Source: Candidatus Daviesbacteria bacterium (lineage in GTDB: Bacteria > Patescibacteriota > Microgenomatia > Daviesbacterales > UBA10151). From it: DNA of 64,000 bases. How positions within the stretch are numbered: position 1 is the first letter of the stretch; the number at the start of each line of letters is the position of its first letter. The DNA lies in contig JACOXD010000010.1 of assembly GCA_016176465.1 (NCBI GenBank), positions 7,497-71,496 on the forward strand, written 5' to 3'. A program made the translations under genes and the position numbers. The notes beneath the pieces were generated by a model, which was not told the DNA's origin, ran no database searches, and saw only the letters and a program-made list of their open reading frames with translations. Positions 1 through 64,000 of this stretch are shown here, piece by piece.

Positions 1-228
1 TTTCTTGGAAGTATAGTAAGGGACCTGGGTTTAATTGCTGTTAGAGGAGTTGCGCAAGAAGTTCCACCCACTCCAACTCCGACTACATCTCCTAATGATA
101 ATGCAACTAGGAACTCAGAAGATTTAAGAGAATGGTTGGAGGCGCGCAAATTTCCGCTAGCGATAATGGTTGGGTTGTTAATATCTTGTGGGGTATTTGC
201 TCTTCGTGATCACATTGAGAATCCTTAA
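1..228 (+). CDS. C-terminal fragment of a gene starting upstream of the window; hydrophobic C-terminal segment; product unknown
   Basis: Open frame from position 1 to TAA at 226-228; translation ...REWLEARKFPLAIMVGLLISCGVFALRDHIENP. Confidence 0.4.
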   Translation, partial: FLGSIVRDLGLIAVRGVAQEVPPTPTPTTSPNDNATRNSEDLREWLEARKFPLAIMVGLLISCGVFALRDHIENP

Positions 229-296
229 ATTAATTCTTTAATCTATATGCCTAAAGTTACTCTAGTTGAACCTCAAATGGAAAACTTGTATTCTCT

Positions 297-355
297 GTCA
301 TTCCCGCGGAAGCGGGAATCCATTTAAATAGATTCCGGATCAAGTCCGGAATGAC
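297..355. repeat. Palindromic repeat element: GTCATTCC ... GGAATGAC inverted repeat enclosing two hairpins (TTCCCGC-GGAA-GCGGGAA and CCGGA-TCAAG-TCCGG)
   Basis: Perfect self-complementarity read directly; core related to the in-frame repeats in recX, copA and the reductase gene. Confidence 0.6.
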
Positions 356-376
356 AATATAGACTATAATTCAAGT

Positions 377-1057
377 GTGAAGATTACCCAGGTAGAACCT
401 CAAAAAACCCTTCGATTTCGCTCAGGGCAAGCCCCCAAAAGATTTAATATTTTTTTAGATGGGCAGTTTGCTTTTGGGGCAGATGAAGATTTGGTAGTGG
501 AATATCGTTTATTACCTGGAAAACAGCTTGACAACTCGGAGTTGGAAAGGTTGATTTTTGAGGCTGAGGTTGGAAAATTAATGGAGAGGATGTATGGGCT
601 GTTTAATATAAGACAAAGAAGCGAAAAAGAAATTAGAAACTATTTGAGGAACTTATCTTTTAAAAGAAAAATAAGGACCCGCTTCGCCTCGCGCTCTGAA
701 AATATTATAGCGCTTGCTCGCGGAACCTTGCCTTTTGCTACGCAAAACGTTAAAGAATTTGCTAAAGCTTGGGTGGAGGCAAGGAGAAAATCTAAGAAAA
801 AAGGGAAAATTGCTTTAAAAAGTGAGCTATATCAAAAAGGGATTAGTAGAGAAATAATCGAGGGAGCGTTAAGCGTTAAGGGTGAAGGAGAAAGTGAAGA
901 AGAACTGGCAAAGCAAGCTATAGAGAAAAAGTTAAAAAAATGGACTAGCCTCCCCTATTTGGAAAAAAAGAAAAAGATGTATGAATTTTTAATGAGGAGA
1001 GGATTTGAATACAGTGTTGTTAAGAATGTGGTTGATAATTACCTTAAAAAAGAGTAA
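377..1057 (+). CDS. recX: Regulatory protein RecX
   Basis: GTG start; three-helix-repeat protein with RecX-like pattern (YLRNLSF..., ELYQKGISREIIEGAL, MRRGFEYSVVKNVV); contains an in-frame palindromic insert at ~675-726. Confidence 0.7.
   Translation: MKITQVEPQKTLRFRSGQAPKRFNIFLDGQFAFGADEDLVVEYRLLPGKQLDNSELERLIFEAEVGKLMERMYGLFNIRQRSEKEIRNYLRNLSFKRKIRTRFASRSENIIALARGTLPFATQNVKEFAKAWVEARRKSKKKGKIALKSELYQKGISREIIEGALSVKGEGESEEELAKQAIEKKLKKWTSLPYLEKKKKMYEFLMRRGFEYSVVKNVVDNYLKKE
675..726. repeat. In-frame GC-rich repeat (reverse orientation, CGCTTCGCCTCGCG / CGCTTGCTCGCG) inside recX, encoding ~RTRFASRSENIIALARG
   Basis: Local GC spike in AT-rich gene; motif shared with 51816-51846, 52128-52154 and 56514-56559. 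Confidence 0.5.
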
Positions 1058-1063
1058 AATAAA

Positions 1064-1110
1064 CTCACGTCCGGCATAGCCGGAGGCAAGGTTCTGTGAG
1101 TGCGAAGTAT
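1064..1110. repeat. Intergenic hairpin element (CTCAC-g-TCCGGcataGCCGGA ... GTGAG-tgcgaagt), related to element at 297-355
   Basis: Inverted repeats read directly; contains the TCCGG/CCGGA hairpin module and a GCGAAG core. Confidence 0.4.
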
Positions 1111-1302
1111 AATATTACAAACTGAAGCACGAACAGGTCCTTATAGTAGTCAGAAGTTTGGAAGAAGATATGCAAACTTTTAAGTTTCATTTTTATCTCT
1201 CCCCTAGCTCCGATTAAATAGGAGATCTTCTGATGTCATCTTGAACGATTTGAGTGAAAGATCTGCAAGTTAATTTAGAGATTCTTCGCTAAAACGCTCA
1301 GA

Positions 1303-2718
1303 ATGACAAAAAAGATCATGAAAAAAACATTTGGACCAGCTAAAAATACAGATGAGCAAGTTAATGCTCAACCCTCCGCTATTCCGGTGATCACTGATGC
1401 TGCGCTTAAGGACGTTAGTACGCAAGCTTCGCTTATTACCAAAGAAACAGAGCTAGCTAAAAGAGAAGGGATTTTAGAAGAGAGAGAGCGACAAATTGAG
1501 GAAAAATTAAAAATCCTTGATCAAAAATTAGAGCAAGTAGAAAAAGTAAGAAAAGATTTACTAAGTAAACTTGAAAAATCCTCCAAGATGTCTGCAGAGG
1601 ATGCTCAAAAAATACTTTTAGAAAGTGTTGAAAAAGATTTAGCTTCTGAAATATCTAAAAAAGTAAAAGAAGCAGAGGATCAAATCAAACTCCAAGCTGA
1701 TGAAAAAGTAAGGGAAATTTTAGCAGATTCTATGCTTCATGGAGTCACTGATGTAATCAGCGAATTTACAACCTCAAAAGTCACACTGGAGGATGAAGAA
1801 CTAAAAGGAAGGATTATTGGAAAAGAAGGAAGGAATATCCGTTCTTTTGAACAAGCAACAGGGGTTGACGTAGTTATGGATGATGAATCCCCTAATAATT
1901 TAATTTTATCTTCCTTTGATCCTGTAAGGAGAGAAATTGCTAAGGTATCTTTAGAGAGATTAATTGCTGATGGAAGGATTCAACCCCAAAGAATTGAAGA
2001 GATTGTAGAAAAAACTAAAGAAGATATTGAAAAGTTAATGTTACAAGCTGGAGAGAAACTTTGCCATGATGTTGGAATTTATAACATGCCAGTTGAGTTA
2101 ATGGCGCTACTCGGAAGATTTAAATATAGATACTCATATGGGCAAAATATGATTCAACATACTTTGGAAGAAACCCAAATTGGAGTTGAAATTGCCAGGC
2201 AAATTGGGGCTGATGTTAATGTAGTTAAACTTGGATGCTTGTTGCATGATATTGGAAAAATTTTAACTGATTGGGATGAAGGAACTCACGTTGAAAGAGG
2301 AGTGCAGCTTGCTAAAAAGTTTGGATTCCCGGAAAAAGTTGTTAATTGTATTGCGGAGCATCATGAAGACCAGCCATTTTCTGCAGTTGAATCTATCTGT
2401 GTATATTTGGGAGATGCAATTTCAGGTGGTCGCCCTGGCGCTCGCCATGAAAATGTTCAAGATTACATAAAACGTTTGGAAGATATCGAGCGGATTGCTA
2501 CTTCTTTTGAAGCAGTGGAGAAAGCTTTTGCAGTCCAAGCAGGAAGAGAAGTTAGAGTTGTAGTTTTTCCAGATAAAATCTCAGATGATGAGTTACCAAA
2601 ACTTGTACATGATATTGGTACCCAAATTCAAAAAGAAGTTATGGTTCCTGGTGCTGTTAAAATTACTGCTATTAGAGAAACAAGAGCTTCTGATCAATTC
2701 TTAACTTCAGGTGGGTAA
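1303..2718 (+). CDS. rny: Ribonuclease Y (KH domain + HD domain)
   Basis: KH motif GRIIGKEGRNIRSFEQATGVDV; HD motif LLHDIGK...HH; typical RNase Y C-terminus; no obvious N-terminal TM helix. Confidence 0.9.
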   Translation: MTKKIMKKTFGPAKNTDEQVNAQPSAIPVITDAALKDVSTQASLITKETELAKREGILEERERQIEEKLKILDQKLEQVEKVRKDLLSKLEKSSKMSAEDAQKILLESVEKDLASEISKKVKEAEDQIKLQADEKVREILADSMLHGVTDVISEFTTSKVTLEDEELKGRIIGKEGRNIRSFEQATGVDVVMDDESPNNLILSSFDPVRREIAKVSLERLIADGRIQPQRIEEIVEKTKEDIEKLMLQAGEKLCHDVGIYNMPVELMALLGRFKYRYSYGQNMIQHTLEETQIGVEIARQIGADVNVVKLGCLLHDIGKILTDWDEGTHVERGVQLAKKFGFPEKVVNCIAEHHEDQPFSAVESICVYLGDAISGGRPGARHENVQDYIKRLEDIERIATSFEAVEKAFAVQAGREVRVVVFPDKISDDELPKLVHDIGTQIQKEVMVPGAVKITAIRETRASDQFLTSGG

Positions 2719-3271
2719 AATGGAACCCAAGATTGTTTTTCAAGGACAAACAAAAACCGGTAAAAAAGTAATCATCCGCTACCCTACCATGGATGATCTT
2801 TTACCAATGCTTAATTTTATAAATACTATTTCTGTTGAACAAACTTTTGTACGGCCTCAAGGTGAACAATTCACACTAGAACAAGAAGAAGATTATTTAA
2901 AAGATCAGCTGGAAAAAATTGAAGCCAAAAAAGTTGTTAAATTAATAGCTTTTATTGATGGTAAATTTGTTGGGACAGCTGATATTTTTATGAAAGCTCA
3001 AGTTGAATCTCATGTAGGGGTATTTGGGATAATAGTAGCTAATGGATATAGAAGCGAAGGTATTGGAAGGCTGTTAATGGAGAATGTAATTAAAGAATCC
3101 CTTAAAGAGATGCCCCAGCTTAGAATAGTTGAGTTATCTGTATTTGCCAATAATCCGCTAGCGCTAGATTTTTATAAAAAGATGGGTTTTATAGAGTTTG
3201 GCAGATTACCTGAGGGTGTCTTGCACAGAGGCCAATATGTAGACCATATCTATATGTATAAAAAACTCTAG
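2711..3271 (+). CDS. GNAT family N-acetyltransferase
   Basis: Acetyl-CoA binding pattern RSEGIGRLLM, LALDFYKKMGF. Confidence 0.75.
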   Translation: MGKMEPKIVFQGQTKTGKKVIIRYPTMDDLLPMLNFINTISVEQTFVRPQGEQFTLEQEEDYLKDQLEKIEAKKVVKLIAFIDGKFVGTADIFMKAQVESHVGVFGIIVANGYRSEGIGRLLMENVIKESLKEMPQLRIVELSVFANNPLALDFYKKMGFIEFGRLPEGVLHRGQYVDHIYMYKKL

Positions 3272-3324
3272 AATAGTCTCTTTACAAACGCCTAAACATT
3301 TGTTATCTTTTTGCCACACTAATT

Positions 3325-3597
3325 ATGACCAAGAATCAGCTTATTGAAAAAGTAGCTAAAAAATCCCATTTGACCAAAAGAGCTGCACAGGATGCAGTTA
3401 ATGCTGTTTTTGATTTAATCAGAGATAATCTGCAAAGGGGAGAAAAAACAATTATCACTGGATTTGGTACTTTTTTAGTTAGATCTCGTGCAGCTAGGAG
3501 GGGCAGAAATCCTCAAACAGGTGAGGCTATTCAAATCCCCAGTAAAAAACTCCCTGGTTTTACTGCAGGTAAAACTATCAAAAGACAAGTGAGATAA
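3325..3597 (+). CDS. hup: DNA-binding protein HU
   Basis: 90 aa; MTKNQLIEKVA...GFGTF..RAARRGRNPQTGEAIQIP signature of HU/IHF family. Confidence 0.9.
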   Translation: MTKNQLIEKVAKKSHLTKRAAQDAVNAVFDLIRDNLQRGEKTIITGFGTFLVRSRAARRGRNPQTGEAIQIPSKKLPGFTAGKTIKRQVR

Positions 3598-3609
3598 TTT
3601 TTGTAAGTT

Positions 3610-5091
3610 GTGACAAGATCGAACAAATATCTCCTACTAATTCTCATTACTTTACTAGCAGCGCTACTTCGTTTAAACAACTTTCAATACGAATATGGTT
3701 TCTACGGCGATCAAGGACAGGATTTATTAGCAATTAATGATTGGATTAGAACTAATCAGGTTCCACTTCGGGGAATACTTACAAGTATCGGAAGTTTTTA
3801 TAATGGGCCAATCTATTACTACTTGATTTTTCCCCTAGTAATTTTTTTTGACGGTGATCCAATTGCGCCAGTAATTCTTTTTTTGATTGCAGGAATTCTC
3901 ACTACCCCCTTGGTATTTTACATGGTTGAAAAGTATGTTGATTCCTGGACTGCATTTATTAGCTCGGTACTTATTGCTCTCTCCTCTCATACAATCTTTA
4001 TATCTAAAGGAGCTTATGCACCTAACCTGCAAGTTTTTATATTTATTCTAATGTTTTATTTTTTCTTAAATTTTATTAAAACTGATAAAGCATTAAGTTT
4101 ATTCCTAGGATATCTGGTTATAGGAGTTGGTGTACAGTTTCACTATACGTTTTTTGCAAACCTATTTAGTTTTAGTTTGTTGCTTTTAATTTTAAAAAGA
4201 AAGAAAATAGTTTCAGCTAGGATGATACTATGTGCGATTGGAGGATTTTTACTAACCTTACTCCCTTTTATACTGGGCCAGTTTTTTTATAACTTCGCAG
4301 ATTTCAAAGGTATGGCATCATATATCATAAACGGAAATGATCAATCAAGAATAATAACCTTTCAGAGCATTACAGATAGGTTGGTTTTCCCATTTTTAAT
4401 TTATTTTAGAGTTGAACTAGTTCCTTGGTTTCTAACCTATTTTTTAAAACCAATTTTTTTACTCATCTTAATATTATGTTTTGTTATTGGTTTTACAAAA
4501 AACAGACTAGCGTCTTTTACAAAAGTTGTTTTATTTATTTTTTTTGCGAGTTTAACTTTGGTAGTTGTAGGTAATTTAAATTTTTGGTGGTGGTATAACG
4601 ATTTCTATTCTCTTACATCAATTTTTATGCTAGCGATTGTCTGTTCATACCTTATTCAATATGGCAAATTAAAATTCCTTGGATTATTTATATTTTCTGT
4701 TTTAATATTTTGGGAAATCGTGGGACTACCCTTTGCATACGGAATTTTAAGATCACCTCAGATAGCAAAGGAGATAGCCAGTATAATTAAAGCAGACATT
4801 GCTAAAAATAAAGATAAAGAAAGTTACGGTATCCTGGCGTTAAATCCAATTGCTCCATCCCAAGGTTTTGAATATAGATATTTGCTTGAAAAAGATGGTT
4901 ACCGTACAAGAAATGCTGTGGATTTAGCGGATGCAGATTATGTGATTGTAGAGGGTAAGGAAAGTAGAGGCATTAAAATAGATACTAAGTTAAAGATTAA
5001 TAAAATAAATACTTTAAACTTTAATGATAAAAGTCTTTTAATTAAATACGGCGAAATTTATAAAGTAGAAAGAAATCAAGAAACCCAGTAG
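3610..5091 (+). CDS. GT-C fold glycosyltransferase, ArnT/PMT_2-like (family 39/83) polytopic membrane protein
   Basis: GTG start; >10 predicted TM helices; N-terminal loop motif YGDQGQD...; architecture of dolichyl/undecaprenyl-phosphate-sugar dependent transferases. Confidence 0.6.
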   Translation: MTRSNKYLLLILITLLAALLRLNNFQYEYGFYGDQGQDLLAINDWIRTNQVPLRGILTSIGSFYNGPIYYYLIFPLVIFFDGDPIAPVILFLIAGILTTPLVFYMVEKYVDSWTAFISSVLIALSSHTIFISKGAYAPNLQVFIFILMFYFFLNFIKTDKALSLFLGYLVIGVGVQFHYTFFANLFSFSLLLLILKRKKIVSARMILCAIGGFLLTLLPFILGQFFYNFADFKGMASYIINGNDQSRIITFQSITDRLVFPFLIYFRVELVPWFLTYFLKPIFLLILILCFVIGFTKNRLASFTKVVLFIFFASLTLVVVGNLNFWWWYNDFYSLTSIFMLAIVCSYLIQYGKLKFLGLFIFSVLIFWEIVGLPFAYGILRSPQIAKEIASIIKADIAKNKDKESYGILALNPIAPSQGFEYRYLLEKDGYRTRNAVDLADADYVIVEGKESRGIKIDTKLKINKINTLNFNDKSLLIKYGEIYKVERNQETQ

Positions 5092-6455
5092 TGGTTAAAA
5101 TACATAACGGCAAGTAGACTCATTAATGTTAAAAAAATAAAAGTTCCTATCTTTTGCAAATATTCATTTCTGATCATTCCAAAAATAATAAATAAGGGAA
5201 AAATAACTAGGGCATATCTATGAATTGCGATAAGGGTCCCTGAGAATAAGGGTAAGCTAAATGCAAGCAAATAAAAAATACTGTAGGAGTATCTTAATTT
5301 ATAAGTAGAAAATAAAAGACCAACTAGCAATATACTAAATGAAAAAAATTCTATAATAGAGTGGGCAGTCCAAGGTATAGTAAATATGTTTTTGGCAATT
5401 AAAAAATTAAAGTAAGATATTGGAGCCTCCCAAGGAAGAGATAATTTTCGATGCCAGTTCTCCTCGTTTGTTAAAAAACTAAATGGAGCATTAAATTCTA
5501 GGTGCATAAAGAAAAGATAACCTAAAAAAGGGATTATAGAAACTAAAATAAGGATTAAAGCTTTAGATAATACTGTATTAAAAATTAAATTATTTAGGAT
5601 AAATTCTAAAACAACCAAAGCTAAAATAGCTCCAGCGATGGGGAGAAGAAATGGTACGTAAATATCCATTGCTCCAACAATTGGCCAAAGTTTTAAGTTA
5701 ATAAATATTGTTTGAAGAGATTTTACAAAAAAGGTAAATATTAGAAAGTAGAGGAAAAATCTTCTTAATTTAGTTGAAAACAAGTATTTTAAACTAAATG
5801 GATGAGGATTTTTTAATAAATACTCCGCTAAAATCGCTATGATTACTGCGATGCCGATTAATCGGGTAACTGCTGCCAATCCAGCCAGAAAAAAGGCTAG
5901 CAACCATCTTTTGCTAGATTGGTTAGAGTTTAATCCAAGCTTTGCGGTTCTGGAAAAATAAAAAGCAGAGATTGTTAAAAATAAAAACAATGGTTCAGAA
6001 TAAACGGCACCTAAATAAAAACTGGTAGGAAAAATCAAAAGTGCAAAAATTGCTCTTTTGGCGATTGTTTGGTCAAAATCAATTAGGATGAGTTTATATA
6101 AGAAAAAAAGAGCAATTATTGTTGATAAGTTAGTAATAAGCAGACCTCCCCACAGGGAGGGAATTCCAAGGTGCATTAGGATATTTATTAGTAAAGGGAG
6201 TAAGGGGAAGAAAACTGTTTGGACGCTTTTATATCCTGCTTCGGCAATTCCTCTAAAATGTCCTCCGTCCCAGTTTGCCCAATGATTTAAGTATCTGACC
6301 TCTATGCTTGGAGTACCGTTCCCTTCATTTAAAAAATCAGGAAATTTATTAGGTAAAAGACTTACTCCAATAAAGGTAAGAAAAAGCAGTGCTACCCGCC
6401 ACCCAAGAAATATCAAAACTACATATTTTAAAATTCCAAGATTTTCTTTTGACAA
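5076..6455 (-). CDS. Polytopic integral membrane protein, putative GT-C glycosyltransferase (GT87/DUF2029-like)
   Basis: ~12 hydrophobic segments, conserved loop W..GGHF.GIAEAGY; convergent overlap with 3610-5091. Confidence 0.45.
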   Translation of the reverse strand: MSKENLGILKYVVLIFLGWRVALLFLTFIGVSLLPNKFPDFLNEGNGTPSIEVRYLNHWANWDGGHFRGIAEAGYKSVQTVFFPLLPLLINILMHLGIPSLWGGLLITNLSTIIALFFLYKLILIDFDQTIAKRAIFALLIFPTSFYLGAVYSEPLFLFLTISAFYFSRTAKLGLNSNQSSKRWLLAFFLAGLAAVTRLIGIAVIIAILAEYLLKNPHPFSLKYLFSTKLRRFFLYFLIFTFFVKSLQTIFINLKLWPIVGAMDIYVPFLLPIAGAILALVVLEFILNNLIFNTVLSKALILILVSIIPFLGYLFFMHLEFNAPFSFLTNEENWHRKLSLPWEAPISYFNFLIAKNIFTIPWTAHSIIEFFSFSILLVGLLFSTYKLRYSYSIFYLLAFSLPLFSGTLIAIHRYALVIFPLFIIFGMIRNEYLQKIGTFIFLTLMSLLAVMYFNHYWVS

Positions 6456-6481
6456 CTTAAGAAGGATTATATATTAAAATT

Positions 6482-7015
6482 TTATGGAGTATACTTAAAA
6501 GATTTTGCAATTTGATCAAGATCATCATAGAGCTCTTTAGAGGAGGTAGAGAGTTTATAGACAAAATTGTCAGAATATATAAAATAAATCTTCTCACCAG
6601 TGGGAGAGACATCTGTAGACTTGTAAATACGCACAGAACTTTGATACTTATTGATTTTAATTTCTTTCTTTTCTAAAACTTCTAATTTGGTTACTTTATC
6701 AAAATTGTCTAAATAGCTGACAAGATCATTAAATTGTGTCCCGTTCCTATTTACATATATTTTTCCGTCCGGTGAAGTAAGTATTAATCTAGAAGTTTCC
6801 TCTTTCATATTAAATTCTGGGGGAACATCTAGCTGGAGTTTCAGATTTGAGGAAGAAAATAAATCATGCTTCTGAGTGGAGTTATTTAGAGAACTACTTG
6901 TGCTTCCATTTAATGTTTGGCTATCTTCTTTTTTGTTAAGTAAATTTTGCTTACTATAAACACTTAATAATCCAAAAAGGAAGATTATCCCGATAATTAT
7001 AAAAATAAATTTCAT
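6482..7015 (-). CDS. Hypothetical membrane-anchored secreted protein
   Basis: N-terminal TM/signal anchor MKFIFIIIGIIFLFGLL; Ser/Asn-rich linker. Confidence 0.4.
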   Translation of the reverse strand: MKFIFIIIGIIFLFGLLSVYSKQNLLNKKEDSQTLNGSTSSSLNNSTQKHDLFSSSNLKLQLDVPPEFNMKEETSRLILTSPDGKIYVNRNGTQFNDLVSYLDNFDKVTKLEVLEKKEIKINKYQSSVRIYKSTDVSPTGEKIYFIYSDNFVYKLSTSSKELYDDLDQIAKSFKYTP

Positions 7016-7088
7016 TACGAGTAACTATATTTAAGTGTACCTTTTTCTTTAAAAAACATATAATATTTTTATTCCAAAGTAATTACCT

Positions 7089-9432
7089 TTATTCTGTATG
7101 ATCATGAGGAACAATAATAGGTATTTCCTCAATATTTTCATTTCCCGCCAAATCTCTTGCTATCAATCTTATTATATACACCCTACCATCTTTATCACCA
7201 CCTTTTCTTTTTGCTGGTAGTTGAATGATATCTTGGAAGTTGGTTGCTACTATTTTAGTTGAATCGAATTCGTGGTACTCATCGTCAATCTCCAAAGTTG
7301 TGCTATCAAAATGTTGATCATTACTACTCCCTGTTATATTAATATCTGCCATCTCTCCTGAGGGTGGCCAGAGGATTTTAGGGTTTGCATCTAAAGAAGC
7401 TTCAGGTTGAGTTTTATCAATGTTAAACTCTATTGTTTTCACTTCTTCTAAATTCTCATCGTTATCAACAGAGTAAAATTCAACTCTATGATTGCCCTCA
7501 TTACTAAAAACCAGCGGTGGGCTATATCTTTCCCAATCACCACCTTCTACTTTGAACAAAGTGTAATCTACCCCTAAGCCACTATCATTAGATTCTAAGA
7601 GCACTTCTACATCAGACCTAAACCAGTTTTCCTGACCTTTTTCTCCTTTTAATTTGGCTGTAGTAGTTGGTGCTTCAGTATCTATTCTTTCAGCCAATAA
7701 AGCAAAATAGCTAAAGTGATTTAAATTGGCAACTGCAGTTTTATTATTTAAATTAACAGTGGTTTGCTCTTTAACCCAATTTTTTCCATCTGGGCTGGAA
7801 TATATAGAAATTGTATTTGGGTCAATATTAGAAATATCTTGATTATTAAAGTTGACAGTTAGAGTATAGATACTATTAAACTGATCAACTATATTACCAA
7901 AGCCATTTAATGCGCTCGCAAATAAAGAAGTTCCTATGGAGATGAGATTGTTAGAAGTCTTAGTTGTGGGAGCAGATTCCAATTTTATATCTAAATCATC
8001 ATTTGTCGCCCCTGAGGGAAAATTTAAGTTAAATTTTTCTAAGTTAAAAACCCCACCGTTACTAGTTAACTTGCTATTAAGATTATCTATTTGTTTTTTC
8101 CATAAATAATAGCTTTTAGATCCAGACCTATTTTTGCCTCCGTAGGAAAAAGTATAATTTTCCCATGGGTCGAGTTCGCTGCTTTGCCAGCCAAAAGGAT
8201 CTATTACTCCATCAGGTAAATTATTTTCAAAATCGCCATCACCATCTTTATCATAAACAACCATAAAATGGATATGAGCACCTGTAGATTTACCAGTACT
8301 GCCAGTTAATCCAATCTGTTCCCCTGCCTTTACATCAACATTATCGTTGGGATCACTAATGATAAGTTCTTTTGCTAATAGGTGGTAATATCGAGTTTGG
8401 AAACCGTTACCGTGATCTATTAAAATGGTATTGCCGCAAGCACCACAAGAATTCGTAAAACTTGCTTTTCCATCAGCTGCTGCTAAAACTGGGGTTTCTA
8501 GCGTTACTTTTGCAGGCTTGCCATAATCATAGCCATCATGTGAGGAATAGTCATCAGTAGATCTTGGTGGTCCCAAATAGCTAATTACAGAATTGCTTGA
8601 ACCTGATGGTTCTCCCAACCCACTACTTAGTAATGGATACTCATGGTCAAAAAAAGAATTAATTGATAAAGCAGCATCAGTAAAGGTAAGACCGCTAGAT
8701 TGATAATCCCAAGGTAGTTCTAAGAAAGGCTGAGGAGGAATATCTTTTACTCTAATATAATCTACAATAAAATTTGTCCAATCTGGTAGAGGAGGACCAA
8801 AATAGTCTGGATTTCCCATCCAAATGTATTGAACTTGTTCTGGAATTGGAAGGGAGGTATGAATTAATATATTATCAAGATAAATTCTATATATTATCAA
8901 GATAAATTCTATAAATTTGTTTATCCCTTTCAATTTTTAGTATATGGTCATTTGTATTTGTGGGACTTGTGTAAATACTACTCCCATTAAAATCTATTCT
9001 CATATTTGGACCGACAGATAGATCCTGCCAAACATTTATAGTTAGTAAAAGATCCACAGCTTCCCCATTTTTTGGTTCTTTTTCTGAAAGACCAATTCCA
9101 GTTCCCCAGTATGTAACTTTGGTATATCTAAATTTAATTTCAGCTTCAAAGTTAGAATTTGGCAAAGCATTCTTTGATACAGCTAGGGGGAATTTTGAAG
9201 TATTAAATTTCTGGGTAAAAAGTACAACCCCATTTGACTCTCTAATGGTGAAATTAAAAGGTTCATTATTTGGATAGACAGTCCACTTATTATTATCCAG
9301 GGTATTTACTGCTCTCTCAGTATTAAACTCATCGTTAAAATAATATTCCTGAGCAAAAACTTTTTTGGGCAATAGGATAACTAAAAATGAAGATAAAAAA
9401 ACAATCCAGATAAATTGTCTAATTCTGGGCAA
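7089..9432 (-). pseudogene. Secreted M23 (LytM-type) metallopeptidase with N-terminal GH16/ConA-like lectin domain and C-terminal Ig-like domains, split into two ORFs (8887-9432 and 7089-8933) by a 22-bp tandem duplication
   Basis: Signal peptide in 5' ORF; DEFN..W GH16-like motif; M23 motifs IDHGNGFQTRYYHL and GAHIHF in 3' ORF; both ORFs share YRIYLDNI encoded by the duplicated 22-mer; removing one copy restores one ~780-aa frame. Confidence 0.65.
8869..8912. repeat. Perfect 22-bp tandem duplication (ATATTATCAAGATAAATTCTAT x2) causing the frameshift in the M23 peptidase gene
   Basis: Read directly; 22 is not a multiple of 3. Confidence 0.9.
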
Positions 9433-9546
9433 TTTAATTTAATCTTCTATCCAAATAAACCTAAAGTCAATATAATTACTTTTGGTTTTGGAATTTTTCA
9501 CTGAAGCACTATACATCAGCCAGCTCTTAGTATTAAAATTTAGCTT

Positions 9547-10536
9547 ATGGTAAATCAAGTTATTAAAGTTAAAAACTTAAGAAAATATTACAAGGTTCAC
9601 CAAAAAGAGCCTGGCTTAATTGGTTCTATAAAGTCTTTTTTCAGTAGGAAATATTATGATGTCAAAGCAGTAGAAAATGTCTCCTTTACCATAGATGAAG
9701 GAGAGCTGATTGGGTTTATTGGGCCAAACGGTGCAGGTAAAACTACAACCTTAAAAGTTCTATCTGGATTGCTTTATCCAACCTCAGGAGATGTATCAGT
9801 TTTAGGATATGAACCTTTCAAAAGACAAAGCGAATTTCAAAAACAATTTTCCTTAGTAATGGGTCAAAAAAACCAGTTATGGTGGGATCTGCCTCCTTGG
9901 GAGAGTTTTATTTTAAATAAAGAGATTTATGAAATTCCAGAAGAACAGTTTAAAAAGACAGTTGAGGAGCTCTCAAGAATGTTGGAAATTACTGATATTT
10001 TAAAAATCCAAGTTAGAAAGTTGTCTTTAGGACAGAGAATGAAAGCAGAGCTTGTGGCAGCGCTACTTCACAATCCCAAAGTTTTATTTTTAGATGAACC
10101 AACAATTGGTTTAGATGTATTAGCCCAAAAAAAGATGAGGGATTTTATCAAAGAGTATAATCTTAAATTTAATGCAACAATTATTTTAACTTCTCACTAC
10201 ATGGGAGATGTCAGGGAGCTTTGCAATAGGGTAATTATTATTGATAAGGGGCAAATATTATATGATGGTTTACTTGATGATATAGTCCAAAAATTTGCCC
10301 CTTATAAAGTTATTAAAGCTGATTTAGAAAAAGAAGTTGATGAAAAAAAATTATCAGGGGTTGGAGAGGTAAAAGAGTATCGAGACCTTCAAGTAATTAT
10401 TCATGTACCAAAAGATGAGGCAAGTAAGAAAGCTGCTAAACTTTTGGGGAAGTTTCCCGTAGCTGATTTAACAATTGAGGATCCTCCTATTGAAGATATA
10501 ATTAGAACTGTTTTTTCAAAGGGAATGGATATATGA
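9547..10536 (+). CDS. ABC transporter ATP-binding protein (ABC-2 type exporter)
   Basis: Walker A GPNGAGKTT, signature LSLGQRMK, Walker B LLFLDEPT. Confidence 0.85.
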   Translation: MVNQVIKVKNLRKYYKVHQKEPGLIGSIKSFFSRKYYDVKAVENVSFTIDEGELIGFIGPNGAGKTTTLKVLSGLLYPTSGDVSVLGYEPFKRQSEFQKQFSLVMGQKNQLWWDLPPWESFILNKEIYEIPEEQFKKTVEELSRMLEITDILKIQVRKLSLGQRMKAELVAALLHNPKVLFLDEPTIGLDVLAQKKMRDFIKEYNLKFNATIILTSHYMGDVRELCNRVIIIDKGQILYDGLLDDIVQKFAPYKVIKADLEKEVDEKKLSGVGEVKEYRDLQVIIHVPKDEASKKAAKLLGKFPVADLTIEDPPIEDIIRTVFSKGMDI

Positions 10537-10811
10537 CAAAACCTAAAGAAGATAAAAAATTTACTGTTCCAGAATCAATCATCAAGAACCTTTTAACCCC
10601 CTCTGAAATTAGGATGGTGAAAAATAGATATTTTATCATCCAGCTTTTATCTGAAGGTTTATCAATCAGGAGCGTTGCAAAAAAAGCAAAGGTAGGAACA
10701 GATACTGTTGTTAGAGTTGCCAGATTGATGGAGAAAAGCAACCTTAAAAAAAATATAGTAGTGAAAAAAACCTCAAAGACTTCTTGGGTTTTTGGCAAGG
10801 GTAATGAATAA
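10533..10811 (+). CDS. TrpR/YerC-YecD-like small DNA-binding protein
   Basis: 92 aa; HTH pattern SIRSVAKKAKVGTDTVVRVAR typical of TrpR-related YerC/YecD family; overlaps both neighbours by 4 and ~20 nt. Confidence 0.55.
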   Translation: MTKPKEDKKFTVPESIIKNLLTPSEIRMVKNRYFIIQLLSEGLSIRSVAKKAKVGTDTVVRVARLMEKSNLKKNIVVKKTSKTSWVFGKGNE

Positions 10812-11598
10812 ATATTTGGCGGTCTTCAAAATTAACTGGGAGAATGCCTTGGTTTATAGACTCAACTTTTCTTTATGGAGAGTGCGCTCAGTATTGCAAT
10901 TACTTTTAGTTTACTTTATTTGGTTTAGTGTTTTTCAATCACAACAAAGAATTTTTGGCTATGATCAAAGTTCGATATTAACTTATATTTTAATAGCGGC
11001 TTTGGTTAGGGCAATAGTTTTATCATCCCGGGTAATGGATGTGGCCAATGTAATTAACGAAGGGAGTGTTGCCAATTTTTTTCTAAAACCCATAAGTTTT
11101 ATTGGGTATTATTTTATCAGAGATCTCTCTGATAAGTTATTAAATATTTCTTTTGTTATATTTGAGCTCGCATTAATTCTTTTTCTTCTTAAACCCTCAA
11201 TTCTTATCCAAAAAAATTTATCTATTCTAGCCCTTTTTTTATTAGCCGTTTTTTTAGGGTTATTTCTATTTTTTATAATTTCTTTTATTGTAGGTTTAAT
11301 GTCATTTTGGGTAGAAAATTCTTGGGGTTTGTTTTTTTTAATGTATATATTCCTTGAAACTTTTGGAGGAGGAATATTCCCAATAGATATTTTGCCAAGT
11401 CCCTATTCTCAAATATTTTTAATCGCCCCATTTCCTTATCTTCTTTATTTCCCTGCCAAAATATACTTGGGAACACTCGCAGTCCCAGAGCTCGTTAAAG
11501 GCTTTTTTATTCTTTCTTTTTGGATAATTGTTTTGTATTTTTTAATGGTTAAACTTTATCGCGCTGGTATAAGGCAATACAGCGCTGTTGGTCATTAA
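10792..11598 (+). CDS. ABC-2 family transporter permease
   Basis: 6 TM segments; follows ABC ATPase; TTG start (alternative ATG at ~10804). Confidence 0.6.
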   Translation: MARVMNKYLAVFKINWENALVYRLNFSLWRVRSVLQLLLVYFIWFSVFQSQQRIFGYDQSSILTYILIAALVRAIVLSSRVMDVANVINEGSVANFFLKPISFIGYYFIRDLSDKLLNISFVIFELALILFLLKPSILIQKNLSILALFLLAVFLGLFLFFIISFIVGLMSFWVENSWGLFFLMYIFLETFGGGIFPIDILPSPYSQIFLIAPFPYLLYFPAKIYLGTLAVPELVKGFFILSFWIIVLYFLMVKLYRAGIRQYSAVGH

Positions 11599-11599
11599 A

Positions 11600-12388
11600 A
11601 TGAAAAAATTCTATAAATATTTAAAGGTTTGGTGGATCTATGCTGTTAATACTTTACAAATTCAATTGGTTGTTCGCTGGGCAGTTGCCCTCTTCTTAAT
11701 AGCTAAACTTTTAAGGTTTGGAATATTCTTATTTTTTATTATTATTTTAGTTTCTCAGACTAGAGTTTTAGCAGGATACAGTTTGGATCAAACAATACTA
11801 TTTTTTTTATCTTTTAACTTAGTTGATATCTTAGCTCAAATGTTATTTAGGGAAGTATATCGATTTAGGCAAGCGATAGTTTCAGGAACTTTTGATTTTT
11901 ATTTAATGAAGCCGATTAATGTTTTGTTTAGGTCACTCCTTGGAGGACCTGATATTATTGATTTTATTACTTTAATTCCCTTAATTTGGGCAATAGTATA
12001 TTTTATTAATAGTTTAGATATTTCTTCCATAAATTTATTTATCTATATATTTCTTATAATTGCTGGATTTATTATTAGCATGGCCTTTCATATACTAGTT
12101 TTATCTTTGGCTGTTGTGACAACAGAAATAGATAGCGCAGTGCTTTTATATAGAGACGTCTCCGGAATGGGAAGAGTGCCAATTGATATTTATAAGGAAC
12201 CTATTCGGGGACTGTTAACTTTCGTGATTCCTGTTGGAATTATGATGACATTCCCCACTAAATCACTACTCGGATTGCTTTCTCCGCTAAGTATTTTATA
12301 TGCTTTTTTGTTTTCAATTGTATTTTTATTTACATCCTTAAAAGTTTGGCATCAAGCTGTATTAAAATATTCCTCCGCCAGTAGTTAA
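11600..12388 (+). CDS. ABC-2 family transporter permease (second subunit)
   Basis: 6 TM segments; ATG immediately after stop of previous permease (alternative TTG at 11588). Confidence 0.6.
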   Translation: MKKFYKYLKVWWIYAVNTLQIQLVVRWAVALFLIAKLLRFGIFLFFIIILVSQTRVLAGYSLDQTILFFLSFNLVDILAQMLFREVYRFRQAIVSGTFDFYLMKPINVLFRSLLGGPDIIDFITLIPLIWAIVYFINSLDISSINLFIYIFLIIAGFIISMAFHILVLSLAVVTTEIDSAVLLYRDVSGMGRVPIDIYKEPIRGLLTFVIPVGIMMTFPTKSLLGLLSPLSILYAFLFSIVFLFTSLKVWHQAVLKYSSASS

Positions 12389-13644
12389 AAAGGATTTTTT
12401 GTTAAATTAGTAAGGAAAAAATATTCAAGTAGGTTTTTTGGTAAAGGAATGCCAACTAAAATTGGAAAGGTAAGTAAAAATCCAAATAAAATCAAAAATA
12501 AAAGTAAAGTAGCATATTTTTTGTAAGAGTTATTTTCATATAAATGGTTTAGTTGATACCCAAGTGCTAAAGATAAAAAAGGAATTGAAGGGCTATAATG
12601 ATAAAGAAACATTATGCGTGGGGAAAAAGCCCAAGGAAGTAAAAAAACAAAATATCCCGCCAATATAATGAATAAGGCAAAAGACCTTCTTCTTAAAAAC
12701 TCAATAAATGAAAGTATTATTGCAACAACTCCACTGTAAAAAACGACTATATTACCAGATGCAAAAATATTAGAAATTGAATTTTTATGATAATCAACAA
12801 AATACCAAACCGGGTATAAATTAAATGGCCAGCTCCACCAAGGTGAAGAATAATCATGGGAGGCTTTTAAGCCGGTATGATACCAGAACATTTGTTTTTG
12901 CAGCTCTATAAATTGGGAAAAATTATGACCAAGTGTAAAAAAAGGAATATAAGTTATTAAATAAATGGCTGGCGGTATAGAAAGAAAGTAGATTAATTTT
13001 TTTAGAAAATTAAGATTTATTTTTTTGCTATGGTTTTGAAAGGTAAATATTAAAAAAAGGAATAAATAAAGATAGAGGGCGCTCCATTTTGAGGAAAGAG
13101 ATAAGCCTAAAAAAACAGAAGAAAGAAAATACTTTTTTTTAAAAAAAAATAGTAAACAAAAAAGCGCAAACGTTATAAAATAAATATCATTCATTCCTAT
13201 CCTTGATTGGACAAAATTTAATCCGTCAAAGGAAAATACAAATGCAGAAAATAAAGCCAAAGTAGTATTTTTAAAAAGAAATGAGGCTATTTGATATATT
13301 AATAGAATAGAAATTAATCCAAGGATTACACCCGGAATTCTCCATGCCCAAGCATCAGTTGATTGAAGTACAAACATGGAAGCAGTCATTATTTCTTTTG
13401 CTAGTGGTGGATGAGTCCACTCAAAAGCAACATCTTCAGGAGGCTTTGTCCACCACTCCCAGGCTTCTTTTGACCCCTTTAAATACTCCTTGGCTGTAAA
13501 TGCGTGATAAACCTCATCAAATACGAAAGAGTTGGGATAATCCAGCCTAAAAAAGCGCAAAAAAGCACTAAACAATATAAGAATCACTAACAGTTTTTTT
13601 ACTCGTAGGAAACCTCTGAATATAGAGAGTTTATTTTTTAGCAT
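12385..13644 (-). CDS. GT-C glycosyltransferase family 39 (protein O-mannosyltransferase PMT-like)
   Basis: Loop-1 motif FVFDEVYHAFTAKEY (catalytic DE of GT39) followed by many TM helices. Confidence 0.65.
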   Translation of the reverse strand: MLKNKLSIFRGFLRVKKLLVILILFSAFLRFFRLDYPNSFVFDEVYHAFTAKEYLKGSKEAWEWWTKPPEDVAFEWTHPPLAKEIMTASMFVLQSTDAWAWRIPGVILGLISILLIYQIASFLFKNTTLALFSAFVFSFDGLNFVQSRIGMNDIYFITFALFCLLFFFKKKYFLSSVFLGLSLSSKWSALYLYLFLFLIFTFQNHSKKINLNFLKKLIYFLSIPPAIYLITYIPFFTLGHNFSQFIELQKQMFWYHTGLKASHDYSSPWWSWPFNLYPVWYFVDYHKNSISNIFASGNIVVFYSGVVAIILSFIEFLRRRSFALFIILAGYFVFLLPWAFSPRIMFLYHYSPSIPFLSLALGYQLNHLYENNSYKKYATLLLFLILFGFLLTFPILVGIPLPKNLLEYFFLTNLTKNPF

Positions 13645-14860
13645 AGACTTCTTTTATAATGATAATTGTAACTAAATAAAAAATAACTGTTGAGAGTAGT
13701 GATAATATTTTGGAATAATCCTGCGCAAAAAAGTATAGAAAAGGTATATATAGAACTTTTGGCAAACTTAAGTAAAATTCATTGTAATAAATATAAACAT
13801 AATAAAGATTTAAGAAATGGATTAAAGATAAAATAAAATAAAGCAAAATAAGCCACTTATTTTTTATTTGAATTGCAAAAATTATTAAAAATATTAGGGC
13901 TGGGTAAAGATATCTTTCATGGACTCTAGTTGGTAAGAAAAAAAAGCTTAAGAAAGCCAAAGTGGAAAGACTGAAAAAGAAAAACTTTCTTTTGAAATAA
14001 GAATAAAAAATAATCAGCCAATAAAATATTAACAATATATAACCCCAGTGCTTATAAGAGATACCCTGCCAGATTGTTGAATCATTAATCCAAAATCCAA
14101 TCATGCCCCAAAAATTGTATGCATAAAGACTAATGAATTGATAATCTTCAACCATTCTAAAAAAAAGTTTCCAGATTCCCAATATAGGCTCAGATGGAAA
14201 AAAAGGAAGTGATAGAAAAAAAATGACAGCTATTGAAGACAAAGTTAATTGCAAAAAATGCCTTAAGCTTGGATATTTTAACAGATAAAAACAATAAACA
14301 GGAACTAACGCAATAGCTTGGGGTTTAATTAATATGGCTAATGCAATAAAAATTGAGGAAAGAGTAAGCCTTTTTGAATTTAAATAATAGATACTTAGAA
14401 ATAAAAATAAAGTTAAAATGGAATCAATTTGTCCCCAAATACTACTATTAAATAAAAATGCTGGATTAAATAAAACTACGATTGCAGCAAATAGCGCCAG
14501 CTTTTTCTTTCCCAATAGCTTAAATACTAAAAATGCAAGAATTAAATCTGCAATGATTGCCGGCATTTTTAATAAGTAGTAAAAGTTATAATCAGTAATA
14601 CTAAAAAAATTTTTAAAAGCACCTAAAAAAGCTAAGATGTATAAATACCCTGGAAGATAATTTGTCCAAACCTCATCTGAGTAAAATTTAGAAAACCCGA
14701 ACTCATTTAATCTAACTGCCCAGGCAAACCATGCACTCATATCAATCACCATCCCTGGGAGTGTTGCTAAAGTAAGTCTAATAATTAAAGCAACTATAAA
14801 AACAAATATCGTAATTTTTGCCATCTTTGACAATTTAGAACAAAAAAAGGAAATATTCAA
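13631..14860 (-). CDS. GT-C fold glycosyltransferase-like polytopic membrane protein
   Basis: ~11 TM helices, loop motif FYSDEVWTNYLPGY; adjacent and overlapping with GT39 gene. Confidence 0.5.
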   Translation of the reverse strand: MNISFFCSKLSKMAKITIFVFIVALIIRLTLATLPGMVIDMSAWFAWAVRLNEFGFSKFYSDEVWTNYLPGYLYILAFLGAFKNFFSITDYNFYYLLKMPAIIADLILAFLVFKLLGKKKLALFAAIVVLFNPAFLFNSSIWGQIDSILTLFLFLSIYYLNSKRLTLSSIFIALAILIKPQAIALVPVYCFYLLKYPSLRHFLQLTLSSIAVIFFLSLPFFPSEPILGIWKLFFRMVEDYQFISLYAYNFWGMIGFWINDSTIWQGISYKHWGYILLIFYWLIIFYSYFKRKFFFFSLSTLAFLSFFFLPTRVHERYLYPALIFLIIFAIQIKNKWLILLYFILSLIHFLNLYYVYIYYNEFYLSLPKVLYIPFLYFFAQDYSKILSLLSTVIFYLVTIIIIKEVYAKK

Positions 14861-14868
14861 TCTATAGA

Positions 14869-16125
14869 GTGAATACGTTATTATCTACAGTAATGAATAT
14901 GTTAGTCAAAAAATCTTGGATTTTATACTTACCTTTTTTAACACTTGGAATATTGATATTTCAATCCACACTCCCTTTGTGGTTTGGACATATTTCTACA
15001 GATACTTATGTCTATTATAATAGAGCAAGCTATTTTTTTAACAATCTTAACCTGGCTGATTTCGAGGGAAATGAGCATCTGCCAGGAGCAATCATTTATT
15101 TTATTTTAGCAACCCCTGCATTTTTCTTTAAGTCAACTTGGGAAAGTTATGTTTGGGGCTTTATAACTGTCAATTCAATTGCCACTTTAATAATAGATTT
15201 TTTTATTGCAAAAATTGCAGGATTAAAAAATATATTATTTTTATCCTTAATTTTATTATCAGTTGGCCCGATCTCTCTTTTTAGGTTTGATCTTTTAGTT
15301 GTTTTATTAACTATAATTTCTTTCTATTTTTTTATAAAAGAAAAAAATTTAAAATCTGCTTTCTTTCTTGGAAGTGCAACTTTAGTAAAAATATACCCAG
15401 TAATTTTTTTACCCTATTTACTCTATTTAATATATAAAAAACAAAATATTTTAGAAACTCTTAAATTTTTTTCTACTTATATATTAAGCCTAGTAGGTTT
15501 ACTGTGGCTTTATGTGCTTTTTTTTCAAGTTAGCATGGAAAATATTCTATTTAGTCTAACTTTTCATACATTAAAACCGGTACATACAGAGAGTCTTTGG
15601 ACAACCATCTTAACTATCTATTCGTATCTGGTTAATAATACTTACCCTGAAATTGTTAGTGCCTGGGGAATAAATGGGTTAGCAGAAAAATATTGGCTAC
15701 TACCGCTTTGGTTTTACAACTACGCCTGGGTTTTACCTGTGGGATTGTTTTATATATGGCTTCTTAAAAATAGAAAAAAATTTGAAAATTTTGATATTAG
15801 GATACCAATCTTGATTGTTTTACTTTTTTTAATATTCTCTAAAGTGCTGTCTCACCAATATCTTCTTTGGTTTTTATTACTAATTCCCCTTTTAAACTAT
15901 AAAAGATTAATGAGTAGAGCTTGGATTGTAAATATTTTTTTAATCCTACTAACTAATCTATTACATCAATATATTTATCCTTTAAATTACACACAATTCT
16001 TAAATGATTATTACAACCATAATGTTCTTTCAAGCTATTTATTTTGGCTAAATGCTTTAAGTAATTTAATTTTAGTGATTATTTTTTGGAGAATTTTTAG
16101 GGAAATAAAAATTAAAGATGATTAA
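14869..16125 (+). CDS. Polytopic membrane protein, putative GT-C glycosyltransferase (GT87/DUF2029-like)
   Basis: ~12 TM helices; same architecture as 5076-6455. Confidence 0.45.
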   Translation: MNTLLSTVMNMLVKKSWILYLPFLTLGILIFQSTLPLWFGHISTDTYVYYNRASYFFNNLNLADFEGNEHLPGAIIYFILATPAFFFKSTWESYVWGFITVNSIATLIIDFFIAKIAGLKNILFLSLILLSVGPISLFRFDLLVVLLTIISFYFFIKEKNLKSAFFLGSATLVKIYPVIFLPYLLYLIYKKQNILETLKFFSTYILSLVGLLWLYVLFFQVSMENILFSLTFHTLKPVHTESLWTTILTIYSYLVNNTYPEIVSAWGINGLAEKYWLLPLWFYNYAWVLPVGLFYIWLLKNRKKFENFDIRIPILIVLLFLIFSKVLSHQYLLWFLLLIPLLNYKRLMSRAWIVNIFLILLTNLLHQYIYPLNYTQFLNDYYNHNVLSSYLFWLNALSNLILVIIFWRIFREIKIKDD

Positions 16126-17116
16126 GCAAAGCTTCTCTACGAGTAAAAAAATCCTGGTAATCTTGGGTCCAACTGCAACTGGTAAAACTGATTTAGCTTT
16201 AAGTGTGGCAAAAGAATTTAATGGAGAATTGGTAGCTGCTGACTCCAGACAAGTATACACTTGTTTAGATATTGGAACCGGTAAGTATCCAAGTAAAATT
16301 CCCCTTTGGGGGGGCGATGTAAAAAGGCAAAAATATTACTGGGAAATTGATGGGGTAAAGATCTGGATGTATGACATGGTTGATCCAAAGACTCAATACA
16401 GCGCTTTTGATTATGTTAAAGATGCTATGAGGGTTGTTGAGGATATTTCTAAAAGAGAATTACTGCCTATTATAGTAGGAGGGACTGGGTTTTATTTAAG
16501 AGCTTTAATAGATGGATTCTCCAATTTAGCCATTCCCGTAAATCAAAAGTTAAGAAGGGAGTTAGAGAAGTTAAATTTAGAGAAGTTGCAAAATAAATTA
16601 AGATTACTCTCCCCTGGTATATGGGAGGAGTTAAATGAATCTGATAGAAAAAACCCACGTCGACTCCTCCGTTCAATTGAGTGCTTATCTATGTATCCAT
16701 ACGCTAATAAACCTCAAATTCCAAATCTTAAATCGCAAAATTATAATATTTTAAAAATTGGTCTCGCTGCTCCTAAGCCCTTTTTGTATGAAAAAATAAA
16801 TTCCAGAGTTTTAGGATGGATTAAAGAAGGATTGATTGAGGAAGCATTAACTATCCATAAACAAGGTCTAAGCTTTAAGAGGATGGATGAACTTGGGCTA
16901 GAGTTTAAATATTTGGCAAAGTATCTTAAAGGGGATATAAATAAGGAGTCTCTTATTAGAGAAATTCAAGCTTCAACTCGAAGATATGCTAAAAGACAAC
17001 TTACTTGGTTTAAAAAAGAAAAAGATATTAAATGGTTTGATGTCTCTAAAAATAATTGGGATGCTTTAGTGGAAAAGTTAGTTTCTGATTGGTACAATAA
17101 CCTCTATGATTCGTAA
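16118..17116 (+). CDS. miaA: tRNA dimethylallyltransferase
   Basis: P-loop GPTATGKT, ADSRQVY, DIGTGK motifs. Confidence 0.9.
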   Translation: MIKQSFSTSKKILVILGPTATGKTDLALSVAKEFNGELVAADSRQVYTCLDIGTGKYPSKIPLWGGDVKRQKYYWEIDGVKIWMYDMVDPKTQYSAFDYVKDAMRVVEDISKRELLPIIVGGTGFYLRALIDGFSNLAIPVNQKLRRELEKLNLEKLQNKLRLLSPGIWEELNESDRKNPRRLLRSIECLSMYPYANKPQIPNLKSQNYNILKIGLAAPKPFLYEKINSRVLGWIKEGLIEEALTIHKQGLSFKRMDELGLEFKYLAKYLKGDINKESLIREIQASTRRYAKRQLTWFKKEKDIKWFDVSKNNWDALVEKLVSDWYNNLYDS

Positions 17117-18113
17117 GATTGATATTTCGCATAAAACTATATTTTTTATCGCGGGTTTTTTGGGGTTGCTTTGGGTACTCTACCAAATTAGAGATGTAAT
17201 AATTTTACTGTTTGTGGCGATCATTTTTATGTCAGCGCTGTCTCCATATGTAGAAAAAATGATGACTTGGAGAGTCCCGAAAGCATTAGCGATCACAATT
17301 GTTTATTTAGTTGTCATTTCTTTACTTGGTCTACTTTTGATATTGGTAATAAGGCCATTAATAGAACAAACCTCCAATTTAACTACCAGTTTGCCTGCAA
17401 CCCTAGAAACTATATTACCCCCAGGAACGATAAATAGAAACCTCTTAGAGGATAGATTGGGTGACTTTTTTGGTAATGTACCTAATGTAATATTGACAAT
17501 TTTTTCCAATATTCTTGCCATAATTTCTGTTACAGTTTTAACTTTTTACCTTTTGATTGATAAAAAAAGATTTGAAAGGTTGCTTTCCCAGGTTTTTGTT
17601 CCCCAGCAAGATAGAGCAAGAGGGATAATTGAAAAGATTGAAGAAAAATTAGGAGCGTGGCTACGTGGACAAATAGTTTTAAGTATCGTAATTGGCACGT
17701 TGTCTTATTTATTACTTTTTGCGCTAGGGGTTGATTATGCGCTTCCTTTGGCAATTTTGGCCGGAGTAATGGAGGTTGTTCCGGTTATTGGCCCCATAAT
17801 TTCTGCTATTCCAGCAGTATTAATTGCCTATATTATAAATCCTCCTTTGGCAATTGCAGTTGCAGTTGGGTATTTTTTAATTCAACAATTGGAAAATAAT
17901 ATAATTGTTCCACAAGTTATGAAAAGGGCTGTCGGACTAAATCCGCTAGTTGTAATTGTTGCCATTGCGATTGGTGGTAGATTGCTAGGGATATCTGGGG
18001 CATTGTTGGCAGTGCCTATAACCGTTTTGGTTCAAATTATAGCGGAGGAGTTATTGAATCTAGATTTGGGTTCAAGACCTTTGACCAAAAATAATACTCC
18101 AAAGAGTGTTTAA
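17106..18113 (+). CDS. AI-2E family transporter (PerM/UPF0118)
   Basis: 8 TM helices, conserved C-terminal LGISGALLAVP motif. Confidence 0.8.
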   Translation: MIRKIDISHKTIFFIAGFLGLLWVLYQIRDVIILLFVAIIFMSALSPYVEKMMTWRVPKALAITIVYLVVISLLGLLLILVIRPLIEQTSNLTTSLPATLETILPPGTINRNLLEDRLGDFFGNVPNVILTIFSNILAIISVTVLTFYLLIDKKRFERLLSQVFVPQQDRARGIIEKIEEKLGAWLRGQIVLSIVIGTLSYLLLFALGVDYALPLAILAGVMEVVPVIGPIISAIPAVLIAYIINPPLAIAVAVGYFLIQQLENNIIVPQVMKRAVGLNPLVVIVAIAIGGRLLGISGALLAVPITVLVQIIAEELLNLDLGSRPLTKNNTPKSV

Positions 18114-18125
18114 CTAATAATTTGT

Positions 18126-18524
18126 GCTTAGGAAGCTTGTAAGCCAGATTCTGTTTTAGGCAGAATTTATCTGTAAGAGAGGCTTCGCCTCATCTAATGC
18201 TCCTGATTCCAACTATTAGTGCGAGCAGCTTAGTTGATTCTAGGATTGCAGCGGGGAGGATTGCCCTTCGACTCACTCTGTTCGCTCAGGGTTAAAACCC
18301 ATTGCTAATTAGTAAATCAAATACCCGTGTCGCTTGGTCGTTTCATCTGGCGCCACCCAGTTCGTCACTGTTGCTCTAACTAGGCCTTAGCCTTCGACTT
18401 CGCTCAGGCTACCCTGACTCCTATCGAAGGGTACAGCTTCCGGCTTGCACCGGACACCCTGCTCTATGCTGTCTGGACTTTCCTGTCCGATATAAATCGG
18501 ACTACTGCCCATCTTCCTAAGCTT
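18126..18524 (-). ncRNA. rnpB: RNase P RNA (bacterial type A)
   Basis: On minus strand: P1 pairing GCUUAGGAAG...CUUCCUAAGC; CR-I AGGAAAGUCCAGAC..AUAGAGCAGGGUG; CR-V ACAGAAUCUGGCUUA near 3' end; GC-rich island in AT-rich DNA; not in ORF track. Confidence 0.85.
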
Positions 18525-18582
18525 ACTAATTATACATTTTTTTAAATCTAAATTCAAAAAATTATGTGTTAAACTAAAATAG

Positions 18583-19158
18583 ATGACTGGAAGAACACAT
18601 GATTTGGCGGCATTCACTGCACTAAACTATGTAATTATCTCGCAACCTCTTCAAGAGATATCCCTGTCTACAAGCTTAGTAGCGCTTGGAGCTAACTTGC
18701 TGGGGGGACTCGCACCTGATTTAGATCAATCTACCTCCAATTTTTGGCGTTTTGTGCGGGGAGGATCTTTTTTTTCCAGATTAATATCCCCACTTTTAGG
18801 AGGTCATAGATTTATTTCCCACTCAATACTTGGTGTTATTTTATTTGGGGTTTTAATAAAACAGCTTTTAGGGTTGCTTAGTGATGTTTTATTGGTTGAC
18901 ATGGAAATTGTTTGGTGGGCATTTATGATTGGGTTTATTTCTCATTTGGCAATAGATACTTTCACCAAAGAAGGAGTTCCGTGGTTATTCCCAATTCCAA
19001 TCCGTTTTGGAATCCCACCACTTAAGTTTTTAAGAATTAAAACAGGAGGATTACTTGAAAAGTCTTTACTCTTTCCCGGACTTTTAATTTTAAACGGCTA
19101 CTTATTTTATATTCACTATCATAAATTTCTGGATTTTCTCCGCCAATATATAAGATAG
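18583..19158 (+). CDS. Membrane-bound metal-dependent hydrolase YdjM family (DUF457)
   Basis: MTGRTHDLAAF..., His-rich TM segments HRFISHSILG, ISHLAIDTFTKEG. Confidence 0.7.
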   Translation: MTGRTHDLAAFTALNYVIISQPLQEISLSTSLVALGANLLGGLAPDLDQSTSNFWRFVRGGSFFSRLISPLLGGHRFISHSILGVILFGVLIKQLLGLLSDVLLVDMEIVWWAFMIGFISHLAIDTFTKEGVPWLFPIPIRFGIPPLKFLRIKTGGLLEKSLLFPGLLILNGYLFYIHYHKFLDFLRQYIR

Positions 19159-19175
19159 ATATATTTGCATTTAGA

Positions 19176-19204
19176 TTGACAAATTGAATCATTTGTTTTA
19201 TGTT
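19176..19204 (+). promoter_or_regulatory. Sigma70-like promoter TTGACA-17-TATGTT
   Basis: Consensus -35 with 17-nt spacer, read directly. Confidence 0.4.
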
Positions 19205-19210
19205 TAGGGT

Positions 19211-19369
19211 GTCCGATAGGAAGCATGCATATTGGACTTGCCTAAGATAGCGACTCTAGATAAGTGTATTTTAGGGACTTGTTAGTTTTGGTAATACCTC
19301 ACTTATGTCTTAGAGGATATAAGCATAGAGGATTACCGACAAAAAGGCCTGCGAGCAGCGGGCTTTTTT
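19211..19369 (+). ncRNA. Candidate small RNA (~160 nt) of unknown class, bounded by its own promoter and an intrinsic terminator; contains SRP-domain-IV-like GUCC-GAUA-GGAAGCA
   Basis: No ORF >6 codons; promoter upstream; GC hairpin GCCUGCGAGCAGCGGGC + U6 at 19346-19369. Confidence 0.3.
19346..19369 (+). terminator. Rho-independent terminator (A-tract, 6-bp stem, T6; probably bidirectional)
   Basis: GCCTGCGAGCAGCGGGC followed by TTTTTT. Confidence 0.6.
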
Positions 19370-19379
19370 GTGGATAACT

Positions 19380-19700
19380 CTAGTTAGATCCCTCTCCCCA
19401 GTGTGCCATTTCGTCAAAAATTTGATTTAGTGATAGCCCTTTTTTAGTCAAACTATACTCCACATGAAGAGGTATTTCCGGGAATATTTTTTTCTTAAGT
19501 AATCCTACTTTTTCTAGTTCATCCAAGCGCAGTGATAGCGTTTTTGGACTAACAGTTTGCAATAATCTTTGCAACTGCCCAAATCTTTTTGGTCCATCAA
19601 ATAAATTATGGAGTATATACATACTCCACTTACTGCCAATAACTTTTAGAGTTTTAACAACCCCACAATTTTTTGGGCAATGATCATGAGTAATATTCAT
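19380..19700 (-). CDS. HxlR family winged-helix transcriptional regulator
   Basis: CP...VIGSKWSMYIL..L..GPKRFGQL...SPKTLSLRL..LE..GLL. Confidence 0.8.
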   Translation of the reverse strand: MNITHDHCPKNCGVVKTLKVIGSKWSMYILHNLFDGPKRFGQLQRLLQTVSPKTLSLRLDELEKVGLLKKKIFPEIPLHVEYSLTKKGLSLNQIFDEMAHWGEGSN

Positions 19701-19782
19701 ACTTCATAAAATGTAACTACTTTACTTTTTATAGTAACTATTGATAGTATAGCAAAATCTAGGATTTGTCAAGGATAAAAAT

Positions 19783-20403
19783 ATGTCAAAAAAAATATAT
19801 AGTAAAATACCACTAATTGAGGAAATTAATAAAACCATGTCTGCGCTTAAACAAAACGGCATGGAAGCTTATTTTGTTCCAGATAGAAAAGCCGCCAAGG
19901 AAAAAGTTTTGCAAATAATCCCAAAGGGATCTGAAGTTATGAATATGACTTCGGTTACACTAGACAGTCTTTCCTTATCCAGAGAAATTACTAACTCTAA
20001 TAACTATAAATCTATAAGAAAAATACTTTCAAATATGAATAGAGAAACAGAGGGTTTGAGAATGCAACAGTTGGGAACAGCGCCTTCTTGGGCAATTGGA
20101 AGTGTTCATGCTATAACCCAAAATGGTCAAGTTATAATAGCTTCAAATACAGGTAGTCAGTTGCCATCGTATGCTTACGGTGCAACAGGCGTAATTTGGG
20201 TAGTTGGGGTACAGAAAATTGTTACAGATTTAAATCAGGGAATGGATCGAATCTATCAATATGTTCTTCCTCTTGAGTCCAAGCGGGCTAAAAAAGCATA
20301 TGGGGCATCAGGAAGTAATGTGAGCAAACTATTAATTATTAATAAAGAAATAAAACCTGGAAGAGTTCATATAATTTTAGTTAATGAAGTATTGGGTTTT
20401 TAA
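19783..20403 (+). CDS. LUD-domain (DUF162, LutC-like) protein
   Basis: Length and N-terminal pattern typical of LutC/YkgG-like proteins; weak assignment. Confidence 0.45.
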   Translation: MSKKIYSKIPLIEEINKTMSALKQNGMEAYFVPDRKAAKEKVLQIIPKGSEVMNMTSVTLDSLSLSREITNSNNYKSIRKILSNMNRETEGLRMQQLGTAPSWAIGSVHAITQNGQVIIASNTGSQLPSYAYGATGVIWVVGVQKIVTDLNQGMDRIYQYVLPLESKRAKKAYGASGSNVSKLLIINKEIKPGRVHIILVNEVLGF

Positions 20404-20430
20404 ACAGATTTGTGTTATATAAAATCTGTA

Positions 20431-21948
20431 ATGTTAGCTAAAGTATTATCAGGGGCAAATGTAGGATTGGATGCCCTTTTGGTTACTGTTGAGGTAGATA
20501 TTGCCTCGCAAGGTTTGCCATCTTTTACCATTGTAGGTTTGGCTGATCGTGCAATTGAGGAATCAAAAGAGCGGGTTCGCTCTGCTATTAAAAATAGTGG
20601 CGGGGAGTTTCCTGCCAAAAGGATAACAGTTAACTTAGCCCCAGCTGATTTTCCCAAAGAAGGACCAATTTTTGATTTACCTATTGCTCTTGGATTATTA
20701 ATCGCATCTGGACAAATAACTGCAAATTTAGATGATACATTAGTGTTGGGTGAGCTTTCACTTGATGGGACGCTACGTCGAGTCAATGGAGTTTTACCCC
20801 TTGCACTTCTTGCGCAAAGACTTAATCTAAAAAGAATCTTTCTTCCGAAAGATAATGCACCAGAGGCAGCAGTGGTTGAGGGGGTGGAAATTTATCCAAT
20901 GGAAAGTTTACTCCAAGTTTCCAAGTTTTTACTCAATCAGGAAGAGATAAATATCCAGCCAAAAACACAGTTTAATATTCAATCTTTCGATGAAGAATTT
21001 GATTTTGCCTATATTAAAGGGCAAGAACAAGCAAAAAGAGCCTTGGAAATTGCAGCAGCAGGAGGTCACAATATTTTACTTAAAGGCCCACCAGGTGCAG
21101 GGAAAACTTTGTTAGCCAGGTCTTTCTCTTCTATTTTACCTAAGTTAAGCTTTGATGAAGCAGTTGAAGTTACTAAAATTTATTCGGTTATGGGAAATTT
21201 ATCTGCAGATGAGCCAATTATAACTACGCGCCCATTTAGAGCTCCTCATCACAGCGCTTCTTATGTAGGTATGATAGGTGGAGGAAATACAATTAGGCCT
21301 GGGGAAGTTTCACTTGCTCATCGAGGGGTATTGTTTTTAGATGAATTTCCAGAGTTTTCCCGTCAAGTAATAGAAGCACTAAGACAACCATTGGAAGATC
21401 GGGTTATCTCAATTTCTAGAGCATCTGGATCTATGAGTTTTCCTGCTCAGTTTATTTTAATTGCAGCTTCTAACCCTTGCCCATGCGGATTTTTAGGAGA
21501 TCAAAAAAGGAACTGTATTTGTTTACCAGGACAAATCTCCCGCTATCAAAAAAAAGTTTCAGGCCCAATTTTAGATAGAATAGATATACATCTGGATGTT
21601 CCACCTGTAGATATTGATAAATTAACAGGCAAGGAGCTAGGGGAAGCTTCCAAAAAAATAAAAAAAAGGGTAGATGAGGCAAGGAAAATCCAAAGGCAAA
21701 GGTTTAGAGACTTTAGAATTTTAACTAATTCCGAAATGAATAATATTCAAATTAAAAAATTTTGCTCAATTAGCAAAGATGCGTTAGATTTATTAAAAAT
21801 GGCTATTGCCCAGATGAATTTATCTGCCAGATCCTATCATCGAGTTTTAAAGCTCGCCAGAACAATAGCAGATTTAGGCAAATCTGAATATATTAAAACA
21901 GAGCATATCGCAGAAGCCTTGCAATACCGGGCAAGAGAGGAGTCCTAA
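20431..21948 (+). CDS. comM: YifB/ComM family Mg-chelatase-like AAA+ ATPase
   Basis: Lon-like N-domain, Walker A GPPGAGKT, ChlI motifs; ATG at 20431 preferred over TTG at 20410. Confidence 0.85.
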   Translation: MLAKVLSGANVGLDALLVTVEVDIASQGLPSFTIVGLADRAIEESKERVRSAIKNSGGEFPAKRITVNLAPADFPKEGPIFDLPIALGLLIASGQITANLDDTLVLGELSLDGTLRRVNGVLPLALLAQRLNLKRIFLPKDNAPEAAVVEGVEIYPMESLLQVSKFLLNQEEINIQPKTQFNIQSFDEEFDFAYIKGQEQAKRALEIAAAGGHNILLKGPPGAGKTLLARSFSSILPKLSFDEAVEVTKIYSVMGNLSADEPIITTRPFRAPHHSASYVGMIGGGNTIRPGEVSLAHRGVLFLDEFPEFSRQVIEALRQPLEDRVISISRASGSMSFPAQFILIAASNPCPCGFLGDQKRNCICLPGQISRYQKKVSGPILDRIDIHLDVPPVDIDKLTGKELGEASKKIKKRVDEARKIQRQRFRDFRILTNSEMNNIQIKKFCSISKDALDLLKMAIAQMNLSARSYHRVLKLARTIADLGKSEYIKTEHIAEALQYRAREES

Positions 21949-21950
21949 AG

Positions 21951-21978
21951 AAAATCCCCCAAATTGGGGGATTTTCTT
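21951..21978. terminator. Bidirectional intrinsic terminator ATCCCCC-AAATT-GGGGGAT flanked by A- and T-runs
   Basis: Perfect 7-bp GC-rich stem between convergent genes. Confidence 0.6.
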
Positions 21979-21999
21979 TAGACAGGTATTTATCAAAAT

Positions 22000-22143
22000 T
22001 TAGGCGGCTCCGCCAATTCGATACATTCCTGTTCCACAAACAGAGCAAACACCTTTCATAGCTTTTTTACCATTTTTCATGGTAACTTCTTCTGTGTTGT
22101 TTGCATCTCTTTTTTGCCTGCACTTAACACAATACATTTGCAT
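22000..22143 (-). CDS. Small zinc-ribbon protein (47 aa, two CxxC pairs; DUF5679-like), missed by ORF track
   Basis: MQMYCVKCRQKRDANNTEEVTMKNGKKAMKGVCSVCGTGMYRIGGAA; strong SD AAAGGAGGTGA 8 nt upstream of ATG. Confidence 0.6.
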   Translation of the reverse strand: MQMYCVKCRQKRDANNTEEVTMKNGKKAMKGVCSVCGTGMYRIGGAA

Positions 22144-22174
22144 TTTAAAAGTCACCTCCTTTAAGATCTAGTTT

Positions 22175-22504
22175 TCAAAGCCATATTTGTCCAAAAAGGC
22201 TAAATCTGGCAAGACTTAAATATAATAAAGCTTGTAATCCTAAAGCTAAAAAGGATAAAATAAAAATTTTTAAAAGATCTAACTTTAGGTAGTTAAAATC
22301 CGAGTATAAGCTATCTTTGTTGGCTTTACTCGCAGAGAAGTTTTGCTTATCCGAAGGAAAGCTTTGCTTATCACGAAGGGACAAGCTTTGCTTACTTACA
22401 GGAAAGGTAAGTTTGCTTTTTATACTAGAGGTAGTTGAAGCGCTGCCATATAGCTGCTTTTTTAAATTCTGAAGCTTCTTTTCATCTAAAGTTAATTTAT
22501 ACAT
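22175..22504 (-). CDS. Hypothetical membrane-anchored protein with degenerate tandem 7-8-aa repeats (DKQSFPS-like)
   Basis: ~22-bp imperfect DNA repeats AAGCTTTGCTTAT x4 at 22331-22425; C-terminal TM helix. Confidence 0.45.
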   Translation of the reverse strand: MYKLTLDEKKLQNLKKQLYGSASTTSSIKSKLTFPVSKQSLSLRDKQSFPSDKQNFSASKANKDSLYSDFNYLKLDLLKIFILSFLALGLQALLYLSLARFSLFGQIWL

Positions 22505-22718
22505 CTTTAGCCTCTCCTACTATGGCAATGAGCCTAGCACGTTCAATTGAGCCTGTCAAGCACGAAATGCATTTTTGCACCTTGCCCTATAGTTGAAAAT
22601 ACGATATAATTTTTGAAATGAATGCTAAACTTTTAAGTAAAATGATTAATACCTATTGGTTTTACTTCCTCTAAAAAGGGAGTATTTTCTAACGCCAATA
22701 AAAAGGCCTTGGAAGAAA

Positions 22719-22741
22719 CCTCCCTAAGGGGAGGTTTTTTT
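22719..22741 (+). promoter_or_regulatory. CCUCCC-UAAG-GGGGAGG hairpin plus U7, ending 5 nt before the start codon (SD sequestered in 3' arm; terminator/attenuator-like)
   Basis: Read directly; same architecture at ~39289, ~41219 and ~41787 (minus strand). Confidence 0.5.
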
Positions 22742-22746
22742 GACCT

Positions 22747-23463
22747 ATGAGAGATGAAATTGGAGAATTAGTAAAAGCAAACGTGAGAGATTATGTAGCC
22801 CAACAGGGATCATTAGAACGTTGTGGACTATGTTGTGTTGTTATTCCTACTGGAACTTTTTCAAAAGGTGGAATGGTGTGTAAAGATCTATCTGTAAGTA
22901 CTGGCATTGCAGTATGTCAAATTTATGCTTCAAGACCAGCTGGTTGCCGACAGTTCGACTGTGGTAACTGCAAAGGACAATTTGAAAGACTTGATCATCT
23001 TGTATTAGAAGCTTTAGGTGGTCTAAAAAGTGCAGTTTACTATCACGAATATGAAGAAGGTTACTCAGAAACTGAAGCCATACCTAAAGCGATTAAGGAT
23101 ATGGCAAGGCTAGATTTATTAAGATTTTCACCAACAGTTTTAGGTTTAATAGAAGATGTCGAACTTACTAATAGAACTGCACCAGCTATTTGGGCTTTGG
23201 TAAGACCAGGCCGCCTTGGAGGAGTAGCACTACCAGATGATATTGTAATGGATTGCTTGGGGGTAGACACTTTCTTGAGAAATACTTCTGTAGCTGGAGC
23301 AAGAGAAACTTTAGTTTTTTCCAGGATGGTCGTTGCTAATGGGAACTCAAGTCCAAATGGTTTGTGGAGACCTGTTGAGAATTTAGTTGCCAGAGGATTA
23401 GGTTTAGGAAATAATGCATTCGCAAATTCCAATATTGGTGACCTATTATATGAAACAGGTTAA
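22747..23463 (+). CDS. YkgJ-family cysteine-cluster (CxxCxxCC) protein with uncharacterised C-terminal domain
   Basis: N-terminal ERCGLCCVV...C...C..C.C..C; K-poor C-terminal half; overlaps aroA start. Confidence 0.5.
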   Translation: MRDEIGELVKANVRDYVAQQGSLERCGLCCVVIPTGTFSKGGMVCKDLSVSTGIAVCQIYASRPAGCRQFDCGNCKGQFERLDHLVLEALGGLKSAVYYHEYEEGYSETEAIPKAIKDMARLDLLRFSPTVLGLIEDVELTNRTAPAIWALVRPGRLGGVALPDDIVMDCLGVDTFLRNTSVAGARETLVFSRMVVANGNSSPNGLWRPVENLVARGLGLGNNAFANSNIGDLLYETG

Positions 23464-24730
23464 AAGTCTAAGAATAAGAAAACTTAAAAAGATACTCTCT
23501 AAAAAAATCTCTATCCCTGGTTCAAAAAGTTATACCAATAGAGCTCTAATTTTAGCAGCTTTAACTAAAGGTAAAGTAGAAATTATTAATCCTTTATTTA
23601 GTGATGATACAGAGGCGATGATTGATTGTATAAAAAAATTAGGGATAAAAGTAGAAAAAAAGGAGGGTGATTTAGTAGTCTATGGATCTTTTAGTGATGT
23701 TAAGAATAAAATATTTAAATTAAATTGCAGACTTTCGGGAACTACTATTAGGTTTTTGCTGGCTTTTAGCTGTATTGTGCGAGGGATTGAAATTTTATTC
23801 GGAGAGAAAAGTTTAAATAAAAGGCCTATCAAAGAGTTAGTAGATGGGTTAATAAAGTTAGGAGCAAAAATTGAATATATAAATAAGGTAGGTTATCCTC
23901 CCATCAAAGTTAGCTCATCAAGCTTAAATGGAAAATCGACTCAACTTAAAGGTGATATAAGTAGCCAGTATTTCTCAGCGATTTTAATGATTGCACCAGT
24001 GGTGGGAAAAATGACTATTAATGTTTTGGGTAGGCAAATATCCAAGCCCTATATAGATATGACCATTGATACCATAAATAAGTTTGGGGGGAAAGTAAAA
24101 AATAATAAATATAGACAATATATTATTCCTAGAAAACAGAAATATAAAGCTAAAAAATACCTAGTGGAAGGAGATTATTCATCAGCAGGATATTTTTTTG
24201 CAATTGCAGCTTTAGCTAAAAGCAACCTAACTTTAACAAACTTAAATAAAGATTCCCTGCAAGCTGATAAAAAATTATTAGAGATTTTAGGAAAAATGGA
24301 CAACCAGGTAGTTTATGAAAAAAATGGCATCACCATAAAAGGAAAAGGGGTTAAACCAATTAGCACTGATATGGAGGACTGTCCTGACCAAATCCAAACT
24401 GTTGCAGTGATGAGTGCCTTTGCTGATGGGGAAACACAAATTAGAGGAGTTAGTAGCTTGCGAATTAAAGAAACAGATAGGGTAGCTGCGCTGCAAAACG
24501 AATTAGCTAAGATGAAAATTAAAACTAAAGCAAACAAAGATACATTATTAATATATGGGGGAAGTCCCAAGGCAGCATCGATTGATACCTATAATGATCA
24601 TCGCATGGCAATGTCTTTTGCCATAGCCTCCTCCAGGCTAGATGGAATGGTAATAAACAATCCTGAAGTTGTCTCAAAAACATTCCCACAATATTGGGAG
24701 AAATTAAAAGAGATAGGATTTAATTTATGA
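23450..24730 (+). CDS. aroA: 3-phosphoshikimate 1-carboxyvinyltransferase (EPSP synthase)
   Basis: ISIPGSKSYTNRALILAAL, LNCRLSGTTIRFL motifs; ATG at 23450 chosen over upstream ORF-track start. Confidence 0.9.
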   Translation: MKQVKSLRIRKLKKILSKKISIPGSKSYTNRALILAALTKGKVEIINPLFSDDTEAMIDCIKKLGIKVEKKEGDLVVYGSFSDVKNKIFKLNCRLSGTTIRFLLAFSCIVRGIEILFGEKSLNKRPIKELVDGLIKLGAKIEYINKVGYPPIKVSSSSLNGKSTQLKGDISSQYFSAILMIAPVVGKMTINVLGRQISKPYIDMTIDTINKFGGKVKNNKYRQYIIPRKQKYKAKKYLVEGDYSSAGYFFAIAALAKSNLTLTNLNKDSLQADKKLLEILGKMDNQVVYEKNGITIKGKGVKPISTDMEDCPDQIQTVAVMSAFADGETQIRGVSSLRIKETDRVAALQNELAKMKIKTKANKDTLLIYGGSPKAASIDTYNDHRMAMSFAIASSRLDGMVINNPEVVSKTFPQYWEKLKEIGFNL

Positions 24731-25230
24731 AAATTATATTAATTGGTTTTATGGGTTCTGGTAAAACAACTGTTGGTAAGGAGTTGGCTAAAAGATTAGG
24801 GGTAAAGTTAATTGATACTGATTCTTTAGTAATTAGAGCATCTGGAAGAAAAAGTATAAAGGAAATTTTTCAAAAAGATGGGGAAATTAGGTTTAGAGAG
24901 TTGGAAATCGAAGTTGCCAAAGAAGTTGCTATGCGAAAAGAAGATCTGGTTGTGGCAACAGGAGGGGGAGTCGTTTTGAACAAAATTATTTTGGATTACT
25001 TAAAAAAAGAGGGAGTAGTTGTCTACCTTGAGGCCTCTTTTAAGGAAATTGCCAAAAGATTAGAAGGTTTTAAAGATAGACCTTTATTTAAAAATTTAAA
25101 AGATGCGAGAAGGCTTTATCTGCTTCGAAAAATACTCTATCGCAGCTATAAAGATATTAAAGTTTTCACAAATAATAAAGATATAAATGAGATTGTTGAT
25201 AATATAATGAAAAAAATAAGGATTTATTAA
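24727..25230 (+). CDS. aroK: Shikimate kinase
   Basis: P-loop GFMGSGKTTVGK; size 167 aa. Confidence 0.85.
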   Translation: MKIILIGFMGSGKTTVGKELAKRLGVKLIDTDSLVIRASGRKSIKEIFQKDGEIRFRELEIEVAKEVAMRKEDLVVATGGGVVLNKIILDYLKKEGVVVYLEASFKEIAKRLEGFKDRPLFKNLKDARRLYLLRKILYRSYKDIKVFTNNKDINEIVDNIMKKIRIY

Positions 25231-26313
25231 ATGTCTGGAAATTCTTTTGGAACACTTTTTAAAATAACAACTTTTGGAGAATCCCATGGTAGGGCAGTTG
25301 GGGTAATTATTGATGGGTGTCCTCCAGGAATAGAAATTACTGAGGAAGAAATCCAAAAAGAATTGGATAGGCGAAAACCCGGACAAAGTAAAATTACCAC
25401 CCCAAGGAAAGAGGCAGATACTATCCAAATTACATCAGGGGTGTTTGAGGGCAAAACTACAGGAACTCCCATTATGATGATCGCTTACAATGAGGATATT
25501 GAATCTGATGATTATTTAGACTTAAAAGATTTGTACAGGCCTTCTCATGCTGATTATACATATGAAGCAAAGTATGGAATTAGAGATTGGCGAGGTAGTG
25601 GTCGAGCTTCAGCCAGAGAAACTATGGCTAGAGTTGCAGCAGGAGCCATTGCTAAAAAATATCTTAAGGAAAAATTAGGAATAGAAATTTTAAGTTATGT
25701 TGAGCAAGTTGGGGATTTAAAAACCAATATTGATTTTGAAAAGGTAACCCCCAAGCAGATTGAATCTAATATTATCCGCTGTCCTGATTCTAAAATAGCT
25801 TCAGAAATGATTAAGCTTATAGAAAAAGTTAGAGATGCTGGTGATTCGCTCGGAGGGATAATCAAAGGAGTTATCAAAGGAGCTCCGCCAGGTTTAGGGG
25901 AACCTGTTTTTGATAAGTTACATGCAAACTTAGGAAAAGCTATGCTTTCCATAAACGCTGTTAAAGGCTTTGATATAGGCTCTGGTTTTGCGGGAGTTTC
26001 TATGAGAGGATCGGAGCATAATGATCCTTTTTATATTGATGAAGGTAAAGTTAGAACTAAAACAAACTATGCTGGTGGAGTCTTGGGTGGAATCTCCTCT
26101 GGCCAAACAATTTATTTTAGAGTTGCCTTTAAGCCTGTTTCAACAATTAAAAAAAAGCAGCAAACAATAAATACCGCAAAAAAACAAGTTTTCTTGGAAG
26201 CTTCAGGAAGGCATGATCCTTGTGTTTTGCCTCGGGCTGTACCAATTGTTGATGCAATGGCAGCCCTAGTAATAATGGATTTTTATCTAGTTCATAGAGG
26301 TAAAAGTGAGTAA
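25231..26313 (+). CDS. aroC: Chorismate synthase
   Basis: GNSFG..F...[18 protein letters not shown] motifs. Confidence 0.9.
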
Positions 26314-26362
26314 TTTGTTGACAAATTCTAAAGCGTCAGGTTAATATTAAAAAGAGTAATAT

Positions 26363-26824
26363 ATGTATCCGGCTTGGGTATGGGATACCTTCCTTCTTTT
26401 AGGGTTAGTTTGGCTTTGTATTTTAACTTATTTTTTTTGGAAGGAAAGAAAAATATATAAAAAATTTTTTCCAAATGAGCAGGATAAAGATTTTACTGAT
26501 AAATTAAAAGAGATCTTAGCTAATTTAAAAGAGGGGGAAATTAAAGATAGGCTGATTATTAAAAATCAAAGGCAGATATCCTTTGAAGGCTTAAGTCATC
26601 TTCAAAATATAGCTGTTTTAAGATATAACCCTTACGAGGATACAGGTGGGAGTATGAGTTTCTCGCTTGCTTTGCTGGATGGTCACAGTAACGGAGTAGT
26701 ATTAACGAGTTTACATACCAGAGCAGGAACCAGAGTTTATACTAAAGAAATTAAAAAAGGCGAAAGTGAAATTGCACTCTCAAAAGAAGAAGAGCAGGTT
26801 ATAGAAAAAGCAATTAACAAATGA
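26363..26824 (+). CDS. Hypothetical membrane protein (N-terminal TM helix)
   Basis: ORF with sigma70-like promoter TTGACA-17-TTAATA at ~26318-26346. Confidence 0.4.
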   Translation: MYPAWVWDTFLLLGLVWLCILTYFFWKERKIYKKFFPNEQDKDFTDKLKEILANLKEGEIKDRLIIKNQRQISFEGLSHLQNIAVLRYNPYEDTGGSMSFSLALLDGHSNGVVLTSLHTRAGTRVYTKEIKKGESEIALSKEEEQVIEKAINK

Positions 26825-28002
26825 GTCCAATAACTTCAGTATTTAATAATTTAACTAAAATTCAAAAATATTTGGTCATTGCCATCTTGGTTGTTTTAAT
26901 GTATATAGCGACATCAACAATTTCTTATTCCTTACTTATAAAATCTTTTGTAGGTAAACAGTCTGAAGATTTAGCCTCATCTATCCCTACTCCCAGTAGT
27001 ATTGTTGAAGAAGATCCTAAAGAACCAAAGACTGAGGAGTGTCCATTAAACGGTAGAATGCATACTAAAAAAGCTAAAGCAGCCTGGGATTTAAGACGCC
27101 CACTGGCTATAATGGTTGAGAACCACAGCGAAGCAAGACCACAATCAGGTTTGACATCAGCAGATGTAATCTATGAGGCTGTGGCCGAAGGAGGAATTAC
27201 TAGGTTTATGGCTGTTTTTCTTTGTAATTTGTCTGAGGTTCAAGTTGGACCTGTTAGATCAGCAAGGACTTACTATTTAGATTGGTTATCCGAATATGAT
27301 GCCCTTTATGCTCATGTAGGAGGAGCCAATACTCCAGGTCCTGCTAATGCCTTGGGACAAATTATCCAATTTGATCTTAAATCCCTAAACCAGTTTGGAA
27401 TTGGCTATCCCACTTATTGGAGAGATTACCAAAGATTAGGTAAACCTGTGGCAACGGAGCATACTATGTATTCCACAACTAAAAAGTTATGGGAAGTTGG
27501 CGCTAAAAAAGAATGGACAGCAACCGATTCATCAGGGCTTCGCTGGGACTCTGAATTTGAGAAATGGTTGTTTAAAGATGATAGTGCATCTGATGCCTCT
27601 GCTAAATTAATAACTGTGAATTTCTGGGAAGGCAAAGGAGATTACCAAGTTGAGTGGATATATGATGGCGCCTGCAATTGTTATAAACGTAAAAACGGCG
27701 GAGCTGACCATACGGATTTAAATAACAAACAACAAATTTCTCCTAAAAATGTAGTAATTCAATTTATGAGAGAATCAAGGGCAAATGACGGTTATGAGGG
27801 AAATGTCCATTTACTTTATGCCAATAAAGGGCAGGGCAAAGCATTAATTCTCCAAGATGGTAAAGTCATTGAGGGGCAATGGGTTAAGCCAAATAGGCAG
27901 TCAAGAGAAAAATTTATAGACAGTGAGGGTAGCGAAATTGAATTTAATAGAGGTCAACTTTGGATCCAAACTGTCCCGGAGGGATCCAAAGTTAGCTATT
28001 AA
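26821..28002 (+). CDS. DUF3048 (YerB-like) lipoprotein-type domain protein
   Basis: N-terminal TM; conserved MVENHSEARPQSGLTSADVIYEAVAEGGITRFMAVF block. Confidence 0.55.
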   Translation: MSPITSVFNNLTKIQKYLVIAILVVLMYIATSTISYSLLIKSFVGKQSEDLASSIPTPSSIVEEDPKEPKTEECPLNGRMHTKKAKAAWDLRRPLAIMVENHSEARPQSGLTSADVIYEAVAEGGITRFMAVFLCNLSEVQVGPVRSARTYYLDWLSEYDALYAHVGGANTPGPANALGQIIQFDLKSLNQFGIGYPTYWRDYQRLGKPVATEHTMYSTTKKLWEVGAKKEWTATDSSGLRWDSEFEKWLFKDDSASDASAKLITVNFWEGKGDYQVEWIYDGACNCYKRKNGGADHTDLNNKQQISPKNVVIQFMRESRANDGYEGNVHLLYANKGQGKALILQDGKVIEGQWVKPNRQSREKFIDSEGSEIEFNRGQLWIQTVPEGSKVSY

Positions 28003-28042
28003 TTATTAGTCAAATTAATCTGTCCAGAAGGGTGGTGGGAGA

Positions 28043-28627
28043 ATGGATGAAATTATAATTTCCAAAGTCCGGGTAAAAATCCTTCAGCTTTTTTTATCTT
28101 CAAGCGAGAACTTGTTTCATGTAAGAGAAATAGTCAGGCGTGTTGATGAAGAAATCAATGCAGTAAGACGTGAATTAGCGCGGATGGAAAAATATGGACT
28201 ACTCTCTTCAGAATGGCGGGCAAATAGAAGATTGTATAGATTTAGGAAAGAATATATTTATTTTCCCGAACTTCTAGCGATGGTTGTAAAATCCGCTGGG
28301 ATAGGAGGAGATATCATCAAAAATAAAGTGAAACTGGGAAAAATTAAATATGCAATGTTGGCAAAAAGATTTGTTAATAATGAACCATCCGGTGCTGAAG
28401 ATGTTGATATATTAATAGTAGGTCAAATTATTTTACCCGAACTTCAGGTAGTAGTAGCAGATGAACAGGCAAAAAGAGAGAGAGAAATAAATTACTCCTT
28501 TATGGATGAAGCGGAGTTCAATTTTAGAGTCAAAAGAAGAGACCCTTTTATTTTGAGGGTTTTAATCCAGCCTAAAATTATGTTAATTGGGGATGAAGCC
28601 GACTTTTTATCTGGTGTAATACTTTAG
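28043..28627 (+). CDS. Hypothetical protein with N-terminal winged-helix-like segment
   Basis: ORF only; weak wHTH-like pattern. Confidence 0.35.
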   Translation: MDEIIISKVRVKILQLFLSSSENLFHVREIVRRVDEEINAVRRELARMEKYGLLSSEWRANRRLYRFRKEYIYFPELLAMVVKSAGIGGDIIKNKVKLGKIKYAMLAKRFVNNEPSGAEDVDILIVGQIILPELQVVVADEQAKREREINYSFMDEAEFNFRVKRRDPFILRVLIQPKIMLIGDEADFLSGVIL

Positions 28628-28630
28628 TTT

Positions 28631-29992
28631 ATGAATCGCTCTCGCTTAAGTTTGTGGTCTATTATTTTTTTAACCCTGATTGCAATTTTTGTGAATCTGC
28701 CCTTTATTCCCTCAAATATTGAAATCAAACTTAAACAAATTAATTTACCCTTCAATAGATCTATTCCAGAAGTTGAATTTAATCCTACGAAGCTTACTAA
28801 TTTATTTCCCCTAAAATTAGGGCTAGATCTACAAGGAGGTACGCAACTAGTTTTGCAAACTAATATGGAAAAAATTACTAGAGAAGCTAAAGATGATGCT
28901 TTGGAATCTGCTAGGCAAGTAATTGAGAGAAGAGTTAATTTATTTGGAGTATCTGAAGCAATTGTCCAATCATCCAAATTAGGTAATGAGCGAAGAATAT
29001 TAGTTGATCTTCCGGGTATCAAGGACGCATCAAGCGCTGCTTCTTTAGTTGGTAAAACAGCGCAGCTAGAATTTAGGGAAGTGCCAGCATCACAATCCGC
29101 AGAGGCTACCCAATCTGCTTTTTTAGCAATTTATTCAGCAGTTCCGACAGGATTAACTGGCGCAGATTTAAGCAAGGCGCAAGTAGTTTTTGGACAAAGT
29201 GCTACCGCTTTAGCGGGCGCTGAAGTCTCAATTCAGTTTACATCTTCTGGTGCAAAAAAGTTTGCTGATTTAACCAAAAGAAATATTGGTAAACAAATCC
29301 CTATTTTTTTGGATGGAGAAGTAATTTCCTCTCCTGTCGTTCAAACAGAAATACTTGATGGAAATGCGCTAATAACCGGGGATTTTAGCACAGATGAGGC
29401 AAAAAATTTAGTAGTTCAACTAAATGCCGGTGCACTTCCAGTACCAATAAAAATTATTGAACAAAGATCAATAGGAGCCAGCTTAGGATTAGAATCAATA
29501 AATAAAAGTATAATAGCCGGCGTGGTAGGGTTTGCTATTGTCATGATTTATATGATTGCATATTATGGCTTTTGGGGATTAATTGCTGATTGCGCACTAG
29601 TAATTTATACGTTAATTGTTTTGACAATTTTCAAAACAGGTTTATTTATATTACCTCCTGTTACTTTGACACTAGCCGGTATTGCTGGGTTTATTTTATC
29701 TATTGGAATGGCAGTTGATGCCAATATATTGATTTTTGAAAGAATGAAAGAAGAAAGAAGGTGGGGAAAATCACCCTCATTGGCTCTTGAGTTGGGTTTT
29801 AAAAGAGCTTGGTCATCAATTAGAGATTCCAATATTTCCTCACTAATTACTGCATTGGTTTTATACATTTTTGGTAGCGGTTTAGTAAGAGGGTTTGCAG
29901 TTACATTGGCAATTGGTGTTGCAATCTCAATGTTCACGGCAATTATTGTTACCAGAACCATCCTTAGATTATTCTTTAATAGATTAAGTTAA
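28631..29992 (+). CDS. secD: Protein translocase subunit SecD
   Basis: GLDLQGGTQL motif, 6 C-terminal TM helices. Confidence 0.85.
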   Translation: MNRSRLSLWSIIFLTLIAIFVNLPFIPSNIEIKLKQINLPFNRSIPEVEFNPTKLTNLFPLKLGLDLQGGTQLVLQTNMEKITREAKDDALESARQVIERRVNLFGVSEAIVQSSKLGNERRILVDLPGIKDASSAASLVGKTAQLEFREVPASQSAEATQSAFLAIYSAVPTGLTGADLSKAQVVFGQSATALAGAEVSIQFTSSGAKKFADLTKRNIGKQIPIFLDGEVISSPVVQTEILDGNALITGDFSTDEAKNLVVQLNAGALPVPIKIIEQRSIGASLGLESINKSIIAGVVGFAIVMIYMIAYYGFWGLIADCALVIYTLIVLTIFKTGLFILPPVTLTLAGIAGFILSIGMAVDANILIFERMKEERRWGKSPSLALELGFKRAWSSIRDSNISSLITALVLYIFGSGLVRGFAVTLAIGVAISMFTAIIVTRTILRLFFNRLS

Positions 29993-29993
29993 T

Positions 29994-30854
29994 ATGAAAT
30001 TCAAATCAAGAAATCCAAAATATGAGCACTTAAGAAAAAAGTGGACCCAGGATAATAAAAACTTAGCGGAAAACTTATTTGACAAACATTTAAGACATAT
30101 GGCAATTGGTTCACTAGGAGGACTTATGCTTTTAAACACCTCAGGTTTATCTCTAGCACCTTTTTCTCCAATGAGTAGCGACCAATTTAAAGTAACCGGC
30201 GAAGAAAATAAGAACTTAATTTTAGCTGCTAAATTAAAAGATAAAATTCCAAATGAAATAAGATCCTTAACTCCTTTAGAAGAAGATGAAATTACTCAAA
30301 TTTTAAGCCAAGATTTTGGTTTTAAAGTAGCATCAGAGTTAAATGGCAAACGATTAAATAGATATTATGGGTTAATTGGTGGAGAGCAGCATTTGTATAG
30401 ATATCCAGGAGATACAATTTATGCTCATGCTAAAACAGCTCAAGATTGGGCAATGTATGGGAGTTCTGGAATCGCCCCTGGGCTTGGAGCATGGGGATAT
30501 TTTGCACCTTCTAAAGAGGAATTCACAAGCTTAGATGAACAAAAAGAAAGATATTATTTAGCTATACAAACATTTCTAGCCTCTGGTTTTGCAGAAAGGG
30601 TGGGAGAATATAGGGATTTTTTTAAGTTTAGAAAAATGCTGGTGGTGAACCCAAATACTGGTCAAGCCGTGGTTGCTGTTATTGGAGATGCTGGTCCAGC
30701 AGAGTGGACAGGTAAACACTTAGGAGGTTCCCCAGAGGTGATGCATGAAGTTGGACTAGCAGGAGGACCAAGAAAAGGAGCGGTACTTTATTTTTTTATT
30801 GATGATCCGACAGATAGTATCCCTTTGGGACCTGTTAAAGTTAAGGAAACTTAA
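29994..30854 (+). CDS. Membrane-anchored protein with RlpA-like double-psi beta-barrel (DPBB) domain, inserted between secD and secF
   Basis: C-terminal VVNPNTGQAVVAVIGDAGP...GGSPEVMHEVGL resembles RlpA VTNL.NG.S..VR.NDRGP... block; weak. Confidence 0.4.
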   Translation: MKFKSRNPKYEHLRKKWTQDNKNLAENLFDKHLRHMAIGSLGGLMLLNTSGLSLAPFSPMSSDQFKVTGEENKNLILAAKLKDKIPNEIRSLTPLEEDEITQILSQDFGFKVASELNGKRLNRYYGLIGGEQHLYRYPGDTIYAHAKTAQDWAMYGSSGIAPGLGAWGYFAPSKEEFTSLDEQKERYYLAIQTFLASGFAERVGEYRDFFKFRKMLVVNPNTGQAVVAVIGDAGPAEWTGKHLGGSPEVMHEVGLAGGPRKGAVLYFFIDDPTDSIPLGPVKVKET

Positions 30855-30857
30855 GAT

Positions 30858-31181
30858 ATGAAATTTTACTCACATTTAATTGAGATAGAATCAATAATAC
30901 TTGAGCTGGATCATCTTGATTTATCTGATAAAGAAAAAAAACACTTAGCAAGTTTAATAGATGATAATTTGCATCAGTGCATTTTAGATGCAGTATTATC
31001 CCACCTAACACCTGAAGATAAAAAAACTTTCATCAACCACTTAAATGCTAAGGATCAAGAAAAAATTTGGGAATTTCTAAATAATAAAGTTGAAAATATA
31101 GAAGAGAAAATTAAAGTAGCAGCTAAAGATTTAAAAACAAAAATTCATAAAGATTTAAAGATAGCAAAAAGGATTTCTTAA
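30858..31181 (+). CDS. Hypothetical acidic coiled-coil protein
   Basis: ORF only. Confidence 0.35.
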   Translation: MKFYSHLIEIESIILELDHLDLSDKEKKHLASLIDDNLHQCILDAVLSHLTPEDKKTFINHLNAKDQEKIWEFLNNKVENIEEKIKVAAKDLKTKIHKDLKIAKRIS

Positions 31182-31182
31182 A

Positions 31183-32046
31183 ATGCTAAGATTAATGCGT
31201 TATAAATATGTTTTCTTTATTATCTCCACTTTAGTGATTTTACCTGGTTTGTATTTTCTAATAACTAGTGGATTAAAGTTAGGTATAGATTTTACCGGAG
31301 GTTCGCTTCTTGAATATCATTTTGAAAAAGAAATAAACATTGATGAGCTAAAAAAGTATGGGCAAGTCGTTAAATCCGGTGATAAAACTTATATTCTAAG
31401 AACAAAGCCTCAAGAATTCCAAGAGTTGCAGAAGTTAAAAAGTGAATTAGCTAAACTATTTGGAAAATTTGATGTTAGAAGAGAGGAAAATGTTGGGCCA
31501 ATTATTGGTCAAGAGTTAAAACAAAAAGCCATCCTGGCAACTATTGTTGCTTGTGTGGCAATTTTAATTTATATTAGTATTTCTTTTAGAAAAGTTCCTA
31601 AACCAACATCCTCTTTTCGCTTTGCCCTCTCAACAATAGTTGCACTTATTCATGATGTATTACTCATAGTGGGAGTTTTTGCAATTTTAGGGAAATTTTA
31701 CAATATAGAGATAGATACTTTATTTGTCAGCGCATTACTTACTATAATTGGGTTTTCCGTTCATGATTCTATTGTAGTTTTAGATAGGGTTAGAGAAAAT
31801 CTAACTAAGTTTTCAGGAAAAAAATTTAGCGAAATTGCTGATATTTCTATTACCCAAACTTTAGCAAGATCCTTAAATACTTCTTTAACAGTGGTATTTG
31901 TTTTAGTGGCCCTGCTTTTGTTTGGAGGAGAAACAATCCGCTATTTTACGATTGCCTTGCTTGTAGGGGTGATCTCAGGCACATACTCCTCAATTTTTAA
32001 TGCACTAGCTTTCCTTACTTGGTGGGAAGAAAAATTAGGACATTAA
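31183..32046 (+). CDS. secF: Protein translocase subunit SecF
   Basis: GIDFTGGSLLEY motif, 6 TM helices. Confidence 0.85.
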   Translation: MLRLMRYKYVFFIISTLVILPGLYFLITSGLKLGIDFTGGSLLEYHFEKEINIDELKKYGQVVKSGDKTYILRTKPQEFQELQKLKSELAKLFGKFDVRREENVGPIIGQELKQKAILATIVACVAILIYISISFRKVPKPTSSFRFALSTIVALIHDVLLIVGVFAILGKFYNIEIDTLFVSALLTIIGFSVHDSIVVLDRVRENLTKFSGKKFSEIADISITQTLARSLNTSLTVVFVLVALLLFGGETIRYFTIALLVGVISGTYSSIFNALAFLTWWEEKLGH

Positions 32047-32049
32047 ATA

Positions 32050-32433
32050 TTACTTTTTTTGTCCAAGAAGGTAAAGAGCATAAAGTCCTGGTAAACCTAA
32101 TATTACTCCGATTAAAACAGATGAAACATTTGGATCAGCTGTTGAATTTTCAAAAAGCAAATCTATTCCATACAGATTTTGAGTTCGAAGGAAGCTATAA
32201 TATAAAATATCCAAAGTCCAAGCTATAGTTAATACCCAAAATAAAACTCGAGCAGTTTTTCTGGAAAAAATAACTTTAGAAAATGCAAGTGAATAAACTG
32301 CAACTAAAATTATAATCATCTCAACAAAACCTCTATAATCTGCTAAAGTTAACAGTGAAATTTGAGCAAAACTACCAATCACTCCTAAAACAAAAAGTGC
32401 TAAATAGATGGCAAAAATAATCTTCCAGATCAT
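32050..32433 (-). CDS. Hypothetical small membrane protein (4 TM)
   Basis: ORF, hydrophobic profile. Confidence 0.4.
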   Translation of the reverse strand: MIWKIIFAIYLALFVLGVIGSFAQISLLTLADYRGFVEMIIILVAVYSLAFSKVIFSRKTARVLFWVLTIAWTLDILYYSFLRTQNLYGIDLLFENSTADPNVSSVLIGVILGLPGLYALYLLGQKK

Positions 32434-32469
32434 AATTTAATATTCTAACTATTTTTTAAAAATGTCAAG

Positions 32470-33918
32470 CTAGGCTTGCTCTTTGATTTTACTAAACAAG
32501 TATTCTTTGGTATTTTTAGATGAATCATCTGACACTTCTTTAAATAACTTTTCTAAAACTTCTCCCACTTTTGGTCCTGGTTTTATATTTAATATTCTCA
32601 TCACATCATTACCATTTACTTTTAAATCATTTATAGAAAAGGGTTTTTTTAAAACTTGTTTTATTCTTTCTTTAAATTTTTCCATTCTCCAAGAAACAGG
32701 TTTGCTGGTATCCCCTCCAAGTCTATCCCCAATTCTTAAAGCAAACATATCATCTAAATTTTCTAAGCCTACATTTTTAATAAATCTTCTAATAGCAGAA
32801 TCTGTTTGTCTTTCATCTGTTGAAAACATATGCCACCTAATTAGCGAGTATAATTTATCGGTTTGTTTTTTAGAAAGATTAAACCTTTTAGCAATATTTA
32901 ATGCTAAATCTGCTCCAACGATATCATGATTGTAAAAAGTTACATTCCCCACGGAGTCTTTTTTAAAAGTTTTAGCTTTCCCAATATCGTGTAAGAGAGC
33001 GGCAAACTTCACAATAGGATCTAGTGAGGGAGTTTCTCGCATAGTTCTCAAAGAGTGATCTCCAATGTCATAAATCCTATCATGCTTAGGTCCTTCTTGG
33101 ATTATCCCAAAACATTTTTCTACCTCAGGCAGTATTAGTTTTAGTATCCCAGTCTCTTTTAATAGCTTTATTCCGAAATAAGGACTGCCTGATTCTAGAA
33201 TTTTAAAAAGTTCATCCCTAATTCGCTCCCTAGCAATTTCTTTAATTAGTTTGGCATTTTCCTTAATGCTAGAAAAAGTAGTTTTTTCGATCTCAAATTC
33301 CAACTCTGTGGCAATCCTAATTGCTCTCATTAGACGCAGTGCATCCTCCTGGAAGCGTTTGGAGGAATCTCCAACTGCTCTGATTAATTTTTCCTTAAGA
33401 TCTTTTTGTCCATTAAATGGATCAATAATCCCTTTTTTGTCATCCTGAGGTGCGGGTCCCTTTAGGGAGGAAGGATCTAGAGATTCTTCGCTGGCGCTTA
33501 AAATGATAGAAGGAAGAAACGCCATTGCGTTGATTGTGAAATCGCGTCTTCCTAAATCTTCTTCAATTTTATTAGTCCAAGAAACTTCAACTGGGTGACG
33601 ATGATCTTTATAGTTTCCCTCTTTTCTCATTGTTGTAATTTCATAAACTTTTAAATCTTCGCTATGGTCGGCATCCCCGCTCACTTGTTCACTAACGCTA
33701 GCAGGGATTCCCACAGTTCCAAATTTATTATCATAAAAACCATCCGGGAAGATTTTTAAAATCTCTTCTGGCTTAGCATCTGTTGTGAAATCAAAATCTT
33801 TAACCTCCTTCTTCATTAAAAGATCACGAACAGCTCCTCCCACAATATAAATTTGGAAATTTGCTTTTTTAAACTTATTTATAATCTCTAAGATATCTTT
33901 AGGTATTGCAAGTTTCAT
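32470..33918 (-). CDS. cca: CCA-adding tRNA nucleotidyltransferase / poly(A) polymerase family with HD domain
   Basis: IVGGAVRDLLM..DFDFTT head motif; HD motif HDIGK; C-terminal tRNA-binding region. Confidence 0.8.
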   Translation of the reverse strand: MKLAIPKDILEIINKFKKANFQIYIVGGAVRDLLMKKEVKDFDFTTDAKPEEILKIFPDGFYDNKFGTVGIPASVSEQVSGDADHSEDLKVYEITTMRKEGNYKDHRHPVEVSWTNKIEEDLGRRDFTINAMAFLPSIILSASEESLDPSSLKGPAPQDDKKGIIDPFNGQKDLKEKLIRAVGDSSKRFQEDALRLMRAIRIATELEFEIEKTTFSSIKENAKLIKEIARERIRDELFKILESGSPYFGIKLLKETGILKLILPEVEKCFGIIQEGPKHDRIYDIGDHSLRTMRETPSLDPIVKFAALLHDIGKAKTFKKDSVGNVTFYNHDIVGADLALNIAKRFNLSKKQTDKLYSLIRWHMFSTDERQTDSAIRRFIKNVGLENLDDMFALRIGDRLGGDTSKPVSWRMEKFKERIKQVLKKPFSINDLKVNGNDVMRILNIKPGPKVGEVLEKLFKEVSDDSSKNTKEYLFSKIKEQA

Positions 33919-33971
33919 ATAAGGGAATTTTAACCTGATTACCTCTATGTTACAATTAGCGCTGCCTAAAA

Positions 33972-35609
33972 ATGATTACTGCCAAGATTTGGAAAGTTAA
34001 AGAAAGAAGTAAAGAGGATTTAATAGAGCAGCTTTTGCTTAATAGGGGGCTAAATTCAAAAAAACAAAAGGATGAATTCTTTAATCCTAAATTGGAAAAC
34101 TTCCAAAAGGATTTAGAAATCAAAGGAATAAAGATAGCCCAAAAAAGAATACAGAAAGCTATATATAACCAGGAGCTAATTATAGTCTATGGGGATTATG
34201 ATGTTGATGGAATTGCTGCATCGGCCATAGTATATAAGGCCTTAACTTCTTTGGGAGCAAAGATTTTGCCCTATATTCCCCACCGCGAAAAAGAAGGATA
34301 TGGATTGTCAAAATTAGGTTTAGAGCATGCCAGGGATAGTGGTGCAACTTTAGTTATTACAGTTGATAATGGAATTGTAGCAATAAAGCAGGCTGAATTT
34401 GCTAAAGAATTGGGTTTGGATTTAATTATTACTGACCATCATTTACCGCTTGATGAAAAACCACAAGCTTTTGCAATTGTCCACTCTATTAAAATGTGCG
34501 GAGCTGGTGTGGCTTGGTGTTTAGTTAAAGATTTAATAAAAAAAGATCTAAGTGATGAACTTTTACAGTTTGTAGTAATTGCCACCATTGCAGATTTAAT
34601 GCCTTTAGTGGGATTAGGTAGAGCATTTGCAGTTGAAGGTTTAAAACAGCTTAATCAAACTAAAAACTTAGGTCTAGTTGCACTGATGAAAGAATCTGGT
34701 TTAGAGCCAGGTGAGATTACTGGTTATGACGTAGGTTATATTTTAGCTCCCCGCCTAAATGCTATTGGCAGGTTGGAACATGCAATTGATGCATTAAGGC
34801 TTCTTTGCACTAATGACCCTATTAAAGCTACAAAATTAGCAAAGCTTTGCAGTGATACAAATTCCATAAGACAAAAAATAACAGAGGAGGCTATGATTGA
34901 TGCTAAAGCTCTTATAGATAGTAAGGACAAAAGCAAGATTCACATTGTTGATAGCGAAAAATGGGTTCCGGGAATTATAGGTTTAATAGCAGGTCGGATT
35001 TCTGAGGAGTATTATCGTCCGGCCATAGCAATATCTATCGGTGAGGGTATATCCAAAGGATCTGCCAGATCAATAAATGGGGTAAATATTGTTGAAATAA
35101 TTAGGACCTGCTCTGATATTTTAGTGGATGTAGGAGGACACTCAGGAGCTGCGGGATTTAGCATAGCAAATGATAAAATTGCTGAATTTAAATTAAGAAT
35201 TCGTAAACATTTAGAAAGTTTAGAGGATTTTTCAGACCCAATCTTGGAAATCGATGCAGAAGTTTCAAAAAAGGATTTGACGCTACATTATGCTAGGTTA
35301 ATAGAAAAATTTGCACCATTTGGATTGGGTAATCCTAGGCCCTTACTTATTAGCTCTGCCATGGCAGTTTCCGATTTAAGAACAGTGGGAGAGGGAAAAC
35401 ATTTAAAATTTAAAGTCTCTCCCTCTGTCATCCACAGTGGAGCAGCACGGAATGAAGGATCTATTGATTGTATAGCTTTCAATATGGGAGATTTAAAAGA
35501 TATTTTAATTGATGGAATTTTAGTTGATTTGGTTTTTTACTTAGAAGTGAATAGGTTTAACGGAACAGAAAAAATACAATTAAAAGTTAAAGATCTTAAG
35601 TTAGCTTAA
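33972..35609 (+). CDS. recJ: Single-stranded-DNA-specific exonuclease RecJ
   Basis: DHH motifs IVYGDYDVDGIAAS, ITDHH; DHHA1 GGH..AAG. Confidence 0.85.
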   Translation: MITAKIWKVKERSKEDLIEQLLLNRGLNSKKQKDEFFNPKLENFQKDLEIKGIKIAQKRIQKAIYNQELIIVYGDYDVDGIAASAIVYKALTSLGAKILPYIPHREKEGYGLSKLGLEHARDSGATLVITVDNGIVAIKQAEFAKELGLDLIITDHHLPLDEKPQAFAIVHSIKMCGAGVAWCLVKDLIKKDLSDELLQFVVIATIADLMPLVGLGRAFAVEGLKQLNQTKNLGLVALMKESGLEPGEITGYDVGYILAPRLNAIGRLEHAIDALRLLCTNDPIKATKLAKLCSDTNSIRQKITEEAMIDAKALIDSKDKSKIHIVDSEKWVPGIIGLIAGRISEEYYRPAIAISIGEGISKGSARSINGVNIVEIIRTCSDILVDVGGHSGAAGFSIANDKIAEFKLRIRKHLESLEDFSDPILEIDAEVSKKDLTLHYARLIEKFAPFGLGNPRPLLISSAMAVSDLRTVGEGKHLKFKVSPSVIHSGAARNEGSIDCIAFNMGDLKDILIDGILVDLVFYLEVNRFNGTEKIQLKVKDLKLA

Positions 35610-36526
35610 GAGGAGATTTTAGTTAAAAATTCTAAATATTTTGGGTATTCCCCATGGACTAATTTGTTATAAATATCTTGGACTTTGCCAGTAATTTCTC
35701 CTACCACACCATCTCCAATCTTTCGATCATCAATTTCTATAACTGGTAAAATCTCTGCTCCTGTTCCAACTAAAAAAACCTCATCAGCAGATGTTAGTTG
35801 GGTTTTAACTAAACTTTCCTCCTTAACCTCAATGTTTAAATCTTCCTTTATGATTTTTATAACAGTGTCTCTGGTTACACCTTGTAAAATATCATCTGAA
35901 ATAGGAGGAGTGTAAGCAATATTGTTTTTAACAATAAATAAATTTTCTGCACTTCCTTCCACTACATTACCTTTATGGTCTAAAAATAAAGCTTCATCAT
36001 ATCCCGCTAATGAACTCTCTGTCTTAGCAAGTGAGGTATTAACATAAGACCCAGTAATTTTGCCTCTAGGAGGAATTTGATTATCTGATACCCTAACCCA
36101 GGATGAAATTTTACAATGAATACCTTTTTTTATATCTCCATACCTTCCAAGAGGGACAGTGTAAATAAGGAAGCTATCTCTTAAGGTTTTTAAATTAAAA
36201 TTACCAACAGCGGGATCTGATTTAAATGCTAGCGGTCTAATATAAAGGTCAGTTTTTTCAAAATTTTTTTTGACCAATTCTTTAGTTATATCAATCAACT
36301 TTTCTAAAGAGTAGGGCAAGTCAATAAATAAAATTTTGCATGATTGAAGCATCCTCTTATAGTGATCATCAACTCTAAAAATAAATAGTGCATCCATCTT
36401 TTTTGAATAATAGGCCCTAATCCCTTCAAAACAACCAGTCCCATAATGCAAAGCATGAGTAGTTATGGGCACATTAGCTTCATCTAGTGGGATAAATTTT
36501 CTATCAAAAAATACTTGTGGTTTCAT
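35606..36526 (-). CDS. ilvE: Branched-chain amino acid aminotransferase (class IV PLP)
   Basis: HYGTGCFEGIRAY, GTGAEI fold motifs. Confidence 0.8.
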   Translation of the reverse strand: MKPQVFFDRKFIPLDEANVPITTHALHYGTGCFEGIRAYYSKKMDALFIFRVDDHYKRMLQSCKILFIDLPYSLEKLIDITKELVKKNFEKTDLYIRPLAFKSDPAVGNFNLKTLRDSFLIYTVPLGRYGDIKKGIHCKISSWVRVSDNQIPPRGKITGSYVNTSLAKTESSLAGYDEALFLDHKGNVVEGSAENLFIVKNNIAYTPPISDDILQGVTRDTVIKIIKEDLNIEVKEESLVKTQLTSADEVFLVGTGAEILPVIEIDDRKIGDGVVGEITGKVQDIYNKLVHGEYPKYLEFLTKISS

Positions 36527-36816
36527 TTTTCTATTTTATACGAAATTTTAAATAAAGCATGCCAAACATTTTTAATTACCTCTTCGTTTATTCCAAGGGC
36601 TCTCGCCTCTATAATTAAGGTATTAATCTTAGCCTTCTCTCTACTTGGATCCTTTACTTCTTTACCATTTATTTTTTTTATTTTCCCGATTTTTTCGACT
36701 ACTATTATTCTTTTTTTCAGTAACTTTAGAATTTTTTTGTCTATTTGATCAATATCTTTTCTATATTTACTTAAACTATCCATTAAACTGCTCCTAAAAT
36801 CTTGGTTACCGGGCAA
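36523..36816 (-). CDS. Chorismate mutase (AroQ class)
   Basis: 97 aa; IDQIDKKILKLLKKR.. helix typical of CM_2. Confidence 0.7.
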   Translation of the reverse strand: MPGNQDFRSSLMDSLSKYRKDIDQIDKKILKLLKKRIIVVEKIGKIKKINGKEVKDPSREKAKINTLIIEARALGINEEVIKNVWHALFKISYKIEK

Positions 36817-38408
36817 TATTGTTTTAAAATATTTAAAGCTTGAGTTAACTTTTGATCATTTAAGTTTACCTCAACTTCAATAAAAAAGTAATAATCCCAT
36901 ACCTTTTCTTTACTAGGACGGGATTCAATTTTATTTAAATTAATTCCTAAATCCGCAAACACACTTAAAATATCCCTTAAAATTCCTACTCTGTTAAAAA
37001 TAGTTAGAAAGAGTAAGGTTTTCGTAGAAACTTTTGCCAAAGGATTTAAGTGTTTGGAAATTAAATAAAATTTGGTGATATTATTTTGATTATCCTCAAT
37101 ATTTTTGGCCAAAATATTTAAGTTATAAAGTTTTGCCGCGAGTGATGGGCCAATAAAAGCTACTCCTTTTTTAGCTGCATCATTAGCAATCCCGGATAAT
37201 GTGCTGGCAGAGTATTCCAACTGTACTTGTGGCAAATTCTCATTCAAATAGTGTTTGCATTGAGCAATTCCTTGAGGATGGGAAATTACTTTTTTTATTT
37301 TATTTAAGCTAGATTCCTTGGAAAGTAAGTTTTGATTAACTTTAAGTTCTAAAGATCCATTAGTTTTCAAGTTAAACTTTACAAGAAAGTCTAGTGTTTC
37401 CCGGATAGTCCCTTCAGTTGAATTTTCTGCTGGGACTACCCCAAAATCTAGCTCACCATAAGATAGCGCTTGAAAAATATCAAACAAAGTGGGTTTAGGT
37501 ATTAGAGTTTGTTCGTTACTATCAACAACTTTTAAAGCTGCTTGGTGAGAAAAAGTTCCATTTGGTCCTAAAAAACCCAATTTTACCTTTTTTAGATTTA
37601 GCTTTAAACTTTTATGTTTGTCAATAATAGTTTGGATTTTTGTAGGATTTGGTTCAACTTGGGATTTCAAAGTTCTAATTTCTTTTTTAATTAAATCTTC
37701 TTTCTTTTTGATAATTAATTTAATTAAAACTTCCTGGTTTTTAAGATGATTTTTTAAAATAGCAGGATACTCAGGGTTATTAATCTGTAGTTGAGAGATT
37801 AATTCTTCATCTTGAGCGAGTACTCTACTCAAAACAGAAACTTGATTTAAAAAAACAGGTGTAGAAATTTTTCCTGCTGTATTTATTTTATTTTGAAGTA
37901 AGGTTTTTGCCAAACTTATGTTGATGAAATGAATTAGGGCTTGAATGTGAGCCATCTGGAAATCGTGTTCTTTAAGTCCTAAGTTTATGATTTGTCCTCC
38001 CGCATTTTGAATTAGCTTTCTTAAGTTTTCAATAAGTTTATGTTTTTTAATTTCCACAAAAATTACTTTTTGATTCTCAATAGATGATAATTTAGGTCCA
38101 AATAATAAATGCATACATAAAGCTCCATTTTTAGTTTTTTCTAAACTTTTTGATGTTTTGGAGATGATGGAAGATAAATCCACCAATAAAACATCATCCC
38201 TGCTAATTTTGGAAGTCTCATCAATTACTTTTGGTGCAATAGAAATCGGGACAGAGATAAAAATAATATCTGAATTTTTTACATCATCTGATTTGGAATT
38301 ATTTTTCCCACTGATAGTACTAGATACTCCTTGGCTTTCCAAAAAATTTTTAAGCCAATTACCCATTGCACCAGTTCCACCAATAATGTGAATTCTTAAG
38401 TTGTCCAT
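36783..38408 (-). CDS. Bifunctional prephenate dehydrogenase (TyrA) / prephenate dehydratase (PheA) fusion with C-terminal ACT domain
   Basis: N-terminal Rossmann IIGGTGAMG + PDH region; central PDT motif GFLGPNGTFSHQAA; C-terminal ACT LLFLTIFNRVGILRDIL. Confidence 0.75.
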   Translation of the reverse strand: MDNLRIHIIGGTGAMGNWLKNFLESQGVSSTISGKNNSKSDDVKNSDIIFISVPISIAPKVIDETSKISRDDVLLVDLSSIISKTSKSLEKTKNGALCMHLLFGPKLSSIENQKVIFVEIKKHKLIENLRKLIQNAGGQIINLGLKEHDFQMAHIQALIHFINISLAKTLLQNKINTAGKISTPVFLNQVSVLSRVLAQDEELISQLQINNPEYPAILKNHLKNQEVLIKLIIKKKEDLIKKEIRTLKSQVEPNPTKIQTIIDKHKSLKLNLKKVKLGFLGPNGTFSHQAALKVVDSNEQTLIPKPTLFDIFQALSYGELDFGVVPAENSTEGTIRETLDFLVKFNLKTNGSLELKVNQNLLSKESSLNKIKKVISHPQGIAQCKHYLNENLPQVQLEYSASTLSGIANDAAKKGVAFIGPSLAAKLYNLNILAKNIEDNQNNITKFYLISKHLNPLAKVSTKTLLFLTIFNRVGILRDILSVFADLGINLNKIESRPSKEKVWDYYFFIEVEVNLNDQKLTQALNILKQYCPVTKILGAV

Positions 38409-39271
38409 ATTGAATTTTCATCCTCTCTATTTAACTTTCTGTATAATTTTAAAATTAACCCTGCCAGTTTATCCCAAGTTAAGTGTTGGTTAGAATCTGT
38501 TAGTGCGTTTCCTGGATCAATCCTAGTTTCTATAATAAACCCATCAAAGTTCTTTCCTAAGTTTTGACTAAAGGTTAGTGTTTCCTCTATTACTTTTTCA
38601 ACATTAGCAGTTGTGCCGCCAATATGGGAAGGATCAATTATCATGGATAGATCTGATGTTTCTTTGACCCTTAAAGCCATTGCTAAATCATGAGGATTTC
38701 TGTAAGAGTTTGGATTTCTTGGTTCCTCAGTTCCTGGATCAAACCCACGATGACATAAAATTATTTTACCCTCTAATTTTTTAGCCCTCTCCTCATCACC
38801 TAATACATGGGATAAAATTCCCAGCCAGTGTTTTTCACTTTTCCAGGGTTGATTTTTAATCATTAAATAAACTCCCCCACCTTGAGTGGAAACCAATTCT
38901 CCAATCTCATCTTGATCCAGGTGCTCTTGCATCCTGGAGCCAATCCAGATTAAGACTTGAGGATTATTAGATTTTTGTTTAATGGTTTTTATTATATCTT
39001 TTGCCATTGAAACATTTCGCACCTCGGTTGCAGGAATCATTCCTAAATTTGCTATCTCCACAAGTCCATCTAAAAATTCCTGCCTTTTATCTTTTGATTC
39101 ATGGTACATCCCACTCCAGGATCTTACAGTTCTTGGTTTATAGCCAGATGCCCTAAAAATTAATCCACCCATTTTTTTAAAAACTAGGGCATTCTCAAGC
39201 ATCTGCTTTCTACTTTCAGCAGCACATGGTCCTGCTATTATTATTGGTGATTTAAGATTTATTAATTTCAT
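38396..39271 (-). CDS. 3-deoxy-7-phosphoheptulonate (DAHP) synthase, type I-beta (KDO8PS-like)
   Basis: IIAGPCAAES...GYKPRT motif. Confidence 0.8.
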   Translation of the reverse strand: MKLINLKSPIIIAGPCAAESRKQMLENALVFKKMGGLIFRASGYKPRTVRSWSGMYHESKDKRQEFLDGLVEIANLGMIPATEVRNVSMAKDIIKTIKQKSNNPQVLIWIGSRMQEHLDQDEIGELVSTQGGGVYLMIKNQPWKSEKHWLGILSHVLGDEERAKKLEGKIILCHRGFDPGTEEPRNPNSYRNPHDLAMALRVKETSDLSMIIDPSHIGGTTANVEKVIEETLTFSQNLGKNFDGFIIETRIDPGNALTDSNQHLTWDKLAGLILKLYRKLNREDENSIWTT

Positions 39272-39282
39272 ATTTTTCCATT

Positions 39283-39304
39283 AAAAAACCTCCCATGAGG
39301 GAGG
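39283..39304 (-). promoter_or_regulatory. CCUCCC-UCAU-GGGAGG hairpin + U6 located 17 nt upstream of DAHP synthase start (minus strand)
   Basis: Read directly; member of the recurring anti-SD/SD hairpin family. Confidence 0.45.
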
Positions 39305-39441
39305 TTTGCTTTTAAAGACTTTTAGTCTTTAAACTACTAACAAACCCCCTCCTTACGGAAGGCAAAATAAGCAAAAAACCACTTATTAACTTGGTTTGTT
39401 TTCATAACTTTAAAAAAGTCTAACAAATACTATATAGCTTG

Positions 39442-41211
39442 TCAAATTTTATAAAAGCCTCTACCTGGTTCTAATATAATTTGATCAACGTTAGCACCAG
39501 GAGGCATAATTGGTAATATCTTTTCATTAGGATCAACCCAGAAATCCAATAAATAAGCATCAGGAGAGGTAAGCATTCTAACAAGACCAGGTTCTACTTC
39601 ATCCCACCTTGTAACTTTTTCCCCTCCAAAACCACGAGACTCTGCAATCTTTACAAAGTCAGGAGGTTTTCTATCGACTGAAGAGCGTTTTCTATCGACT
39701 GAAGAGCGTCTCCCATCCCAAAAATCTTCTTGCCACTGTCTTACCAAACCTAGTCCTCGATTATTAAATAGAGCTATTTTTACAGCTACTCCATGATTAG
39801 CAGCTGTTGTTAATTCTCCCTCTGTCATTTGAAAACCGCCATCTCCTACTATTAAAACTACTTCCTTTTCTGGGTGGGCAATTTTTATTCCAATAGCGGC
39901 TGGTAATCCCCATCCCATGGTTCCTGCTCCTCCGGTTGTAAAAAAACTGTAAGGATCTTCTTGCATTAAATGTTGAAACGCAGCCATTTGATGTTGACCC
40001 ACATCTGCCACAGCTATTGTTTTTCCTTGAGTTAATTTTGAATATATGTGTGTTATTCCTGCCATTGTTAATGGACCTTCAATGGCTATTGCTTTCCTAG
40101 TTACTCTTTCGTATTGGACTCGAGCAAGCTTTCTAAATTCTTCCAGCCATTCCTCATGACTATTTTCTCTCAAAGCTTCTGCTAATGCTTGTAATCCCAG
40201 AAGTGCATCAGCTTGAATTGCTACATCAGCATTAACTACTCGATTGAACTCCTCTAGATTAATATCCATGTGTATGATCTGTGCTTGTTTTGCGTACCCT
40301 GCTACTTTTCCAGTTACTCTATCATCAAATCTCATTCCAACCCCGAGTATAGTTTGTGCCCTATTAGTGTTTATATTTGCTCCTAAGTCACCATGCATAC
40401 CCAGTCCTCCAACATATAAAGAATGATCACTTGGCATACTAGATAACCCCAGTAATGTGGTAGCAACTGGTATTCCTCCTTTTTCAGCAACTGCTTTTAG
40501 AGCTTCAGCAGCTCTGGATCTCGATACTCCTTGACCAGCAAGAATATAAGGCCTTTTAGATTTATTTAACAAATCAGCAGCCCTTTCTATTTGCCCCAGT
40601 GCTTGAGGTGTAAGTTCTGGGCGCATAAAGCCTGGCGCTGGGGAAAATATCTTAAATTCTGCTTTAGCAACCTGCCAATTTCTGGGTATATCAATTAATG
40701 CAGGACCAGGAGCACCATCTTGGGCGACGTGGAAAGCTTGATCCATGATAGCAGGGATTTCTTCCACGTTTTTTATTTGATAGGCCCACTTAGTAAAGGG
40801 GAGAGCTCCAGAAACTATATCTGCTTCTTGGAATGCTCGGGTTCCTTCTACAGTTGAAGCAACATTTCCAGTTATAATTACCATTGGCACATTATCCATT
40901 TGCCCGGTATAAAGACCAGTTAGTGTGTTTGTTGCTCCGGGACCTGATGTAAATAAACCTACACCCACTTCCCCTGTGGCACGAGCGTAACCATCCATTA
41001 TATGTGTACCACCCTGTTCATGAGTTACCTCAATTCGTTCGAAGGGATAATCATATAAGGCATCAAAGGTAGGCATAATTGCCCCTCCCGGAAGAACGGC
41101 AATCTTCTTGACATGATGACGCTCTAATGATCTCATCACTGCTTGACCACCTGTTAACGTTTCTCGCCCAGTGGATGACTGGGCTTCTAATTGTCTCTCT
41201 GCTATTGCCAT
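39442..41211 (-). CDS. Thiamine-pyrophosphate enzyme, acetolactate synthase large-subunit-like
   Basis: TPP motif GDGGFQMT...N, FAD/central domain; start taken at MAIAERQ (ATG 41211) because upstream codons are the hairpin; K-poor, GC-richer than neighbours. Confidence 0.75.
   Translation of the reverse strand: MAIAERQLEAQSSTGRETLTGGQAVMRSLERHHVKKIAVLPGGAIMPTFDALYDYPFERIEVTHEQGGTHIMDGYARATGEVGVGLFTSGPGATNTLTGLYTGQMDNVPMVIITGNVASTVEGTRAFQEADIVSGALPFTKWAYQIKNVEEIPAIMDQAFHVAQDGAPGPALIDIPRNWQVAKAEFKIFSPAPGFMRPELTPQALGQIERAADLLNKSKRPYILAGQGVSRSRAAEALKAVAEKGGIPVATTLLGLSSMPSDHSLYVGGLGMHGDLGANINTNRAQTILGVGMRFDDRVTGKVAGYAKQAQIIHMDINLEEFNRVVNADVAIQADALLGLQALAEALRENSHEEWLEEFRKLARVQYERVTRKAIAIEGPLTMAGITHIYSKLTQGKTIAVADVGQHQMAAFQHLMQEDPYSFFTTGGAGTMGWGLPAAIGIKIAHPEKEVVLIVGDGGFQMTEGELTTAANHGVAVKIALFNNRGLGLVRQWQEDFWDGRRSSVDRKRSSVDRKPPDFVKIAESRGFGGEKVTRWDEVEPGLVRMLTSPDAYLLDFWVDPNEKILPIMPPGANVDQIILEPGRGFYKI
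39667..39708. repeat. Perfect 21-bp tandem duplication (in frame) inside the TPP enzyme gene, encoding RSSVDRK twice
   Basis: TTTTCTATCGACTGAAGAGCG x2 read directly. Confidence 0.9.
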
Positions 41212-41240
41212 AAAAAAACCTCCCATTTGGGAGGCTAAAA
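41212..41240 (-). promoter_or_regulatory. CCUCCC-AAAU-GGGAGG hairpin + U7 immediately followed by ATG of the TPP enzyme (minus strand)
   Basis: Read directly; downstream of mini-ORF 41261-41356. Confidence 0.5.
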
Positions 41241-41260
41241 AAATCCTTTCTCTTTTAGTT

Positions 41261-41356
41261 TTACCTAAAAGCGCCTCCCAACATAAGGGTAATAATAATT
41301 ACCCCAAGAGAGACTAAAATTTCTTCATTTAAATTTATTGTTACTATCTTTATCAT
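41261..41356 (-). CDS. Mini-ORF, 31 aa, Ile/Val/Leu-rich (MIKIVTINLNEEILVSLGVIIITLMLGGAFR); candidate leader peptide or small membrane peptide
   Basis: ORF below track threshold; paralog of 41832-41942 (both end LGG-x-FR); followed by hairpin+U-tract then ALS start. Confidence 0.35.
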   Translation of the reverse strand: MIKIVTINLNEEILVSLGVIIITLMLGGAFR

Positions 41357-41429
41357 ATTTTTGTCTTAATTTAGACTTTTATGAAGTGTTTAATCAGGGG
41401 TGCGAACAGAGCACCCCCATTAAAAACTC

Positions 41430-41717
41430 TTAGCGATTCCCTGATATTCTCTGACGATCTCTAAATGTTCCAAATTTTGTATCCACATATTCTGCATAGA
41501 ATGGATGTCGTCCCTCCGCTATTTCTGGTACTGGCCTTAAACCATTGAAGGAAATACTGCCTGTTGGATTCATAGGTATTGTAGATTTTACTCTAGAACC
41601 CTCAGGTTGATAAAGTACATCTCGTGTTCCAAATACTGCTGTATCCTTACTTACCCTAATAGGTGAAATTCCTTCTCCAACCTGGACTTTGACAGTTTCT
41701 TTATTTCTTCCTTCCAT
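41430..41717 (-). CDS. Hypothetical 95-aa protein (K-poor, Gly/Arg/Pro-rich)
   Basis: ORF with SD AAAGGAGGTG 9 nt upstream; atypical composition for this genome. Confidence 0.45.
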   Translation of the reverse strand: MEGRNKETVKVQVGEGISPIRVSKDTAVFGTRDVLYQPEGSRVKSTIPMNPTGSISFNGLRPVPEIAEGRHPFYAEYVDTKFGTFRDRQRISGNR

Positions 41718-41786
41718 TTTTTAACACCTCCTTTCTAATTTTTAGACTAAGCAAAGCTTTCCTTTTGCTTCTCAAAACGTAAAAAA

Positions 41787-41802
41787 CCTCCCCGTAGGGA
41801 GG
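41787..41802 (-). terminator. CCUCCC-UACG-GGGAGG hairpin + U-tract on minus strand, after mini-ORF 41832-41942
   Basis: Read directly. Confidence 0.5.
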
Positions 41803-41831
41803 CTAAATTCTTTCTTTAGGTTTATTTAAAT

Positions 41832-41942
41832 TTACCTAAAAAGACCTCCCAAGATAAATCCTCCAACAAGGAGGACCTCAAGTAGGAGGCCAAGAACTAA
41901 AACTAACTGTGTTTTTGAATCAATTGCTAAAACTTTACTCAT
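41832..41942 (-). CDS. Mini-ORF, 36 aa, Leu/Val-rich (MSKVLAIDSKTQLVLVLGLLLEVLLVGGFILGGLFR)
   Basis: Paralog of 41261-41356; preceded by promoter/operator at 41967-41995. Confidence 0.35.
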   Translation of the reverse strand: MSKVLAIDSKTQLVLVLGLLLEVLLVGGFILGGLFR

Positions 41943-41966
41943 AACTATTCTAAATATTTTAATATT

Positions 41967-41995
41967 TATGCCTGCTATTGTCAAGCTAGGCATAA
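41967..41995. promoter_or_regulatory. Divergent promoter region with 10/11-bp palindrome TTATGCCTaGC-N7-GCaGGCATAA overlapping a TTGACA-17-TAAAAT promoter (minus strand)
   Basis: Read directly; likely operator. Confidence 0.45.
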
Positions 41996-42044
41996 AACTG
42001 GTACTATTCCTTCATGGAAAGAACACTAGTTTTATTGTGGCTGG

Positions 42045-43370
42045 GTGCAAACAAGGCGTGATCATGGCAAGATTGCCTTTTTAGATATTAGGGATAGATC
42101 TGGGATTATTCAGGCTGTGGCAACTGGTGAGAAGTTAGGAAATTTAGGGACTGAGGATGTAGTGGAGGTAGAAGGAAAAGTAGTTGAGCGAGGGGAAAAA
42201 AATATTAACGATAAAATCCCAACAGGCAAAATTGAGTTACAAGTTGAAAAACTAACTATTATCTCTAAAGCAACTGAGTTGCCGCTACCAATAGATAGCG
42301 ATGGCCATGATATTTCTGAAGAGACTCGTTTAAAATATCGCTATTTGGATTTACGGCGCCCGAGAATGACTAAAAATTTAAGGATTCGCTCCAAAGTGGT
42401 TAACTTTATTAGAAACTATTTATTTAATGAGGATTTTGTAGAGATTGAAACCCCAATTTTAACTAAAACCACCCCTGAGGGGGCAAGAGATTTTATTGTT
42501 CCATCCAGGTTACAAAAAGGAAAATTTTACGCACTTCCTCAATCTCCTCAACAATATAAACAGCTCTTAATGGTTTCTGGTTTTGAGAGGTATTTCCAGA
42601 TAGCCAGATGTTTTAGGGATGAAGATCCAAGAAAAGATCGAGCTTATGGTGAGTTTACTCAACTTGATTTAGAGATGTCTTTTGTTACTCAGGAAGATAT
42701 TTTAGAGCTTACTGAAAAAATGTTTACCCAGCTAGTCTCTGAATTATTTCCTGAAAAGCATATTACAAAATCTCCCTGGCCTAGACTTTCTCATAAGGAA
42801 GTAATTGAAAAATATGGAACTGATAAGCCTGACTTAAGAGTTAACAAAAATGACCCAAATGAACTAGCTTTTTCTTGGACAATTGATTTCCCACTATTTA
42901 GCGAACAATCTGAAGAGGATTTTTATCATGGCTCAGGAAGTGCAAAATATGCTCCTTCCCATCATATGTTTACATCTCCTCATCCAGATGATCTTGCCCT
43001 TTTGGATACTGAGCCTTCCAAAGTAAGGGGTTTGCAGCATGATTTAGTGTTAAATGGATTTGAAGTTGGGGGAGGAAGTATTAGAATTCACCAAAGCGAA
43101 ATCCAGGAAAAGATTTTTGGTTTGATTGGATTTTCAAAAGAGCAAAAGAAACAATTTAGCCATATGCTAACTTCTTTTGAATATGGTGTCCCGCCTCACG
43201 GTGGGATTGCTCCTGGAATTGATAGATTTTTAATGGCATTACTTGGGGAACCAAGCGTAAGGGAGGTAATCGCTTTTCCAGCAACTTCTTCAGGTCAAAT
43301 AGCTGTTATGGATGCTCCATCAAAGGTTGACCCGAAACAGTTAAAGGAACTAGGAATATCTCTTAAATAG
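42045..43370 (+). CDS. aspS: Aspartyl-tRNA synthetase, compact form lacking GAD domain; N-terminal ~25 aa of OB fold absent
   Basis: Class II motifs (FRDE, HHMFTSP, GGGSIRIH, GIDR); GTG start; in-frame TAG at 42027 precludes longer N-terminus. Confidence 0.8.
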   Translation: MQTRRDHGKIAFLDIRDRSGIIQAVATGEKLGNLGTEDVVEVEGKVVERGEKNINDKIPTGKIELQVEKLTIISKATELPLPIDSDGHDISEETRLKYRYLDLRRPRMTKNLRIRSKVVNFIRNYLFNEDFVEIETPILTKTTPEGARDFIVPSRLQKGKFYALPQSPQQYKQLLMVSGFERYFQIARCFRDEDPRKDRAYGEFTQLDLEMSFVTQEDILELTEKMFTQLVSELFPEKHITKSPWPRLSHKEVIEKYGTDKPDLRVNKNDPNELAFSWTIDFPLFSEQSEEDFYHGSGSAKYAPSHHMFTSPHPDDLALLDTEPSKVRGLQHDLVLNGFEVGGGSIRIHQSEIQEKIFGLIGFSKEQKKQFSHMLTSFEYGVPPHGGIAPGIDRFLMALLGEPSVREVIAFPATSSGQIAVMDAPSKVDPKQLKELGISLK

Positions 43371-43381
43371 TTCTATATAAT

Positions 43382-44371
43382 ATGCCCAAGAAGAAAAAGA
43401 ATCGTTTTCTACAAAGATACTGGGAAAAACTTTTCTATTTTAAATTAATTACTTTTTTATTATTTATTTTTTTCCTAACCAGCGGCGCGTTACTACTACT
43501 TCCTAATTATTTAAATCAAGCTCAAGGGGAAATTACTTCGCTTTCTTCCACTAAAGTTTTATCCTACAATATCGCCCCGGAAAAAAATGAGCCAACAAAG
43601 AAATTAGAAGATAAAATAATTGAAGGTGAGCTCTCGCCACCTATTTTAACAGCAGAGGCTGTATTGGCGCTAGATTTACTAACAGGTCAGACACTTTATC
43701 AAAAAAACATCCATAAACGCCTTCCTCCTGCCTCAACTACAAAATTAATGACTGCCTTGGTGGCAATTGAGCACTACAAAAATCCTGACATTTTAACAGT
43801 TTATCCTGAGGCAATAGTTGGTGGGGCTGATATGGGGTTAAACCCGGGTGAGGTCTTAAGTTTTAGGAGCTTACTTTACGGTATGCTTTTAAATTCAGGT
43901 AATGATGCCTCTTTTACTATTGCTTTAAATTATCCAGGAGGGTTACCGATGTTTGTCATGCATATGAATAAAAAGGCCAAAAGTTTAGAACTTATTAATA
44001 CTAACTTTGATAATCCAGCTGGGTTTGATTCCCCAAATCACTATTCATCTGCATATGATTTATCTTTAATTGCCAAGGAAGCTATTGCCAATCCGCAAAT
44101 TTCCCGAGTTGTTGCTACAAAAGAAACAACAGTTACTTCAACAGATAGTAGCAAGCTACACATTTTGAAAAATTTAAATGCCTTACTAAGTGAGGGATTC
44201 TTGGGTATAAAAACAGGCTATACTGAAAATGCAGGAGAGAATTTTGTGGGTCTTTTTGAAAAAGACACTCATCGGATTTTAACAGTTGTATTAAATAGCA
44301 AAGATCGGTTTGGGGAGACTAAAAAATTGACCAATTGGATTTTTCAAAATTTTACATTCATAAAAATTTAA
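43382..44371 (+). CDS. D-alanyl-D-alanine carboxypeptidase (S11 family, PBP5-like)
   Basis: SxxK ASTTK, SGN LNSGND, KTG motifs; N-terminal TM. Confidence 0.8.
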   Translation: MPKKKKNRFLQRYWEKLFYFKLITFLLFIFFLTSGALLLLPNYLNQAQGEITSLSSTKVLSYNIAPEKNEPTKKLEDKIIEGELSPPILTAEAVLALDLLTGQTLYQKNIHKRLPPASTTKLMTALVAIEHYKNPDILTVYPEAIVGGADMGLNPGEVLSFRSLLYGMLLNSGNDASFTIALNYPGGLPMFVMHMNKKAKSLELINTNFDNPAGFDSPNHYSSAYDLSLIAKEAIANPQISRVVATKETTVTSTDSSKLHILKNLNALLSEGFLGIKTGYTENAGENFVGLFEKDTHRILTVVLNSKDRFGETKKLTNWIFQNFTFIKI

Positions 44372-45480
44372 CGGGCTAGCGAGTCTTTTCTAATAGCCCC
44401 CACATAGCCAACATAATTTTCCCCCTCAAATACATAAATGGGTTGAATATAGGGAAGATACTCAAAACTTACTAAATATGCTAAGTAAATTTTACGCAAA
44501 GAAACATTAGGAGTTTGTGGATCAATAACAACAACGCCTTCCCCTCCTTTTAGTTCTTCAAAAGCTTCCGTAACAGCTTTTACGGGATAAGTTCCAAAAC
44601 CACCTTCGTTTTCATCAATGGGCCAGAAAGTGAAGTCAAAGTTTAAATAAATATATTTTTCTTCGCTATATTTAGAAACACTTGCTTTAATTAAACCGGT
44701 ACTAAATTGGGGTGTTACAATAACGTATTGATCAAGGTCTTTTGGCCAAACTGTGACGATTGCTGATTCAGAGTCTGCAATATTTTGGCCACCATATATA
44801 ACCTCGCCTCTTCCAGTCCTTAAAGACTCATTAAGCAACCCCTTTTCATTTAAGAATCCCTTAAAATTTTCGATTATTTTTTCTCTTGTCGCTAGAGTTT
44901 CTAATCGGGGAATATCCAAAGTATTTGCCAAATTCCTAAAAAAACTAAAATTTCCATTTTCTAAGTTGATAGTTATTTCACTACCTAATTCATCATTGAA
45001 TTTATGCAACGTTGGATTGATTACCTCCGGGCCTAAAGGAAAACCTAAATTTTCTGCCAACTCTTTTGCAGCAGATGAGGAGCGTAAATTAACACTCAAG
45101 GGAGTTGAGAGATAAACCTTCATTAACTTAGGGATATTGGTGGGCAGGTTGCCTGTTTCAGTGTCAAGTGAATAAGAAAAGTTTGATGAGGAAACGCTAG
45201 ATTCTGGAAGAGCAGGTGGAGAAAGAGGGCCAAACTTATAATCAGGTAGAATTTCAACCGGTGGTAAATTAGGCAAGTAGATATTGTAATAGTAAAAACG
45301 ATAACTTAGCCAAATTGTTAGGGATACAACAATAAAGATGGATGAAAAAAGCAAAACTTTTTTGGTTATTTTGGCGGCCTCAGTTAAAGTCATATTTTCT
45401 TTGGACGAAATCGGACTTACTTTGACTGTTCTTGTTGTCTCTACTGCCGATTTGTCCAATCCAAACAAAGATTTATTCAA
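44368..45480 (-). CDS. Hypothetical membrane-anchored extracytoplasmic protein
   Basis: ORF, single N-terminal TM. Confidence 0.4.
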   Translation of the reverse strand: MNKSLFGLDKSAVETTRTVKVSPISSKENMTLTEAAKITKKVLLFSSIFIVVSLTIWLSYRFYYYNIYLPNLPPVEILPDYKFGPLSPPALPESSVSSSNFSYSLDTETGNLPTNIPKLMKVYLSTPLSVNLRSSSAAKELAENLGFPLGPEVINPTLHKFNDELGSEITINLENGNFSFFRNLANTLDIPRLETLATREKIIENFKGFLNEKGLLNESLRTGRGEVIYGGQNIADSESAIVTVWPKDLDQYVIVTPQFSTGLIKASVSKYSEEKYIYLNFDFTFWPIDENEGGFGTYPVKAVTEAFEELKGGEGVVVIDPQTPNVSLRKIYLAYLVSFEYLPYIQPIYVFEGENYVGYVGAIRKDSLAR

Positions 45481-45533
45481 ATAGAGACTAATTTAAATTA
45501 TACAGTAACAGATCTGGCTGCTATAATAACCTC

Positions 45534-47009
45534 ATGAAAAATGTTCGGGTTCGTATAGCTCCCTCACCAACTGGTTACCCTCATATTGGCACAATTTATC
45601 AAGCAATGTTTGATTTTGTTTTTGCTAAAAAATATGGTGGTAAATTTATTGTCAGGATTGAGGATACAGATAGAAATAGGTTTGTAGAAAAAGCAGAAGA
45701 AATAATTTTTAACTCCCTTGATTGGTTTGGACTTAAATCGGATGAAAACCCCAAAATAGGTGGACCTTATGCTCCCTATCGGCAATCAGAAAGGTTAGAC
45801 ATTTATAAAAAATATGCCTTTGAATTAGTAGAAAAAGGGCATGCCTACTATTGTTTTTGCACTAAAGAAAGATTAGAAAAAATGCGAGGAGATCAGGAGA
45901 CAAAAAAATTACCTCCCATGTATGATAAAACATGCTTGAATTTAAACAAAGACCAAGTGGAGGAAAATTTAAAAAATAATATACCTTATGTTATTAGGAT
46001 GAAGGTTCCGGAAAATAGGAAGGTAGTAGTTTTAGATACTTTAGCTGGGGAGATAGGGTTTAACAGTAGTCAAATTGATCATCAAGTAATTTTAAAATCA
46101 GATGGTTTTCCTACCTATCATTTAGCGGTTGTTGTTGATGATTATTTAATGAAGGTAACCCATGTATTTAGGGGTAAAGAATGGCTTCCATCAACACCTA
46201 AACATATATTACTTTATGAGTTTTTAGGTTGGGAAGACTCAATTCCCACCTTTATTCACTTGCCTGTCATTTTAAATGCAGATGGTAAAGGCAAGCTCTC
46301 AAAAAGGCTTAAGACTGCATCTGTTGATTACTATAAAAATATGGGATTTTTGCCCGAAGCAATTTTAAATTATTTAGCAAATATAGTTTGGAATCACCCA
46401 GAAGGTAAGGAAATTTATCCTTTAATGGATTTAGGTTTAGCTTTCCACGAGGATCCTTTTAGAGTAGATGTTACATCATCTGGTCCAAGGTTTGATTTAA
46501 CTAAATTGGAGTGGATGAATGGGGAGTATTTAAGAAAGATGGATGATGAAAGTTTAAGTAAAAGGTTAATGGAATTTTTAGGAAGTAAATATGAAGGGGA
46601 AGTTGTAAAAAAGTTAGTACCGTTAACTAAAGAAAGAATTAAAAAATTCGCAGATTTCATTCCTTTAACTTCTTTTATTTTTGAGGAGCCAAAATATGAT
46701 ATGGAAGTGTTAAACAAAGTAAAAATAGAAAGCCCCAAAGAGATTTTGGAGGAAGTTATTAAGACTTTAGATAGTTTGGGAAAGCCCTGGAAGGTAGATG
46801 CTTTTGAAAAGACTTTTAGGCAGTTAGCTGAAAAACTTGAAATTAAAGTTGGGGATTTTTTTCAACTTTTTAGGTTTGCTATATCTGGTAAATTAGTTAC
46901 TCCTCCACTTTTTGAGTCCATTCAAATATTAGGTGAAAAAGAAACTATTGATAGGATTAAAAAACTTGTAGTAATATCTAATAGGATTGGAGGTGAAACA
47001 AATGGCTAA
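45534..47009 (+). CDS. gltX: Glutamyl-tRNA synthetase
   Basis: HIGH-type PHIGT and KMSKS-type KLSKR motifs. Confidence 0.9.
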   Translation: MKNVRVRIAPSPTGYPHIGTIYQAMFDFVFAKKYGGKFIVRIEDTDRNRFVEKAEEIIFNSLDWFGLKSDENPKIGGPYAPYRQSERLDIYKKYAFELVEKGHAYYCFCTKERLEKMRGDQETKKLPPMYDKTCLNLNKDQVEENLKNNIPYVIRMKVPENRKVVVLDTLAGEIGFNSSQIDHQVILKSDGFPTYHLAVVVDDYLMKVTHVFRGKEWLPSTPKHILLYEFLGWEDSIPTFIHLPVILNADGKGKLSKRLKTASVDYYKNMGFLPEAILNYLANIVWNHPEGKEIYPLMDLGLAFHEDPFRVDVTSSGPRFDLTKLEWMNGEYLRKMDDESLSKRLMEFLGSKYEGEVVKKLVPLTKERIKKFADFIPLTSFIFEEPKYDMEVLNKVKIESPKEILEEVIKTLDSLGKPWKVDAFEKTFRQLAEKLEIKVGDFFQLFRFAISGKLVTPPLFESIQILGEKETIDRIKKLVVISNRIGGETNG

Positions 47010-47244
47010 AAGAAATTTTGGAAGAATTGCTGCTATTGGTGCAGCAGGAATTGTTTTAGCAGGAGCAGCATCTGCAGCAGCAGCTGTTTTAGCAAATAAA
47101 AAATTAAGAGATGCGTTTGGTAAAAAAACAACTGAGGCTTTAAAAACAGTTTCTGATTTGGCAAACAATATCCAAGTCAGTGTGGGTGGAGAAGAAAAAA
47201 AGAGTCCCAAGAAAAAGGCATCCAGAAAAAAAGTTAAGAAGTAG
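47002..47244 (+). CDS. Hypothetical small protein (Ala-rich helix, basic C-terminus)
   Basis: ATG at 47002 with SD GGAGGTGA; ORF-track start 46987 less likely. Confidence 0.4.
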   Translation: MAKRNFGRIAAIGAAGIVLAGAASAAAAVLANKKLRDAFGKKTTEALKTVSDLANNIQVSVGGEEKKSPKKKASRKKVKK

Positions 47245-47249
47245 CTTTT

Positions 47250-47597
47250 TTATGAAATAGGCTCTTTGTGCGAAGTAAGGTTATTTATTTTTGCTGCCAG
47301 AATAAAATCATTTTCATGGAGTCCTTTAATAAAGTGAGTGGTTAAGGTAATGGTTACTTTATTGTAGGCAATAAAAATGTTTGGGTGATGTTCCTCTTCC
47401 TCCGCTAAATTAGCTACCTTATTTACAAATTCCATTGCCTCTTTAAAATCTTTAAACTCAAATTTCTTTTTAATTTTTAAATTTTCTTCTGTTTCCCAAT
47501 CTTTTACTTTTTGTAGCATCTCCATTACTTTTTCAGGCGCCATTGGCGGAACCCAACTTTCACAAGGAACACATTTTTTAGAAGTTAGATCGTCCAT
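47250..47597 (-). CDS. Pterin-4-alpha-carbinolamine dehydratase (PCD/DCoH)
   Basis: EEEHHPNI...Y.KV.I.L.TH...GL...DF motif. Confidence 0.75.
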   Translation of the reverse strand: MDDLTSKKCVPCESWVPPMAPEKVMEMLQKVKDWETEENLKIKKKFEFKDFKEAMEFVNKVANLAEEEEHHPNIFIAYNKVTITLTTHFIKGLHENDFILAAKINNLTSHKEPIS

Positions 47598-47647
47598 GGT
47601 ATTAGTTTATTAATATTCTTTAAAATGTTTACTAAAATGATTATGAC

Positions 47648-47671
47648 ATGACGAAAATTTCTGCATTAGCA
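47648..47671. repeat. 24-bp direct repeat copy 1 (ATGACGAAAATTTCTGCATTAGCA), upstream of PCD gene
   Basis: 22/24 identical to copy at 48283-48306. Confidence 0.55.
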
Positions 47672-47681
47672 AAAAAATTAG

Positions 47682-48236
47682 TCAAATACCAAAATACCTT
47701 TTATAAACAGATTCTGCCTCCAGTTCTTTTATAGTTAATAATGTTACATTATTACCCAGGTTGTAAAATTTCTTTAATAACTCTATTTCCTCTTTGCAAG
47801 GGTAAGGAATTAACCATAAACTTTTTTGCAAATTATAAAACTGCATCTTTTTAAGAAGCGACCTAAAAGCTTCTGCTTGGCTTTTCTTCCCCTTAGGAAT
47901 ATCATAAGCCACTAATCTCCATTTCCCATCCCATTTTCTTTTCTCTATTTTAGGGTTATTTAAATTTAGCTTGAATAGTTTATTGCTCCCCGTACTGGTT
48001 AGTTTATAGACAATATCTCCATCCTGGTCGATTTTTTCTACTATTCCGGATTTTTGTAACCTATTTAGCTCAAATTTGAGTCTTCGCTTATCAAAATGAC
48101 CCCAAGTTTTATATTGTTTTCTGAGCAAAGGGGACAAAACAACTGGAAGTCCAGGCATTAACAAACTGAGAGCTACAAATCCCGTAATCCCAAGCAAAGT
48201 TAAAACTTCTTTGGTATAAGGATAAGATTTAATCAT
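47682..48236 (-). CDS. PaaX-like regulator family protein (wHTH + PaaX_C/Cas2-like domain) with N-terminal hydrophobic segment
   Basis: W.G.WRLVAYDIP......R..L...L.....SLW pattern; flanked by 24-bp direct repeats. Confidence 0.5.
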   Translation of the reverse strand: MIKSYPYTKEVLTLLGITGFVALSLLMPGLPVVLSPLLRKQYKTWGHFDKRRLKFELNRLQKSGIVEKIDQDGDIVYKLTSTGSNKLFKLNLNNPKIEKRKWDGKWRLVAYDIPKGKKSQAEAFRSLLKKMQFYNLQKSLWLIPYPCKEEIELLKKFYNLGNNVTLLTIKELEAESVYKRYFGI

Positions 48237-48282
48237 TAGTTTAAATATAACTTTATTTTCAAAGTATTAAATAACGTATCAA

Positions 48283-48318
48283 ATGACGAAAATTTATGCA
48301 ATAGCAGATTTTTTCGTC
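48283..48318. repeat. 24-bp direct repeat copy 2 (ATGACGAAAATTTATGCAATAGCA) with internal inverted repeat GACGAAAA...TTTTCGTC, upstream of PaaX-like gene
   Basis: Read directly. Confidence 0.55.
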
Positions 48319-48377
48319 ACTCTTAGCTAGTAATCAGGTACCTTCTTTGATAAAATTTACATAGCTAAATTAACATT

Positions 48378-48446
48378 GCGGGATCGTCTAACGGCAGGAC
48401 AACGGACTCTGAATCCGTTTATCTAGGTTCAAATCCTAGTCCCGCA
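48378..48446 (+). tRNA. tRNA-Gln (anticodon CUG), no encoded CCA
   Basis: Acceptor GCGGGAU/GUCCCGC, anticodon stem ACGGA/UCCGU with loop CUCUGAA, T-arm GGUUCAAAUCC. Confidence 0.7.
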
Positions 48447-48496
48447 GCACGAAGAGTTAGCGGGGTGCTAAGGGTCCAAGGTTAGCCTAGCAGTCT

Positions 48497-48509
48497 TAGT
48501 CCCGCAGCT
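48497..48509. repeat. tRNA-Gln 3'-end fragment copy (TAGTCCCGCAGCT)
   Basis: 12-nt identity to tRNA 3' acceptor/T-stem region, 50 nt downstream of the tRNA. Confidence 0.4.
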
Positions 48510-48535
48510 TTTTGAGGTATGCCCAGTGTCCTATG

Positions 48536-48985
48536 TTAGAACTTTCTTGGTATACTTTCTTCAGTGAATACATCTCCAATTGTCTCTTTTGCTTTATGGA
48601 CTTGCCCAAGGAGTTTTCCTAAAGCAAAGCATTGATCATTATTTAGTTCGCTTTTAGAGGCATTTGATCCAGAGATAAAATTAAATAAAGCTGCAGGATA
48701 CTTATCTAAATAAAAAATTAATTCTCCCTTTTTATTTTTGATAGGATGGGTAATATTTTTTATTCCACAATTATTAAAAAGCCTATATGTTAAATCAAAA
48801 CGCAATTTGTATTCTTCTAACATAATATGAATCTTAAAAAAGAATGTCTCTTTTTCAGTTTCTACTTTATAACCCCAAGACGCCTCACCTCCAATTACAT
48901 GGGTGAGGTTAGTTATGTTTATTCCATAACTTTCTTCAATCTTTGCTTTAATTACCTTTTTATCAATATTGGGTTCAGTTAACAT
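48536..48985 (-). pseudogene. N-terminal fragment (149 aa) of an aminoglycoside/choline-kinase-type phosphotransferase (APH family)
   Basis: N-lobe pattern; protein about half expected length; ends next to tRNA-fragment repeat. Confidence 0.45.
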
Positions 48986-49028
48986 AATATAAGGAATAAC
49001 AGACGCTTCAATCCATTATAATATTCTT

Positions 49029-49307
49029 GTGTCTTACTCTGTCTATATTTTAAGAACTTCATCGAACACTTTATATATTGGGCAAACCAATAATTTAGAA
49101 AAAAGAATTAAAGAGCATAAAAATAAAAAAGGTAAGGGAGCAAAATATATTAGGTCTTTTTCCTCATTTGAATTAGTTTACTTTGAAAAACTCAAAACTA
49201 GATCTGAAGCAATGAAGAGAGAATGGCAACTAAAGGGATGGACAAAAGCCATGAAAGAGACTTTAATCAACTTGGGAAGCAAGTATTTATCCAAGTCCCG
49301 CAGCTAA
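49029..49307 (+). CDS. GIY-YIG nuclease superfamily protein (YhbQ/UPF0213-like)
   Basis: VYILRTSSNTLYIGQTNNLEKRIKEH GIY-YIG motif; 3' end formed by direct repeat. Confidence 0.7.
   Translation: MSYSVYILRTSSNTLYIGQTNNLEKRIKEHKNKKGKGAKYIRSFSSFELVYFEKLKTRSEAMKREWQLKGWTKAMKETLINLGSKYLSKSRS
49278..49305. repeat. Left 28-bp direct repeat AGCAAGTATTTATCCAAGTCCCGCAGCT (att-like, contains tRNA-Gln 3' motif)
   Basis: 27/28 identical to 63612-63639. Confidence 0.65.
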
Positions 49308-49323
49308 GTAAGATCAGGAAATA

Positions 49324-49371
49324 TTGACACTTTAACTTATTGGTATTAGTATATCCCTACTAGGGGGATAT
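49324..49371 (+). promoter_or_regulatory. Promoter TTGACA-17-TAGTAT followed by palindrome ATATCCC-N7-GGGATAT (CsoR-type operator)
   Basis: Read directly, 20 nt upstream of csoR start. Confidence 0.55.
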
Positions 49372-49390
49372 CCTCCAAAGGCGGACAAGT

Positions 49391-49663
49391 ATGGCATATA
49401 GACCAAAAGATACTCAAGAAAGAATTGTTCATAGGTTAAAAATAGCTAAAGGTCATTTAGAAAAGGTTATCAAGATGGTTGAGGATGACTGCTACTGCAT
49501 TGATGTTCTCCACCAATCTCAAGCTGTTCAAAAAGCATTAAGAGAAACAGATAACCTCATGCTAGAAAATCATCTTAAAACTTGCGCTATGGATGCCATA
49601 GGTAAAGGTAGAAAAGAAGAAGCAGTTGCTGAAGTGATCCAGGTATTTAAGAAAATGTCTTAA
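49391..49663 (+). CDS. csoR: Copper-sensing transcriptional repressor CsoR/RcnR family
   Basis: 90 aa; RL.RI.GH...V.KM.ED..YC.DVL.Q..AV..AL helix pattern with conserved Cys/His. Confidence 0.8.
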   Translation: MAYRPKDTQERIVHRLKIAKGHLEKVIKMVEDDCYCIDVLHQSQAVQKALRETDNLMLENHLKTCAMDAIGKGRKEEAVAEVIQVFKKMS

Positions 49664-49786
49664 AGAAAGGAGCAGATATGTGCCCTAATTGCGGTTAAGT
49701 AAACTATGACACCAGATAAGAACCTGCTTCGCAGAACCTTGCCTTTTTGACTAGCGTCAAAAACGTAAAATTTTAGTTTTAAAATT

Positions 49787-50149
49787 ATGGAATTAGATAA
49801 GATTTTTGTAGCACTATTTAGTTTAGGAGGTATTCTATTTACTTATTGGTTTTTCTTAATGAGAAATGAAAAGGAGGTAGCTGTTACCTCTGATTCTATA
49901 GATATTACAGTTGAAGGTGGTTACCAACCAGAGGTTATATCTATTCCCAAAGGAAAAACTACCAAGCTTAATTTTCTCAGAAAAGATCCTTCCAGTTGCT
50001 TAGAAGAAGTAGTTTTAGGAGATTTTAAAGTTAGAAAAACACTACCTCTAAATCAAACTGTAACCATTCCGATTACTCCTCAAAAAGAGGGTGAATATGT
50101 TTTTAGCTGTGGAATGAACATGTTCCATGGAAAGATAAAGGTTGTCTAA
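49787..50149 (+). CDS. Membrane-anchored cupredoxin-like domain protein
   Basis: N-terminal TM, C-terminal FSCGMNMFHGKIKVV; paralogous to C-terminus of 62235-63275. Confidence 0.55.
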   Translation: MELDKIFVALFSLGGILFTYWFFLMRNEKEVAVTSDSIDITVEGGYQPEVISIPKGKTTKLNFLRKDPSSCLEEVVLGDFKVRKTLPLNQTVTIPITPQKEGEYVFSCGMNMFHGKIKVV

Positions 50150-50150
50150 T

Positions 50151-50300
50151 ATGAGTAAAAGTAAATTATATACCTGTCCTGAATGTAGATTCTCTTATAA
50201 AGATAAGGCTTTAGCTAAAAAATGTGAGGCTTGGTGCAAAAAGTACAATAGCTGTAATTTAGAAATTACAAAATACTCAGTAAACAGGGAGGTGTTGTAA
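50151..50300 (+). CDS. Small Cys-rich protein (49 aa; CPEC...C..WC...SC) between cupredoxin gene and copA
   Basis: ORF below track threshold; ATG 1 nt after upstream stop; 3' end supplies SD for copA. Confidence 0.4.
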
Positions 50301-50305
50301 AAAGT

Positions 50306-52735
50306 ATGCCAGCAGTGAGCAAGCTCTCTCCTTTGGAGATAAAAAGAACATTTTCAGTACAAGGAATGCACTGTGCTTCCTGCGTGAGGCTTATTGAAAG
50401 AGCTTTGAGTAGAACTAATGGCATATCAGAGGCAAATGTTAATCTTGCAACTAACAAAGCCACCATCACTTATGATCCTAAAAGTGTTAATGATGAGCAA
50501 ATAGAATCTTCTGTATCCAATATAGGTTATAAAGCATTATTAGACGAGGAAGTTAAATCAGAAGATGATGAGAAAAAAGAAAAACAAAAAGAATTAAGAA
50601 AGTTACAGCATAAAGTTGGTATAAGTTTATTTTTAGGATTACTAATTTTATGGGGTTCTTTTCCGGGTTTAATGAATACTGCCCCAGCTATTTTAAGAAA
50701 TTTTTGGATACAGCTTCTCCTTGCTACCCCAGTTCAATTTTGGGCAGGTTTAGATTTTTATAGAGCTACTATTCCAGCATTAAAACATAGAACAGCTAAC
50801 ATGGACACTTTAGTGGCAATTGGTACAACTGTCGCTTATAGTTATTCAGCTTTTGTCACAGCCCTTCCTCAGGTAGTTAAAAGTATTGGTATTGATCCTC
50901 TCCCTTACTTTGATGTGGCAACTATAATTATTGGTTTAATACTTCTTGGTAGATATTTTGAGGCTAAAGCTAAGGCTGGTACGTCTGAAGCAATTAAAAA
51001 ACTAATAGGTTTGCAGGCAAAAACAGCCAGAGTTTTGAGACTCTCCTCTGTCATCTCGAACGATAGTGAGAGATCTGCAGATTCTAATCTAGAGATTTCT
51101 CTCCGCCAGCTGGCGGATCGAAATGACAAAAGTGAAACAAGTGATGAGAGCAAATATTTAGAAGTAGATATTCCTATAGATCAGGTGGTTATAGGAGATA
51201 TCATTAGAGTACGTCCTGGAGAAAAAATTCCAGTTGATGGAGAAATTTTGGAGGGAGAATCCTCAATTGATGAATCAATGATTACGGGAGAAAGTATTCC
51301 AGCTGACAAAACTAAGGGCGATACAGTCGTAGGTGCAACAATTAATAAATCAGGAACATTTACTTATAAAGCTACCAAAGTAGGACAAGAGACTATGCTT
51401 GCCCAAATTATTAAACTTGTTCAAGAAGCTCAGGGTTCAAAAGCTCCTATCCAAAGAATTGCAGATCTTATTTCCTCTTACTTTGTACCTATTGTCATAA
51501 TACTTGCTTTTGCTACCTTTGGTATCTGGTATGTATTTGGTCCAACCCCAGCTCTTTTATACGCACTTCTAAATACTGTAGCAGTTTTAATTATTGCCTG
51601 TCCTTGTGCCATGGGACTGGCTACACCAACAGCTATTATGGTAGGTACAGGAAAGGGTGCAGAGCATGGAATTTTAATTAAAGATGCAGAAAGTTTAGAA
51701 ACTGCCCACAAAATTAAGACGGTCATCTTTGATAAAACTGGAACTTTAACAAAAGGAAAACCAGAAGTGACAGATATCATTGCGAGGAGTGAAATGATGA
51801 AGCAATCTATAAAGAGAAGATCGCCACGCTTCGCTCGCGATGGCATACTTCGTTTGGCTGCTTCAATAGAAAAAGGCTCTGAACATTCTTTAGCTGAGGC
51901 AATAGTCCAAGAAGCTGAAAAACAAAATATTCAACTGGAACCTGTCACAAAGTTCAAAGCTATTGCAGGGCATGGAGTGGAAGGAGTTGTTGATGGAAAG
52001 CAAGTTTATTTTGGAAACCGAAAATTAATGGAAAGAGAAAAAGTAAGAATCCTAAAACTTGTTCAGGATGACATAGAAAGGTTAGAAAGTGAAGGTAAAA
52101 CTGTAATGATATTAGCAACCTCCTCCCGTCATTCTGAGCGAAGCGAAGAATCTCAACTTATTGGTCTTGTGGCTGTAGCAGATACCGTCAAAGATACTGC
52201 TAAAGAAGGTGTAAAAGCTTTGCAGAAAATGGGTATAGAAGTTGTTATGATCACTGGAGATAACACAAGAAGTGCTAAAGCTATTGCAGATCAGGTAGGT
52301 ATTAAAAGAGTTTTGGCAGAAGTACTACCAGATCAAAAAGAAGCTGAAGTAAGGAAGATTCAAGCGGAGGGCAAAAAAGTGGCAATGGTTGGAGATGGGA
52401 TTAATGATGCACCCGCCTTAGCAGCAGCAGATATTGGAATAGCTATGGGAAGTGGTACGGATGTGGCAATTGAGGCAGCGGATATTACCTTAATAAATAA
52501 GGACCTTAAATCTGTAGCTCAAGCTATTAACCTCTCCAAAAAGACAATGAGAACTATAAAATTAAATCTTTTTTGGGCATTTGGCTATAATGTTTCACTG
52601 ATTCCTGTAGCAATGGGAGTTTTATATCCTTTTTGGGGAATATTGTTAAATCCAATCTTTGCCTCAGTTGCTATGGCCACAAGTTCTATATCAGTTGTTG
52701 GAAACTCATTACTTTTAAAAAGAGTAAGGATTTAA
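50306..52735 (+). CDS. copA: Copper-translocating P1B-type ATPase
   Basis: N-terminal HMA GMHCASC, CPC motif [26 protein letters not shown]; contains at least three in-frame low-complexity/palindromic inserts. Confidence 0.9.
51040..51140. repeat. ~100-bp in-frame palindromic insert in copA (includes perfect 14-bp palindrome CCGCCAGCTGGCGG) encoding ~35 aa [36 protein letters not shown]
   Basis: Segment has no counterpart in canonical CopA between TM4 and the actuator domain. Confidence 0.5.
51816..51846. repeat. In-frame GC-rich repeat (reverse orientation, CGCTTCGCTCGCG) in copA N-domain encoding ~[11 protein letters not shown]
   Basis: Shares core with recX insert. Confidence 0.5.
52128..52154. 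repeat. In-frame repeat GTCATTCTGAGCGAAGCGAAGAATCTC in copA encoding [10 protein letters not shown]
   Basis: 29/32 identical to 56521-56552; GTCATTC head shared with element at 297. Confidence 0.6.
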
Positions 52736-52736
52736 A

Positions 52737-53324
52737 ATGAAAGCATTACCTTCAAAGTTTATTTTAACAAAAAAACCTAAGGAATATTTAAAACAAGGGC
52801 TAACTCATTGTGGTGCTTACTCTGTAAAAGCTATTATAGAAGCATTTGATAAAGACTACAAAAAAGATCCAAGAGATTATCACACTTTTTGGTTAAATAG
52901 ATTAATAGGTACAGGGCTATGGAGATCTTATTATGTGGATATATTAAAATCATTTGATTTAAACGCAAAAGCCAAAGAAGCTAAGAGTCTAACAGACAAA
53001 GAACATTTAGATTTACTTAAGCAATTATTATCCACTAATAATCCTGTGATGATCTATGTTGGGAATGGTTATACAAAAACTGGTGAATACAATAAGCTGC
53101 GAGCAGCACTAGTTGGTCATTGGGTCACTCTTTGGGGTTATTCTGATTCAGAACAAGTATTTTATGTATATGATTCTGCTGCCCCAAAAAAGTTATACGA
53201 TAATGTTCCAGTCGGTAATAAAAAAAGAACTTATGAGCAAATATTAAGAGATTGGAAGGGTGCAAAAATTACTAAATTTATTTGGCCCTGGGAATATTTC
53301 TATATAGAAGTAAAAAATCAATGA
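52737..53324 (+). CDS. Papain-like (C39-like/BtrH-like) cysteine peptidase domain protein
   Basis: Candidate catalytic Cys in LTHCGAYSV and His in GHWVTLWGY; weak. Confidence 0.4.
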   Translation: MKALPSKFILTKKPKEYLKQGLTHCGAYSVKAIIEAFDKDYKKDPRDYHTFWLNRLIGTGLWRSYYVDILKSFDLNAKAKEAKSLTDKEHLDLLKQLLSTNNPVMIYVGNGYTKTGEYNKLRAALVGHWVTLWGYSDSEQVFYVYDSAAPKKLYDNVPVGNKKRTYEQILRDWKGAKITKFIWPWEYFYIEVKNQ

Positions 53325-53602
53325 AAAAACATTTCTTACTATTTTTTCTAGATGATTTTCATCAAGGGGCTATGAATCATTTAATACATTTTGTGGGTTT
53401 CACAGTTTTAGGATACGGATTAGGAAAACCAAGTTTATTTTTAATAATACTCTCTCCTTTTATAATGGAATCAGGACATATTTATAATTATTTAACTGGA
53501 AGACATAAAGAGCTAGCTATAAAAATAATTCCTTTACAGCTTTTAGCATGGGTTATATTTGTAGGCATCGGCTATTTAATTGCTAATTTTTTTGGATACT
53601 AA
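53321..53602 (+). CDS. Small His-rich membrane protein (3 TM)
   Basis: ATG overlapping upstream stop (ATGA); His clusters HQGAMNHLIHF, ESGHIYNY. Confidence 0.4.
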   Translation: MKKHFLLFFLDDFHQGAMNHLIHFVGFTVLGYGLGKPSLFLIILSPFIMESGHIYNYLTGRHKELAIKIIPLQLLAWVIFVGIGYLIANFFGY

Positions 53603-53603
53603 A

Positions 53604-53739
53604 TAATGGGTCTTTGGATAATATTTTTAACTGGTCTAACAGTTGGAGGCTTAACTTATTTAGCCGTACAAGGAGGTCTTCTTGCCTCAGTTGCTATGGC
53701 CACAAGTTCTATATCAGTAGTTCTAACTCTTTATTGTTA
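53604..53739 (+). pseudogene. Chimeric gene remnant: first ~28 codons of a 62235-like gene (MGLWIIFLTGLTVGGLTYLAVQGGLLAS) fused to last ~12 codons of copA ([11 protein letters not shown]...)
   Basis: 5' part matches 62235-62320 at protein and DNA level; 3' part GCCTCAGTTGCTATGGCCACAAGTTCTATATCAGT identical to copA 3' end (52661-52695). Confidence 0.6.
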
Positions 53740-53834
53740 AAGAGGTTCAAGATATGAACCAGACATGTCCTTTCGTTGAGGTATTCTTCCCATTTTTGAA
53801 ATAACTAGTTAACTCTGATTCTGTAGTTTAACTC

Positions 53835-53873
53835 TTTGACATCTGAATGCAGGGATACTACACTTAGTAGTAG
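53835..53873 (+). promoter_or_regulatory. Promoter TTGACA-17-TACTAC with operator palindrome TACTAC-ACTTA-GTAGTA (copy 1)
   Basis: Same palindrome at 58048 and 61442, each ending at a start codon. Confidence 0.55.
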
Positions 53874-53894
53874 ATATTAGAACGAACCAATAAA

Positions 53895-54941
53895 ATGAAC
53901 AAAATACTAATTCTTATAGTTCTATTAATCGTATCAGCAGCAGGGATATTTTTGTATATAAATAGATTTCAAAAACCAGTTGAAGTCTCTCAAGAGGTCT
54001 TGAATAAACTTAATGAAAATAAACCTACTCTTTCCCAAGATGAGGATAGGTTTTTAAATCTGCTTGAGCAAAACGCAGTCTCAGGTGGTCCTCCAAAAGA
54101 TGGCATCCCCGCCATAGATAAACCTCAATATACAACTGCTGCTGAAGCTGATTCTTGGCTTTTACCAAATGATGTTGTTTTTGGAATAGATTACCAAGGT
54201 TTTGTTGCAGCATACCCTCAAAGGATTTTAGTTTGGCATGAAATATTAAATGATCAAATAAACAGACAAAAGGTATCTATTAGTTATTGTCCTCTAACTG
54301 GCACTGCCATTGGTTTTGAGGCTTCAGTAACTAAAGATCTAGATTCATCCTTTGGAGCATCAGGAAAGTTGGTTAACTCTAATTTAATTATGTATGACAG
54401 AATTAGTGATTCCTACTGGCCTCAAATTTTAGGTAAAGCCATTAATGGTCCAGCTAAGGGGAGGAATTTGCAAGAGTTTCCAGTAGTTTGGACAACATGG
54501 GATAAATGGAAAACAAAGTTTCCAGAAACAAAAGTACTTTCTAAAAATACTGGATTTGTTCGTAACTATGATGTTAATGGTGATCCCTATGGATCATATC
54601 TTAGAGAAGATAAAGGATATTATGCTTCTGACAGGCTAATTTTTGAACCGATAAATAAGCAAAGCTTTTCTTCGAATAAGGATGATCGTTTAAAACCGAA
54701 AACAGTAGTAGTGGGAATTCGTGATAAGGATGGTAATGCTGTAGCAATTTTGAAAGATTCTCTGCGCCAACAAAAGAAAATGGAAGTTTCTTTAGGAGAT
54801 AAAGTGGTGGTAGTTGATTATGATCAAAGCCTAGATTTTTACCAAGCATCTGTAAAAGATACAAAAGAAGCGATTAATGCTTTTGATGCTATGTGGTTTG
54901 CCTGGGTAGCATTCTATCCCAATACTAAGTTAATAGAATAA
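53895..54941 (+). CDS. DUF3179 domain protein
   Basis: N-terminal TM; conserved SYCPLTGT block. Confidence 0.55.
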   Translation: MNKILILIVLLIVSAAGIFLYINRFQKPVEVSQEVLNKLNENKPTLSQDEDRFLNLLEQNAVSGGPPKDGIPAIDKPQYTTAAEADSWLLPNDVVFGIDYQGFVAAYPQRILVWHEILNDQINRQKVSISYCPLTGTAIGFEASVTKDLDSSFGASGKLVNSNLIMYDRISDSYWPQILGKAINGPAKGRNLQEFPVVWTTWDKWKTKFPETKVLSKNTGFVRNYDVNGDPYGSYLREDKGYYASDRLIFEPINKQSFSSNKDDRLKPKTVVVGIRDKDGNAVAILKDSLRQQKKMEVSLGDKVVVVDYDQSLDFYQASVKDTKEAINAFDAMWFAWVAFYPNTKLIE

Positions 54942-54942
54942 A

Positions 54943-55506
54943 ATGTTAGCGTTATTTTTATCAATAATTACACAGAGAAAATTTTTCTTAGTAGCCTTGA
55001 TTGTTTTTGTGGTATATATTCTAATTTATTTAGCTGCAGTAGGACATTTGATCTTCACATCCCGCATGGAGCCAGCTTATTCATTTTTAGAAGTAAAATT
55101 CTTGACAAACTGGCAACAACTTCTACTGCGACAAAGGTCACCTTTTTTGTTTGAAGCAATTGGGGCAATCTATATAGGTCCCAATATCAAACTATTTCTC
55201 TCAATTCCTAACTTGATACTTGCTTCAGTGTTAGGATTTCTTGTCGGATCTAACTTTGCCTTAAGTTATTATAACTTTAAGAGATTAGGGTTATCAGGTG
55301 GAAAAGGAGCAGTTGCACTTTTGGGAACCATTCCGGCTATTGTTTCGGGAAGTGTTTGTTGTGTTCCTACTCTGATTCTGGTGCTAGGATTACAATTAAC
55401 AGCTACTTTAGCCACAGCGTGGTCTTTTTTTATTCCACTTTCAATAATCCTGCTTATTTTAAGTCTAGTATGGTCTGTAAAAAGAATTGAAACTGGAAGA
55501 TTGTGA
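54943..55506 (+). CDS. Membrane protein with MerT-like intramembrane Cys-Cys motif (GSVCCVPTLILVLG)
   Basis: 4-5 TM; CC pair in TM resembling MerT TM1 (TCCLGPLVL). Confidence 0.4.
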   Translation: MLALFLSIITQRKFFLVALIVFVVYILIYLAAVGHLIFTSRMEPAYSFLEVKFLTNWQQLLLRQRSPFLFEAIGAIYIGPNIKLFLSIPNLILASVLGFLVGSNFALSYYNFKRLGLSGGKGAVALLGTIPAIVSGSVCCVPTLILVLGLQLTATLATAWSFFIPLSIILLILSLVWSVKRIETGRL

Positions 55507-55522
55507 GGGGAGGTGAAGAATA

Positions 55523-55771
55523 ATGGCAAAAGTAAAAGTTTATTCAATAACAACGTGTCCATATTGTCATATGCTCAAAGAATATTTAAAGGAGAAGAAT
55601 GTAGCTTTTGAAGATATAGTTCTTGACTACAGTCCCGATAAGGCAGTCGAGGCTATTCACATATGTCAGTCAATGGGTGTCCCTTGCACACATATCGTAA
55701 AGGACGATGGAAAGGAAGTTGCCATCTTGGGATTTGACAAAGAAGCAATAGATCGCGCACTCGGACTGTAA
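55523..55771 (+). CDS. Glutaredoxin/NrdH-like redoxin (CPYC)
   Basis: 82 aa; VYSITTCPYCHMLKEYL. Confidence 0.75.
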   Translation: MAKVKVYSITTCPYCHMLKEYLKEKNVAFEDIVLDYSPDKAVEAIHICQSMGVPCTHIVKDDGKEVAILGFDKEAIDRALGL

Positions 55772-55804
55772 TGGAGGGAGGTGCAAAAGGTTATTAATAA
55801 AAAC

Positions 55805-57193
55805 ATGAATAACAAATATGATGTTATTGTAATTGGGGGAGGATCGGCAGGGTTTTCTGTTTTGGAGCAGATTGCCCATAAAGGCTTAAAGATTGCCCTG
55901 GTGGAAAATAGAAAATTGGGAGGATCTTGTCCTAATTTTGCCTGTGTACCCTCTAAAGCTTTAATCAAATGTGCTGAAGTTCTACACACAGCTTTGAATG
56001 CTGATAAATTTGGTATAAATGTTTCTAATATAGGATTTGACTGGAAAAGAGTACAAGAATTTAGAGCAGGTAAGGTAGCTAATACTGCTGCTGCAGAGTC
56101 TGAACAAGATTTAAAAGAAAAAGAGGTTGATCTTATTTGGGGCACTGCCAAGTTTATTTCAGCTTCTGAGATTGAAGTAGATGGGAAGATTTATTCAGCT
56201 GATAAGTTTGCCATTACCACCGGCTCAAGGCCTTTGGTTTTACCAATTGATGGTTTGGAAGAGATTGGTTTTTTAGATTCTGATCAAGGTCTGCAAATAG
56301 ATAAATTGCCTAAATCCTTAACTATACTAGGTGCTGGGCCTGTGGGAATTGAAATAGCTCAGATGTTTGCCAGATTTGGGGTCAAAGTAGCAGTGATCAA
56401 TAGAGGTGGACAGATACTTGGTAGAGAAGAACCAGAAGTGGCAAATCTCGTTCAGGGATTTTTAGAAAAAGAGGGAGTGGAGTTTTTATTAAATGCTCAA
56501 GTTAAAAAAGTGATGCTTCAGCGTCATCCTGAGCGCAGCGAAGGATCTCAAAATCTGAAGCTACTGGAGATAGAAGTCAGTGGGCAGAAAGGAACAATGG
56601 AAGTGGAGCAAATTCTGGTTGCTCCAGGTAGGATTCCCAATATTGACATGCTTGATCTTAAAAAAGCTGGAGTGAAAACTTATGAGAGAGGAATTGTGGT
56701 TGATGAGTACATGCAGACCTCACAGCCTCACATCTATTCTGCTGGAGATGTGGCAGGAATCATGCTTTTTACCCATGCAGCATCTTATGAGGGCTTTATT
56801 ATTGGACAAAACCTCTTGGGCAACAAAATGGAGGTAGATCATAAGGTGATACCAAGAGGAACGTTTTCTGATCCGGAGGTAGGTAGCGTGGGAATAATGG
56901 AAAAAGAGGCCAGGGACAAGGGTTTGAAAGTACAAACTGCTTTGATGGATTATACAGGAGGGAGAGGAGATATCCAGGATGACCCCCTAGGATTAACTAA
57001 GGTGACTGTTGATGCTAAAACCAGACAAATCCTTGGGGCATCAGTAGTGGGTAGAGGCGCTGCTGAGTTTGTGCATATGATAGCCATGGCCATGCATCAT
57101 AAAATTAAAGTTGATGATTTAGATACTCTTGTTTATGCCTTTCCCACTTATGCAGAAGGGTTAGCTGGAATTACTTCCTATCTTAAGGATTAG
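55805..57193 (+). CDS. Class I pyridine nucleotide-disulfide oxidoreductase (MerA/Lpd-like; lacks NmerA and C-terminal Cys pair)
   Basis: GGGSAGF, redox CxxxxC GGSCPNFACVPSK, HPxE-type dimer interface; ATG 55805 preferred over GTG 55781; carries in-frame repeat at 56514-56559. Confidence 0.8.
   Translation: MNNKYDVIVIGGGSAGFSVLEQIAHKGLKIALVENRKLGGSCPNFACVPSKALIKCAEVLHTALNADKFGINVSNIGFDWKRVQEFRAGKVANTAAAESEQDLKEKEVDLIWGTAKFISASEIEVDGKIYSADKFAITTGSRPLVLPIDGLEEIGFLDSDQGLQIDKLPKSLTILGAGPVGIEIAQMFARFGVKVAVINRGGQILGREEPEVANLVQGFLEKEGVEFLLNAQVKKVMLQRHPERSEGSQNLKLLEIEVSGQKGTMEVEQILVAPGRIPNIDMLDLKKAGVKTYERGIVVDEYMQTSQPHIYSAGDVAGIMLFTHAASYEGFIIGQNLLGNKMEVDHKVIPRGTFSDPEVGSVGIMEKEARDKGLKVQTALMDYTGGRGDIQDDPLGLTKVTVDAKTRQILGASVVGRGAAEFVHMIAMAMHHKIKVDDLDTLVYAFPTYAEGLAGITSYLKD
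56514..56559. repeat. In-frame repeat GCTTCAG-CGTCATCCTGAGCGCAGCGAAGGATCTCAAAAT-CTGAAGC encoding QRHPERSEGSQNLK
   Basis: Flanked by 7-bp inverted repeat; homologous to copA insert at 52128. Confidence 0.6.
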
Positions 57194-57196
57194 CAT

Positions 57197-57730
57197 ATGT
57201 ACAATCAACAAAAACTTTTAAAATTCAGAAAGCAAAAAGACGAAGCTTGGAAAGAAGATGCCCAGTCTCCCTTAGCTGAGGAGCAAAAGCGAAGCTTTAA
57301 AGGTCTAAATTATTTTCCTCCTAATCCTGATTTTAGTTTTGAACTAGAGTTAAATAAAAATATCCCTGGTGTGGGTGAGAGAGTAGTAATTAAAACAACG
57401 GGTGGGGATGAGCAGGTCTATTTAAGAGCTGGAAGGGTCAAGTTCAATGTTGAGGGTAAAGAGGTAGAGGCATTAGTGTTTGAAGATCCAGAGCAAGAAC
57501 AGTTTCAATATTATTTATTATTTAGAGACCAAACAACAGGAAAGGAAACTTATGAAAATGGCAGAATGTTACAAATCCCTAAAAAAGGAGATAAGTTAGT
57601 AATCGATTTTAATTATGCATATAATCCCTATAGCTCATATAATAACAATTGGGATTGTCCAATTACCCCTCAAGAAAATATCTTACCTTTGGCAATTCAG
57701 GCTGGAGAAAAGATTTTTAAGAACTTATGA
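57197..57730 (+). CDS. DUF1684 domain protein
   Basis: Pattern F.GL.YFPP...F; WDCPITP motif. Confidence 0.5.
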   Translation: MYNQQKLLKFRKQKDEAWKEDAQSPLAEEQKRSFKGLNYFPPNPDFSFELELNKNIPGVGERVVIKTTGGDEQVYLRAGRVKFNVEGKEVEALVFEDPEQEQFQYYLLFRDQTTGKETYENGRMLQIPKKGDKLVIDFNYAYNPYSSYNNNWDCPITPQENILPLAIQAGEKIFKNL

Positions 57731-57772
57731 ATGTTGTGTATAAAATTCTGCCTGGAAGGGGGTGATAGCTTA

Positions 57773-58000
57773 ATGAAGAAACTTCTTATAGGAGGGGTTG
57801 CAGCTGCAATAATGTATGCAAGCATGGTAGTACCTGTTTTTGCTGATGGGCCAACTAGTCCCAATGTTAGTCCAGTTGTTGTTCCCTTAGCTCAGACAGG
57901 AACTTTTGGTCAAACTGTTTGTAGCGTTCTTGGCCAGGCTAATCTTGAGAATAATGTGGTTTTAACAGTACAGGGGCATGACCCCTCTCACATTAACTGA
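57773..58000 (+). CDS. Small secreted protein (signal peptide)
   Basis: MKKLLIGGVAAAIMYASMVVPVFA signal; SD GGAAGGGGGTGA. Confidence 0.4.
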   Translation: MKKLLIGGVAAAIMYASMVVPVFADGPTSPNVSPVVVPLAQTGTFGQTVCSVLGQANLENNVVLTVQGHDPSHIN

Positions 58001-58047
58001 AGTGGTCTACTTCCTAAAAATAAACAGTTGCTTTATTAAAAACTTAG

Positions 58048-58067
58048 TACTACACTAAGTAGTAGTA
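58048..58067 (+). promoter_or_regulatory. Operator palindrome TACTAC-ACTAA-GTAGTA (copy 2) ending 2 nt before blaI-like start
   Basis: Read directly; nested larger palindrome ACTTAGT...ACTAAGT. Confidence 0.55.
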
Positions 58068-58069
58068 AT

Positions 58070-58462
58070 ATGGAAAAACAGCAAAAGGTTGGTAAAGTGT
58101 TAGGTGAGTTAGAATCAGAAGTGATGGAGATAATTTGGCAATCTAAAATGCCAATTTCTGTAAGAACTGTTACTCAAATCTTGCAAACAAAGCGCCAGAT
58201 TGCTTATACAACAGTCATGACCATTATGGGGAGATTAACTGATAAAGGTTTGCTTAAGCGTACAGAATCTGGTAAAGCATATATTTACAGATCAGTCTAT
58301 TCAAAAGAAAAGTTTCTTACCAGAGTATCCCGCCAGATTATTAAAAATTTTGTTGCTAATTTTGGTGACGGCGCAGTAGCTCATTTTGCAGCGGAAGTGG
58401 AAAAACTAGAACCTTCTAAGAGGAAAGACTTAACTAAATTATTAAAGGAGGTAAGAAAATAG
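58070..58462 (+). CDS. BlaI/MecI/CopY family winged-helix repressor (no C-terminal metal-binding Cys motif)
   Basis: LGELESEVMEIIW....VR.V..IL...R.IAYTTVMT...RL..KGLL. Confidence 0.8.
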   Translation: MEKQQKVGKVLGELESEVMEIIWQSKMPISVRTVTQILQTKRQIAYTTVMTIMGRLTDKGLLKRTESGKAYIYRSVYSKEKFLTRVSRQIIKNFVANFGDGAVAHFAAEVEKLEPSKRKDLTKLLKEVRK

Positions 58463-58463
58463 C

Positions 58464-59477
58464 ATGGGTGCTAACAAAGCCTTCTGCATGCTCCTACTCT
58501 CTTTTGTTGTTGCTTTAGTTGGTTTGGGTACTGTGTTTTTTAAAACAGTTCCGCTCCTTCTTTCTCATGCAGTTTATGTTTGCCAAGAGACTTTCTCTAA
58601 TATTCTTTTTGGCATCTCGCATTCTGTTCCTCTTGTTCTAATTACTTTAGTAATCATGGTTTTACTTATTGGTCTTGTAACTTTATTGATACAAGTTTTA
58701 AAAACTAGAAATTATCTTAAGAAGCATATGAGAGAAAGAGTACCCATCCCCTCTAGTTTGATAGAAATAACCAAAGAACTTGGCTTAAATGATAGCGTTG
58801 ATGTTGTTAAAGATAGAAGTAAATTTTCTTTCTGTTATGGATTGATTCACCCTAGAATTTGTTTAAGTACAGGTCTTTTAAGATCATTAAATACAAGAGA
58901 ACTTAAAGCAGTGATACTTCATGAGAGTTACCATGTTAAAAATCGGGATCCACTTAAAATAATCCTTGGCAAAACAGCATCTTTAATGTTCTTCTTTATT
59001 CCATTGCTAAAAGATATTCAAAACTTCTATGCTTTATCAAAAGAGATAGCTGCAGATAAACTTGTGGTCGGTAATGGATATAGACATTCCCTAATTTCCG
59101 TTCTTTCAAAGCTTTTAGTGGCTGGCTCATCTAAATTCAGTGGCGTAGCAGCACTAGCTAGTTTAGATGATTTAGAAAGAAGGATACTGTTGCTCACAGG
59201 TAATCAGAAAAGATCAATATTTAAACCCTCACTGCTCAACATATCAATGTCGGCTTTTGTAGTTTTGTTTTCCCTGGCACTTATGAATACCCCAGCTTAT
59301 GCAGTTTCTGATCATGAAGGGTCTATGGAAAGCTCAATGTTTACTGCGAAGCAGGAAGTTTACTTCATTTGTCCTTTTGGGGATAAATGTGCGCTGTCTT
59401 GCAAGGCAAAGGAAGAGGAGGGTGGAAATTACAGTCAAGACTTAATGTATACACCGATGCATTACACACCAAAATGA
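58464..59477 (+). CDS. BlaR1-like M56 family membrane metalloprotease lacking penicillin-binding sensor domain; Cys-rich C-terminal tail
   Basis: HEXXH HESYHVKNRD; 4 TM; C-terminal CPFGDKCALSC. Confidence 0.7.
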   Translation: MGANKAFCMLLLSFVVALVGLGTVFFKTVPLLLSHAVYVCQETFSNILFGISHSVPLVLITLVIMVLLIGLVTLLIQVLKTRNYLKKHMRERVPIPSSLIEITKELGLNDSVDVVKDRSKFSFCYGLIHPRICLSTGLLRSLNTRELKAVILHESYHVKNRDPLKIILGKTASLMFFFIPLLKDIQNFYALSKEIAADKLVVGNGYRHSLISVLSKLLVAGSSKFSGVAALASLDDLERRILLLTGNQKRSIFKPSLLNISMSAFVVLFSLALMNTPAYAVSDHEGSMESSMFTAKQEVYFICPFGDKCALSCKAKEEEGGNYSQDLMYTPMHYTPK

Positions 59478-60442
59478 ACAGTAAATTAGTTTATATCATA
59501 GTTGCGGTTTTGCTTTTAGGAGGAGTAGTTTTCTTTGCTCAAAAACAAGCGGGTGCTCCGAAACTTAAATCTGAAACAGCACAAAGCTTACCTGCAACAA
59601 CGCAAGAAGAATCTGTTAGGGAAAATTCAACTTATGGTCATGTACACGCTTTAATTTCTAATCCTCAAGATAACAGCCTATTGTTGGGTACTCATGAAGG
59701 TTTGTTTAAGAGTGCAGATGGAGGGAAAACTTTTCAGAAAGTGGGTGTTAAAGGTGAAGTTAATGCAATGGATTTCATGAACTTTGCGTATGACCAGAAT
59801 AATAAAATCATTTATGCTGGTGGACATGATTTGGGAGTTGTTAAAAGCACTGATGGTGGAGTAACTTGGGCAAAAACAGATTCAGGGATTCAAGGTACGG
59901 ATATTCATGCTTTGGCTATGAACCCCCTTGATACTAACAGGTTATATGTTTTCTCAGTAGGTAATGGAGTTTATGGAACTAAAGATGGGGCAAAAAGTTG
60001 GTATAGAATTGATGATGGACCAGCGAACCCATCTGTAGTAGCTTTTGGATATATGGCAACTCCCTCAAGTATGGACCGCGGTATGAAAACTGATAAAACT
60101 ACTAATATTGGCTACCTTTGGGCAGGAACTGGAGGAGGGTTATATAGCTCATTTGCTTGTTTCTGTGGCTGGACTAAAACATCAGGTGTAACAGATAGAG
60201 CCACTATTTATACACTTGCTCCTGATCCAATAGACAAAAGTAGTATGCTTGCAGGAACCAAAGATGGTATTTACAAAACGACTGATGAGGGGAGAAATTT
60301 TACTAAGATAAGTGATATTAAAGACATTGCTGCCCTTAATTTTAATACATCTAATCCTAAAACAATTTATGCTGCTACTGCCGATGGTGCGATTTATAGA
60401 AGTGATGATGAAGGTAAGAATTGGAGTAAAGTGAATGAATAA
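59474..60442 (+). CDS. Ycf48-like/BNR-repeat beta-propeller protein, membrane-anchored
   Basis: Repeated S.DGG.TW / T.DG..W blades; ATG overlaps upstream stop (ATGA). Confidence 0.55.
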   Translation: MNSKLVYIIVAVLLLGGVVFFAQKQAGAPKLKSETAQSLPATTQEESVRENSTYGHVHALISNPQDNSLLLGTHEGLFKSADGGKTFQKVGVKGEVNAMDFMNFAYDQNNKIIYAGGHDLGVVKSTDGGVTWAKTDSGIQGTDIHALAMNPLDTNRLYVFSVGNGVYGTKDGAKSWYRIDDGPANPSVVAFGYMATPSSMDRGMKTDKTTNIGYLWAGTGGGLYSSFACFCGWTKTSGVTDRATIYTLAPDPIDKSSMLAGTKDGIYKTTDEGRNFTKISDIKDIAALNFNTSNPKTIYAATADGAIYRSDDEGKNWSKVNE

Positions 60443-60671
60443 GCAAAGCTTGTCTTTTGCTGTCGCAAAACGTAAGTTTTTTAACAGCTGTAGGCGCTGT
60501 TTAAACCCCTGGATAATTGCCTTAATTACTGTTGTAGTGGTTGGATTATTAATTTTTCTTCCTATTTTAGGAGTAGCAACTTTGATAGCAGCTCTTCCTC
60601 TGGTAGGTTGTACTGTAATGTGTGGTGCAATGGCTCTTATGATGCGGGATCACAAAAAAGATAAAAGTTAA
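60435..60671 (+). CDS. Small membrane protein with intramembrane Cys cluster (GCTVMCG)
   Basis: ORF, 2 TM. Confidence 0.4.
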   Translation: MNKQSLSFAVAKRKFFNSCRRCLNPWIIALITVVVVGLLIFLPILGVATLIAALPLVGCTVMCGAMALMMRDHKKDKS

Positions 60672-60673
60672 GT

Positions 60674-61414
60674 ATGAGATTGATTTTCCTGCCCATTGTT
60701 GTATTTATTATCTTAGCTGTAACGCTTTTATCGCAAAATTTATTTCCAAAAAATACACTCGAGTCAACTATTGCAAATTGGAATGATGGAACAGATGCTT
60801 TTTATCAGCAGGTTTTAAAAAGTGATGGTGATTGGGTAGATCATGCAGGTGAGGCAGTTTTTGATAACTATCCTGTAAAAAGTATTTCAAAGCTGGAAAC
60901 AGAAAATATTTTGGCACAAGCAAGGCAGCCACAACCACCAGTTTTGGGACTGCATACTGCACCTGACGGAGCAGAAAAATGGATTGAGATAGACCTATCT
61001 AATCTTAAACTTTATGCTTGGGAAGGAAACCGCAAAGTTTATGAATTTTTAATATCAACAGGCCGTCCTGGCTATAACACCCCTACAGGTGAGTTTAGGG
61101 TTTGGAGAAAGGTACTATCACAAGCCTATAAAGGCGGCTCAAGAGAAAGGGGCGATTACTACTACTTACCTAATGTTCCCTTCTCTTTATTTTTCGGTGG
61201 CGGAAATGTTTCTAACTGGAAAGGTTATGCTATCCATGGAGCATATTGGCACAGTGACTTTGGTATAAAAAACAGGAGTAGTGGGTGTGTAAATGTGAAA
61301 CCTGAAGAAGCAGGACTTTTGTACCAATGGGCTGGTCCTGCTATGCCTGCTGGGACAGGAGTTTTAAATTCAACTCCTGATAACCCTGGTGTAAGAGTAA
61401 TCGTACATGATTAA
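60674..61414 (+). CDS. L,D-transpeptidase (YkuD domain)
   Basis: YAIHGAYWHSDFG...SSGCVNV catalytic His/Cys motif. Confidence 0.75.
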   Translation: MRLIFLPIVVFIILAVTLLSQNLFPKNTLESTIANWNDGTDAFYQQVLKSDGDWVDHAGEAVFDNYPVKSISKLETENILAQARQPQPPVLGLHTAPDGAEKWIEIDLSNLKLYAWEGNRKVYEFLISTGRPGYNTPTGEFRVWRKVLSQAYKGGSRERGDYYYLPNVPFSLFFGGGNVSNWKGYAIHGAYWHSDFGIKNRSSGCVNVKPEEAGLLYQWAGPAMPAGTGVLNSTPDNPGVRVIVHD

Positions 61415-61421
61415 TTTCCCC

Positions 61422-61461
61422 TTGACAAGTTAAAGTTTATCTACTACAGTAAGTAGTAGTA
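61422..61461 (+). promoter_or_regulatory. Promoter TTGACA-17-TACAGT with operator palindrome TACTAC-AGTAA-GTAGTA (copy 3) abutting start codon
   Basis: Read directly. Confidence 0.55.
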
Positions 61462-62231
61462 TGGATAAACAGTCAGGTATTCGAATCAACCTTTTTATTT
61501 CAACCCCAATAGCTATTTTAATTGGGTCTGTGATAATCGCTTTAGCTATTCTGGTAAATGGTGGAATCATCAAATTTAAAGGATCAGTTGCTACTAAATC
61601 ACCAACTACTCAAGCAGCTCAAGCTCCAACTGCAACAGCCCCACAAGCTCCCCAACCAGAACCTCAAGCTGGCCCTGTAGAACCCCTAAAAGATGAAGAT
61701 CATGTCAGGGGTGAAAGAAAAGCTAGGATTTTACTTTTTGAATACTCAGATTTAGAGTGTCCCTTCTGTAAAAGATTTCATCCCACTGCTAAACAAATAG
61801 TAGATACCTACAAAGGAGAAGTGGCTTGGGTATATAGGCATTTTCCTTTGGATCAAATCCATTCTAAAGCAGATAAAGAAGCAGAGGCTATAGAGTGTGC
61901 AAATGAGTTGGGTGGTGAAGATGGGTTTTGGAAGATGACAGACAAGATATTTGAGGTAACACCTTCTAATAATGGTTTAAATTTGGAAGATCTGCCAAAA
62001 CTGGCAGGGGAAGTAGGGCTAAATCAAGCTACATTTAAGTCATGTTTAGATAGTGGTAAATACACAGCTCATGTAGAAGAGGATTATCAGGGTGGAATAA
62101 AAGCTGGTATTACAGGTACACCTGGCAATATTCTACTTGATACTAAACTCAATAAGACTAAATTAATACCTGGTGCACTACCCTTTGAGCAATTTAAACA
62201 AGCAATAGATGCTATGCTTAAGGAAGCATAA
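61461..62231 (+). CDS. DsbA-family thiol:disulfide oxidoreductase (CPFC), membrane-anchored
   Basis: FEYSDLECPFCKRFH thioredoxin-fold active site. Confidence 0.75.
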   Translation: MDKQSGIRINLFISTPIAILIGSVIIALAILVNGGIIKFKGSVATKSPTTQAAQAPTATAPQAPQPEPQAGPVEPLKDEDHVRGERKARILLFEYSDLECPFCKRFHPTAKQIVDTYKGEVAWVYRHFPLDQIHSKADKEAEAIECANELGGEDGFWKMTDKIFEVTPSNNGLNLEDLPKLAGEVGLNQATFKSCLDSGKYTAHVEEDYQGGIKAGITGTPGNILLDTKLNKTKLIPGALPFEQFKQAIDAMLKEA

Positions 62232-62234
62232 CAA

Positions 62235-63275
62235 ATGGATCTTTGGTTAATATTTCTAACTGGTTTAACTGTTGGTGGACTTACCTGTCTAGCTGTGCAG
62301 GGGGGTCTTCTCGCCTCTACTATTGCTGCAAGGGAAGAGGAAGATATAGACGCAGGAAGCAGAAGAAAACATACTATATTCCCCACTGCAGCCTTTTTAA
62401 CTACTAAGCTTATTGCCTATACGATTTTAGGCTTTCTTTTAGGACTATTCGGACAAACCCTACAGATCTCTGGTAGTGCTCAAACTGTGATGCAGCTTCT
62501 AGCTGGAGGATACATGATAGCTGTGGCACTAAATCTTCTTAATGTTCACCCAATATTCAGATACGCCATTATTCAACCCCCAAGATTTTTAACCAGATTA
62601 ATTAGAAATCAAACTAAATCTAAAGATATTTTTGCTCCAGCCTTGCTTGGTGTTATGACCATCTTTATTCCTTGTGGAACAACTCTAGCTATGGAAGCAT
62701 TAGCAATCTCTTCAGGTAAACCATTTCTCGGCTCAATGATTATGGGAGCATTTACTTTAGGCACTATGCCACTATTTTTTGGTATTGGGTTCTTAACTTC
62801 TTTGCTGGGGGATACTTTCAGAGCCAAATTTTTCAAAATAGCAGGAGTTTTGGTGTTATATCTAGGTATTATCTCATTTAATGGGGCACTAGTTGCTAGC
62901 GGTTCTCCTATTACTTTACAGTCAATTGGACAAGCTTTACCAATTGAGATTGATTTATCTGGAGGGCAAGCTGCAGCATCTGCTGATTCAAATGTAAAAC
63001 TCGTTGGTGGAGTTCAAACTGTCGATATGTCTGTTTTCCCCACCAGCTATAGTCCAAACTACATTCAGGTAAAAGCAGGCACTCCTGTTAGGTTGAATTT
63101 AACTCCATCAGGTGGTTTAGGATGTACTTCATTTTTTAGAATTCCAAAACTGAGAATTACTAAAAAATTGGCTCAAGGCGCAACTGAAACTGTTGAGTTT
63201 ACCCCTCAAAGTCCTGGAAGATTAACCTTTACCTGTTCAATGGGAATGTATACAGGGACAATAGAGGTTATATAA
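62235..63275 (+). CDS. DsbD/CcdA-like (DsbD_2) membrane protein with intramembrane Cys pair fused to C-terminal cupredoxin-like domain
   Basis: TM Cys in GGLTCLAVQGG and FIPCGTTLA; C-terminal FTCSMGMYTGTIEVI. Confidence 0.55.
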   Translation: MDLWLIFLTGLTVGGLTCLAVQGGLLASTIAAREEEDIDAGSRRKHTIFPTAAFLTTKLIAYTILGFLLGLFGQTLQISGSAQTVMQLLAGGYMIAVALNLLNVHPIFRYAIIQPPRFLTRLIRNQTKSKDIFAPALLGVMTIFIPCGTTLAMEALAISSGKPFLGSMIMGAFTLGTMPLFFGIGFLTSLLGDTFRAKFFKIAGVLVLYLGIISFNGALVASGSPITLQSIGQALPIEIDLSGGQAAASADSNVKLVGGVQTVDMSVFPTSYSPNYIQVKAGTPVRLNLTPSGGLGCTSFFRIPKLRITKKLAQGATETVEFTPQSPGRLTFTCSMGMYTGTIEVI

Positions 63276-63320
63276 GCGGAGCTTGATACTTCGTATTGAG
63301 GCGAAGCCTCTAATTTCATT

Positions 63321-63557
63321 ATGAGTAAAATAGTAAAGAAAAAATTAAAGATTGATGGGATGCACTGCAGCAGCTGTGCCATGAATATAGAGTTTGATTT
63401 AGAGGATGTGGAAGGTATTAAATCGGCTAAAGCTAGCCTGGTAAAAGAGGAATGCGAAGTAGAATTTGATGAAGAAAAAGTTAATGAGCAAATGATTATC
63501 CAAACTATCCAGAAAACTGGGTACCAAGCAAGGTTACAAGAAGAGTCTAAGCAGTAA
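63321..63557 (+). CDS. copZ: Heavy-metal-associated (HMA) copper chaperone
   Basis: GMHCSSC motif, 78 aa ferredoxin-like. Confidence 0.8.
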   Translation: MSKIVKKKLKIDGMHCSSCAMNIEFDLEDVEGIKSAKASLVKEECEVEFDEEKVNEQMIIQTIQKTGYQARLQEESKQ

Positions 63558-63611
63558 TAGGGTTTCTGATTCCTACTGCGCACCAGTTCCTGACAAGCTT
63601 TTCTTTTGCAA

Positions 63612-63639
63612 AGCAAGTATTAATCCAAGTCCCGCAGCT
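63612..63639. repeat. Right 28-bp direct repeat AGCAAGTATTAATCCAAGTCCCGCAGCT (att-like)
   Basis: 27/28 identical to 49278-49305. Confidence 0.65.
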
Positions 63640-63673
63640 TTGAACTGAAACCATCCCTTGTGGGACATAAAAC

Positions 63674-63994
63674 TTAGTTGTCATGAACGTTTAATGAAGC
63701 TCCAGCAGCATCAACTTCAACTTCCCTATCCTTAATAGTGAACTTTCCATCCTGTTGTATTGCTATTCTTCCTCTTGTATTTACGACATTTATTCTTTCA
63801 ATAACTACTCTGTGAGGGTTTTTAGCAGAATTTGGCTTATATCCTAAATCAATGTTATAGCACATAGCTTGAGGTATACTATGTCTTGTGTAAACCTCAT
63901 TTTTAAATAACTCCATAGATCCTCGTTGAGTAAATACCCATTCAATTTCTTCCCATGTTTTTCTGCCTCGTAATACTTCAACAATATCTCTCAA
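63674..63994 (-). CDS. Hypothetical protein; 5' end may lie beyond window
   Basis: ORF only. Confidence 0.3.
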   Translation of the reverse strand: MRDIVEVLRGRKTWEEIEWVFTQRGSMELFKNEVYTRHSIPQAMCYNIDLGYKPNSAKNPHRVVIERINVVNTRGRIAIQQDGKFTIKDREVEVDAAGASLNVHDN

Positions 63995-64000
63995 TGCTTC

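Follow-up and report, generated by a model that had tools for sequence, protein, structure and literature searches.

In Synechocystis sp. PCC 6803, PetR and PetP form a copper-dependent pair of a BlaI-family repressor and an M56 protease without a sensor domain; the operator is GACA-N3-TGTC, the degradation of PetR depends on both PetP and copper, and the petRP mRNA is unchanged on copper addition (bioRxiv 10.1101/2020.07.31.226407). Other non-canonical BlaIR systems are CenIR of C. difficile (PMC13492132) and PvmSR of P. aeruginosa (bioRxiv 10.64898/2026.08.03.742534), and the partner protease in M. tuberculosis has also been described without a sensor domain (PMC13492132, bioRxiv 10.64898/2026.08.03.742534). 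For BlaI_0696 and BlaI_1845 of C. thermocellum, DAP-seq and EMSA revealed inverted repeats of a hexamer (GTCTAT) with a 5-nt spacer, together with autoregulation and regulons of small size (PMC8457756), and the cop box is given as TACAxxTGTA (PMC5772342, PMC11672702). The 64-kb window considered here, i.e., the whole stretch of DNA that was analyzed, belongs to Candidatus Daviesbacteria (Patescibacteria, candidate phyla radiation), an uncultivated host. By analogy with the described systems, the best reading of its BlaI-type locus is a PetR/PetP-like proteolytic switch that would respond to copper or thiol stress in the envelope, as suggested by the genes under its predicted control.

The sequence TACTACNNNNNGTAGTA, a 17-bp palindrome, has three exact matches in the window (53856-53872, 58048-58064, and 61442-61458, all on the + strand), one in each promoter of three neighboring operons, while 100 dinucleotide-preserving shuffles of the window contained no exact TACTAC-N5-GTAGTA match. 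The half-sites are the same in all three copies and the 5-nt centers differ (ACTTA, ACTAA, and AGTAA). When up to two mismatches were allowed, seven further sites appeared in the window versus 1.6 expected; none of the seven lies upstream of a gene start or in a promoter context, and they look like chance occurrences. The exact sites occupy the only three sizeable intergenic gaps in a 10-kb run of + strand genes, and as their flanks are unrelated outside the -35 hexamer and the box, they are not copies of a repeated cassette. The operator-type palindrome proposed in a first-pass annotation is thus real, and the search of the window placed every exact copy at a promoter and none at random; the site starts given there were also right, and only the ends were 1-3 nt too long (exact ends 53872, 58064, and 61458).

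Every box overlaps a predicted -10 hexamer TACAnT, itself 17 nt past a -35 hexamer. The promoters were predicted by a consensus scan, which reported TTGACA-17-TACACT at 53836-53864 (P1, + strand, 10/12 matches; -35 at 53836-53841, -10 at 53859-53864) and TTGACA-17-TACAGT at 61422-61450 (P3, + strand). P2 (58028-58056, + strand; -35 TTGCTT at 58028-58033, 17-nt spacer, -10 TACACT at 58051-58056) is absent from the scan output and was placed by equivalence to P1, P3, and orthologous blaI promoters. As originally described, the palindrome covers the -10 hexamer and the predicted transcription start at all three promoters; a TTGACA had been assigned to each -35 region as well, which is correct for P1 and P3 but not for the blaI promoter P2. 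Operator O1 (TACTACACTTAGTAGTA, 53856-53872) overlaps the P1 -10 hexamer and predicted start, and the start codon of its first gene, encoding a DUF3179 protein, follows 22 nt downstream. O2 (TACTACACTAAGTAGTA, 58048-58064) ends 5 nt before the blaI ATG, which predicts autoregulation, and O3 (TACTACAGTAAGTAGTA, 61442-61458) ends 2 nt before the ATG of a dsbA-like gene in what is predicted to be a leaderless-type arrangement. The stretch of O3 from the -35 hexamer through the operator (ttgacaagttaaagtttatc plus the operator) is identical in the related loci L001/L002 and differs by one base in the operator center in L081/L082. Terminators between the three units were looked for and none turned up; transcription may therefore run on from one unit into the next, which would make the assignment to three promoters less clear-cut.

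The gene following O2 (58070-58462, + strand) encodes a winged-helix repressor of 130 aa from the BlaI/MecI/CopY family (Pfam PF03965, Penicillinase_R, E 4e-28). Its translation contains no cysteine, and hence neither a CxCx4CxC nor a CxC motif, and it reaches 58.7 bits against the CopY_TcrY model (TIGR02698, cut-off 122); a CopY identity was rejected on both grounds. The best PDB relative is 2G9W (E 5e-11), probably BlaI of M. tuberculosis (Rv1846c, with Rv1845c as a partner devoid of a sensor domain), and the stretch AYTTVM, presumably the recognition helix, is identical in both proteins. In alignments of homologues F106 never varies, and the residue before it (105) is either H or N; H105-F106 aligns with the scissile bond N101-F102 of S. 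aureus BlaI. Next comes the gene of a BlaR1-like M56 zinc metalloprotease of 337 aa (58464-59477, + strand; PF05569 and PF01435) with the invariant residues H153, E154, H157, E194, and D198, in which neither Pfam nor the translation revealed a penicillin-binding or transpeptidase sensor domain. Its outer side bears C40 and H53, and its C-terminal tail the motif C303-x5-C309-x3-C313; C40 is conserved in 21/25, H53 in 17/25, and C313 in 20/25 sequences; the tail cysteines are down to one in some orthologues (L002-L005) and absent in a few. The remaining + strand genes of the operon encode a membrane-anchored BNR/sortilin-type beta-propeller protein (59387-60442, Pfam), whose listed reading frame overlaps blaR by 91 nt and may therefore start later, a single-pass small membrane protein of 78 aa (60435-60671, from the ORF list and hydropathy), and a YkuD-type L,D-transpeptidase with an N-terminal anchor (60674-61414; PF03734). 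A ykuD gene is also located 3' of blaR in L001, L002, and L081, and the propeller gene has its own operator upstream in L128 and L146, where the gene of the 78-aa protein again follows, and a box with one mismatch in L012.

The box consensus in relatives is TACTACA-yTA-WGTAGTA. Of 80 loci collected around BlaI homologues (38-71% identity), 14 have exact boxes; these mostly encode the closest homologues, with eight of the ten nearest among them, and the other 66, carrying only distant homologues, contain no exact copy. The box or a one-mismatch variant lies 2-6 nt before blaI in L001-L006, L008, L014, and L084, and at a somewhat larger distance in L026, L032, and L010 (44 nt to the BlaI match in the last); overall, a box directly 5' of blaI orthologues is kept across about 20 independent loci. 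A second box in relatives precedes dsbA...dsbD::cupredoxin-copZ, dsbB-dsbA-P1B-ATPase-ykuD, PCYCGC-cusCBA, or HlyD-RND genes. In Paenibacillus, Cohnella, Bacillus, and Brevibacillus, blaI lies behind boxes of almost the same sequence (YACTACA-N3-TGTAGTR), which makes the box type a subfamily trait rather than an invention of this island; judging from these sequences, it is common to a large BlaI subfamily. Since the box tracks blaI orthologues and is absent from the distant loci, the BlaI-like protein that had been named as its binder is the best candidate by far, and we infer that the three palindromes are very probably binding sites of this local repressor.

A metagenome scan with the pattern TTGACA-N14-TACTACA-N3-WGTAGTA, in which BlaI was not used as an anchor, yielded 120 stretches. 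The gene that comes first behind the box encodes a DsbA-like protein in 34, the commonest case, a DsbD::cupredoxin fusion in 21, BlaI in 10, a BNR propeller in 2, and a DUF3105 protein in 3. Such a family is found within the first four genes at 84 of 111 sites and a P1B ATPase follows 17 sites, counts that are not independent events as the contigs may include near-duplicates; DUF305, CsoR-like, and Cys-rich proteins also occur among the census genes. At 27 of the 111 sites the box ends on the first base of an ATG, 7 nt after the -10 hexamer, which is the spacing expected for a leaderless mRNA. The coupling of thiol-redox, copper-handling, and cell-wall genes suggested by the first-pass annotation is thereby borne out independently of BlaI, and promoter and box recur in well over a hundred metagenome contigs, although the switch itself was previously unstudied.

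Downstream of O3, the + strand encodes a membrane-anchored DsbA-like thioredoxin-fold protein (61461-62231; PF13462 and PF01323), a DsbD_2 (CcdA-like) membrane domain fused to a cupredoxin-like domain (62235-63275; PF13386 and PF13473), and a CopZ-like HMA metallochaperone (63321-63557; PF00403). The adjacent cupredoxin-copA operon is headed by csoR, the only other regulator gene found in the examined stretch of the island (48.5-64 kb), with its own upstream inverted repeat of a sequence unlike the box. This operon is predicted to be under separate CsoR control and would handle cytoplasmic Cu(I).

Taken as a whole, it is likely that the three promoters carry BlaI operators, that they are released by M56 proteolysis, and that the signal is copper or thiol stress in the envelope. 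A repressor dimer would bind TACTACA-N3-WGTAGTA, spanning the -10 hexamer TACAnT and the transcription start, and block RNA polymerase at all three promoters. Under its control would be its own operon (blaI, the blaR-like protease, BNR propeller, small membrane protein, and L,D-transpeptidase genes), the operon of dsbA-like, dsbD::cupredoxin, and copZ, and, in this genome only, the operon following O1 (DUF3179, CC-motif membrane protein, glutaredoxin, disulfide reductase, DUF1684, and small protein). As in BlaI/BlaR1 and PetR/PetP, a signal outside the cytoplasm would activate the membrane protease (58464-59477), which would then cut the repressor in its dimerization domain at H105-F106. From the gene content we infer that this signal is most probably envelope copper (Cu/Ag) or the resulting thiol damage, which would be sensed via the conserved Cys and His of the protease's outer loop and its C-terminal tail. 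The presence of ykuD and dsb genes in one copper regulon would be explained by copper inhibiting L,D-transpeptidases (PMC11390936) and catalyzing non-native disulfides (PMC9302775).

Much of this gene content is also compatible with a thiol/disulfide signal, an oxidant, or another soft metal (Ag, Hg, Cd). With repressor, operator, and protease acting as proposed, the switch might respond to envelope thiol/disulfide (oxidative or electrophile) stress, the outer cysteines of the protease serving as a redox switch through a disulfide. This would agree with Dsb-type oxidoreductases being the commonest targets (DsbA-like first at 34 sites, DsbD-type at 21), with the glutaredoxin and disulfide reductase encoded behind O1, and with C40 and C313 being the best conserved non-catalytic outer-side residues of the protease. 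However, the DsbD-type protein carries a fused cupredoxin-like domain, and CopZ, P1B ATPases, CusCBA, DUF305, PCYCGC, and YtkA-type proteins are recurrent members, which points to metal and not to a generic oxidant. A thiol signal of this kind is rather unlikely, and it overlaps with the copper reading because copper itself causes disulfide stress.

The other soft metals bring in the operon behind O1, which is encoded on the + strand and starts with a DUF3179 protein (53895-54941; PF11376, E 1e-85) with an N-terminal membrane anchor according to hydropathy. It continues with a polytopic membrane protein of 187 aa (54943-55506; translation and hydropathy), a glutaredoxin-like protein (55523-55771; PF00462) with a match below cut-off to TIGR02196 (YruB-type), a MerA/RclA-like FAD pyridine-nucleotide disulfide oxidoreductase (55781-57193; Pfam and translation) with the active site CPNFAC, a DUF1684 protein (57197-57730; PF07920, E 1e-39), and a small protein of 89 aa (57731-58000; ORF list) with one hydrophobic segment by hydropathy. 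The first-pass gene identities are supported by Pfam, apart from the 187-aa protein, which had been called MerT-like and has no family match in Pfam or NCBIfam. Mercury or other soft metals (Hg, Cd, Ag) would be the signal if this operon were a mer-like detoxification unit: TIGR02053, the MerA model, gives the reductase its highest score, and a gene upstream of it encodes the membrane protein with a CC pair (VCCVP) inside a hydrophobic helix. The score of 381 bits is nevertheless below the cut-off of 454, the translation is without a C-terminal Cys pair and NmerA domain, and no MerR, MerP, or MerB was seen. Moreover, of the genomes examined, this is the only one with a box at the DUF3179...DUF1684 operon, copper-type genes being inside the regulon in the others. 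The operon is a lineage-specific recruit to the predicted regulon, and mercury sensing is very improbable.

It is extremely unlikely that the box is bound by another factor, or is a mere promoter or structural element with an incidental link to blaI. Binding by BlaI is, admittedly, a prediction from sequence, and because the -10 hexamer coincides with the center of the box, the promoter accounts for some of the conservation. However, the half-site bases farther out (TAC...GTA) are not part of the hexamer and are just as well conserved, the presence of the box tracks BlaI similarity across loci, its place in front of blaI in many lineages is what autoregulation would predict, and the inverted repeat upstream of csoR is of another sequence. 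A classical beta-lactam or cell-wall-damage system controlling a beta-lactam-insensitive L,D-transpeptidase, as the family names and the ykuD gene inside the blaIR operon might evoke, can be dismissed with near certainty, as the protease ends about 60 residues past its last membrane helix without a penicillin-binding or transpeptidase domain and the regulon contains no beta-lactamase or PBP2a-type gene.

The preferred proteolytic switch shares features with several known systems. Scs (suppressor of copper sensitivity) and DsbC/DsbD-type systems of Proteobacteria repair copper-induced envelope mis-oxidation and resemble it, by description, in their copper-linked DsbA/DsbG-like and DsbD-like proteins, whereas the regulator, the Patescibacteria host, and the fusion of the DsbD-type domain to a cupredoxin-like domain set the locus apart from Scs. 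The switch resembles CopY/CopR in the family of its repressor and in a predicted set of copper-related targets (CopZ, P1B ATPase), but not in the cysteine motifs or a TIGR02698 score above cut-off, and as the repressor here has a protease for a partner, it is probably not the repressor that binds the signal. The pairs BlaI/BlaR1 and MecI/MecR1 of Staphylococcus and Bacillus licheniformis likewise combine a Penicillinase_R repressor and an M56 protease side by side, with autoregulation (predicted here), the F of the N-F scissile bond, and a palindromic operator with TACA...GTA; there, in contrast, the protease has a penicillin-binding sensor domain, each promoter has two dyads instead of one, and the targets are beta-lactamase or PBP2a. 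As had been claimed, the box is not a canonical cop, bla, or mec operator, since TACA-N3-WGTA has one spacer base more than TACAxxTGTA. Its 6-N5-6 or 7-N3-7 geometry is that of other BlaI-family proteins, namely BlaI_0696 (6-N5-6, GTCTAT) and PetR, although BlaI_0696 and BlaI_1845 differ in the half-site and require two dyads (four protomers) per target. The operator of M. tuberculosis BlaI is probably a dyad of the TAC-N-AC/GT-N-GTA type; the regulons of this protein, CenIR, and PvmSR, unlike the present one, concern ATP synthase/energy metabolism, an essential function, and virulence. With PetR/PetP the likeness is one of layout and description across different phyla, not of measured sequence relatedness: a BlaI-family repressor without the CopY cysteines stands beside an M48/M56 membrane protease of similar size without a C-terminal beta-lactam sensor, with N-terminal membrane segments, HExxH in a cytoplasmic domain, and its final helix close to residue 260, and the operator is an inverted repeat with A-N3-T core geometry. 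The half-site is TACTACA here and GACA for PetR, the candidate ligands are Cys, His, and a Cys-rich tail versus two Met in the PetP loop, and the box sits on the blaI promoter, whereas petRP mRNA is not copper-responsive. Finally, PetR operates the plastocyanin/cytochrome c6 switch, while the regulon predicted here would serve copper resistance and envelope thiol repair.

The 64-kb window contains three exact copies of the palindrome TACTAC-N5-GTAGTA (the box), at 53856-53872, 58048-58064, and 61442-61458, as the first-pass annotation had described, and none is present in 100 dinucleotide-preserving shuffles of the window. When two mismatches are allowed, seven additional box-like sites are found in the window (versus 1.6 expected), all of which lie within coding regions without promoter context and are therefore regarded as chance matches. 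The exact sites are not scattered at random positions but occupy the three intergenic gaps, each with a promoter, in an otherwise tightly packed run of 17 plus-strand genes. Since their flanks are unrelated beyond the box and the -35 hexamer, they do not represent copies of one cassette. Degenerate boxes were also sought before the csoR-cupredoxin-copA operon and in the remainder of the window, with only chance matches in coding regions.

A consensus scan places the promoter of operon 1 at 53836-53864 (TTGACA-17-TACACT, plus strand) and that of operon 3 at 61422-61450 (TTGACA-17-TACAGT, plus strand), while the sequence at the equivalent position before blaI (operon 2) reads TTGCTT as -35 and TACACT as -10. 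The earlier claim of a TTGACA at the -35 position of each promoter thus holds for operons 1 and 3 and fails for blaI, whereas the claimed overlap with the -10 region is found at all three sites, the -10 hexamer being box positions 4-9. The start codon lies 22, 5, and 2 nt after the box in operons 1, 2, and 3, respectively, so that the transcripts of operons 2 and 3 are predicted to have no leader or almost none. The three operons are not separated by any convincing terminator.

The candidate binder of the box is the BlaI-family repressor encoded at 58070-58462 (plus strand), which matches Penicillinase_R (PF03965; E-value 3.8e-28, residues 11-127, 98.6 bits versus a cut-off of 22.6). The repressor is 100% identical to an NCBI protein filed under Candidatus Daviesbacteria, which places the window in the candidate phyla radiation (Patescibacteria). 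Its relatives in the PDB are 2G9W, 1SD4, and 1OKR, the closest being 2G9W (deposited as 'conserved hypothetical protein'), which we take to be the BlaI of M. tuberculosis. The stretch AYTTVM, common to both proteins, is presumed to be the recognition helix, and the operator of M. tuberculosis BlaI is said to be a TAC-N-AC/GT-N-GTA dyad. The scissile bond of Staphylococcus aureus BlaI (N101-F102) aligns to H105-F106 of the repressor; F106 is invariant among the orthologues, and position 105 is histidine in most of them and asparagine in two.

Eighty genomic loci (numbered from L001) were fetched from the alignment of BlaI homologues. Exact boxes are present in 14 of these loci (24 sites), whose BlaI homologues show 38-71% identity and include eight of the ten nearest, and in none of the other 66 (about 1.1 Mb). 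The exact box lies 2-6 nt before the blaI ATG in L001-L004, L008, and L084 and further upstream in L010 and L026, one-mismatch boxes precede blaI in L005, L006, L014, and L032, and the variant TGCTACA-N3-TGTAGTA is found in Kerfeldbacteria and other Patescibacteria (L017, L028, L035, and L056). The pooled consensus is TACTACA-yTA-WGTAGTA, in which the embedded -10 hexamer explains the conserved centre, but not the outer bases. Because the box tracks the closest BlaI homologues and adjoins blaI, this comparison supports the proposal that a BlaI-family protein is the binder, and its placement on blaI's own promoter, in the window as well as in many orthologous loci, makes the gene a candidate for autoregulation. 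In these loci a further box stands before one of several gene sets, namely dsbA...dsbD::cupredoxin-copZ; dsbB-dsbA-P1B-ATPase-ykuD; DUF3105-SurA-like-dsbA; HlyD-RND; or PCYCGC-cusC-cusB(HMBD)-cusA.

Several of the closest loci (L001, L004-L006, L008, L009, L032, L037, and L075) are filed as 'uncultured Gammaproteobacteria bacterium' (TPA_asm MAGs). The blaI-to-dsbA stretch sampled from L001 agrees with the Daviesbacteria contig L002 in its box contexts and tblastn results, and at least L001, and some of the other loci with this title, are probably mislabelled taxonomically.

The box was also sought without a BlaI anchor, by scanning a metagenome collection for TTGACA-N14-TACTACA-N3-WGTAGTA (20 specified bases). 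This returned at least 120 metagenome stretches (L085-L204), with 111 sites followed by an ORF among the matches listed; as the contigs may include near-duplicates, these and the following numbers are counts and not independent events. Many of the hits come from CPR-rich groundwater such as that of the Hainich or Rifle sites. Among those 111 listed sites, the first gene after the box encodes a DsbA-like protein at 34, DsbD::cupredoxin at 21, BlaI at 10, DUF3105 at three, and a BNR propeller at two, and one of these families is reached by the fourth gene at 84. P1B ATPases follow 17 of the 111 and CopZ nine, and other first genes among the matches listed encode DUF305, a CsoR-like repressor, thioredoxin-like proteins, and Cys-rich proteins with a PCCG...DCNH motif. 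The regulon of thiol-redox and metal-handling genes that had been proposed from the window is therefore also seen in this anchor-free census (84/111 listed sites). The spacing between box and start codon has a bimodal distribution at the 111 listed sites (-1 to 7 nt at 57, mostly 14-34 nt at the rest). At 27 of them (e.g., L088, L102, and L103) the final base of the box doubles as the A of the ATG, exactly 7 nt downstream of the -10 hexamer, which matches the prediction of leaderless mRNA. At those 27 sites operator, promoter, and leaderless start codon would form one element of about 20 bp.

Nearly all gene identities assigned in the first-pass annotation were confirmed by Pfam and NCBIfam. 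Operon 1 (53895-58000, plus strand) begins with the DUF3179 gene, continues with genes for a membrane protein of 187 aa that carries a VCCVP motif, for a glutaredoxin, for an FAD disulfide reductase, and for DUF1684, and ends with the gene for an 89-aa protein. The 187-aa protein had been called MerT-like; it is indeed a membrane protein, but gave no family hit. The reductase (55781-57193) resembles the MerA/RclA type, but its identification as mercury(II) reductase MerA is rejected, given a TIGR02053 score of 381 bits versus a cut-off of 454, a C terminus (...GITSYLKD) without the Cys pair or any Cys, and the absence of an NmerA/HMA domain. A box before the DUF3179...DUF1684 operon was not found outside this window among the loci examined; in L002, L003, and L154, homologues of DUF3179, the reductase, and DUF1684 adjoin the regulon but lack their own box.

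Operon 2 (58070-61414, plus strand) continues after the repressor gene with genes for the BlaR1-like M56 protease, a propeller of BNR/sortilin type, a membrane protein of 78 aa, and a YkuD L,D-transpeptidase. In operon 3 (61461-63557, plus strand) the gene for a DsbA-like protein is followed by those for a DsbD_2::cupredoxin fusion and for CopZ. The last 91 nt of the blaR-like gene (59387-59477) are also covered by the propeller ORF as listed, whose true start is probably an internal codon. In the metagenome stretches L128 and L146 an operator precedes the propeller gene itself, and the gene for the 78-aa membrane protein comes next, in the same order as in the window. Paired cysteines within a helix are found in several unannotated membrane proteins, such as VCCVP in the window protein at 54943-55506 and GCSVCS together with PCCGNSTAFPDCNHG in proteins of 484-497 aa (L089, 1378-2833; the 497-aa ORF of L085), the latter being the first gene after the box in several metagenome contigs. 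These proteins may constitute a new family handling metal or thiol.

The protease (58464-59477, plus strand) has an M56 domain (PF05569, 60 bits versus a cut-off of 31) in which H153, E154, H157, E194, and D198 (HExxH and downstream E...D) are invariant in 25 sequences. NCBIfam BlaR1 models score 30-34 bits versus cut-offs of 400-1200, no transpeptidase domain hit was obtained, and the chain ends about 60 residues beyond its last membrane helix; the protease thus does not contain a penicillin-binding sensor. Hydropathy gives strong helices at 7-25, 58-76, and 256-274, the second being followed by a basic stretch, from which segment 27-57 and the C-terminal tail are predicted to face the outer side. 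The best conserved non-catalytic residues of these outer parts are C40 (21/25), H53 (17/25), and C313 in the tail (20/25), with C303 and C309 being kept in about half of the sequences.

The best-supported reading of these data is a repressor-operator-protease switch of the BlaI/BlaR1 type, for which we infer binding, cleavage, and signal. The BlaI-family repressor would bind the box at the three promoters and would be cleaved by the sensor-less M56 protease in response to a signal, for which copper is the favoured candidate. Copper is favoured because copper-type genes predominate in the regulon of the various lineages, and because copper is a specific inhibitor of L,D-transpeptidases (PMC11390936) and catalyses non-native disulfides (PMC9302775), two effects that would also account for the co-regulation of ykuD and dsb genes with copZ. 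The signal may instead be redox or another soft metal. We put forward, tentatively and as plausible rather than probable, that the sensor-less protease is a new extracytoplasmic copper/thiol sensor, which through its outer C40/H53 loop and Cys-rich tail (C-x5-C-x3-C) would detect Cu(I) or copper-driven thiol oxidation and then destroy the cysteine-free BlaI.

A separate cytoplasmic copper sensor, a CsoR-family repressor, is encoded upstream of the BlaI switch. The csoR gene (49391-49663; PF02583, E-value 1e-22) heads the cupredoxin-copA operon and is preceded by a promoter at 49324-49352 (TTGACA-17-TAGTAT) and an inverted repeat at 49348-49374 (AGTATATCCC-N7-GGGATATCCT) that overlaps the -10 hexamer and is unlike the box. 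With its own promoter and inverted repeat, it makes for two different regulators adjoining copper-handling genes in the island. L083 and L084 show the same order of csoR-copA, blaIR, and dsb operon. In the metagenome stretches L094 (6551-6824, reverse-complemented locus), L130, and L190, the box is followed by a first gene for a 90-91-aa protein and then by dsbD::cupredoxin; the L094 product matches the CsoR family (PF02583), which suggests that a BlaI-type switch can sit above a CsoR-type sensor in some contigs. Downstream of copA (52737-53602) lie a peptidase gene, C39-like or BtrH_N-like by weak Pfam hits, and an ORF of 106 aa, and a 48%-identical homologue is found upstream of blaI in L204 (11671-12252). 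The csoR-copA-blaIR-dsb cluster is closely preceded by a tRNA-Gln (48377-48448) and a gene of the GIY-YIG nuclease family (49029-49307), which could mark the left edge of the 'island'; the region is not distinguished by its G+C (0.33-0.40 versus 0.28-0.40 elsewhere).

Most annotated BlaR proteins do not carry a beta-lactam sensor domain, and these non-canonical BlaIR systems are the majority, with mostly unknown signals (PMC13492132). Only PetRP has so far been tied to copper among the sensor-less systems, and in the literature searched we came across no account of this regulon or of BlaIR systems from Patescibacteria. The locus and its metagenomic relatives provide a sharply defined operator, a coherent regulon (Dsb-type oxidoreductases, a cupredoxin fusion, CopZ, P1B ATPases, CusCBA, and an L,D-transpeptidase), and specific candidate ligand residues in the protease, which makes sensing by a sensor-less BlaR testable for one large branch. 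If the proposed sensor is real, that branch of 'orphan' BlaIR systems gains a concrete signal, the protease and CsoR amount to two-compartment copper sensing in Patescibacteria (envelope versus cytoplasm), and the regulon promoters combine operator, -10 hexamer, and leaderless start codon in a single element of 17-20 bp. As far as the literature found shows, this is among the very few transcriptional regulons that can be confidently reconstructed in the candidate phyla radiation, where it indicates promoter-embedded operators and leaderless mRNAs. The 17-bp box can also be used to annotate copper/thiol stress genes in uncultivated bacteria, including families of unknown function (DUF3179, DUF1684, DUF3105, and the BNR propeller with its small partner).

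Several known systems were compared with the switch. The repressor is not a CopY, since its 130 residues include no cysteine, the C-terminal CxCx4CxC (or CxC) metal site of CopY/TcrY is absent, and the CopY/TcrY model TIGR02698 scores 58.7 bits versus a cut-off of 121.95, which makes CopY-style copper sensing by the repressor impossible. The box likewise proved to be neither a cop nor a bla or mec operator, as had been claimed; its core TACA-N3-WGTA has one spacer base more than the cop box TACAxxTGTA (PMC5772342). The footprinted motif of the ribbon-helix-helix repressor TrcR from Anabaena (ATACTACACTTGTATTAC, with -10 TACACT), described as confined to cyanobacteria and some of their phages (PMC10272220), resembles the left half of the box with its embedded -10 hexamer, but a TrcR-type binder is rejected because the protein family is unrelated to BlaI and no ribbon-helix-helix gene was seen among the island genes scanned against Pfam; the likeness is probably coincidence.

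In Paenibacillus, Cohnella, Bacillus, and Brevibacillus, blaI is preceded by nearly the same box (YACTACA-N3-TGTAGTR), so that the box type is a trait of a large BlaI subfamily, with CCTTACA-N3-TGTAAGA as its counterpart in Chloroflexi. In the former four genera, YACTACA/YACTATA-N3-TGTAGTG dyads lie 38-95 nt upstream of blaI-blaR (L027, L031, L033, L041, L048, L049, L052, L054, L061, L064, L066-L068, L072, and L079) with no copper genes nearby, and are probably related switches with the same box type and other signals and targets.

With BlaR1/MecR1 the protease shares the M56 zinc protease domain, but it differs in not having their C-terminal penicillin-binding sensor. The closest functional precedent for the proposed switch is PetR/PetP of Synechocystis sp. 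PCC 6803, in which a cysteine-free BlaI-family repressor is degraded in a copper- and protease-dependent manner, PetP being a sensor-less M48/M56 protease and the PetR operator being GACA-N3-TGTC / GACN5GTC (bioRxiv 10.1101/2020.07.31.226407). By published description, the likeness extends to the absence of CopY cysteines, the adjoining sensor-less M48/M56 protease, and the layout of PetP, whose membrane region is N-terminal, whose HExxH domain is cytoplasmic, and whose last helix lies near residue 260. The 6-N5-6 layout of the box is common to the operators of PetR and of Clostridium thermocellum BlaI_0696 (PMC8457756), and the PetR half-site GACA differs from the TACTACA-N3-WGTAGTA of the window whereas the geometry is shared.

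Follow-up and report, generated by a model that had tools for sequence, protein, structure and literature searches.

A five-gene operon of Candidatus Daviesbacteria combining a DUF3179 protein, a MerT-like Cys-Cys membrane protein and a MerA-like reductase: a possible thiophilic-metal relay

Introduction

What might a mer-like set of genes do when its flavoprotein resembles MerA only in part? The question is raised by a locus in a 64,000-nt stretch of DNA from Candidatus Daviesbacteria (hereafter the window), in which an initial annotation recognized a trio of a MerT-like membrane protein, a small redoxin and a MerA-like reductase. The list of mercury transporters (MerT, MerP, MerC, MerE, MerF and MerG) has been stable for years, and to our knowledge the mer operons of CPR bacteria are known solely via the phylogeny of MerA. 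MerA of CPR bacteria, including Candidatus Daviesbacteria, has been documented (PMC8261052), and Synechocystis provides a precedent for a MerA-like enzyme that works with a glutaredoxin (PMC4307280, PMC8261052). Here we analysed the locus, its relatives and the readings that they allow.

Results

A five-gene operon within a metal island

The three open reading frames were found on the plus strand exactly where the initial annotation had placed them, with the motifs (intramembrane Cys-Cys, CPYC, CxxxxC) and the absences (tail cysteines, NmerA) described there. They belong to a plus-strand operon of five genes (53895-57730) encoding, in this order, a DUF3179 protein, a membrane protein with a Cys-Cys pair (CC-membrane protein), a glutaredoxin, the MerA-like reductase and a DUF1684 protein. 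The gaps are 1 nt between the end of the DUF3179 gene and the CC-membrane gene, then 16 and 33 nt, and 3 nt between the reductase and DUF1684 genes. The features of the region are:

49391-49663, plus strand: CsoR-family repressor (upstream context)
49787-50149, plus strand: cupredoxin-like protein (upstream context)
50142-50300, plus strand: small Cys-rich open reading frame (upstream context)
50306-52735, plus strand: CopA-type P1B ATPase (upstream context)
53836-53864, plus strand: promoter-like site TTGACA-17-TACACT, possible operon promoter, inside the 292-nt gap 5' of the DUF3179 gene
53895-54941, plus strand: DUF3179 protein, 348 aa (PF11376, 288.1 bits, cutoff 27)
54943-55506, plus strand: CC-membrane protein, 187 aa, of a family without a name; C139-C140 at nt 55357-55362
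55523-55771, plus strand: glutaredoxin-like small redoxin, 82 aa (PF00462, 41.1 bits, cutoff 22.9)
55805-57193, plus strand: MerA-like class I flavoprotein reductase, 462 aa; redox pair C42/C47, nt 55928-55945
57197-57730, plus strand: DUF1684 protein, 177 aa (PF07920, 136.2 bits, cutoff 25)
58070-58462, plus strand: BlaI/CopY-like repressor (downstream context)
58464-59477, plus strand: BlaR1-type M56 peptidase (downstream context)

The operon sits in a metal island that extends from CsoR/CopA to BlaI/BlaR. In several CPR relatives a BlaI/CopY-like and BlaR1-type gene pair lies directly 3' of the CC-membrane gene. The promoter-like site is suggestive by its position alone, because scans of the region for promoter-like sites and terminators gave no excess over shuffle expectation (33 promoter-like sites versus 39.7 expected). 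A query-panel search of the window returned neither a second, true merA nor other mer genes.

The Cys-Cys hairpin of the membrane protein resembles MerT

The vicinal C139-C140 within GSVCCVPTL are the only two cysteines of the CC-membrane protein. Its AlphaFold2 model has a beta-rich loop (residues 36-86) besides four long helices; GSVCCVPTL lies in the hydrophobic stretch where the last two of these helices (H120-137 and H141-183) meet and is the least confident part (pLDDT of about 50, compared with 71.6 for the whole model). A search of 1.84 billion proteins gave 262 representatives of the family at E<=1e-3. C139, C140 and P142 are each kept in at least 90% of 117 family representatives with 22-60% identity to the window protein, and such conservation in divergent relatives indicates that the motif is not there by chance. 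Many relatives possess one extra cysteine, either in the C-terminal tail or at the position of S118 in the window protein. The S118-equivalent cysteine is present in at least 90% of the wider family and is predicted to lie in a cytoplasmic loop. Homologs of only 127-142 aa had hinted at a TGA stop and selenocysteine at the CC site; these were actually N-terminally truncated calls that keep the two cysteines.

The window protein matched no Pfam or NCBIfam model, and MerT was not matched even at E<=10. Among the 117 family members, 49 gave sub-threshold matches to the MerT family of Pfam, with the next family at 6, and the NCBIfam MerT models matched 27, 19, 16 and 10 members. The best MerT score in the wider family was 21.3 bits, below the cutoff of 32.9 for PF02411 / NF010314. 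When the family was compared with a MerT alignment by hhalign (E 9.4e-4, probability 22%), the CC helix and the next helix corresponded to TM1-TM2 of MerT with the CC pairs in register, and the tail cysteine of proteobacterial members aligned with MerT Cys76. The MerT likeness initially proposed thus holds for the CC helix hairpin.

Both proteins have a vicinal Cys-Cys followed by Pro in a membrane helix beside a second helix, and many family members share an auxiliary cysteine at the cytoplasmic face. They differ in size and fold, with 187 aa, four helices and the beta-rich loop here versus 116 aa and three helices in MerT, and in the location of the CC pair, which is on the third helix here and on the first in MerT. 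The second, cytoplasmic pair (Cys76/Cys82 of Tn501 MerT) is absent from the window protein, and the sequence similarity is sub-threshold only. The resemblance could reflect convergence of Cys-Cys-Pro helices.

DUF3179 is the obligate partner of the membrane protein

An N-terminal membrane anchor and an extracytoplasmic beta-rich domain are predicted for the DUF3179 protein (AlphaFold2 model with pLDDT 84 and pTM 0.80). In an alignment of 36 sequences, H115, E116 and Cys132, its only cysteine, are among the residues that never vary; Cys132 is part of the motif Y-C-P-L-T-G (nt 54288-54290). DUF3179 proteins encoded next to a CC-membrane gene have CxxT (CPLT, one Cys), whereas unpaired ones have CxxC. 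The DUF3179 family includes selenoproteins with a UxxC/T motif (PMC9312934, PMC13188914), which appears to fall at the site of the invariant cysteine. A sequence search of the PDB returned no match for DUF3179, and the papers found on DUF3179 and DUF1684 give a function for neither. As a predicted outer-face partner with a putatively essential cysteine, the protein resembles MerP; it differs from the 72-aa, HMA-fold MerP with its CxxC in being a protein of about 350 aa with one cysteine.

Of 47 distinct loci, 41 have the DUF3179 gene immediately 5' of the CC-membrane gene. The same direct adjacency is seen in 26 of 26 loci whose total flank reaches 4 kb or more. DUF3179 is the obligate partner of the CC-membrane gene, and the pair occurs in CPR bacteria, Proteobacteria, Actinobacteria, Chloroflexota and haloarchaea. 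Its surroundings are variable. Most loci have no reductase gene within 4 kb of the pair, and a MerA or MerA-like gene is found within this distance in only about 5 of the 26 well-flanked loci. The pair stands alone amid housekeeping genes in L019 and is without mer genes on haloarchaeal megaplasmids. Class I reductase genes adjoin it in the window and in L034, a SelD-fusion oxidoreductase gene precedes it in L001, and a gene for an MJ0307-type thioredoxin lies nearby in L004.

True MerA, identified by the curated threshold or a complete set of signatures, adjoins the pair in four other CPR-type loci (L004, L040, L045 and L069). The gene order in L004 is ArsR-MerA-DUF3179-CC, and its MerA reaches 528.6 bits on TIGR02053 (cutoff 454.45) with a tail ending in ...LSCCV. 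In L040 the order is ArsR, TlpA-like redoxin, MerC, MerC-like, DUF3179, CC and MerA, with the MerC supported by PF03203 (34.1 bits, cutoff 27.6). Since a canonical MerC is encoded alongside the pair there, the pair is no simple substitute for known transporters. Among the small Cys-motif membrane proteins checked, only the two in L040 matched MerC; those in L045, such as a 68-aa protein with VVCCGLP, had no Pfam match. In some CPR-type loci (L004, L040, L045) the pair is placed beside MerA and MerC genes, as MerT/MerP are, but it is widespread outside mer operons, and neither the window nor most other loci have a true merA next to it.

Four other distinct loci (L036, L049, L051 and L055) encode a glutaredoxin no more than 4 kb from the pair, which supports the redoxin as a member of the set originally described. 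The window glutaredoxin has the active site C12-P-Y-C15 (nt 55556-55567) and scored 63.7 bits against the YruB-type model TIGR02196, below its cutoff of 88.55. The trio as a whole is not a conserved unit: judged by the locus contexts, the CC-membrane gene pairs with DUF3179 and the reductase gene with DUF1684. The genes for DUF3179 and DUF1684, absent from the initial annotation, are the evolutionarily constant partners.

The reductase is MerA-like and tail-less

The reductase, 462 aa in the NCBI call and with an alternative GTG start at 55781, is a class I pyridine nucleotide-disulfide oxidoreductase with C42/C47 in GGSCPNFACVPSK (SCPNFAC). It lacks an N-terminal HMA/NmerA domain, and its C terminus (...GITSYLKD) has no Cys pair. 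A check for tail cysteines in homologs, as the initial annotation had suggested, agreed with this: the pair is missing from all 31 proteins of the ortholog group. The reductase possesses two of the four MerA signatures listed in PMC8261052, the redox Cys pair (C207/C212 in B. cereus numbering) and Phe at position 605, and lacks Tyr264 and the C-terminal vicinal pair C628/C629. The Tyr264 site is Glu (ESEQDL) in the window protein and its orthologs, and all five true MerAs aligned have (E/A/S)KY. In the sequence AFPTYAEGL, Phe stands where Lpd and GR have the catalytic His. Phe at 605 is also found in CPR MerAs (MFPT) and in M. sedula MerA; the catalytic His site is Phe in every ortholog, and 118 of the 120 best homologs have either Phe or Tyr there.

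The top curated family was MerA (TIGR02053, 381.2 bits, below the 454.45 cutoff), with lower scores for the E3 model TIGR01350 (360 bits, cutoff 408.8), the hypothiocyanous acid (HOSCN) reductase model (252 bits, cutoff 650) and the RclA model (249 bits, cutoff 740). The best PDB match was 5x1y and the second the Lpd 1ebd. Genes for E1 or E2 were found neither at 42-64 kb of the window nor in four reductase ortholog contexts. Since the catalytic His site is occupied by Phe and E1/E2 genes are missing from its surroundings, the reductase is MerA-like rather than Lpd-like. What the initial annotation had named as speaking against its reading, a firm grouping with dihydrolipoamide dehydrogenases together with occurrence in E3-type complexes elsewhere, was thus not observed. 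An E3/Lpd identity was rejected on the sub-cutoff TIGR01350 score and the lost His.

The reductase shares with MerA the class I FAD/NAD(P)H fold, the redox Cys pair, Phe 605 and the EGL motif, and it resembles core-only MerAs of archaea and CPR bacteria (e.g. M. sedula MerA, 4ywo) in having no NmerA. In contrast to MerA, its chain is about 12 residues shorter at the end and has no C-terminal Cys pair, its active site is CPNFAC instead of CVNVGC, its identity to true MerAs is about 33-36% and its conserved partner is DUF1684. Because Tyr264 and the tail Cys pair are both missing, the enzyme probably does not reduce thiol-bound Hg(II) via the canonical MerA route. Other tail-less MerA-like reductases are Synechocystis Slr1849 with Grx1, the HypR-regulated MerA of S. 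aureus, RclA and hypothiocyanous acid reductase. These are likewise class I enzymes, annotated as MerA or MerA-like and linked to metal or oxidant stress, and Slr1849 has a functional tie to a glutaredoxin; in contrast to the window enzyme, none has been reported with DUF1684, DUF3179 or a CC-membrane protein.

DUF1684 is the constant downstream partner of the reductase, its gene being located immediately 3' of the reductase ortholog in L028, L029 and L031. Orthologs of the reductase occur with DUF1684 yet without the DUF3179/CC pair. In the PDB, DUF1684 matched only solved structures without assigned function (2lnu, 2lok). An archaeal homolog, H. volcanii HVO_1043, was grouped with thiol-relay genes on the basis of a Cx7C motif (PMC9426492). 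In the window protein, by reading of the sequence, this motif is S-x7-C with Ser at the first position, and the single cysteine is found in NNWDCP.

Discussion

The reading that we tentatively prefer, at somewhat less than an even chance, is that the operon encodes a MerP/MerT-like relay for a thiophilic metal that is coupled to a cytoplasmic redoxin and a reductase. Two thiol-based modules would then be joined in one operon within a soft-metal stress island. In the first, the DUF3179 protein on the outer face of the membrane would catch a thiophilic ion, typified by Hg(II), at Cys132 with His115/Glu116 close by, and would hand it to C139-C140 of the CC-membrane protein for passage to the cytoplasmic face. 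The second module would consist of the CPYC glutaredoxin, the MerA-like flavoprotein and DUF1684. Since the window CC-membrane protein has lost the usual cytoplasmic-face cysteines, the glutaredoxin may take over as a soluble acceptor or as a buffer of thiols, and either the bound species or the thiols oxidised in the process would then be reduced by the NAD(P)H-dependent enzyme. The gene order, the motifs, the pairing with DUF3179, the weak MerT similarity and the position of the pair inside true mer operons of related CPR-type loci are observations. The topology, the direction of transfer, which ion is moved and what the reductase does are inferred, and so are two steps of the initial annotation, namely that the reductase recycles the redoxin and that a substrate is delivered across the membrane. 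The idea of a remodelled mer-type pathway stands in part: the CC helix is MerT-like, the reductase is MerA-like and relatives have the pair beside MerA, but the trio is not a unit.

A wider proposal, which we consider doubtful, is that DUF3179 and the CC-membrane protein form an unrecognised two-component mover of thiophilic metals or metalloids, foremost Hg(II), that was recruited into CPR mer operons, with the glutaredoxin and the tail-less reductase substituting for MerA in the window. It would combine an outer-face Cys receptor, with Sec in some lineages, and a MerT-like intramembrane Cys-Cys relay.

Several observations were counted against a metal relay. A MerA or MerA-like gene is near the pair in only about 5 of 26 well-flanked loci, and the pair also occurs alone (L019) or without mer genes (haloarchaeal megaplasmids). 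The similarity to MerT stays below threshold, and the single cysteine of paired DUF3179 proteins contrasts with the two-Cys site of MerP. The reductase has two of four MerA signatures, and MerC coexists with the pair in L040.

The main rival, which we judge unlikely, is an electron relay like that of DsbD/CcdA, in which electrons would pass from NAD(P)H via the flavoprotein, the glutaredoxin and the CC-membrane protein to DUF3179. The latter would be an extracytoplasmic Cys/Sec oxidoreductase with a CxxT site in need of an external resolving thiol, and in mer operons the pathway would keep outward-facing thiols reduced. Like DsbD/CcdA with TlpA/ResA, the system has a membrane protein with cysteines that would connect redoxin and reductase in the cytoplasm with a Cys protein on the outer side, and TlpA-like redoxins and DsbD_TM genes (the latter in L004 and L031) are encoded close by in related loci. 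Selenocysteine is typical of redox catalysis, and the UxxC/T of selenoprotein members at the apparent invariant Cys site points in this direction, as does CxxC in unpaired versus CxxT in paired DUF3179 proteins. Further support comes from AhpC/TSA-Redoxin proteins, the family met most often among the neighbours (4 of 150 open reading frames, adjoining DUF3179 in L028, L012, L040 and L045), from a glutaredoxin and a TrxB-like reductase adjoining the pair in L051, and from the extra cysteine at the S118 position in at least 90% of the wider CC-membrane family. However, vicinal Cys-Cys pairs are poor disulfide-exchange centres, and the trans-membrane electron relays known to us have their cysteines on separate helices. 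The CC-membrane protein differs from DsbD/CcdA, with vicinal cysteines on one helix instead of two and four helices instead of six. Furthermore, the DsbD and CcdA families of Pfam, including DsbD_TM, matched none of the 117 family members, while MerT matches were recurrent. The buried CxxxxC, without a His-Glu dyad or a flexible tail, would not be expected to reduce protein disulfides, and the true MerA and MerC flanking the pair elsewhere would be left unexplained.

A role in copper handling is improbable. Here, the pair would move or buffer Cu(I) at the membrane and the MerA-like enzyme would be an RclA-type Cu(II)/oxidant reductase within a CsoR/CopA regulon. The genes for CsoR, the cupredoxin-like protein and CopA lie 1.2-4.5 kb upstream, with the CopY/BlaI-like repressor downstream; two CopA genes follow the pair in the Solirubrobacterales locus L015, and L004 has a heavy-metal ATPase and a CueR-like MerR-family regulator. 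The invariant His, Cys and Met of DUF3179 could bind Cu(I). Nevertheless, only 2 of 47 loci have a P-type ATPase gene at a distance of up to 4 kb, and the 292-nt gap and possible own promoter suggest an operon separate from copA. The RclA score of 249 bits, which might favour this reading, is far below the cutoff of 740 and also below the MerA score.

Very improbable is uptake of chalcogen or metalloid (Se, As, S), in which the pair would import a Se or As thiolate for reduction by the flavoprotein in the cytoplasm. In Betaproteobacteria, the genes immediately before the pair encode a SelD fusion (TIGR03169, 514 bits; TIGR00476, 299 bits) and an ArsS-like radical SAM protein, and a YedE-like Sulf_transp gene is located close by. 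L034 has the order ArsS-like radical SAM, DedA::reductase fusion, DUF547 and the pair. This SelD/ArsS context is, however, limited to a few proteobacterial lineages, and no homolog of selD, arsC or arsM was found at roughly 42-64 kb of the window. Regulators of the ArsR type govern the CPR clusters, but ArsR/SmtB regulators also control mer operons of Gram-positive bacteria and archaea.

That the reductase is an ordinary dihydrolipoamide dehydrogenase (E3) in a coincidental neighbourhood is scarcely credible: its 360 bits on TIGR01350, the Lpd 1ebd as second PDB match and automatic annotations naming some homologs E3 are outweighed by the sub-cutoff score, by Phe (or Tyr) at the His site, by the lack of E1/E2 genes and by DUF1684 and ArsR as the conserved neighbours.

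Should the pair turn out to relay electrons instead, a new alternative to DsbD/CcdA would have been found. If the metal-relay reading is true, the pair between MerC and MerA in CPR operons would be a new transport or relay component, and both orphan families, DUF3179 and that of the CC-membrane protein with neither a Pfam nor a PGAP name, would gain a first functional handle. The exchange of MerA for a glutaredoxin, a tail-less enzyme and DUF1684 in the window would then show, as a natural experiment, which features of MerA can be dispensed with once a separate redoxin is supplied. The pair may be an unrecognised route for mercury-like metals across the membrane.

Organization of the operon and its surroundings

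The three ORFs proposed in the initial annotation, encoding a membrane protein with vicinal cysteines (the CC-membrane protein), a glutaredoxin (Grx) and a MerA-like reductase, proved to be real and correctly placed, and the intramembrane-type CC motif, CPYC and CxxxxC were each found in the respective ORF. In this Candidatus Daviesbacteria (CPR) genome they belong to an operon of five genes separated by gaps of 1, 16, 33 and 3 nt and preceded by a gap of 292 nt.

Genes of the operon (window coordinates)
53895-54941, DUF3179 gene, ending 1 nt before the CC-membrane gene
54943-55506, CC-membrane protein, 187 aa, with C139-C140 in GSVCCVPTL as its only cysteines
55523-55771, CPYC glutaredoxin
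55805-57193, class I FAD/NAD(P)H disulfide-reductase-type protein with a CxxxxC redox site
57197-57730, DUF1684 gene, starting 3 nt after the reductase

A thiol motif is found in each of the five products, in gene order CPLT, CC, CPYC, CxxxxC and a lone Cys. The surroundings are a metal island, with genes for a CsoR-family repressor, a cupredoxin-like protein and CopA upstream, and for a BlaI/CopY-like repressor, a BlaR1-type M56 peptidase, a BNR/sortilin protein, a YkuD transpeptidase and a DsbA-like protein downstream.

The upstream genes form a compact copper operon (window 49391-52735), in which the cupredoxin-like protein is membrane-anchored, CopA contains several low-complexity insertions and an additional Cys-rich ORF of 52 aa (CPEC...C...C...C) matched no family. 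Between CopA and the five-gene operon (window 52737-53602), a 195-aa protein with weak, sub-threshold similarity to Peptidase_C39_2/BtrH_N is overlapped by a 106-aa membrane ORF lacking cysteines. Between DUF1684 and BlaI (window 57731-58000) lies an 89-aa ORF with a hydrophobic signal-like N-terminus and no family match.

Two conserved modules

Loci of the CC-membrane family were collected from genomes, metagenomes, exact-protein look-ups and plasmids, yielding 47 distinct loci after removal of duplicates (the DUF3179 gene and the CC-membrane gene together are from here called the pair); association counts refer to fragmentary metagenome contigs annotated by our own ORF calls and a phmmer panel. 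DUF3179 was located directly upstream of the CC-membrane gene (overlapping or ≤8 nt apart) in 41 of the 47 loci. Of the six exceptions, five are fragments or located at contig ends, and the other, L061, represents a short variant gene call at which a DUF3179 ORF was not detected. Where the total flank reached 4 kb or more, DUF3179 was directly upstream in 26 out of 26 loci. The hosts include CPR, Beta- and Gammaproteobacteria, Planktophila, Solirubrobacterales, Limnocylindria and haloarchaea, in the last case on megaplasmids of cultured strains. The pair stands alone among ribosomal and tRNA-modification genes in one setting and adjoins IS elements in another.

Close orthologs of the reductase share 53-76% identity, with the next homologs falling to 44%. 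DUF1684 follows them in L028, L029 and L031, and an ArsR/SmtB-type regulator stands before them whether or not the pair is present. Since DUF3179 is the constant partner of the CC-membrane gene and DUF1684 that of the reductase, the three genes initially regarded as one set do not form an evolutionary unit: two modules have fused into the operon, and a small redoxin stands between them.

The CC-membrane gene is disrupted in L033:7879-8241, where a 120-aa fragment stops short of the CC motif next to an intact DUF3179; this betaproteobacterial genome shares its island with L001. The window set of BlaI/CopY-like repressor, BlaR1-type M56 peptidase, (YkuD) and DsbA-like protein (58070-62231) recurs directly 3′ of the CC-membrane gene in several CPR relatives (L037, L038, L039, L070, L045). 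BlaI occurred within 4 kb of the pair in 7 of the 47 loci.

Cysteines of the pair and resemblance to MerT

DUF3179 possesses an N-terminal anchor and a beta-rich domain predicted with confidence (pLDDT 84), for which no relative was found among solved structures. H115, E116 and a single Cys132 (Y-C-P-L-T-G) are invariant. In two reviews, DUF3179 figures among selenoprotein families with a UxxC/T motif (PMC9312934, PMC13188914), with which the Cys132 site appears to agree. At this site, DUF3179 paired with a CC-membrane gene, including the window copy, reads CPLT, whereas unpaired DUF3179 (L028:5477-6409, the second copy at L012:17474-18580, and L075:2506-3963) reads CxLC (CxxC); thus, the paired form has lost the second Cys, as though the CC-membrane partner provides one. 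The unpaired genes in L028 and L012 adjoin AhpC/TSA redoxins or Grx. Our literature search found no published function for DUF3179, the CC-membrane family or their pairing.

The CC-membrane family is nameless (PGAP label "hypothetical protein") and small, with 262 representatives at E ≤ 1e-3 among 1.84 billion proteins. The window protein, initially called MerT-like, matched no Pfam or NCBIfam model, but weak MerT matches were obtained for 49 of 117 diverse members (best E = 2e-4), compared with six for the next family; four NCBIfam MerT models matched 27, 19, 16 and 10 of the members scanned. One such match covers the CC helix and the next helix on MerT profile positions 12-61. For a profile-profile comparison, a MerT alignment was built from annotated plasmid merT genes, which matched at 100% what we take to be the Tn501 MerT sequence. 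The comparison again aligned this hairpin, CC pair on CC pair (E = 9.4e-4, but a probability of only 22%), and a Cys just past the last helix in proteobacterial members aligns with MerT Cys76. The recurrent weak matches and the register of the CC pairs therefore indicate a real and specific resemblance, yet one below family thresholds, which fits either remote homology of the CC hairpin or convergence. The MerT-like label holds for the CC hairpin; the architecture differs from MerT, the AF2 model consisting of four long helices and a beta-rich loop (pLDDT 72). An extra Cys, present in at least 90% of the family, is missing in the window protein at S118, a position that probably lies in a cytoplasmic loop as judged from charge distribution and the AF2 model.

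The member with the clearest MerT match, P0247 (627 aa), apparently joins the CC-membrane domain to a complete galactokinase, which may be a gene-call fusion.

Association of the pair with mer genes

Genuine mer operons of other CPR-type loci contain the pair. In L004, the gene order is ArsR/SmtB - MerA - DUF3179 - CC-membrane - CueR-like MerR-family regulator - MJ0307-type thioredoxin - BlaI - BlaR, and its MerA scores 528.6 bits on TIGR02053 (cutoff 454.45), with CVNVGC and the tail ...KLSCCV. L040:980-5619 is apparently a complete CPR mer operon: ArsR/SmtB - TlpA-like redoxin - MerC - MerC-like - DUF3179 - CC-membrane - MerA, with MerC at 34.1 bits (Pfam cutoff 27.6) and MerA, with an LSCCV tail, starting 15 nt past the CC-membrane gene. 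Its TlpA-like redoxin is membrane-anchored. In L045, whose CC-membrane protein is 85% identical to that of the window, the genes upstream of the pair encode ArsR, a DUF3105::TlpA-like fusion, three small Cys-motif membrane proteins and MerA, and those downstream encode BlaI-BlaR-DsbA. The three small proteins (L045:2138-5885; 68 aa with two helices and VVCCGLP, 146 aa and 174 aa) lie upstream of MerA and had no Pfam match; this MerA has an internal insertion of ~60 residues.

Of the 26 well-flanked loci, 3 have a true MerA no more than 4 kb from the pair, to which one fragment adds, the MerA tail 1.7 kb upstream in L069. True MerA occurs in ~8% of bacterial genomes (PMC8261052), and on a rough estimate the adjacency would therefore be far above chance. 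MerA of Candidatus Daviesbacteria and other CPR forms a lineage sister to archaeal MerA, and the mer gene repertoire described there does not include the pair (PMC8261052).

Other neighbors are a DedA::reductase fusion and a second class I reductase flanking the pair (L034), an oxidoreductase::SelD fusion preceding it (L001), an ArsS-like radical SAM gene (both loci), and Grx within 4 kb (L036, L049, L051, L055), in L051 together with a TrxB-like reductase.

In the proteobacterial loci L001:3164-8594, L062 and L034:2967-10942, the pair lies 3′ of the ArsS-like gene (TIGR04167, 464 bits), with the oxidoreductase::SelD fusion or the DedA::MerA-like reductase fusion plus DUF547. YedE-like, GRDB-like and CDGSH protein genes are also nearby, and these neighborhoods are therefore possible selenium or metalloid islands.

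The reductase and DUF1684

The four MerA signatures of Christakis et al. (PMC8261052) were applied to an alignment with five true MerAs.

MerA signatures in the window reductase
Redox Cys pair: present
Position 605: Phe, archaeal/CPR type
Tyr264: Glu instead
C-terminal Cys pair: none

Judged by its sequence, the enzyme is MerA-like, yet no MerA: the redox Cys pair and Phe605 stand, while Tyr264 and the C-terminal Cys pair are missing and its 381 bits on the MerA model stay below the cutoff (454). The lack of an NmerA domain and of tail cysteines noted initially was borne out. The score on the dihydrolipoamide dehydrogenase (Lpd/E3) model is likewise below cutoff (360 versus 409 bits), Phe replaces the His of the Lpd/GR His-Glu dyad in all orthologs (118 of the best 120 homologs have Phe or Tyr there) and no E1/E2 genes were found nearby; therefore, firm clustering with dihydrolipoamide dehydrogenases, which would have spoken against the initial interpretation, was not seen, and an ordinary E3 is highly improbable. 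The active site CPNFAC is characteristic of the CPR clade of this reductase.

Tail-less MerA-like precedents are Synechocystis Slr1849, a reductase of Hg(II) and U(VI) with a link to glutaredoxin 1 (PMC4307280, PMC8261052), and the HypR-regulated MerA of S. aureus, which acts in oxidant defence. An archaeal DUF1684 member belongs to a hypochlorite-responsive thiol regulon, with a thiol-relay role proposed via its Cx7C motif (PMC9426492); by our own sequence reading, the window DUF1684 keeps only the second Cys of this motif.

A 30-nt near-palindromic element (CGTCATTCTGAGCGAAGCGAAGAATCTCAA) occurs in frame within both CopA (window 52127-52156) and the reductase (window 56522-56551; peptide RHPERSEGSQ). 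The copies are identical at 27/30 positions, with 0 matches expected in 100 shuffles. The 8-residue insertion is absent from the reductase orthologs P0271 and P0278, and the element resembles a small mobile repeat that is tolerated within genes.

Proposed function

The best reading, which we favor tentatively, is that the operon works as an inward relay of a thiophilic ion to glutaredoxin and a flavoprotein. DUF3179 would capture the ion, with Hg(II) as prototype, at the outer membrane face and the intramembrane Cys pair would pass it inward. Glutaredoxin might replace the missing cytoplasmic-face cysteines as acceptor or buffer, and the NAD(P)H flavoprotein, with DUF1684, would reduce the product. 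This reading draws on gene order, motifs, the frequency of the pairing, the weak similarity to MerT and the position of the pair within mer operons, from which we infer the direction of transfer, the substrate and all activities; functional statements throughout are based on sequence, context and predicted structure.

The main rival, a somewhat less probable one, is a DsbD-type electron relay keeping DUF3179 or TlpA-like proteins reduced. It accounts at least as well for the CxxT/CxxC split, the Sec forms and the redoxin and reductase neighbors, but leaves the specific MerT signal and the MerA/MerC flanks unexplained. Copper handling by the pair appears unlikely, and uptake of selenium or arsenic even more so.

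Returning to the inward ion relay, we file the finding as a putative mer-type thiol relay whose version in the window is remodelled further: the place taken by MerA in relatives is occupied by Grx, a tail-less MerA-like enzyme and DUF1684.

Follow-up and report, generated by a model that had tools for sequence, protein, structure and literature searches.

The DNA analysed here is a 64 kb stretch from an uncultured CPR bacterium, Candidatus Daviesbacteria, and we refer to it as the window. On its + strand lies a pair of genes, 1 nt apart, for a 130-aa winged-helix repressor of the BlaI/CopY family (58070..58462) and a 337-aa M56 zinc metalloprotease (58464..59477). The same adjacency was found in nearly all related loci with the upstream flank present (~40 loci). 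Co-operonic with the protease gene, with no operator or gap in between, are three + strand genes (59474..61414). These encode a BNR/F510_1955-like beta-propeller (59474-60442, by domain match), whose ATG overlaps the M56 stop codon (ATGA), a membrane protein of 78 aa that contains CxxC/CxxxC (60435-60671, by motif reading) and a YkuD L,D-transpeptidase (60674-61414, by domain match). The first two also follow the M56 gene in two related loci, L009 and L010.

Further downstream on the + strand, Pfam matches and motifs identified a DsbA-like thioredoxin-fold protein with CPFC (61461-62231), a fusion of a DsbD_2 membrane domain and a CupA-like cupredoxin (62235-63275), the latter with C297...C334-S-M-G-M, and a CSSC-bearing HMA protein (63321-63557). 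The CupA match of the fusion protein has a value of 1.3e-5, with the ligands aligned. Upstream of the pair, the + strand cluster 53895..58000 encodes a DUF3179 protein, a 187-aa CC-motif membrane protein, a glutaredoxin-like protein (CPYC), an FAD disulfide reductase (CPNFAC), a DUF1684 protein and a small secreted protein. This cluster is preceded by a + strand module for a CsoR repressor, a CupA homologue (match 1.4e-21) and a CopA P1B-ATPase (49391..52735, by Pfam). MerA typically has a C-terminal Cys pair. The FAD disulfide reductase and the CC membrane protein of the upstream operon brought mercury resistance to mind, a reading that was rejected because the reductase lacks such a pair and nothing else supports it.

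The identity of the protease was established from its ORF, Pfam, alignment, AF2 and a fold search. In the Pfam search its sequence matched PF05569 (Peptidase_M56) at E=2.5e-16, scoring 60.1 bits where the cutoff is 31, which confirms the M56 assignment that the earlier note had made from the motif HESYHVKNRD and had proposed to check in this way. The match aligns residues 57-243 with profile positions 100-295/296; the first 100 positions of the profile, in the N-terminal membrane region, stayed unmatched. An M48 profile was also matched, M56 scoring well above it. The HEXXH zinc-binding and catalytic motif, H153-E154-S-Y-H157 (58920..58934, + strand), and the E194-x-x-A-D198 segment that provides the third zinc ligand E194 (59043-59045, + strand) align to H201-E-x-x-H205 ... 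E-x-x-A-D of BlaR1, and H153, E154, H157, E194 and D198 are invariant in all 93 sequences of the family alignment.

Four hydrophobic segments were found in the protease (7-25, 58-76, 164-182 and 256-274), as many as the four TM segments claimed earlier. The third of these, however, falls between HEXXH and the Glu ligand. In BlaR1, the HEXXH...E motif lies on re-entrant helices (PMC9834060), and by homology segment 164-182 is therefore predicted not to be a full membrane crossing. An AF2 model built on the 93-sequence alignment gave pLDDT >90 for the core, and the top PDB fold matches in Foldseek were BlaR1 structures (8EXS, 8EXQ, 8EXP, 8EXT and 8EXR), with E=1e-6 to 1e-5 and probability 1.0 but TM-scores of just ~0.4.

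The protein stops 62 residues past its last TM, and an SxxK or class D beta-lactamase-like penicillin-binding domain is absent, as had been claimed. Consistent with this, Pfam revealed no transpeptidase or beta-lactamase domain in the 337-aa protein, the NCBIfam BlaR1/MecR1 models scored only 25-34 bits against cutoffs of 400-1200, and no ligand-binding fold was predicted in the AF2 model.

Several elements inside the protease stand out by their conservation. Residues 26-57 (58539..58634, + strand) form a predicted extracytoplasmic loop, as judged from charge bias and the BlaR1 architecture, which by analogy would be the positional equivalent of the EL1 signalling loop of BlaR1. AF2 confidence is low for this loop. 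Its conserved residues are C40 (58581-58583; 93/93 sequences), H35 (77/93) and H53 (83/93), and Met is absent from it. A predicted cytoplasmic beta-hairpin (58833..58862, + strand; AF2 strands E122-125 and E131-135) adjoins the active-site helix and holds a Cys pair, of which C124 is kept in 87 and C133 in 91 of the 93 sequences. A further conserved loop, P-[KS]-[FL]-S-G-V-A-A-[FL] (residues 223-231; 59130..59156, + strand, by column conservation), is a candidate autocleavage or autoinhibitory loop, by analogy only with the autocleavage loop of BlaR1, which is cut at S283|F284 (PMC9834060). Finally, hydropathy and motif counts place the last TM helix at residues 256-274, followed by a near-invariant P-x-[YH]-A motif at 277-280 (together 59229..59303, + strand). 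This motif resembles a signal-peptidase-I site, and the protease may be cleaved there in the way that BlaR1 is cut by signal peptidase (SPase) directly after TM4, at Gly331 (PMC9834060).

The C-terminal tail (residues 276-337; 59289..59474, + strand) was delimited by family conservation. It consists of an acidic, Met/His-rich linker, then F-I-C303-P-F-G-D-x-C309-x-x-S-C313, and then N-[FY]-S...L-Y-T-P. In the window the Cys segment reads F-I-C303-P-F-G-D-K-C309-A-L-S-C313 (59370-59402), just as the earlier note had it. C313 is conserved in 90, C303 in 82 and C309 in 76 of 93 sequences, down to 38% identity, and the tail is under clear purifying selection over that range. The linker contains 10.7% Met against 1.7% elsewhere (6-fold) and 7.2% His against 2.4% (3-fold). 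Met takes the place of C303 in 5 sequences and occurs at -3 in 8 of the 13 sequences without the -4 Cys, and Cys-to-His swaps occur in the tail too; the Cys-to-Met swaps are confined to two or three clades and do not count as independent. Since the net charge of the tail is negative, it is predicted to lie outside the cell, which on the topology question raised earlier favours the periplasmic side.

We also considered whether the tail is a module shared with other proteins, an idea that was dropped when a tail-only profile run against 1.84 billion representatives matched only C-termini of this M56 family, plus fragments and repeat noise. The AF2 model gave pLDDT 41-60 for loop and tail and so no usable geometry between C40 and the tail Cys residues; as neither part has a confident structure, a joint loop-tail metal site is a conjecture.

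The repressor matches PF03965 at 3.8e-28 and its best PDB match is the BlaI of M. tuberculosis (2G9W, 4.6e-11). Among NCBIfam models TIGR02698 CopY_TcrY scored best, at 58.7 bits, which is under its cutoff of 121.95. The protein contains no Cys at all and hence no CopY CxCxxxxCxC motif, in agreement with the earlier note, and 30 of its 32 relatives are Cys-free as well. The repressor as a direct metal sensor was rejected for this reason. In the alignment, the ...LNF... of BlaI/MecI corresponds to ...AHF... in the repressor, and Phe occupies the P1' position in all but one of 33 aligned repressors, which makes His105|Phe106 the putative scissile bond.

Turning to the control elements, a palindrome scan revealed the 17-bp sequence TACTAC-N5-GTAGTA in three exact copies in the window, where 0.05 would be expected by chance; its fuller form is TACTACA-N3-(T/A)GTAGTA. 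All three copies overlap a -10 hexamer that lies 17 nt from TTGACA or TTGCTT, and they are found 3-23 nt before a start codon. Operator 1 (TACTACACTTAGTAGTA, 53856-53872) overlaps the promoter TTGACA-17-TACACT (53836-53864; 53836..53872 with the operator) upstream of the DUF3179 cluster. Operator 2 (TACTACACTAAGTAGTA, 58048..58064, without strand) overlaps the -10 and ends 5 nt before the repressor ATG, a position that points to autoregulation of the repressor. Operator 3 (TACTACAGTAAGTAGTA, 61442-61458) lies 3 nt before the ATG of the DsbA-like gene and overlaps TTGACA-17-TACAGT (61422-61450; 61422..61458 with the operator). The promoters at operators 1 and 3, both on the + strand, were found by a promoter scan. 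That of the repressor-protease genes (58028..58056, + strand), with a -35 TTGCTT at 58028-58033, a 17-nt spacer and a -10 TACACT at 58051-58056, was read by eye; it has 8 of 12 matches, which is below the listing of the promoter scan, and is proposed from its layout, which is like that of the other two. Promoter-like sites overall were not above chance in the region (28 against 30.3 expected), and the informative promoter evidence is the exact register only, that is, two perfect TTGACA hexamers 17 nt from the TACA(C/G)T of an operator. An initial operator candidate, the 7-bp inverted repeat ACTTAGT-N5-ACTAAGT, which overlaps the palindrome, matched exactly at one site only; with 3 matches where 4.9 would be expected it did no better than chance and was discarded.

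Some 19 distinct CPR loci share the operator, placed ahead of the repressor gene and of the Dsb/CupA-like/HMA operon; its core is TACA-N3-TGTA in relatives and TACA-N3-AGTA in the window. Of 18 distinct related loci, 15 have an equivalent of operator 2 with at most 1 mismatch ahead of the repressor gene, and all related CPR loci have an equivalent of operator 3 ahead of the downstream operon. The synteny of this core regulon (61461..63557) is likewise conserved across related loci, and the commonest gene after the operator encodes the DsbA-like oxidoreductase. Operator 1 before the DUF3179 cluster was found in the window alone; the 53895..58000 cluster is thus predicted to be a window-specific extension of the regulon.

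As read from the sequence, these operators define a copper/thiol regulon beside the CsoR-CupA-CopA module, which itself lies outside the control of the palindrome. This module adjoins the pair in five related loci too (L001, L006, L009, L017 and L022), and neighbourhoods of related loci include multicopper oxidase, CopA and CsoR genes. Neither in the window nor in related loci does the regulon defined by the operator include a beta-lactamase or PBP gene. Of the Cu/thiol/cell-wall output proposed earlier, the copper/thiol part is supported by the conserved operator and regulon, but the cell-wall part rests only on YkuD, which recurs only in the close relatives L012 and L013. L007 has DsbB and an HtrA-like protease in addition, and CcdA and a redoxin are present at L035.

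The search for relatives of the protease yielded 163 homologues, nearly all of 310-350 aa and none with a PBP domain; all 120 homologues listed carry PF05569. More than 100 homologues of ~325-340 aa in Microgenomates (CPR) retain the tail. One subclade (L008, L012-L014, P0074 and P0083) is without TM1, the Met/His linker and C303/C309, yet it retains both operators and the regulon; C40 and C313 are the extracytoplasmic Cys residues that are retained even where C303/C309 are deleted. Tail-less relatives in Chloroflexota adjoin genes for CopA, for CcdA and a redoxin, or for a cupredoxin, so the copper/thiol link is independent of the tail. These relatives also keep C124/C133, a pair that is thereby more widespread than the tail.

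Switches of this general kind are known. In Synechocystis sp. PCC 6803, degradation of PetR needs both PetP and copper (Garcia-Canas et al., bioRxiv 10.1101/2020.07.31.226407; PNAS 2021). Like the pair in the window, PetR/PetP combines a BlaI/CopY regulator lacking the CopY Cys motif with a following M48/M56 protease that has no beta-lactam domain, and the output is copper-related in both systems. The two differ in several respects. PetP ends at its last TM (TMs 4-21, 28-50, 65-87 and 256-278), whereas the CPR protein has two N-terminal helices and a Cys/Met/His tail of 50-60 residues, a distinction drawn by description. The ligands proposed for PetP are M53/M58 in a 14-residue loop, against Cys/His and no Met in CPR loop 26-57. 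Moreover, the operators are GAC-N5-GTC for PetR and TACTACA-N3-TGTAGTA for CPR, and PetRP is a cofactor switch for petE/petJ, in contrast to the Dsb-like, CupA-like and HMA stress genes of the CPR regulon. A genome scan with clade-specific patterns gave 33 matches, with no cyanobacterial locus among them.

BlaR1/BlaI and MecR1/MecI of S. aureus and B. licheniformis share with the CPR pair the M56 fold, HEXXH...E, the repressor family, a TACA/TGTA-type operator over the promoter, the P1' Phe, an extracellular loop before the protease helix and a possible SPase site. The CPR protein lacks their penicillin-binding domain of ~250 aa with its SxxK, and its output is neither beta-lactamase nor PBP. 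With CopY/TcrY of Firmicutes, which in S. pneumoniae go with CupA and CopA, the CPR repressor shares a best NCBIfam score to their model, though below its cutoff, and a locus with CupA and CopA homologues. The absence of CxCxxxxCxC, or indeed any Cys, excludes direct Cu(I)/Zn(II) allostery in the CPR repressor. The cop-box consensus is TACAnnTGTA, which the CPR operator resembles in its type of half-site but not in its spacing, 2 there and 3 here. CupA-CopA adjoins CsoR in the window rather than CopY.

Further sensor-less pairs are Rv1846c/Rv1845c of M. tuberculosis, CenIR of C. difficile (PMC13492132) and PvmSR of P. aeruginosa (bioRxiv 10.64898/2026.08.03.742534), in which an M56 protease without a transpeptidase domain is likewise paired with a BlaI-type repressor. 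The M. tuberculosis BlaI, best PDB match of the CPR repressor, likewise has His-Phe at the aligned cleavage site. These systems differ in their targets (ATP synthase/beta-lactamase, cell-envelope and virulence genes, with no copper context) and in extracellular parts that are unlike the Cys/Met/His tail. The novelty implied earlier for a non-beta-lactam BlaR1 switch is not established, as the work on PetRP has already described a Cys-free BlaI/CopY repressor that is degraded by a sensor-less M48/M56 protease in a copper-dependent manner and, according to a 2026 paper, most annotated BlaIR systems are without a beta-lactam domain. What is new here is the 17-bp palindrome and its conserved copper/thiol regulon; a literature search for such a switch in CPR bacteria gave no true match.

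With moderate confidence, we read the pair as a two-gene BlaI/BlaR proteolysis switch, similar to PetR/PetP, that would control an envelope copper/thiol-stress regulon in Candidatus Daviesbacteria. The reading as a switch follows from the intact M56 fold and HEXXH, BlaR1 as best fold match, the adjacency of the pair and the conserved operators; the copper output follows from regulon proteins with Cu(I)/thiol motifs, the CupA homologues and the multicopper oxidase, CopA and CsoR neighbours. Most likely, this pair in a copper-resistance island switches on copper- and disulfide-handling genes. The view that the protease is a BlaR-type transducer for a signal other than beta-lactams, acting on a Cys-free repressor, is supported by the conserved operator and regulon, the catalytic residues, the P1' Phe and the PetR/PetP precedent.

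In the absence of a signal, the Cys-free repressor dimer would be bound to the palindrome over the -10 of three promoters and so hold down its own operon, the DsbA-like/DsbD_2-CupA-like/HMA operon and, in this genome, the DUF3179/glutaredoxin/disulfide-reductase operon. The signal would be copper, or thiol damage from copper, on the outside of the membrane, and we infer that it is registered by the parts of the protease placed outside by charge bias, namely the loop with C40, H35 and H53 and the tail with its Met/His linker and C303/C309/C313. By analogy with the EL1 loop of BlaR1, the helix entering the zinc-protease domain in the cytoplasm would then shift. Cleavage of the repressor by the protease at His105|Phe106, the aligned site within the dimerisation region, would follow and would derepress the regulon. 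Cytoplasmic copper would be left to the adjacent CsoR-CupA-CopA module.

Both the nature of the signal and the place of sensing have rival readings. The regulon is as much a thiol-disulfide as a copper regulon, and the true signal could therefore be redox. The switch would then sense extracytoplasmic thiol-disulfide redox instead of copper through a C40-C313 disulfide, which forms or breaks to activate the protease, and the induced DsbA-like and DsbD_2 proteins would reset the sensor. The persistence of C40 and C313 in the subclade that lost C303/C309, the constancy of the DsbA-like gene after the operator, and the DsbB, HtrA-like, CcdA and redoxin genes of L007 and L035 all fit such a switch. 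We nevertheless consider it unlikely: a disulfide switch leaves the Met/His-rich linker and the Cys-to-Met/His swaps unexplained, the regulon also includes multicopper oxidases and Cu(I) proteins of the CupA-like and HMA types, and the single sensor-less homologue whose signal is known from study responds to copper.

Sensing might also take place elsewhere than in the tail, either at the cytoplasmic C124/C133 (by Cu(I) binding or oxidation) or in the C40 loop alone, with the tail only modulating stability, for example through SPase shedding. The idea of the tail as sensor stands in so far as the tail is family-specific, predicted outside and metal-ligand-like. It is weakened by the subclade that keeps the regulon without C303/C309 and the linker, by the tail-less relatives beside CopA, CcdA and cupredoxin genes, and by the wider conservation of C124/C133. 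To this can be added that PetP has no tail and that its Met loop is the proposed sensor, and that the near-invariant P-V-Y/H-A after the last TM looks like the SPase site at which BlaR1 is cut. A second cytoplasmic sensor would be less obviously useful, however, with CsoR already sensing cytoplasmic copper beside the pair, and purifying selection on the tail down to 38% identity is unexpected for a mere spacer. We judge sensing outside the tail to be an improbable arrangement, on a par with the redox reading.

Two further readings fare worse. A housekeeping, HtpX-like quality-control membrane protease that is merely co-transcribed with an autoregulated repressor would be in line with the weak matches to M48/HtpX models and with the lack of a predicted ligand-binding fold. 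It is highly improbable given the margin of M56 over M48 and BlaR1 as the top fold match, and the strict BlaI-type pairing in ~40 loci, the P1' Phe and the operator-defined regulon fit the logic of BlaIR/PetRP. Least probable by far, in our view practically negligible and with nothing found in its favour, is the reading of the protein as what is left of a full-length BlaR1 that sensed beta-lactams. The truncated pseudogene that the earlier note had itself raised as an objection is excluded by 163 homologues that share the length and the conserved tail and never have a PBP domain, by a stop codon that overlaps the next start, and by a tail profile found solely as a C-terminus.

We also entertain a self-resetting envelope sensor of copper/thiol stress, a speculative reading that we consider unlikely. 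Cu(I), or a copper-catalysed disulfide, would bridge C40 and C313, with C303/C309 and the Met/His linker serving as antenna; the bridge would pull on the helix and so lead to repressor cleavage. The induced DsbA-like and DsbD_2-CupA-like proteins would turn the sensor off again by removing the copper or reducing the bridge, and SPase would shed unliganded tails at P-V-Y-A, as it does in BlaR1. If this is true, a ligand-binding site would for the first time be defined in a BlaR-family protease of the sensor-less type, and CPR bacteria would have, beside CsoR, a second tier of copper sensing that is extracytoplasmic.

Among sensor-less BlaR/BlaI pairs, which are now the majority of the family, PetRP is the exception with an identified signal, copper. 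The CPR family offers a short, conserved candidate sensor within reach of peptide synthesis, a sharply defined 17-bp operator and a compact, recognisable copper/thiol regulon, so that M56 sensing without a penicillin-binding domain becomes directly testable in a heterologous host. On the reading favoured here, ultra-small CPR bacteria would hold two separate copper-stress regulators, CsoR and the proteolytic switch. The locus also shows that CupA-type chaperones, among them a DsbD_2-CupA fusion, occur outside streptococci.

The open reading frame at 58464-59477 (+) has 337 codons and encodes a protein identical in sequence to a deposited 'M48 family metalloprotease [Candidatus Daviesbacteria bacterium]', so that its host belongs to the CPR/Microgenomates. 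In Pfam its M48 match is weaker than that of residues 57-243 to Peptidase_M56 (E=2.5e-16, 60.1 bits against a cutoff of 31), and by its defining features it belongs to family M56. When this protease was compared with the PDB by phmmer, S. aureus BlaR1 (8EXP and others) was the sole match, with H153-E-S-Y-H157 aligned to the BlaR1 HEXXH and E194-I-A-A-D198 to E-V-E-A-D. It is not a canonical BlaR1, since the defining penicillin-binding domain is absent; its scores with the NCBIfam BlaR1/MecR1 models are just 25-34 bits, where the cutoffs are 400-1200. Past the last hydrophobic helix (256-274) the protein continues for only 62 residues, the tail (276-337), which includes F-I-C303-P-F-G-D-K-C309-A-L-S-C313. 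An earlier note made from the DNA alone had described an M56 protease with HEXXH, no penicillin-binding domain and a Cys-rich end, and these features were all recovered. Its count of four transmembrane segments holds for hydrophobic segments, but the third (164-182) cannot fully cross the membrane, because it sits between the halves of the zinc site and is homologous to BlaR1 helices that are re-entrant (PMC9834060). A conserved loop at residues 223-231 (window 59130-59156), P-[KS]-[FL]-S-G-V-A-A-[FL], could match the BlaR1 autocleavage loop (S283|F284).

A homologue search with the protease returned 163 proteins, nearly all of 310-350 aa and with 98-100% coverage. Because the tail is kept among them, the possibility raised earlier that it is a pseudogene fragment of a full-length BlaR1 is excluded, and the protease belongs to a small coherent family. 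In a 93-sequence alignment of homologues (identity down to 38%) HEXXH...E is invariant. C40 is present in 93/93 sequences, C133 in 91/93, C313 in 90/93, C124 in 87/93, C303 in 82/93 and C309 in 76/93, while H53 and H35 are found in 83/93 and 77/93. The family tail opens with a near-invariant P-V-[YH]-A straight after the helix, followed by an acidic linker and then F-[IV]-C-P-[FY]-G-[DG]-x-C-x-x-S-C and N-[FY]-S ... [LF]-[YF]-T-P. A tail-only profile run against 1.84 billion representative proteins gave 21 matches, essentially all of them C-termini of ~325-340-aa proteins or fragments thereof; the tail is therefore a lineage-specific appendage rather than a shared domain. When one genome per species was scanned, full-length relatives were confined to MAGs of the Microgenomates type (Daviesbacteria, Levyibacteriota and several labelled 'uncultured Gammaproteobacteria' with the same CPR-type loci), whereas in Chloroflexota and other CPR lineages the match was restricted to the protease core. 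The loci in the MAGs with the gammaproteobacterial label (L012, L015-L018, L020-L023) are syntenic with the Daviesbacteria locus, 37-49% identical to it and carry the same operator, and the taxonomic assignment of these MAGs is probably mistaken.

The neighbouring gene upstream of the protease gene (58070-58462, 1 nt away) encodes a 130-aa repressor of the Penicillinase_R/BlaI family (3.8e-28). Among solved structures its best match is M. tuberculosis BlaI (2G9W, 4.6e-11), which itself partners a sensor-less BlaR; MecI and BlaI come next. It lacks the defining features of CopY, having no Cys motif and a score below the model cutoff. As the earlier note had stated, the CopY metal-binding motif is lacking: the repressor contains no Cys at all, and since 31 of the 33 repressors from the fetched loci are Cys-free, a CopY-like direct metal switch is excluded. 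BlaR1 cuts BlaI between Asn101 and Phe102 (PMC9834060), and pairwise alignments place the BlaI ...L-N-F... on ...A-H105-F106... of the repressor. Only one of the 33 repressors lacks the Phe; the residue before this position is mostly His, and Asn in L007 and L018. Cleavage of the repressor at this BlaI-like site is thus plausible from the alignments.

The repressor gene is preceded by the palindrome TACTACACTAAGTAGTA. Across the 64-kb window the pattern TACTAC-N5-GTAGTA is matched perfectly at three positions and no more, where dinucleotide-preserving shuffles give an expectation of 0.05 (0/100 shuffles reached three). These are found at 53856-53872 before a DUF3179 gene (ATG 53895), at 58048-58064 before the repressor gene (ATG 58070) and at 61442-61458 before a gene for a DsbA-like protein (ATG 61461). 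Two of the operators overlap a -10-like hexamer, TACACT or TACAGT, exactly 17 nt past a perfect TTGACA, and the one at 58048-58064 reads as the same layout with TTGCTT for the -35; a repressor that acts by promoter occlusion would be expected to bind in just such a position over the -10 hexamer. The palindrome was present without mismatch in 9/9 loci first fetched by protein identity and, after the genome scan, in about 19 distinct CPR loci, which usually have one copy directly before the repressor gene and another before the operon past the protease. The consensus core across loci, TACTACA-N3-TGTAGTA, appears to be a TACA/TGTA-type site, the family consensus for BlaI, MecI and CopY.

The operon past the second operator is highly constant across related loci. 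Its core encodes a DsbA-like thioredoxin-fold protein with CPFC, a DsbD_2-cupredoxin fusion and a small HMA protein with CxxC, to which some loci add a multicopper oxidase (L003, L006), DsbB and a second DsbA (L007), or DUF3105 or a BNR beta-propeller. Immediately upstream, at 49391-52735 of the window, lies a csoR - cupA-like - copA operon, and this CsoR-CupA-CopA module is also present at L001, L006, L009, L017 and L022. The repressor-protease pair thus lies within a copper island. The putative regulon of the pair would be the Cu(I) and thiol-disulfide part of the island, with CsoR covering cytoplasmic copper and efflux.

Both cupredoxin domains in the window show homology to CupA, the Cu(I) chaperone of pneumococci (4F2E/2MRY; 1.4e-21 and 1.3e-5), with the Cys and C-x-M-x-M ligand motifs aligned. 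The clear S. pneumoniae CupA homologue is the 120-aa cupredoxin at 49787-50149, and the second, CupA-like domain (C297 ... C334-S-M-G-M) is fused to a DsbD_2 (CcdA-like) thiol-transfer membrane domain at 62235-63275, a fusion common to about 12 related loci (including L001, L006-L010, L015, L017, L022 and L023). An account of CupA chemistry is given in PMC7558416. According to a 2020 review CupA is confined to a few streptococci; the window homologue has a CPR host and CsoR rather than CopY as its neighbour.

The principle proposed in the earlier note has already been published for the Synechocystis PetR/PetP pair. [quoted passage not shown] Further BlaR-type pairs without the beta-lactam domain are those of P. 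aeruginosa and of mycobacteria, the former described and the latter cited in a preprint (bioRxiv 10.64898/2026.08.03.742534). The mechanism concept is thus unsurprising, but the CPR protease/repressor family was not described in the literature searched and, judged by the published description of PetRP, the pair shares its architecture and not its specific markers. The candidate sensor is a Met loop in PetRP and a Cys/His loop plus Cys/Met/His tail in the CPR family, the operators are unlike, and the PetRP output is a plastocyanin/cytochrome c6 switch rather than a Dsb-like, CupA-like and HMA stress regulon. The main new result is the operator and the regulon it defines. In addition, the family makes it unusually easy to approach the question of how BlaR proteases without a sensor domain recognise their signal.

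AF2 modelling of the protease from the 93-sequence alignment gave a core with pLDDT >90 (roughly residues 55-275), whose best PDB fold matches were BlaR1 cryo-EM structures and then ZMPSTE24/Ste24. For residues 34-53 of the loop (26-57) and for the tail (276-337) pLDDT was 41-60, so their mutual arrangement is not readable from the model. Family-wide charge counts agree with the positive-inside rule, with +5.1 after helix 2 and +3.3 before the last helix (both predicted cytoplasmic) and -1.8 for the tail. Together with the BlaR1 architecture, this predicts a cytoplasmic protease domain with loop and tail outside. The loop sits where BlaR1 has EL1, its signal-transmitting element (PMC9834060), and corresponds to the PetP loop, which carries two conserved Met.

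Comparative evidence supports well the reading of the pair as a BlaR-type, non-antibiotic system with a copper/thiol regulon. The Cys tail as its sensor is plausible, but contradicted in part. Several features favour extracytoplasmic sensing by loop and tail: C40 and C313, both predicted outside, are kept in almost every member, and Met makes up 10.7% and His 7.2% of the strongly acidic linker, compared with 1.7% and 2.4% elsewhere in these proteins. Moreover, where C303 (-10) is lost, Met replaces it in 5 sequences, and where C309 (-4) is lost, Met occurs at -3 in 8/13 sequences and His at -4 in 2, an exchange that is the behaviour of metal ligands and not of disulfide partners. These swaps, however, stem from just two or three clades. 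Other observations speak against the tail. The subclade L008, L012-L014 (proteases P0074, P0083) lacks TM1, the linker and the C-P-F-G-D-x-C segment, and nonetheless retains C40, C313, both operators and the regulon. Cytoplasmic C124/C133, on a beta-hairpin beside the active-site helix, are more widely conserved than the tail, including in tail-less Chloroflexota relatives. Some tail-less relatives adjoin CopA (L028, L036), CcdA and a redoxin (L035) or a cupredoxin protein (L032), and the copper/thiol association of this M56 clade therefore predates the tail. The P-V-[YH]-A that follows the last helix is shaped like a signal-peptidase I site. In BlaR1, SPase cuts immediately behind TM4, a cleavage that bound ligand is proposed to prevent (PMC9834060). 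By analogy, shedding of the tail may be part of the mechanism.

The third operator copy heads a six-gene operon (53856-58000), an extension seen in the window only. It encodes DUF3179, a 187-aa membrane protein with a CC motif, a CPYC glutaredoxin-like protein, a FAD pyridine-nucleotide disulfide reductase (CPNFAC), DUF1684 and a small secreted protein. The reductase is without the C-terminal Cys pair typical of MerA. In L007 the same operator occurs at 1281-1297, 9074-9090 and 15013-15029, before an HtrA-like Trypsin/PDZ protease, a DsbB gene and an other-strand DsbD_2-cupredoxin gene, suggesting that the envelope-stress regulon is wider in some lineages. The BNR/F510_1955-like beta-propeller (window 59387-60671 region; L006, L009, L010) travels with a 78-aa membrane protein with CxxC and CxxxC motifs; its start is most likely ATG 59474, overlapping the M56 stop (ATGA), and the mechanically listed 59387 is probably wrong. 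Just upstream of the copper island, genes for a 184-aa PaaX_M / Cas2-like-domain protein (47682-48236, -) and a 92-aa GIY-YIG nuclease-domain protein (49029-49307, +) may mark a mobile-element boundary.
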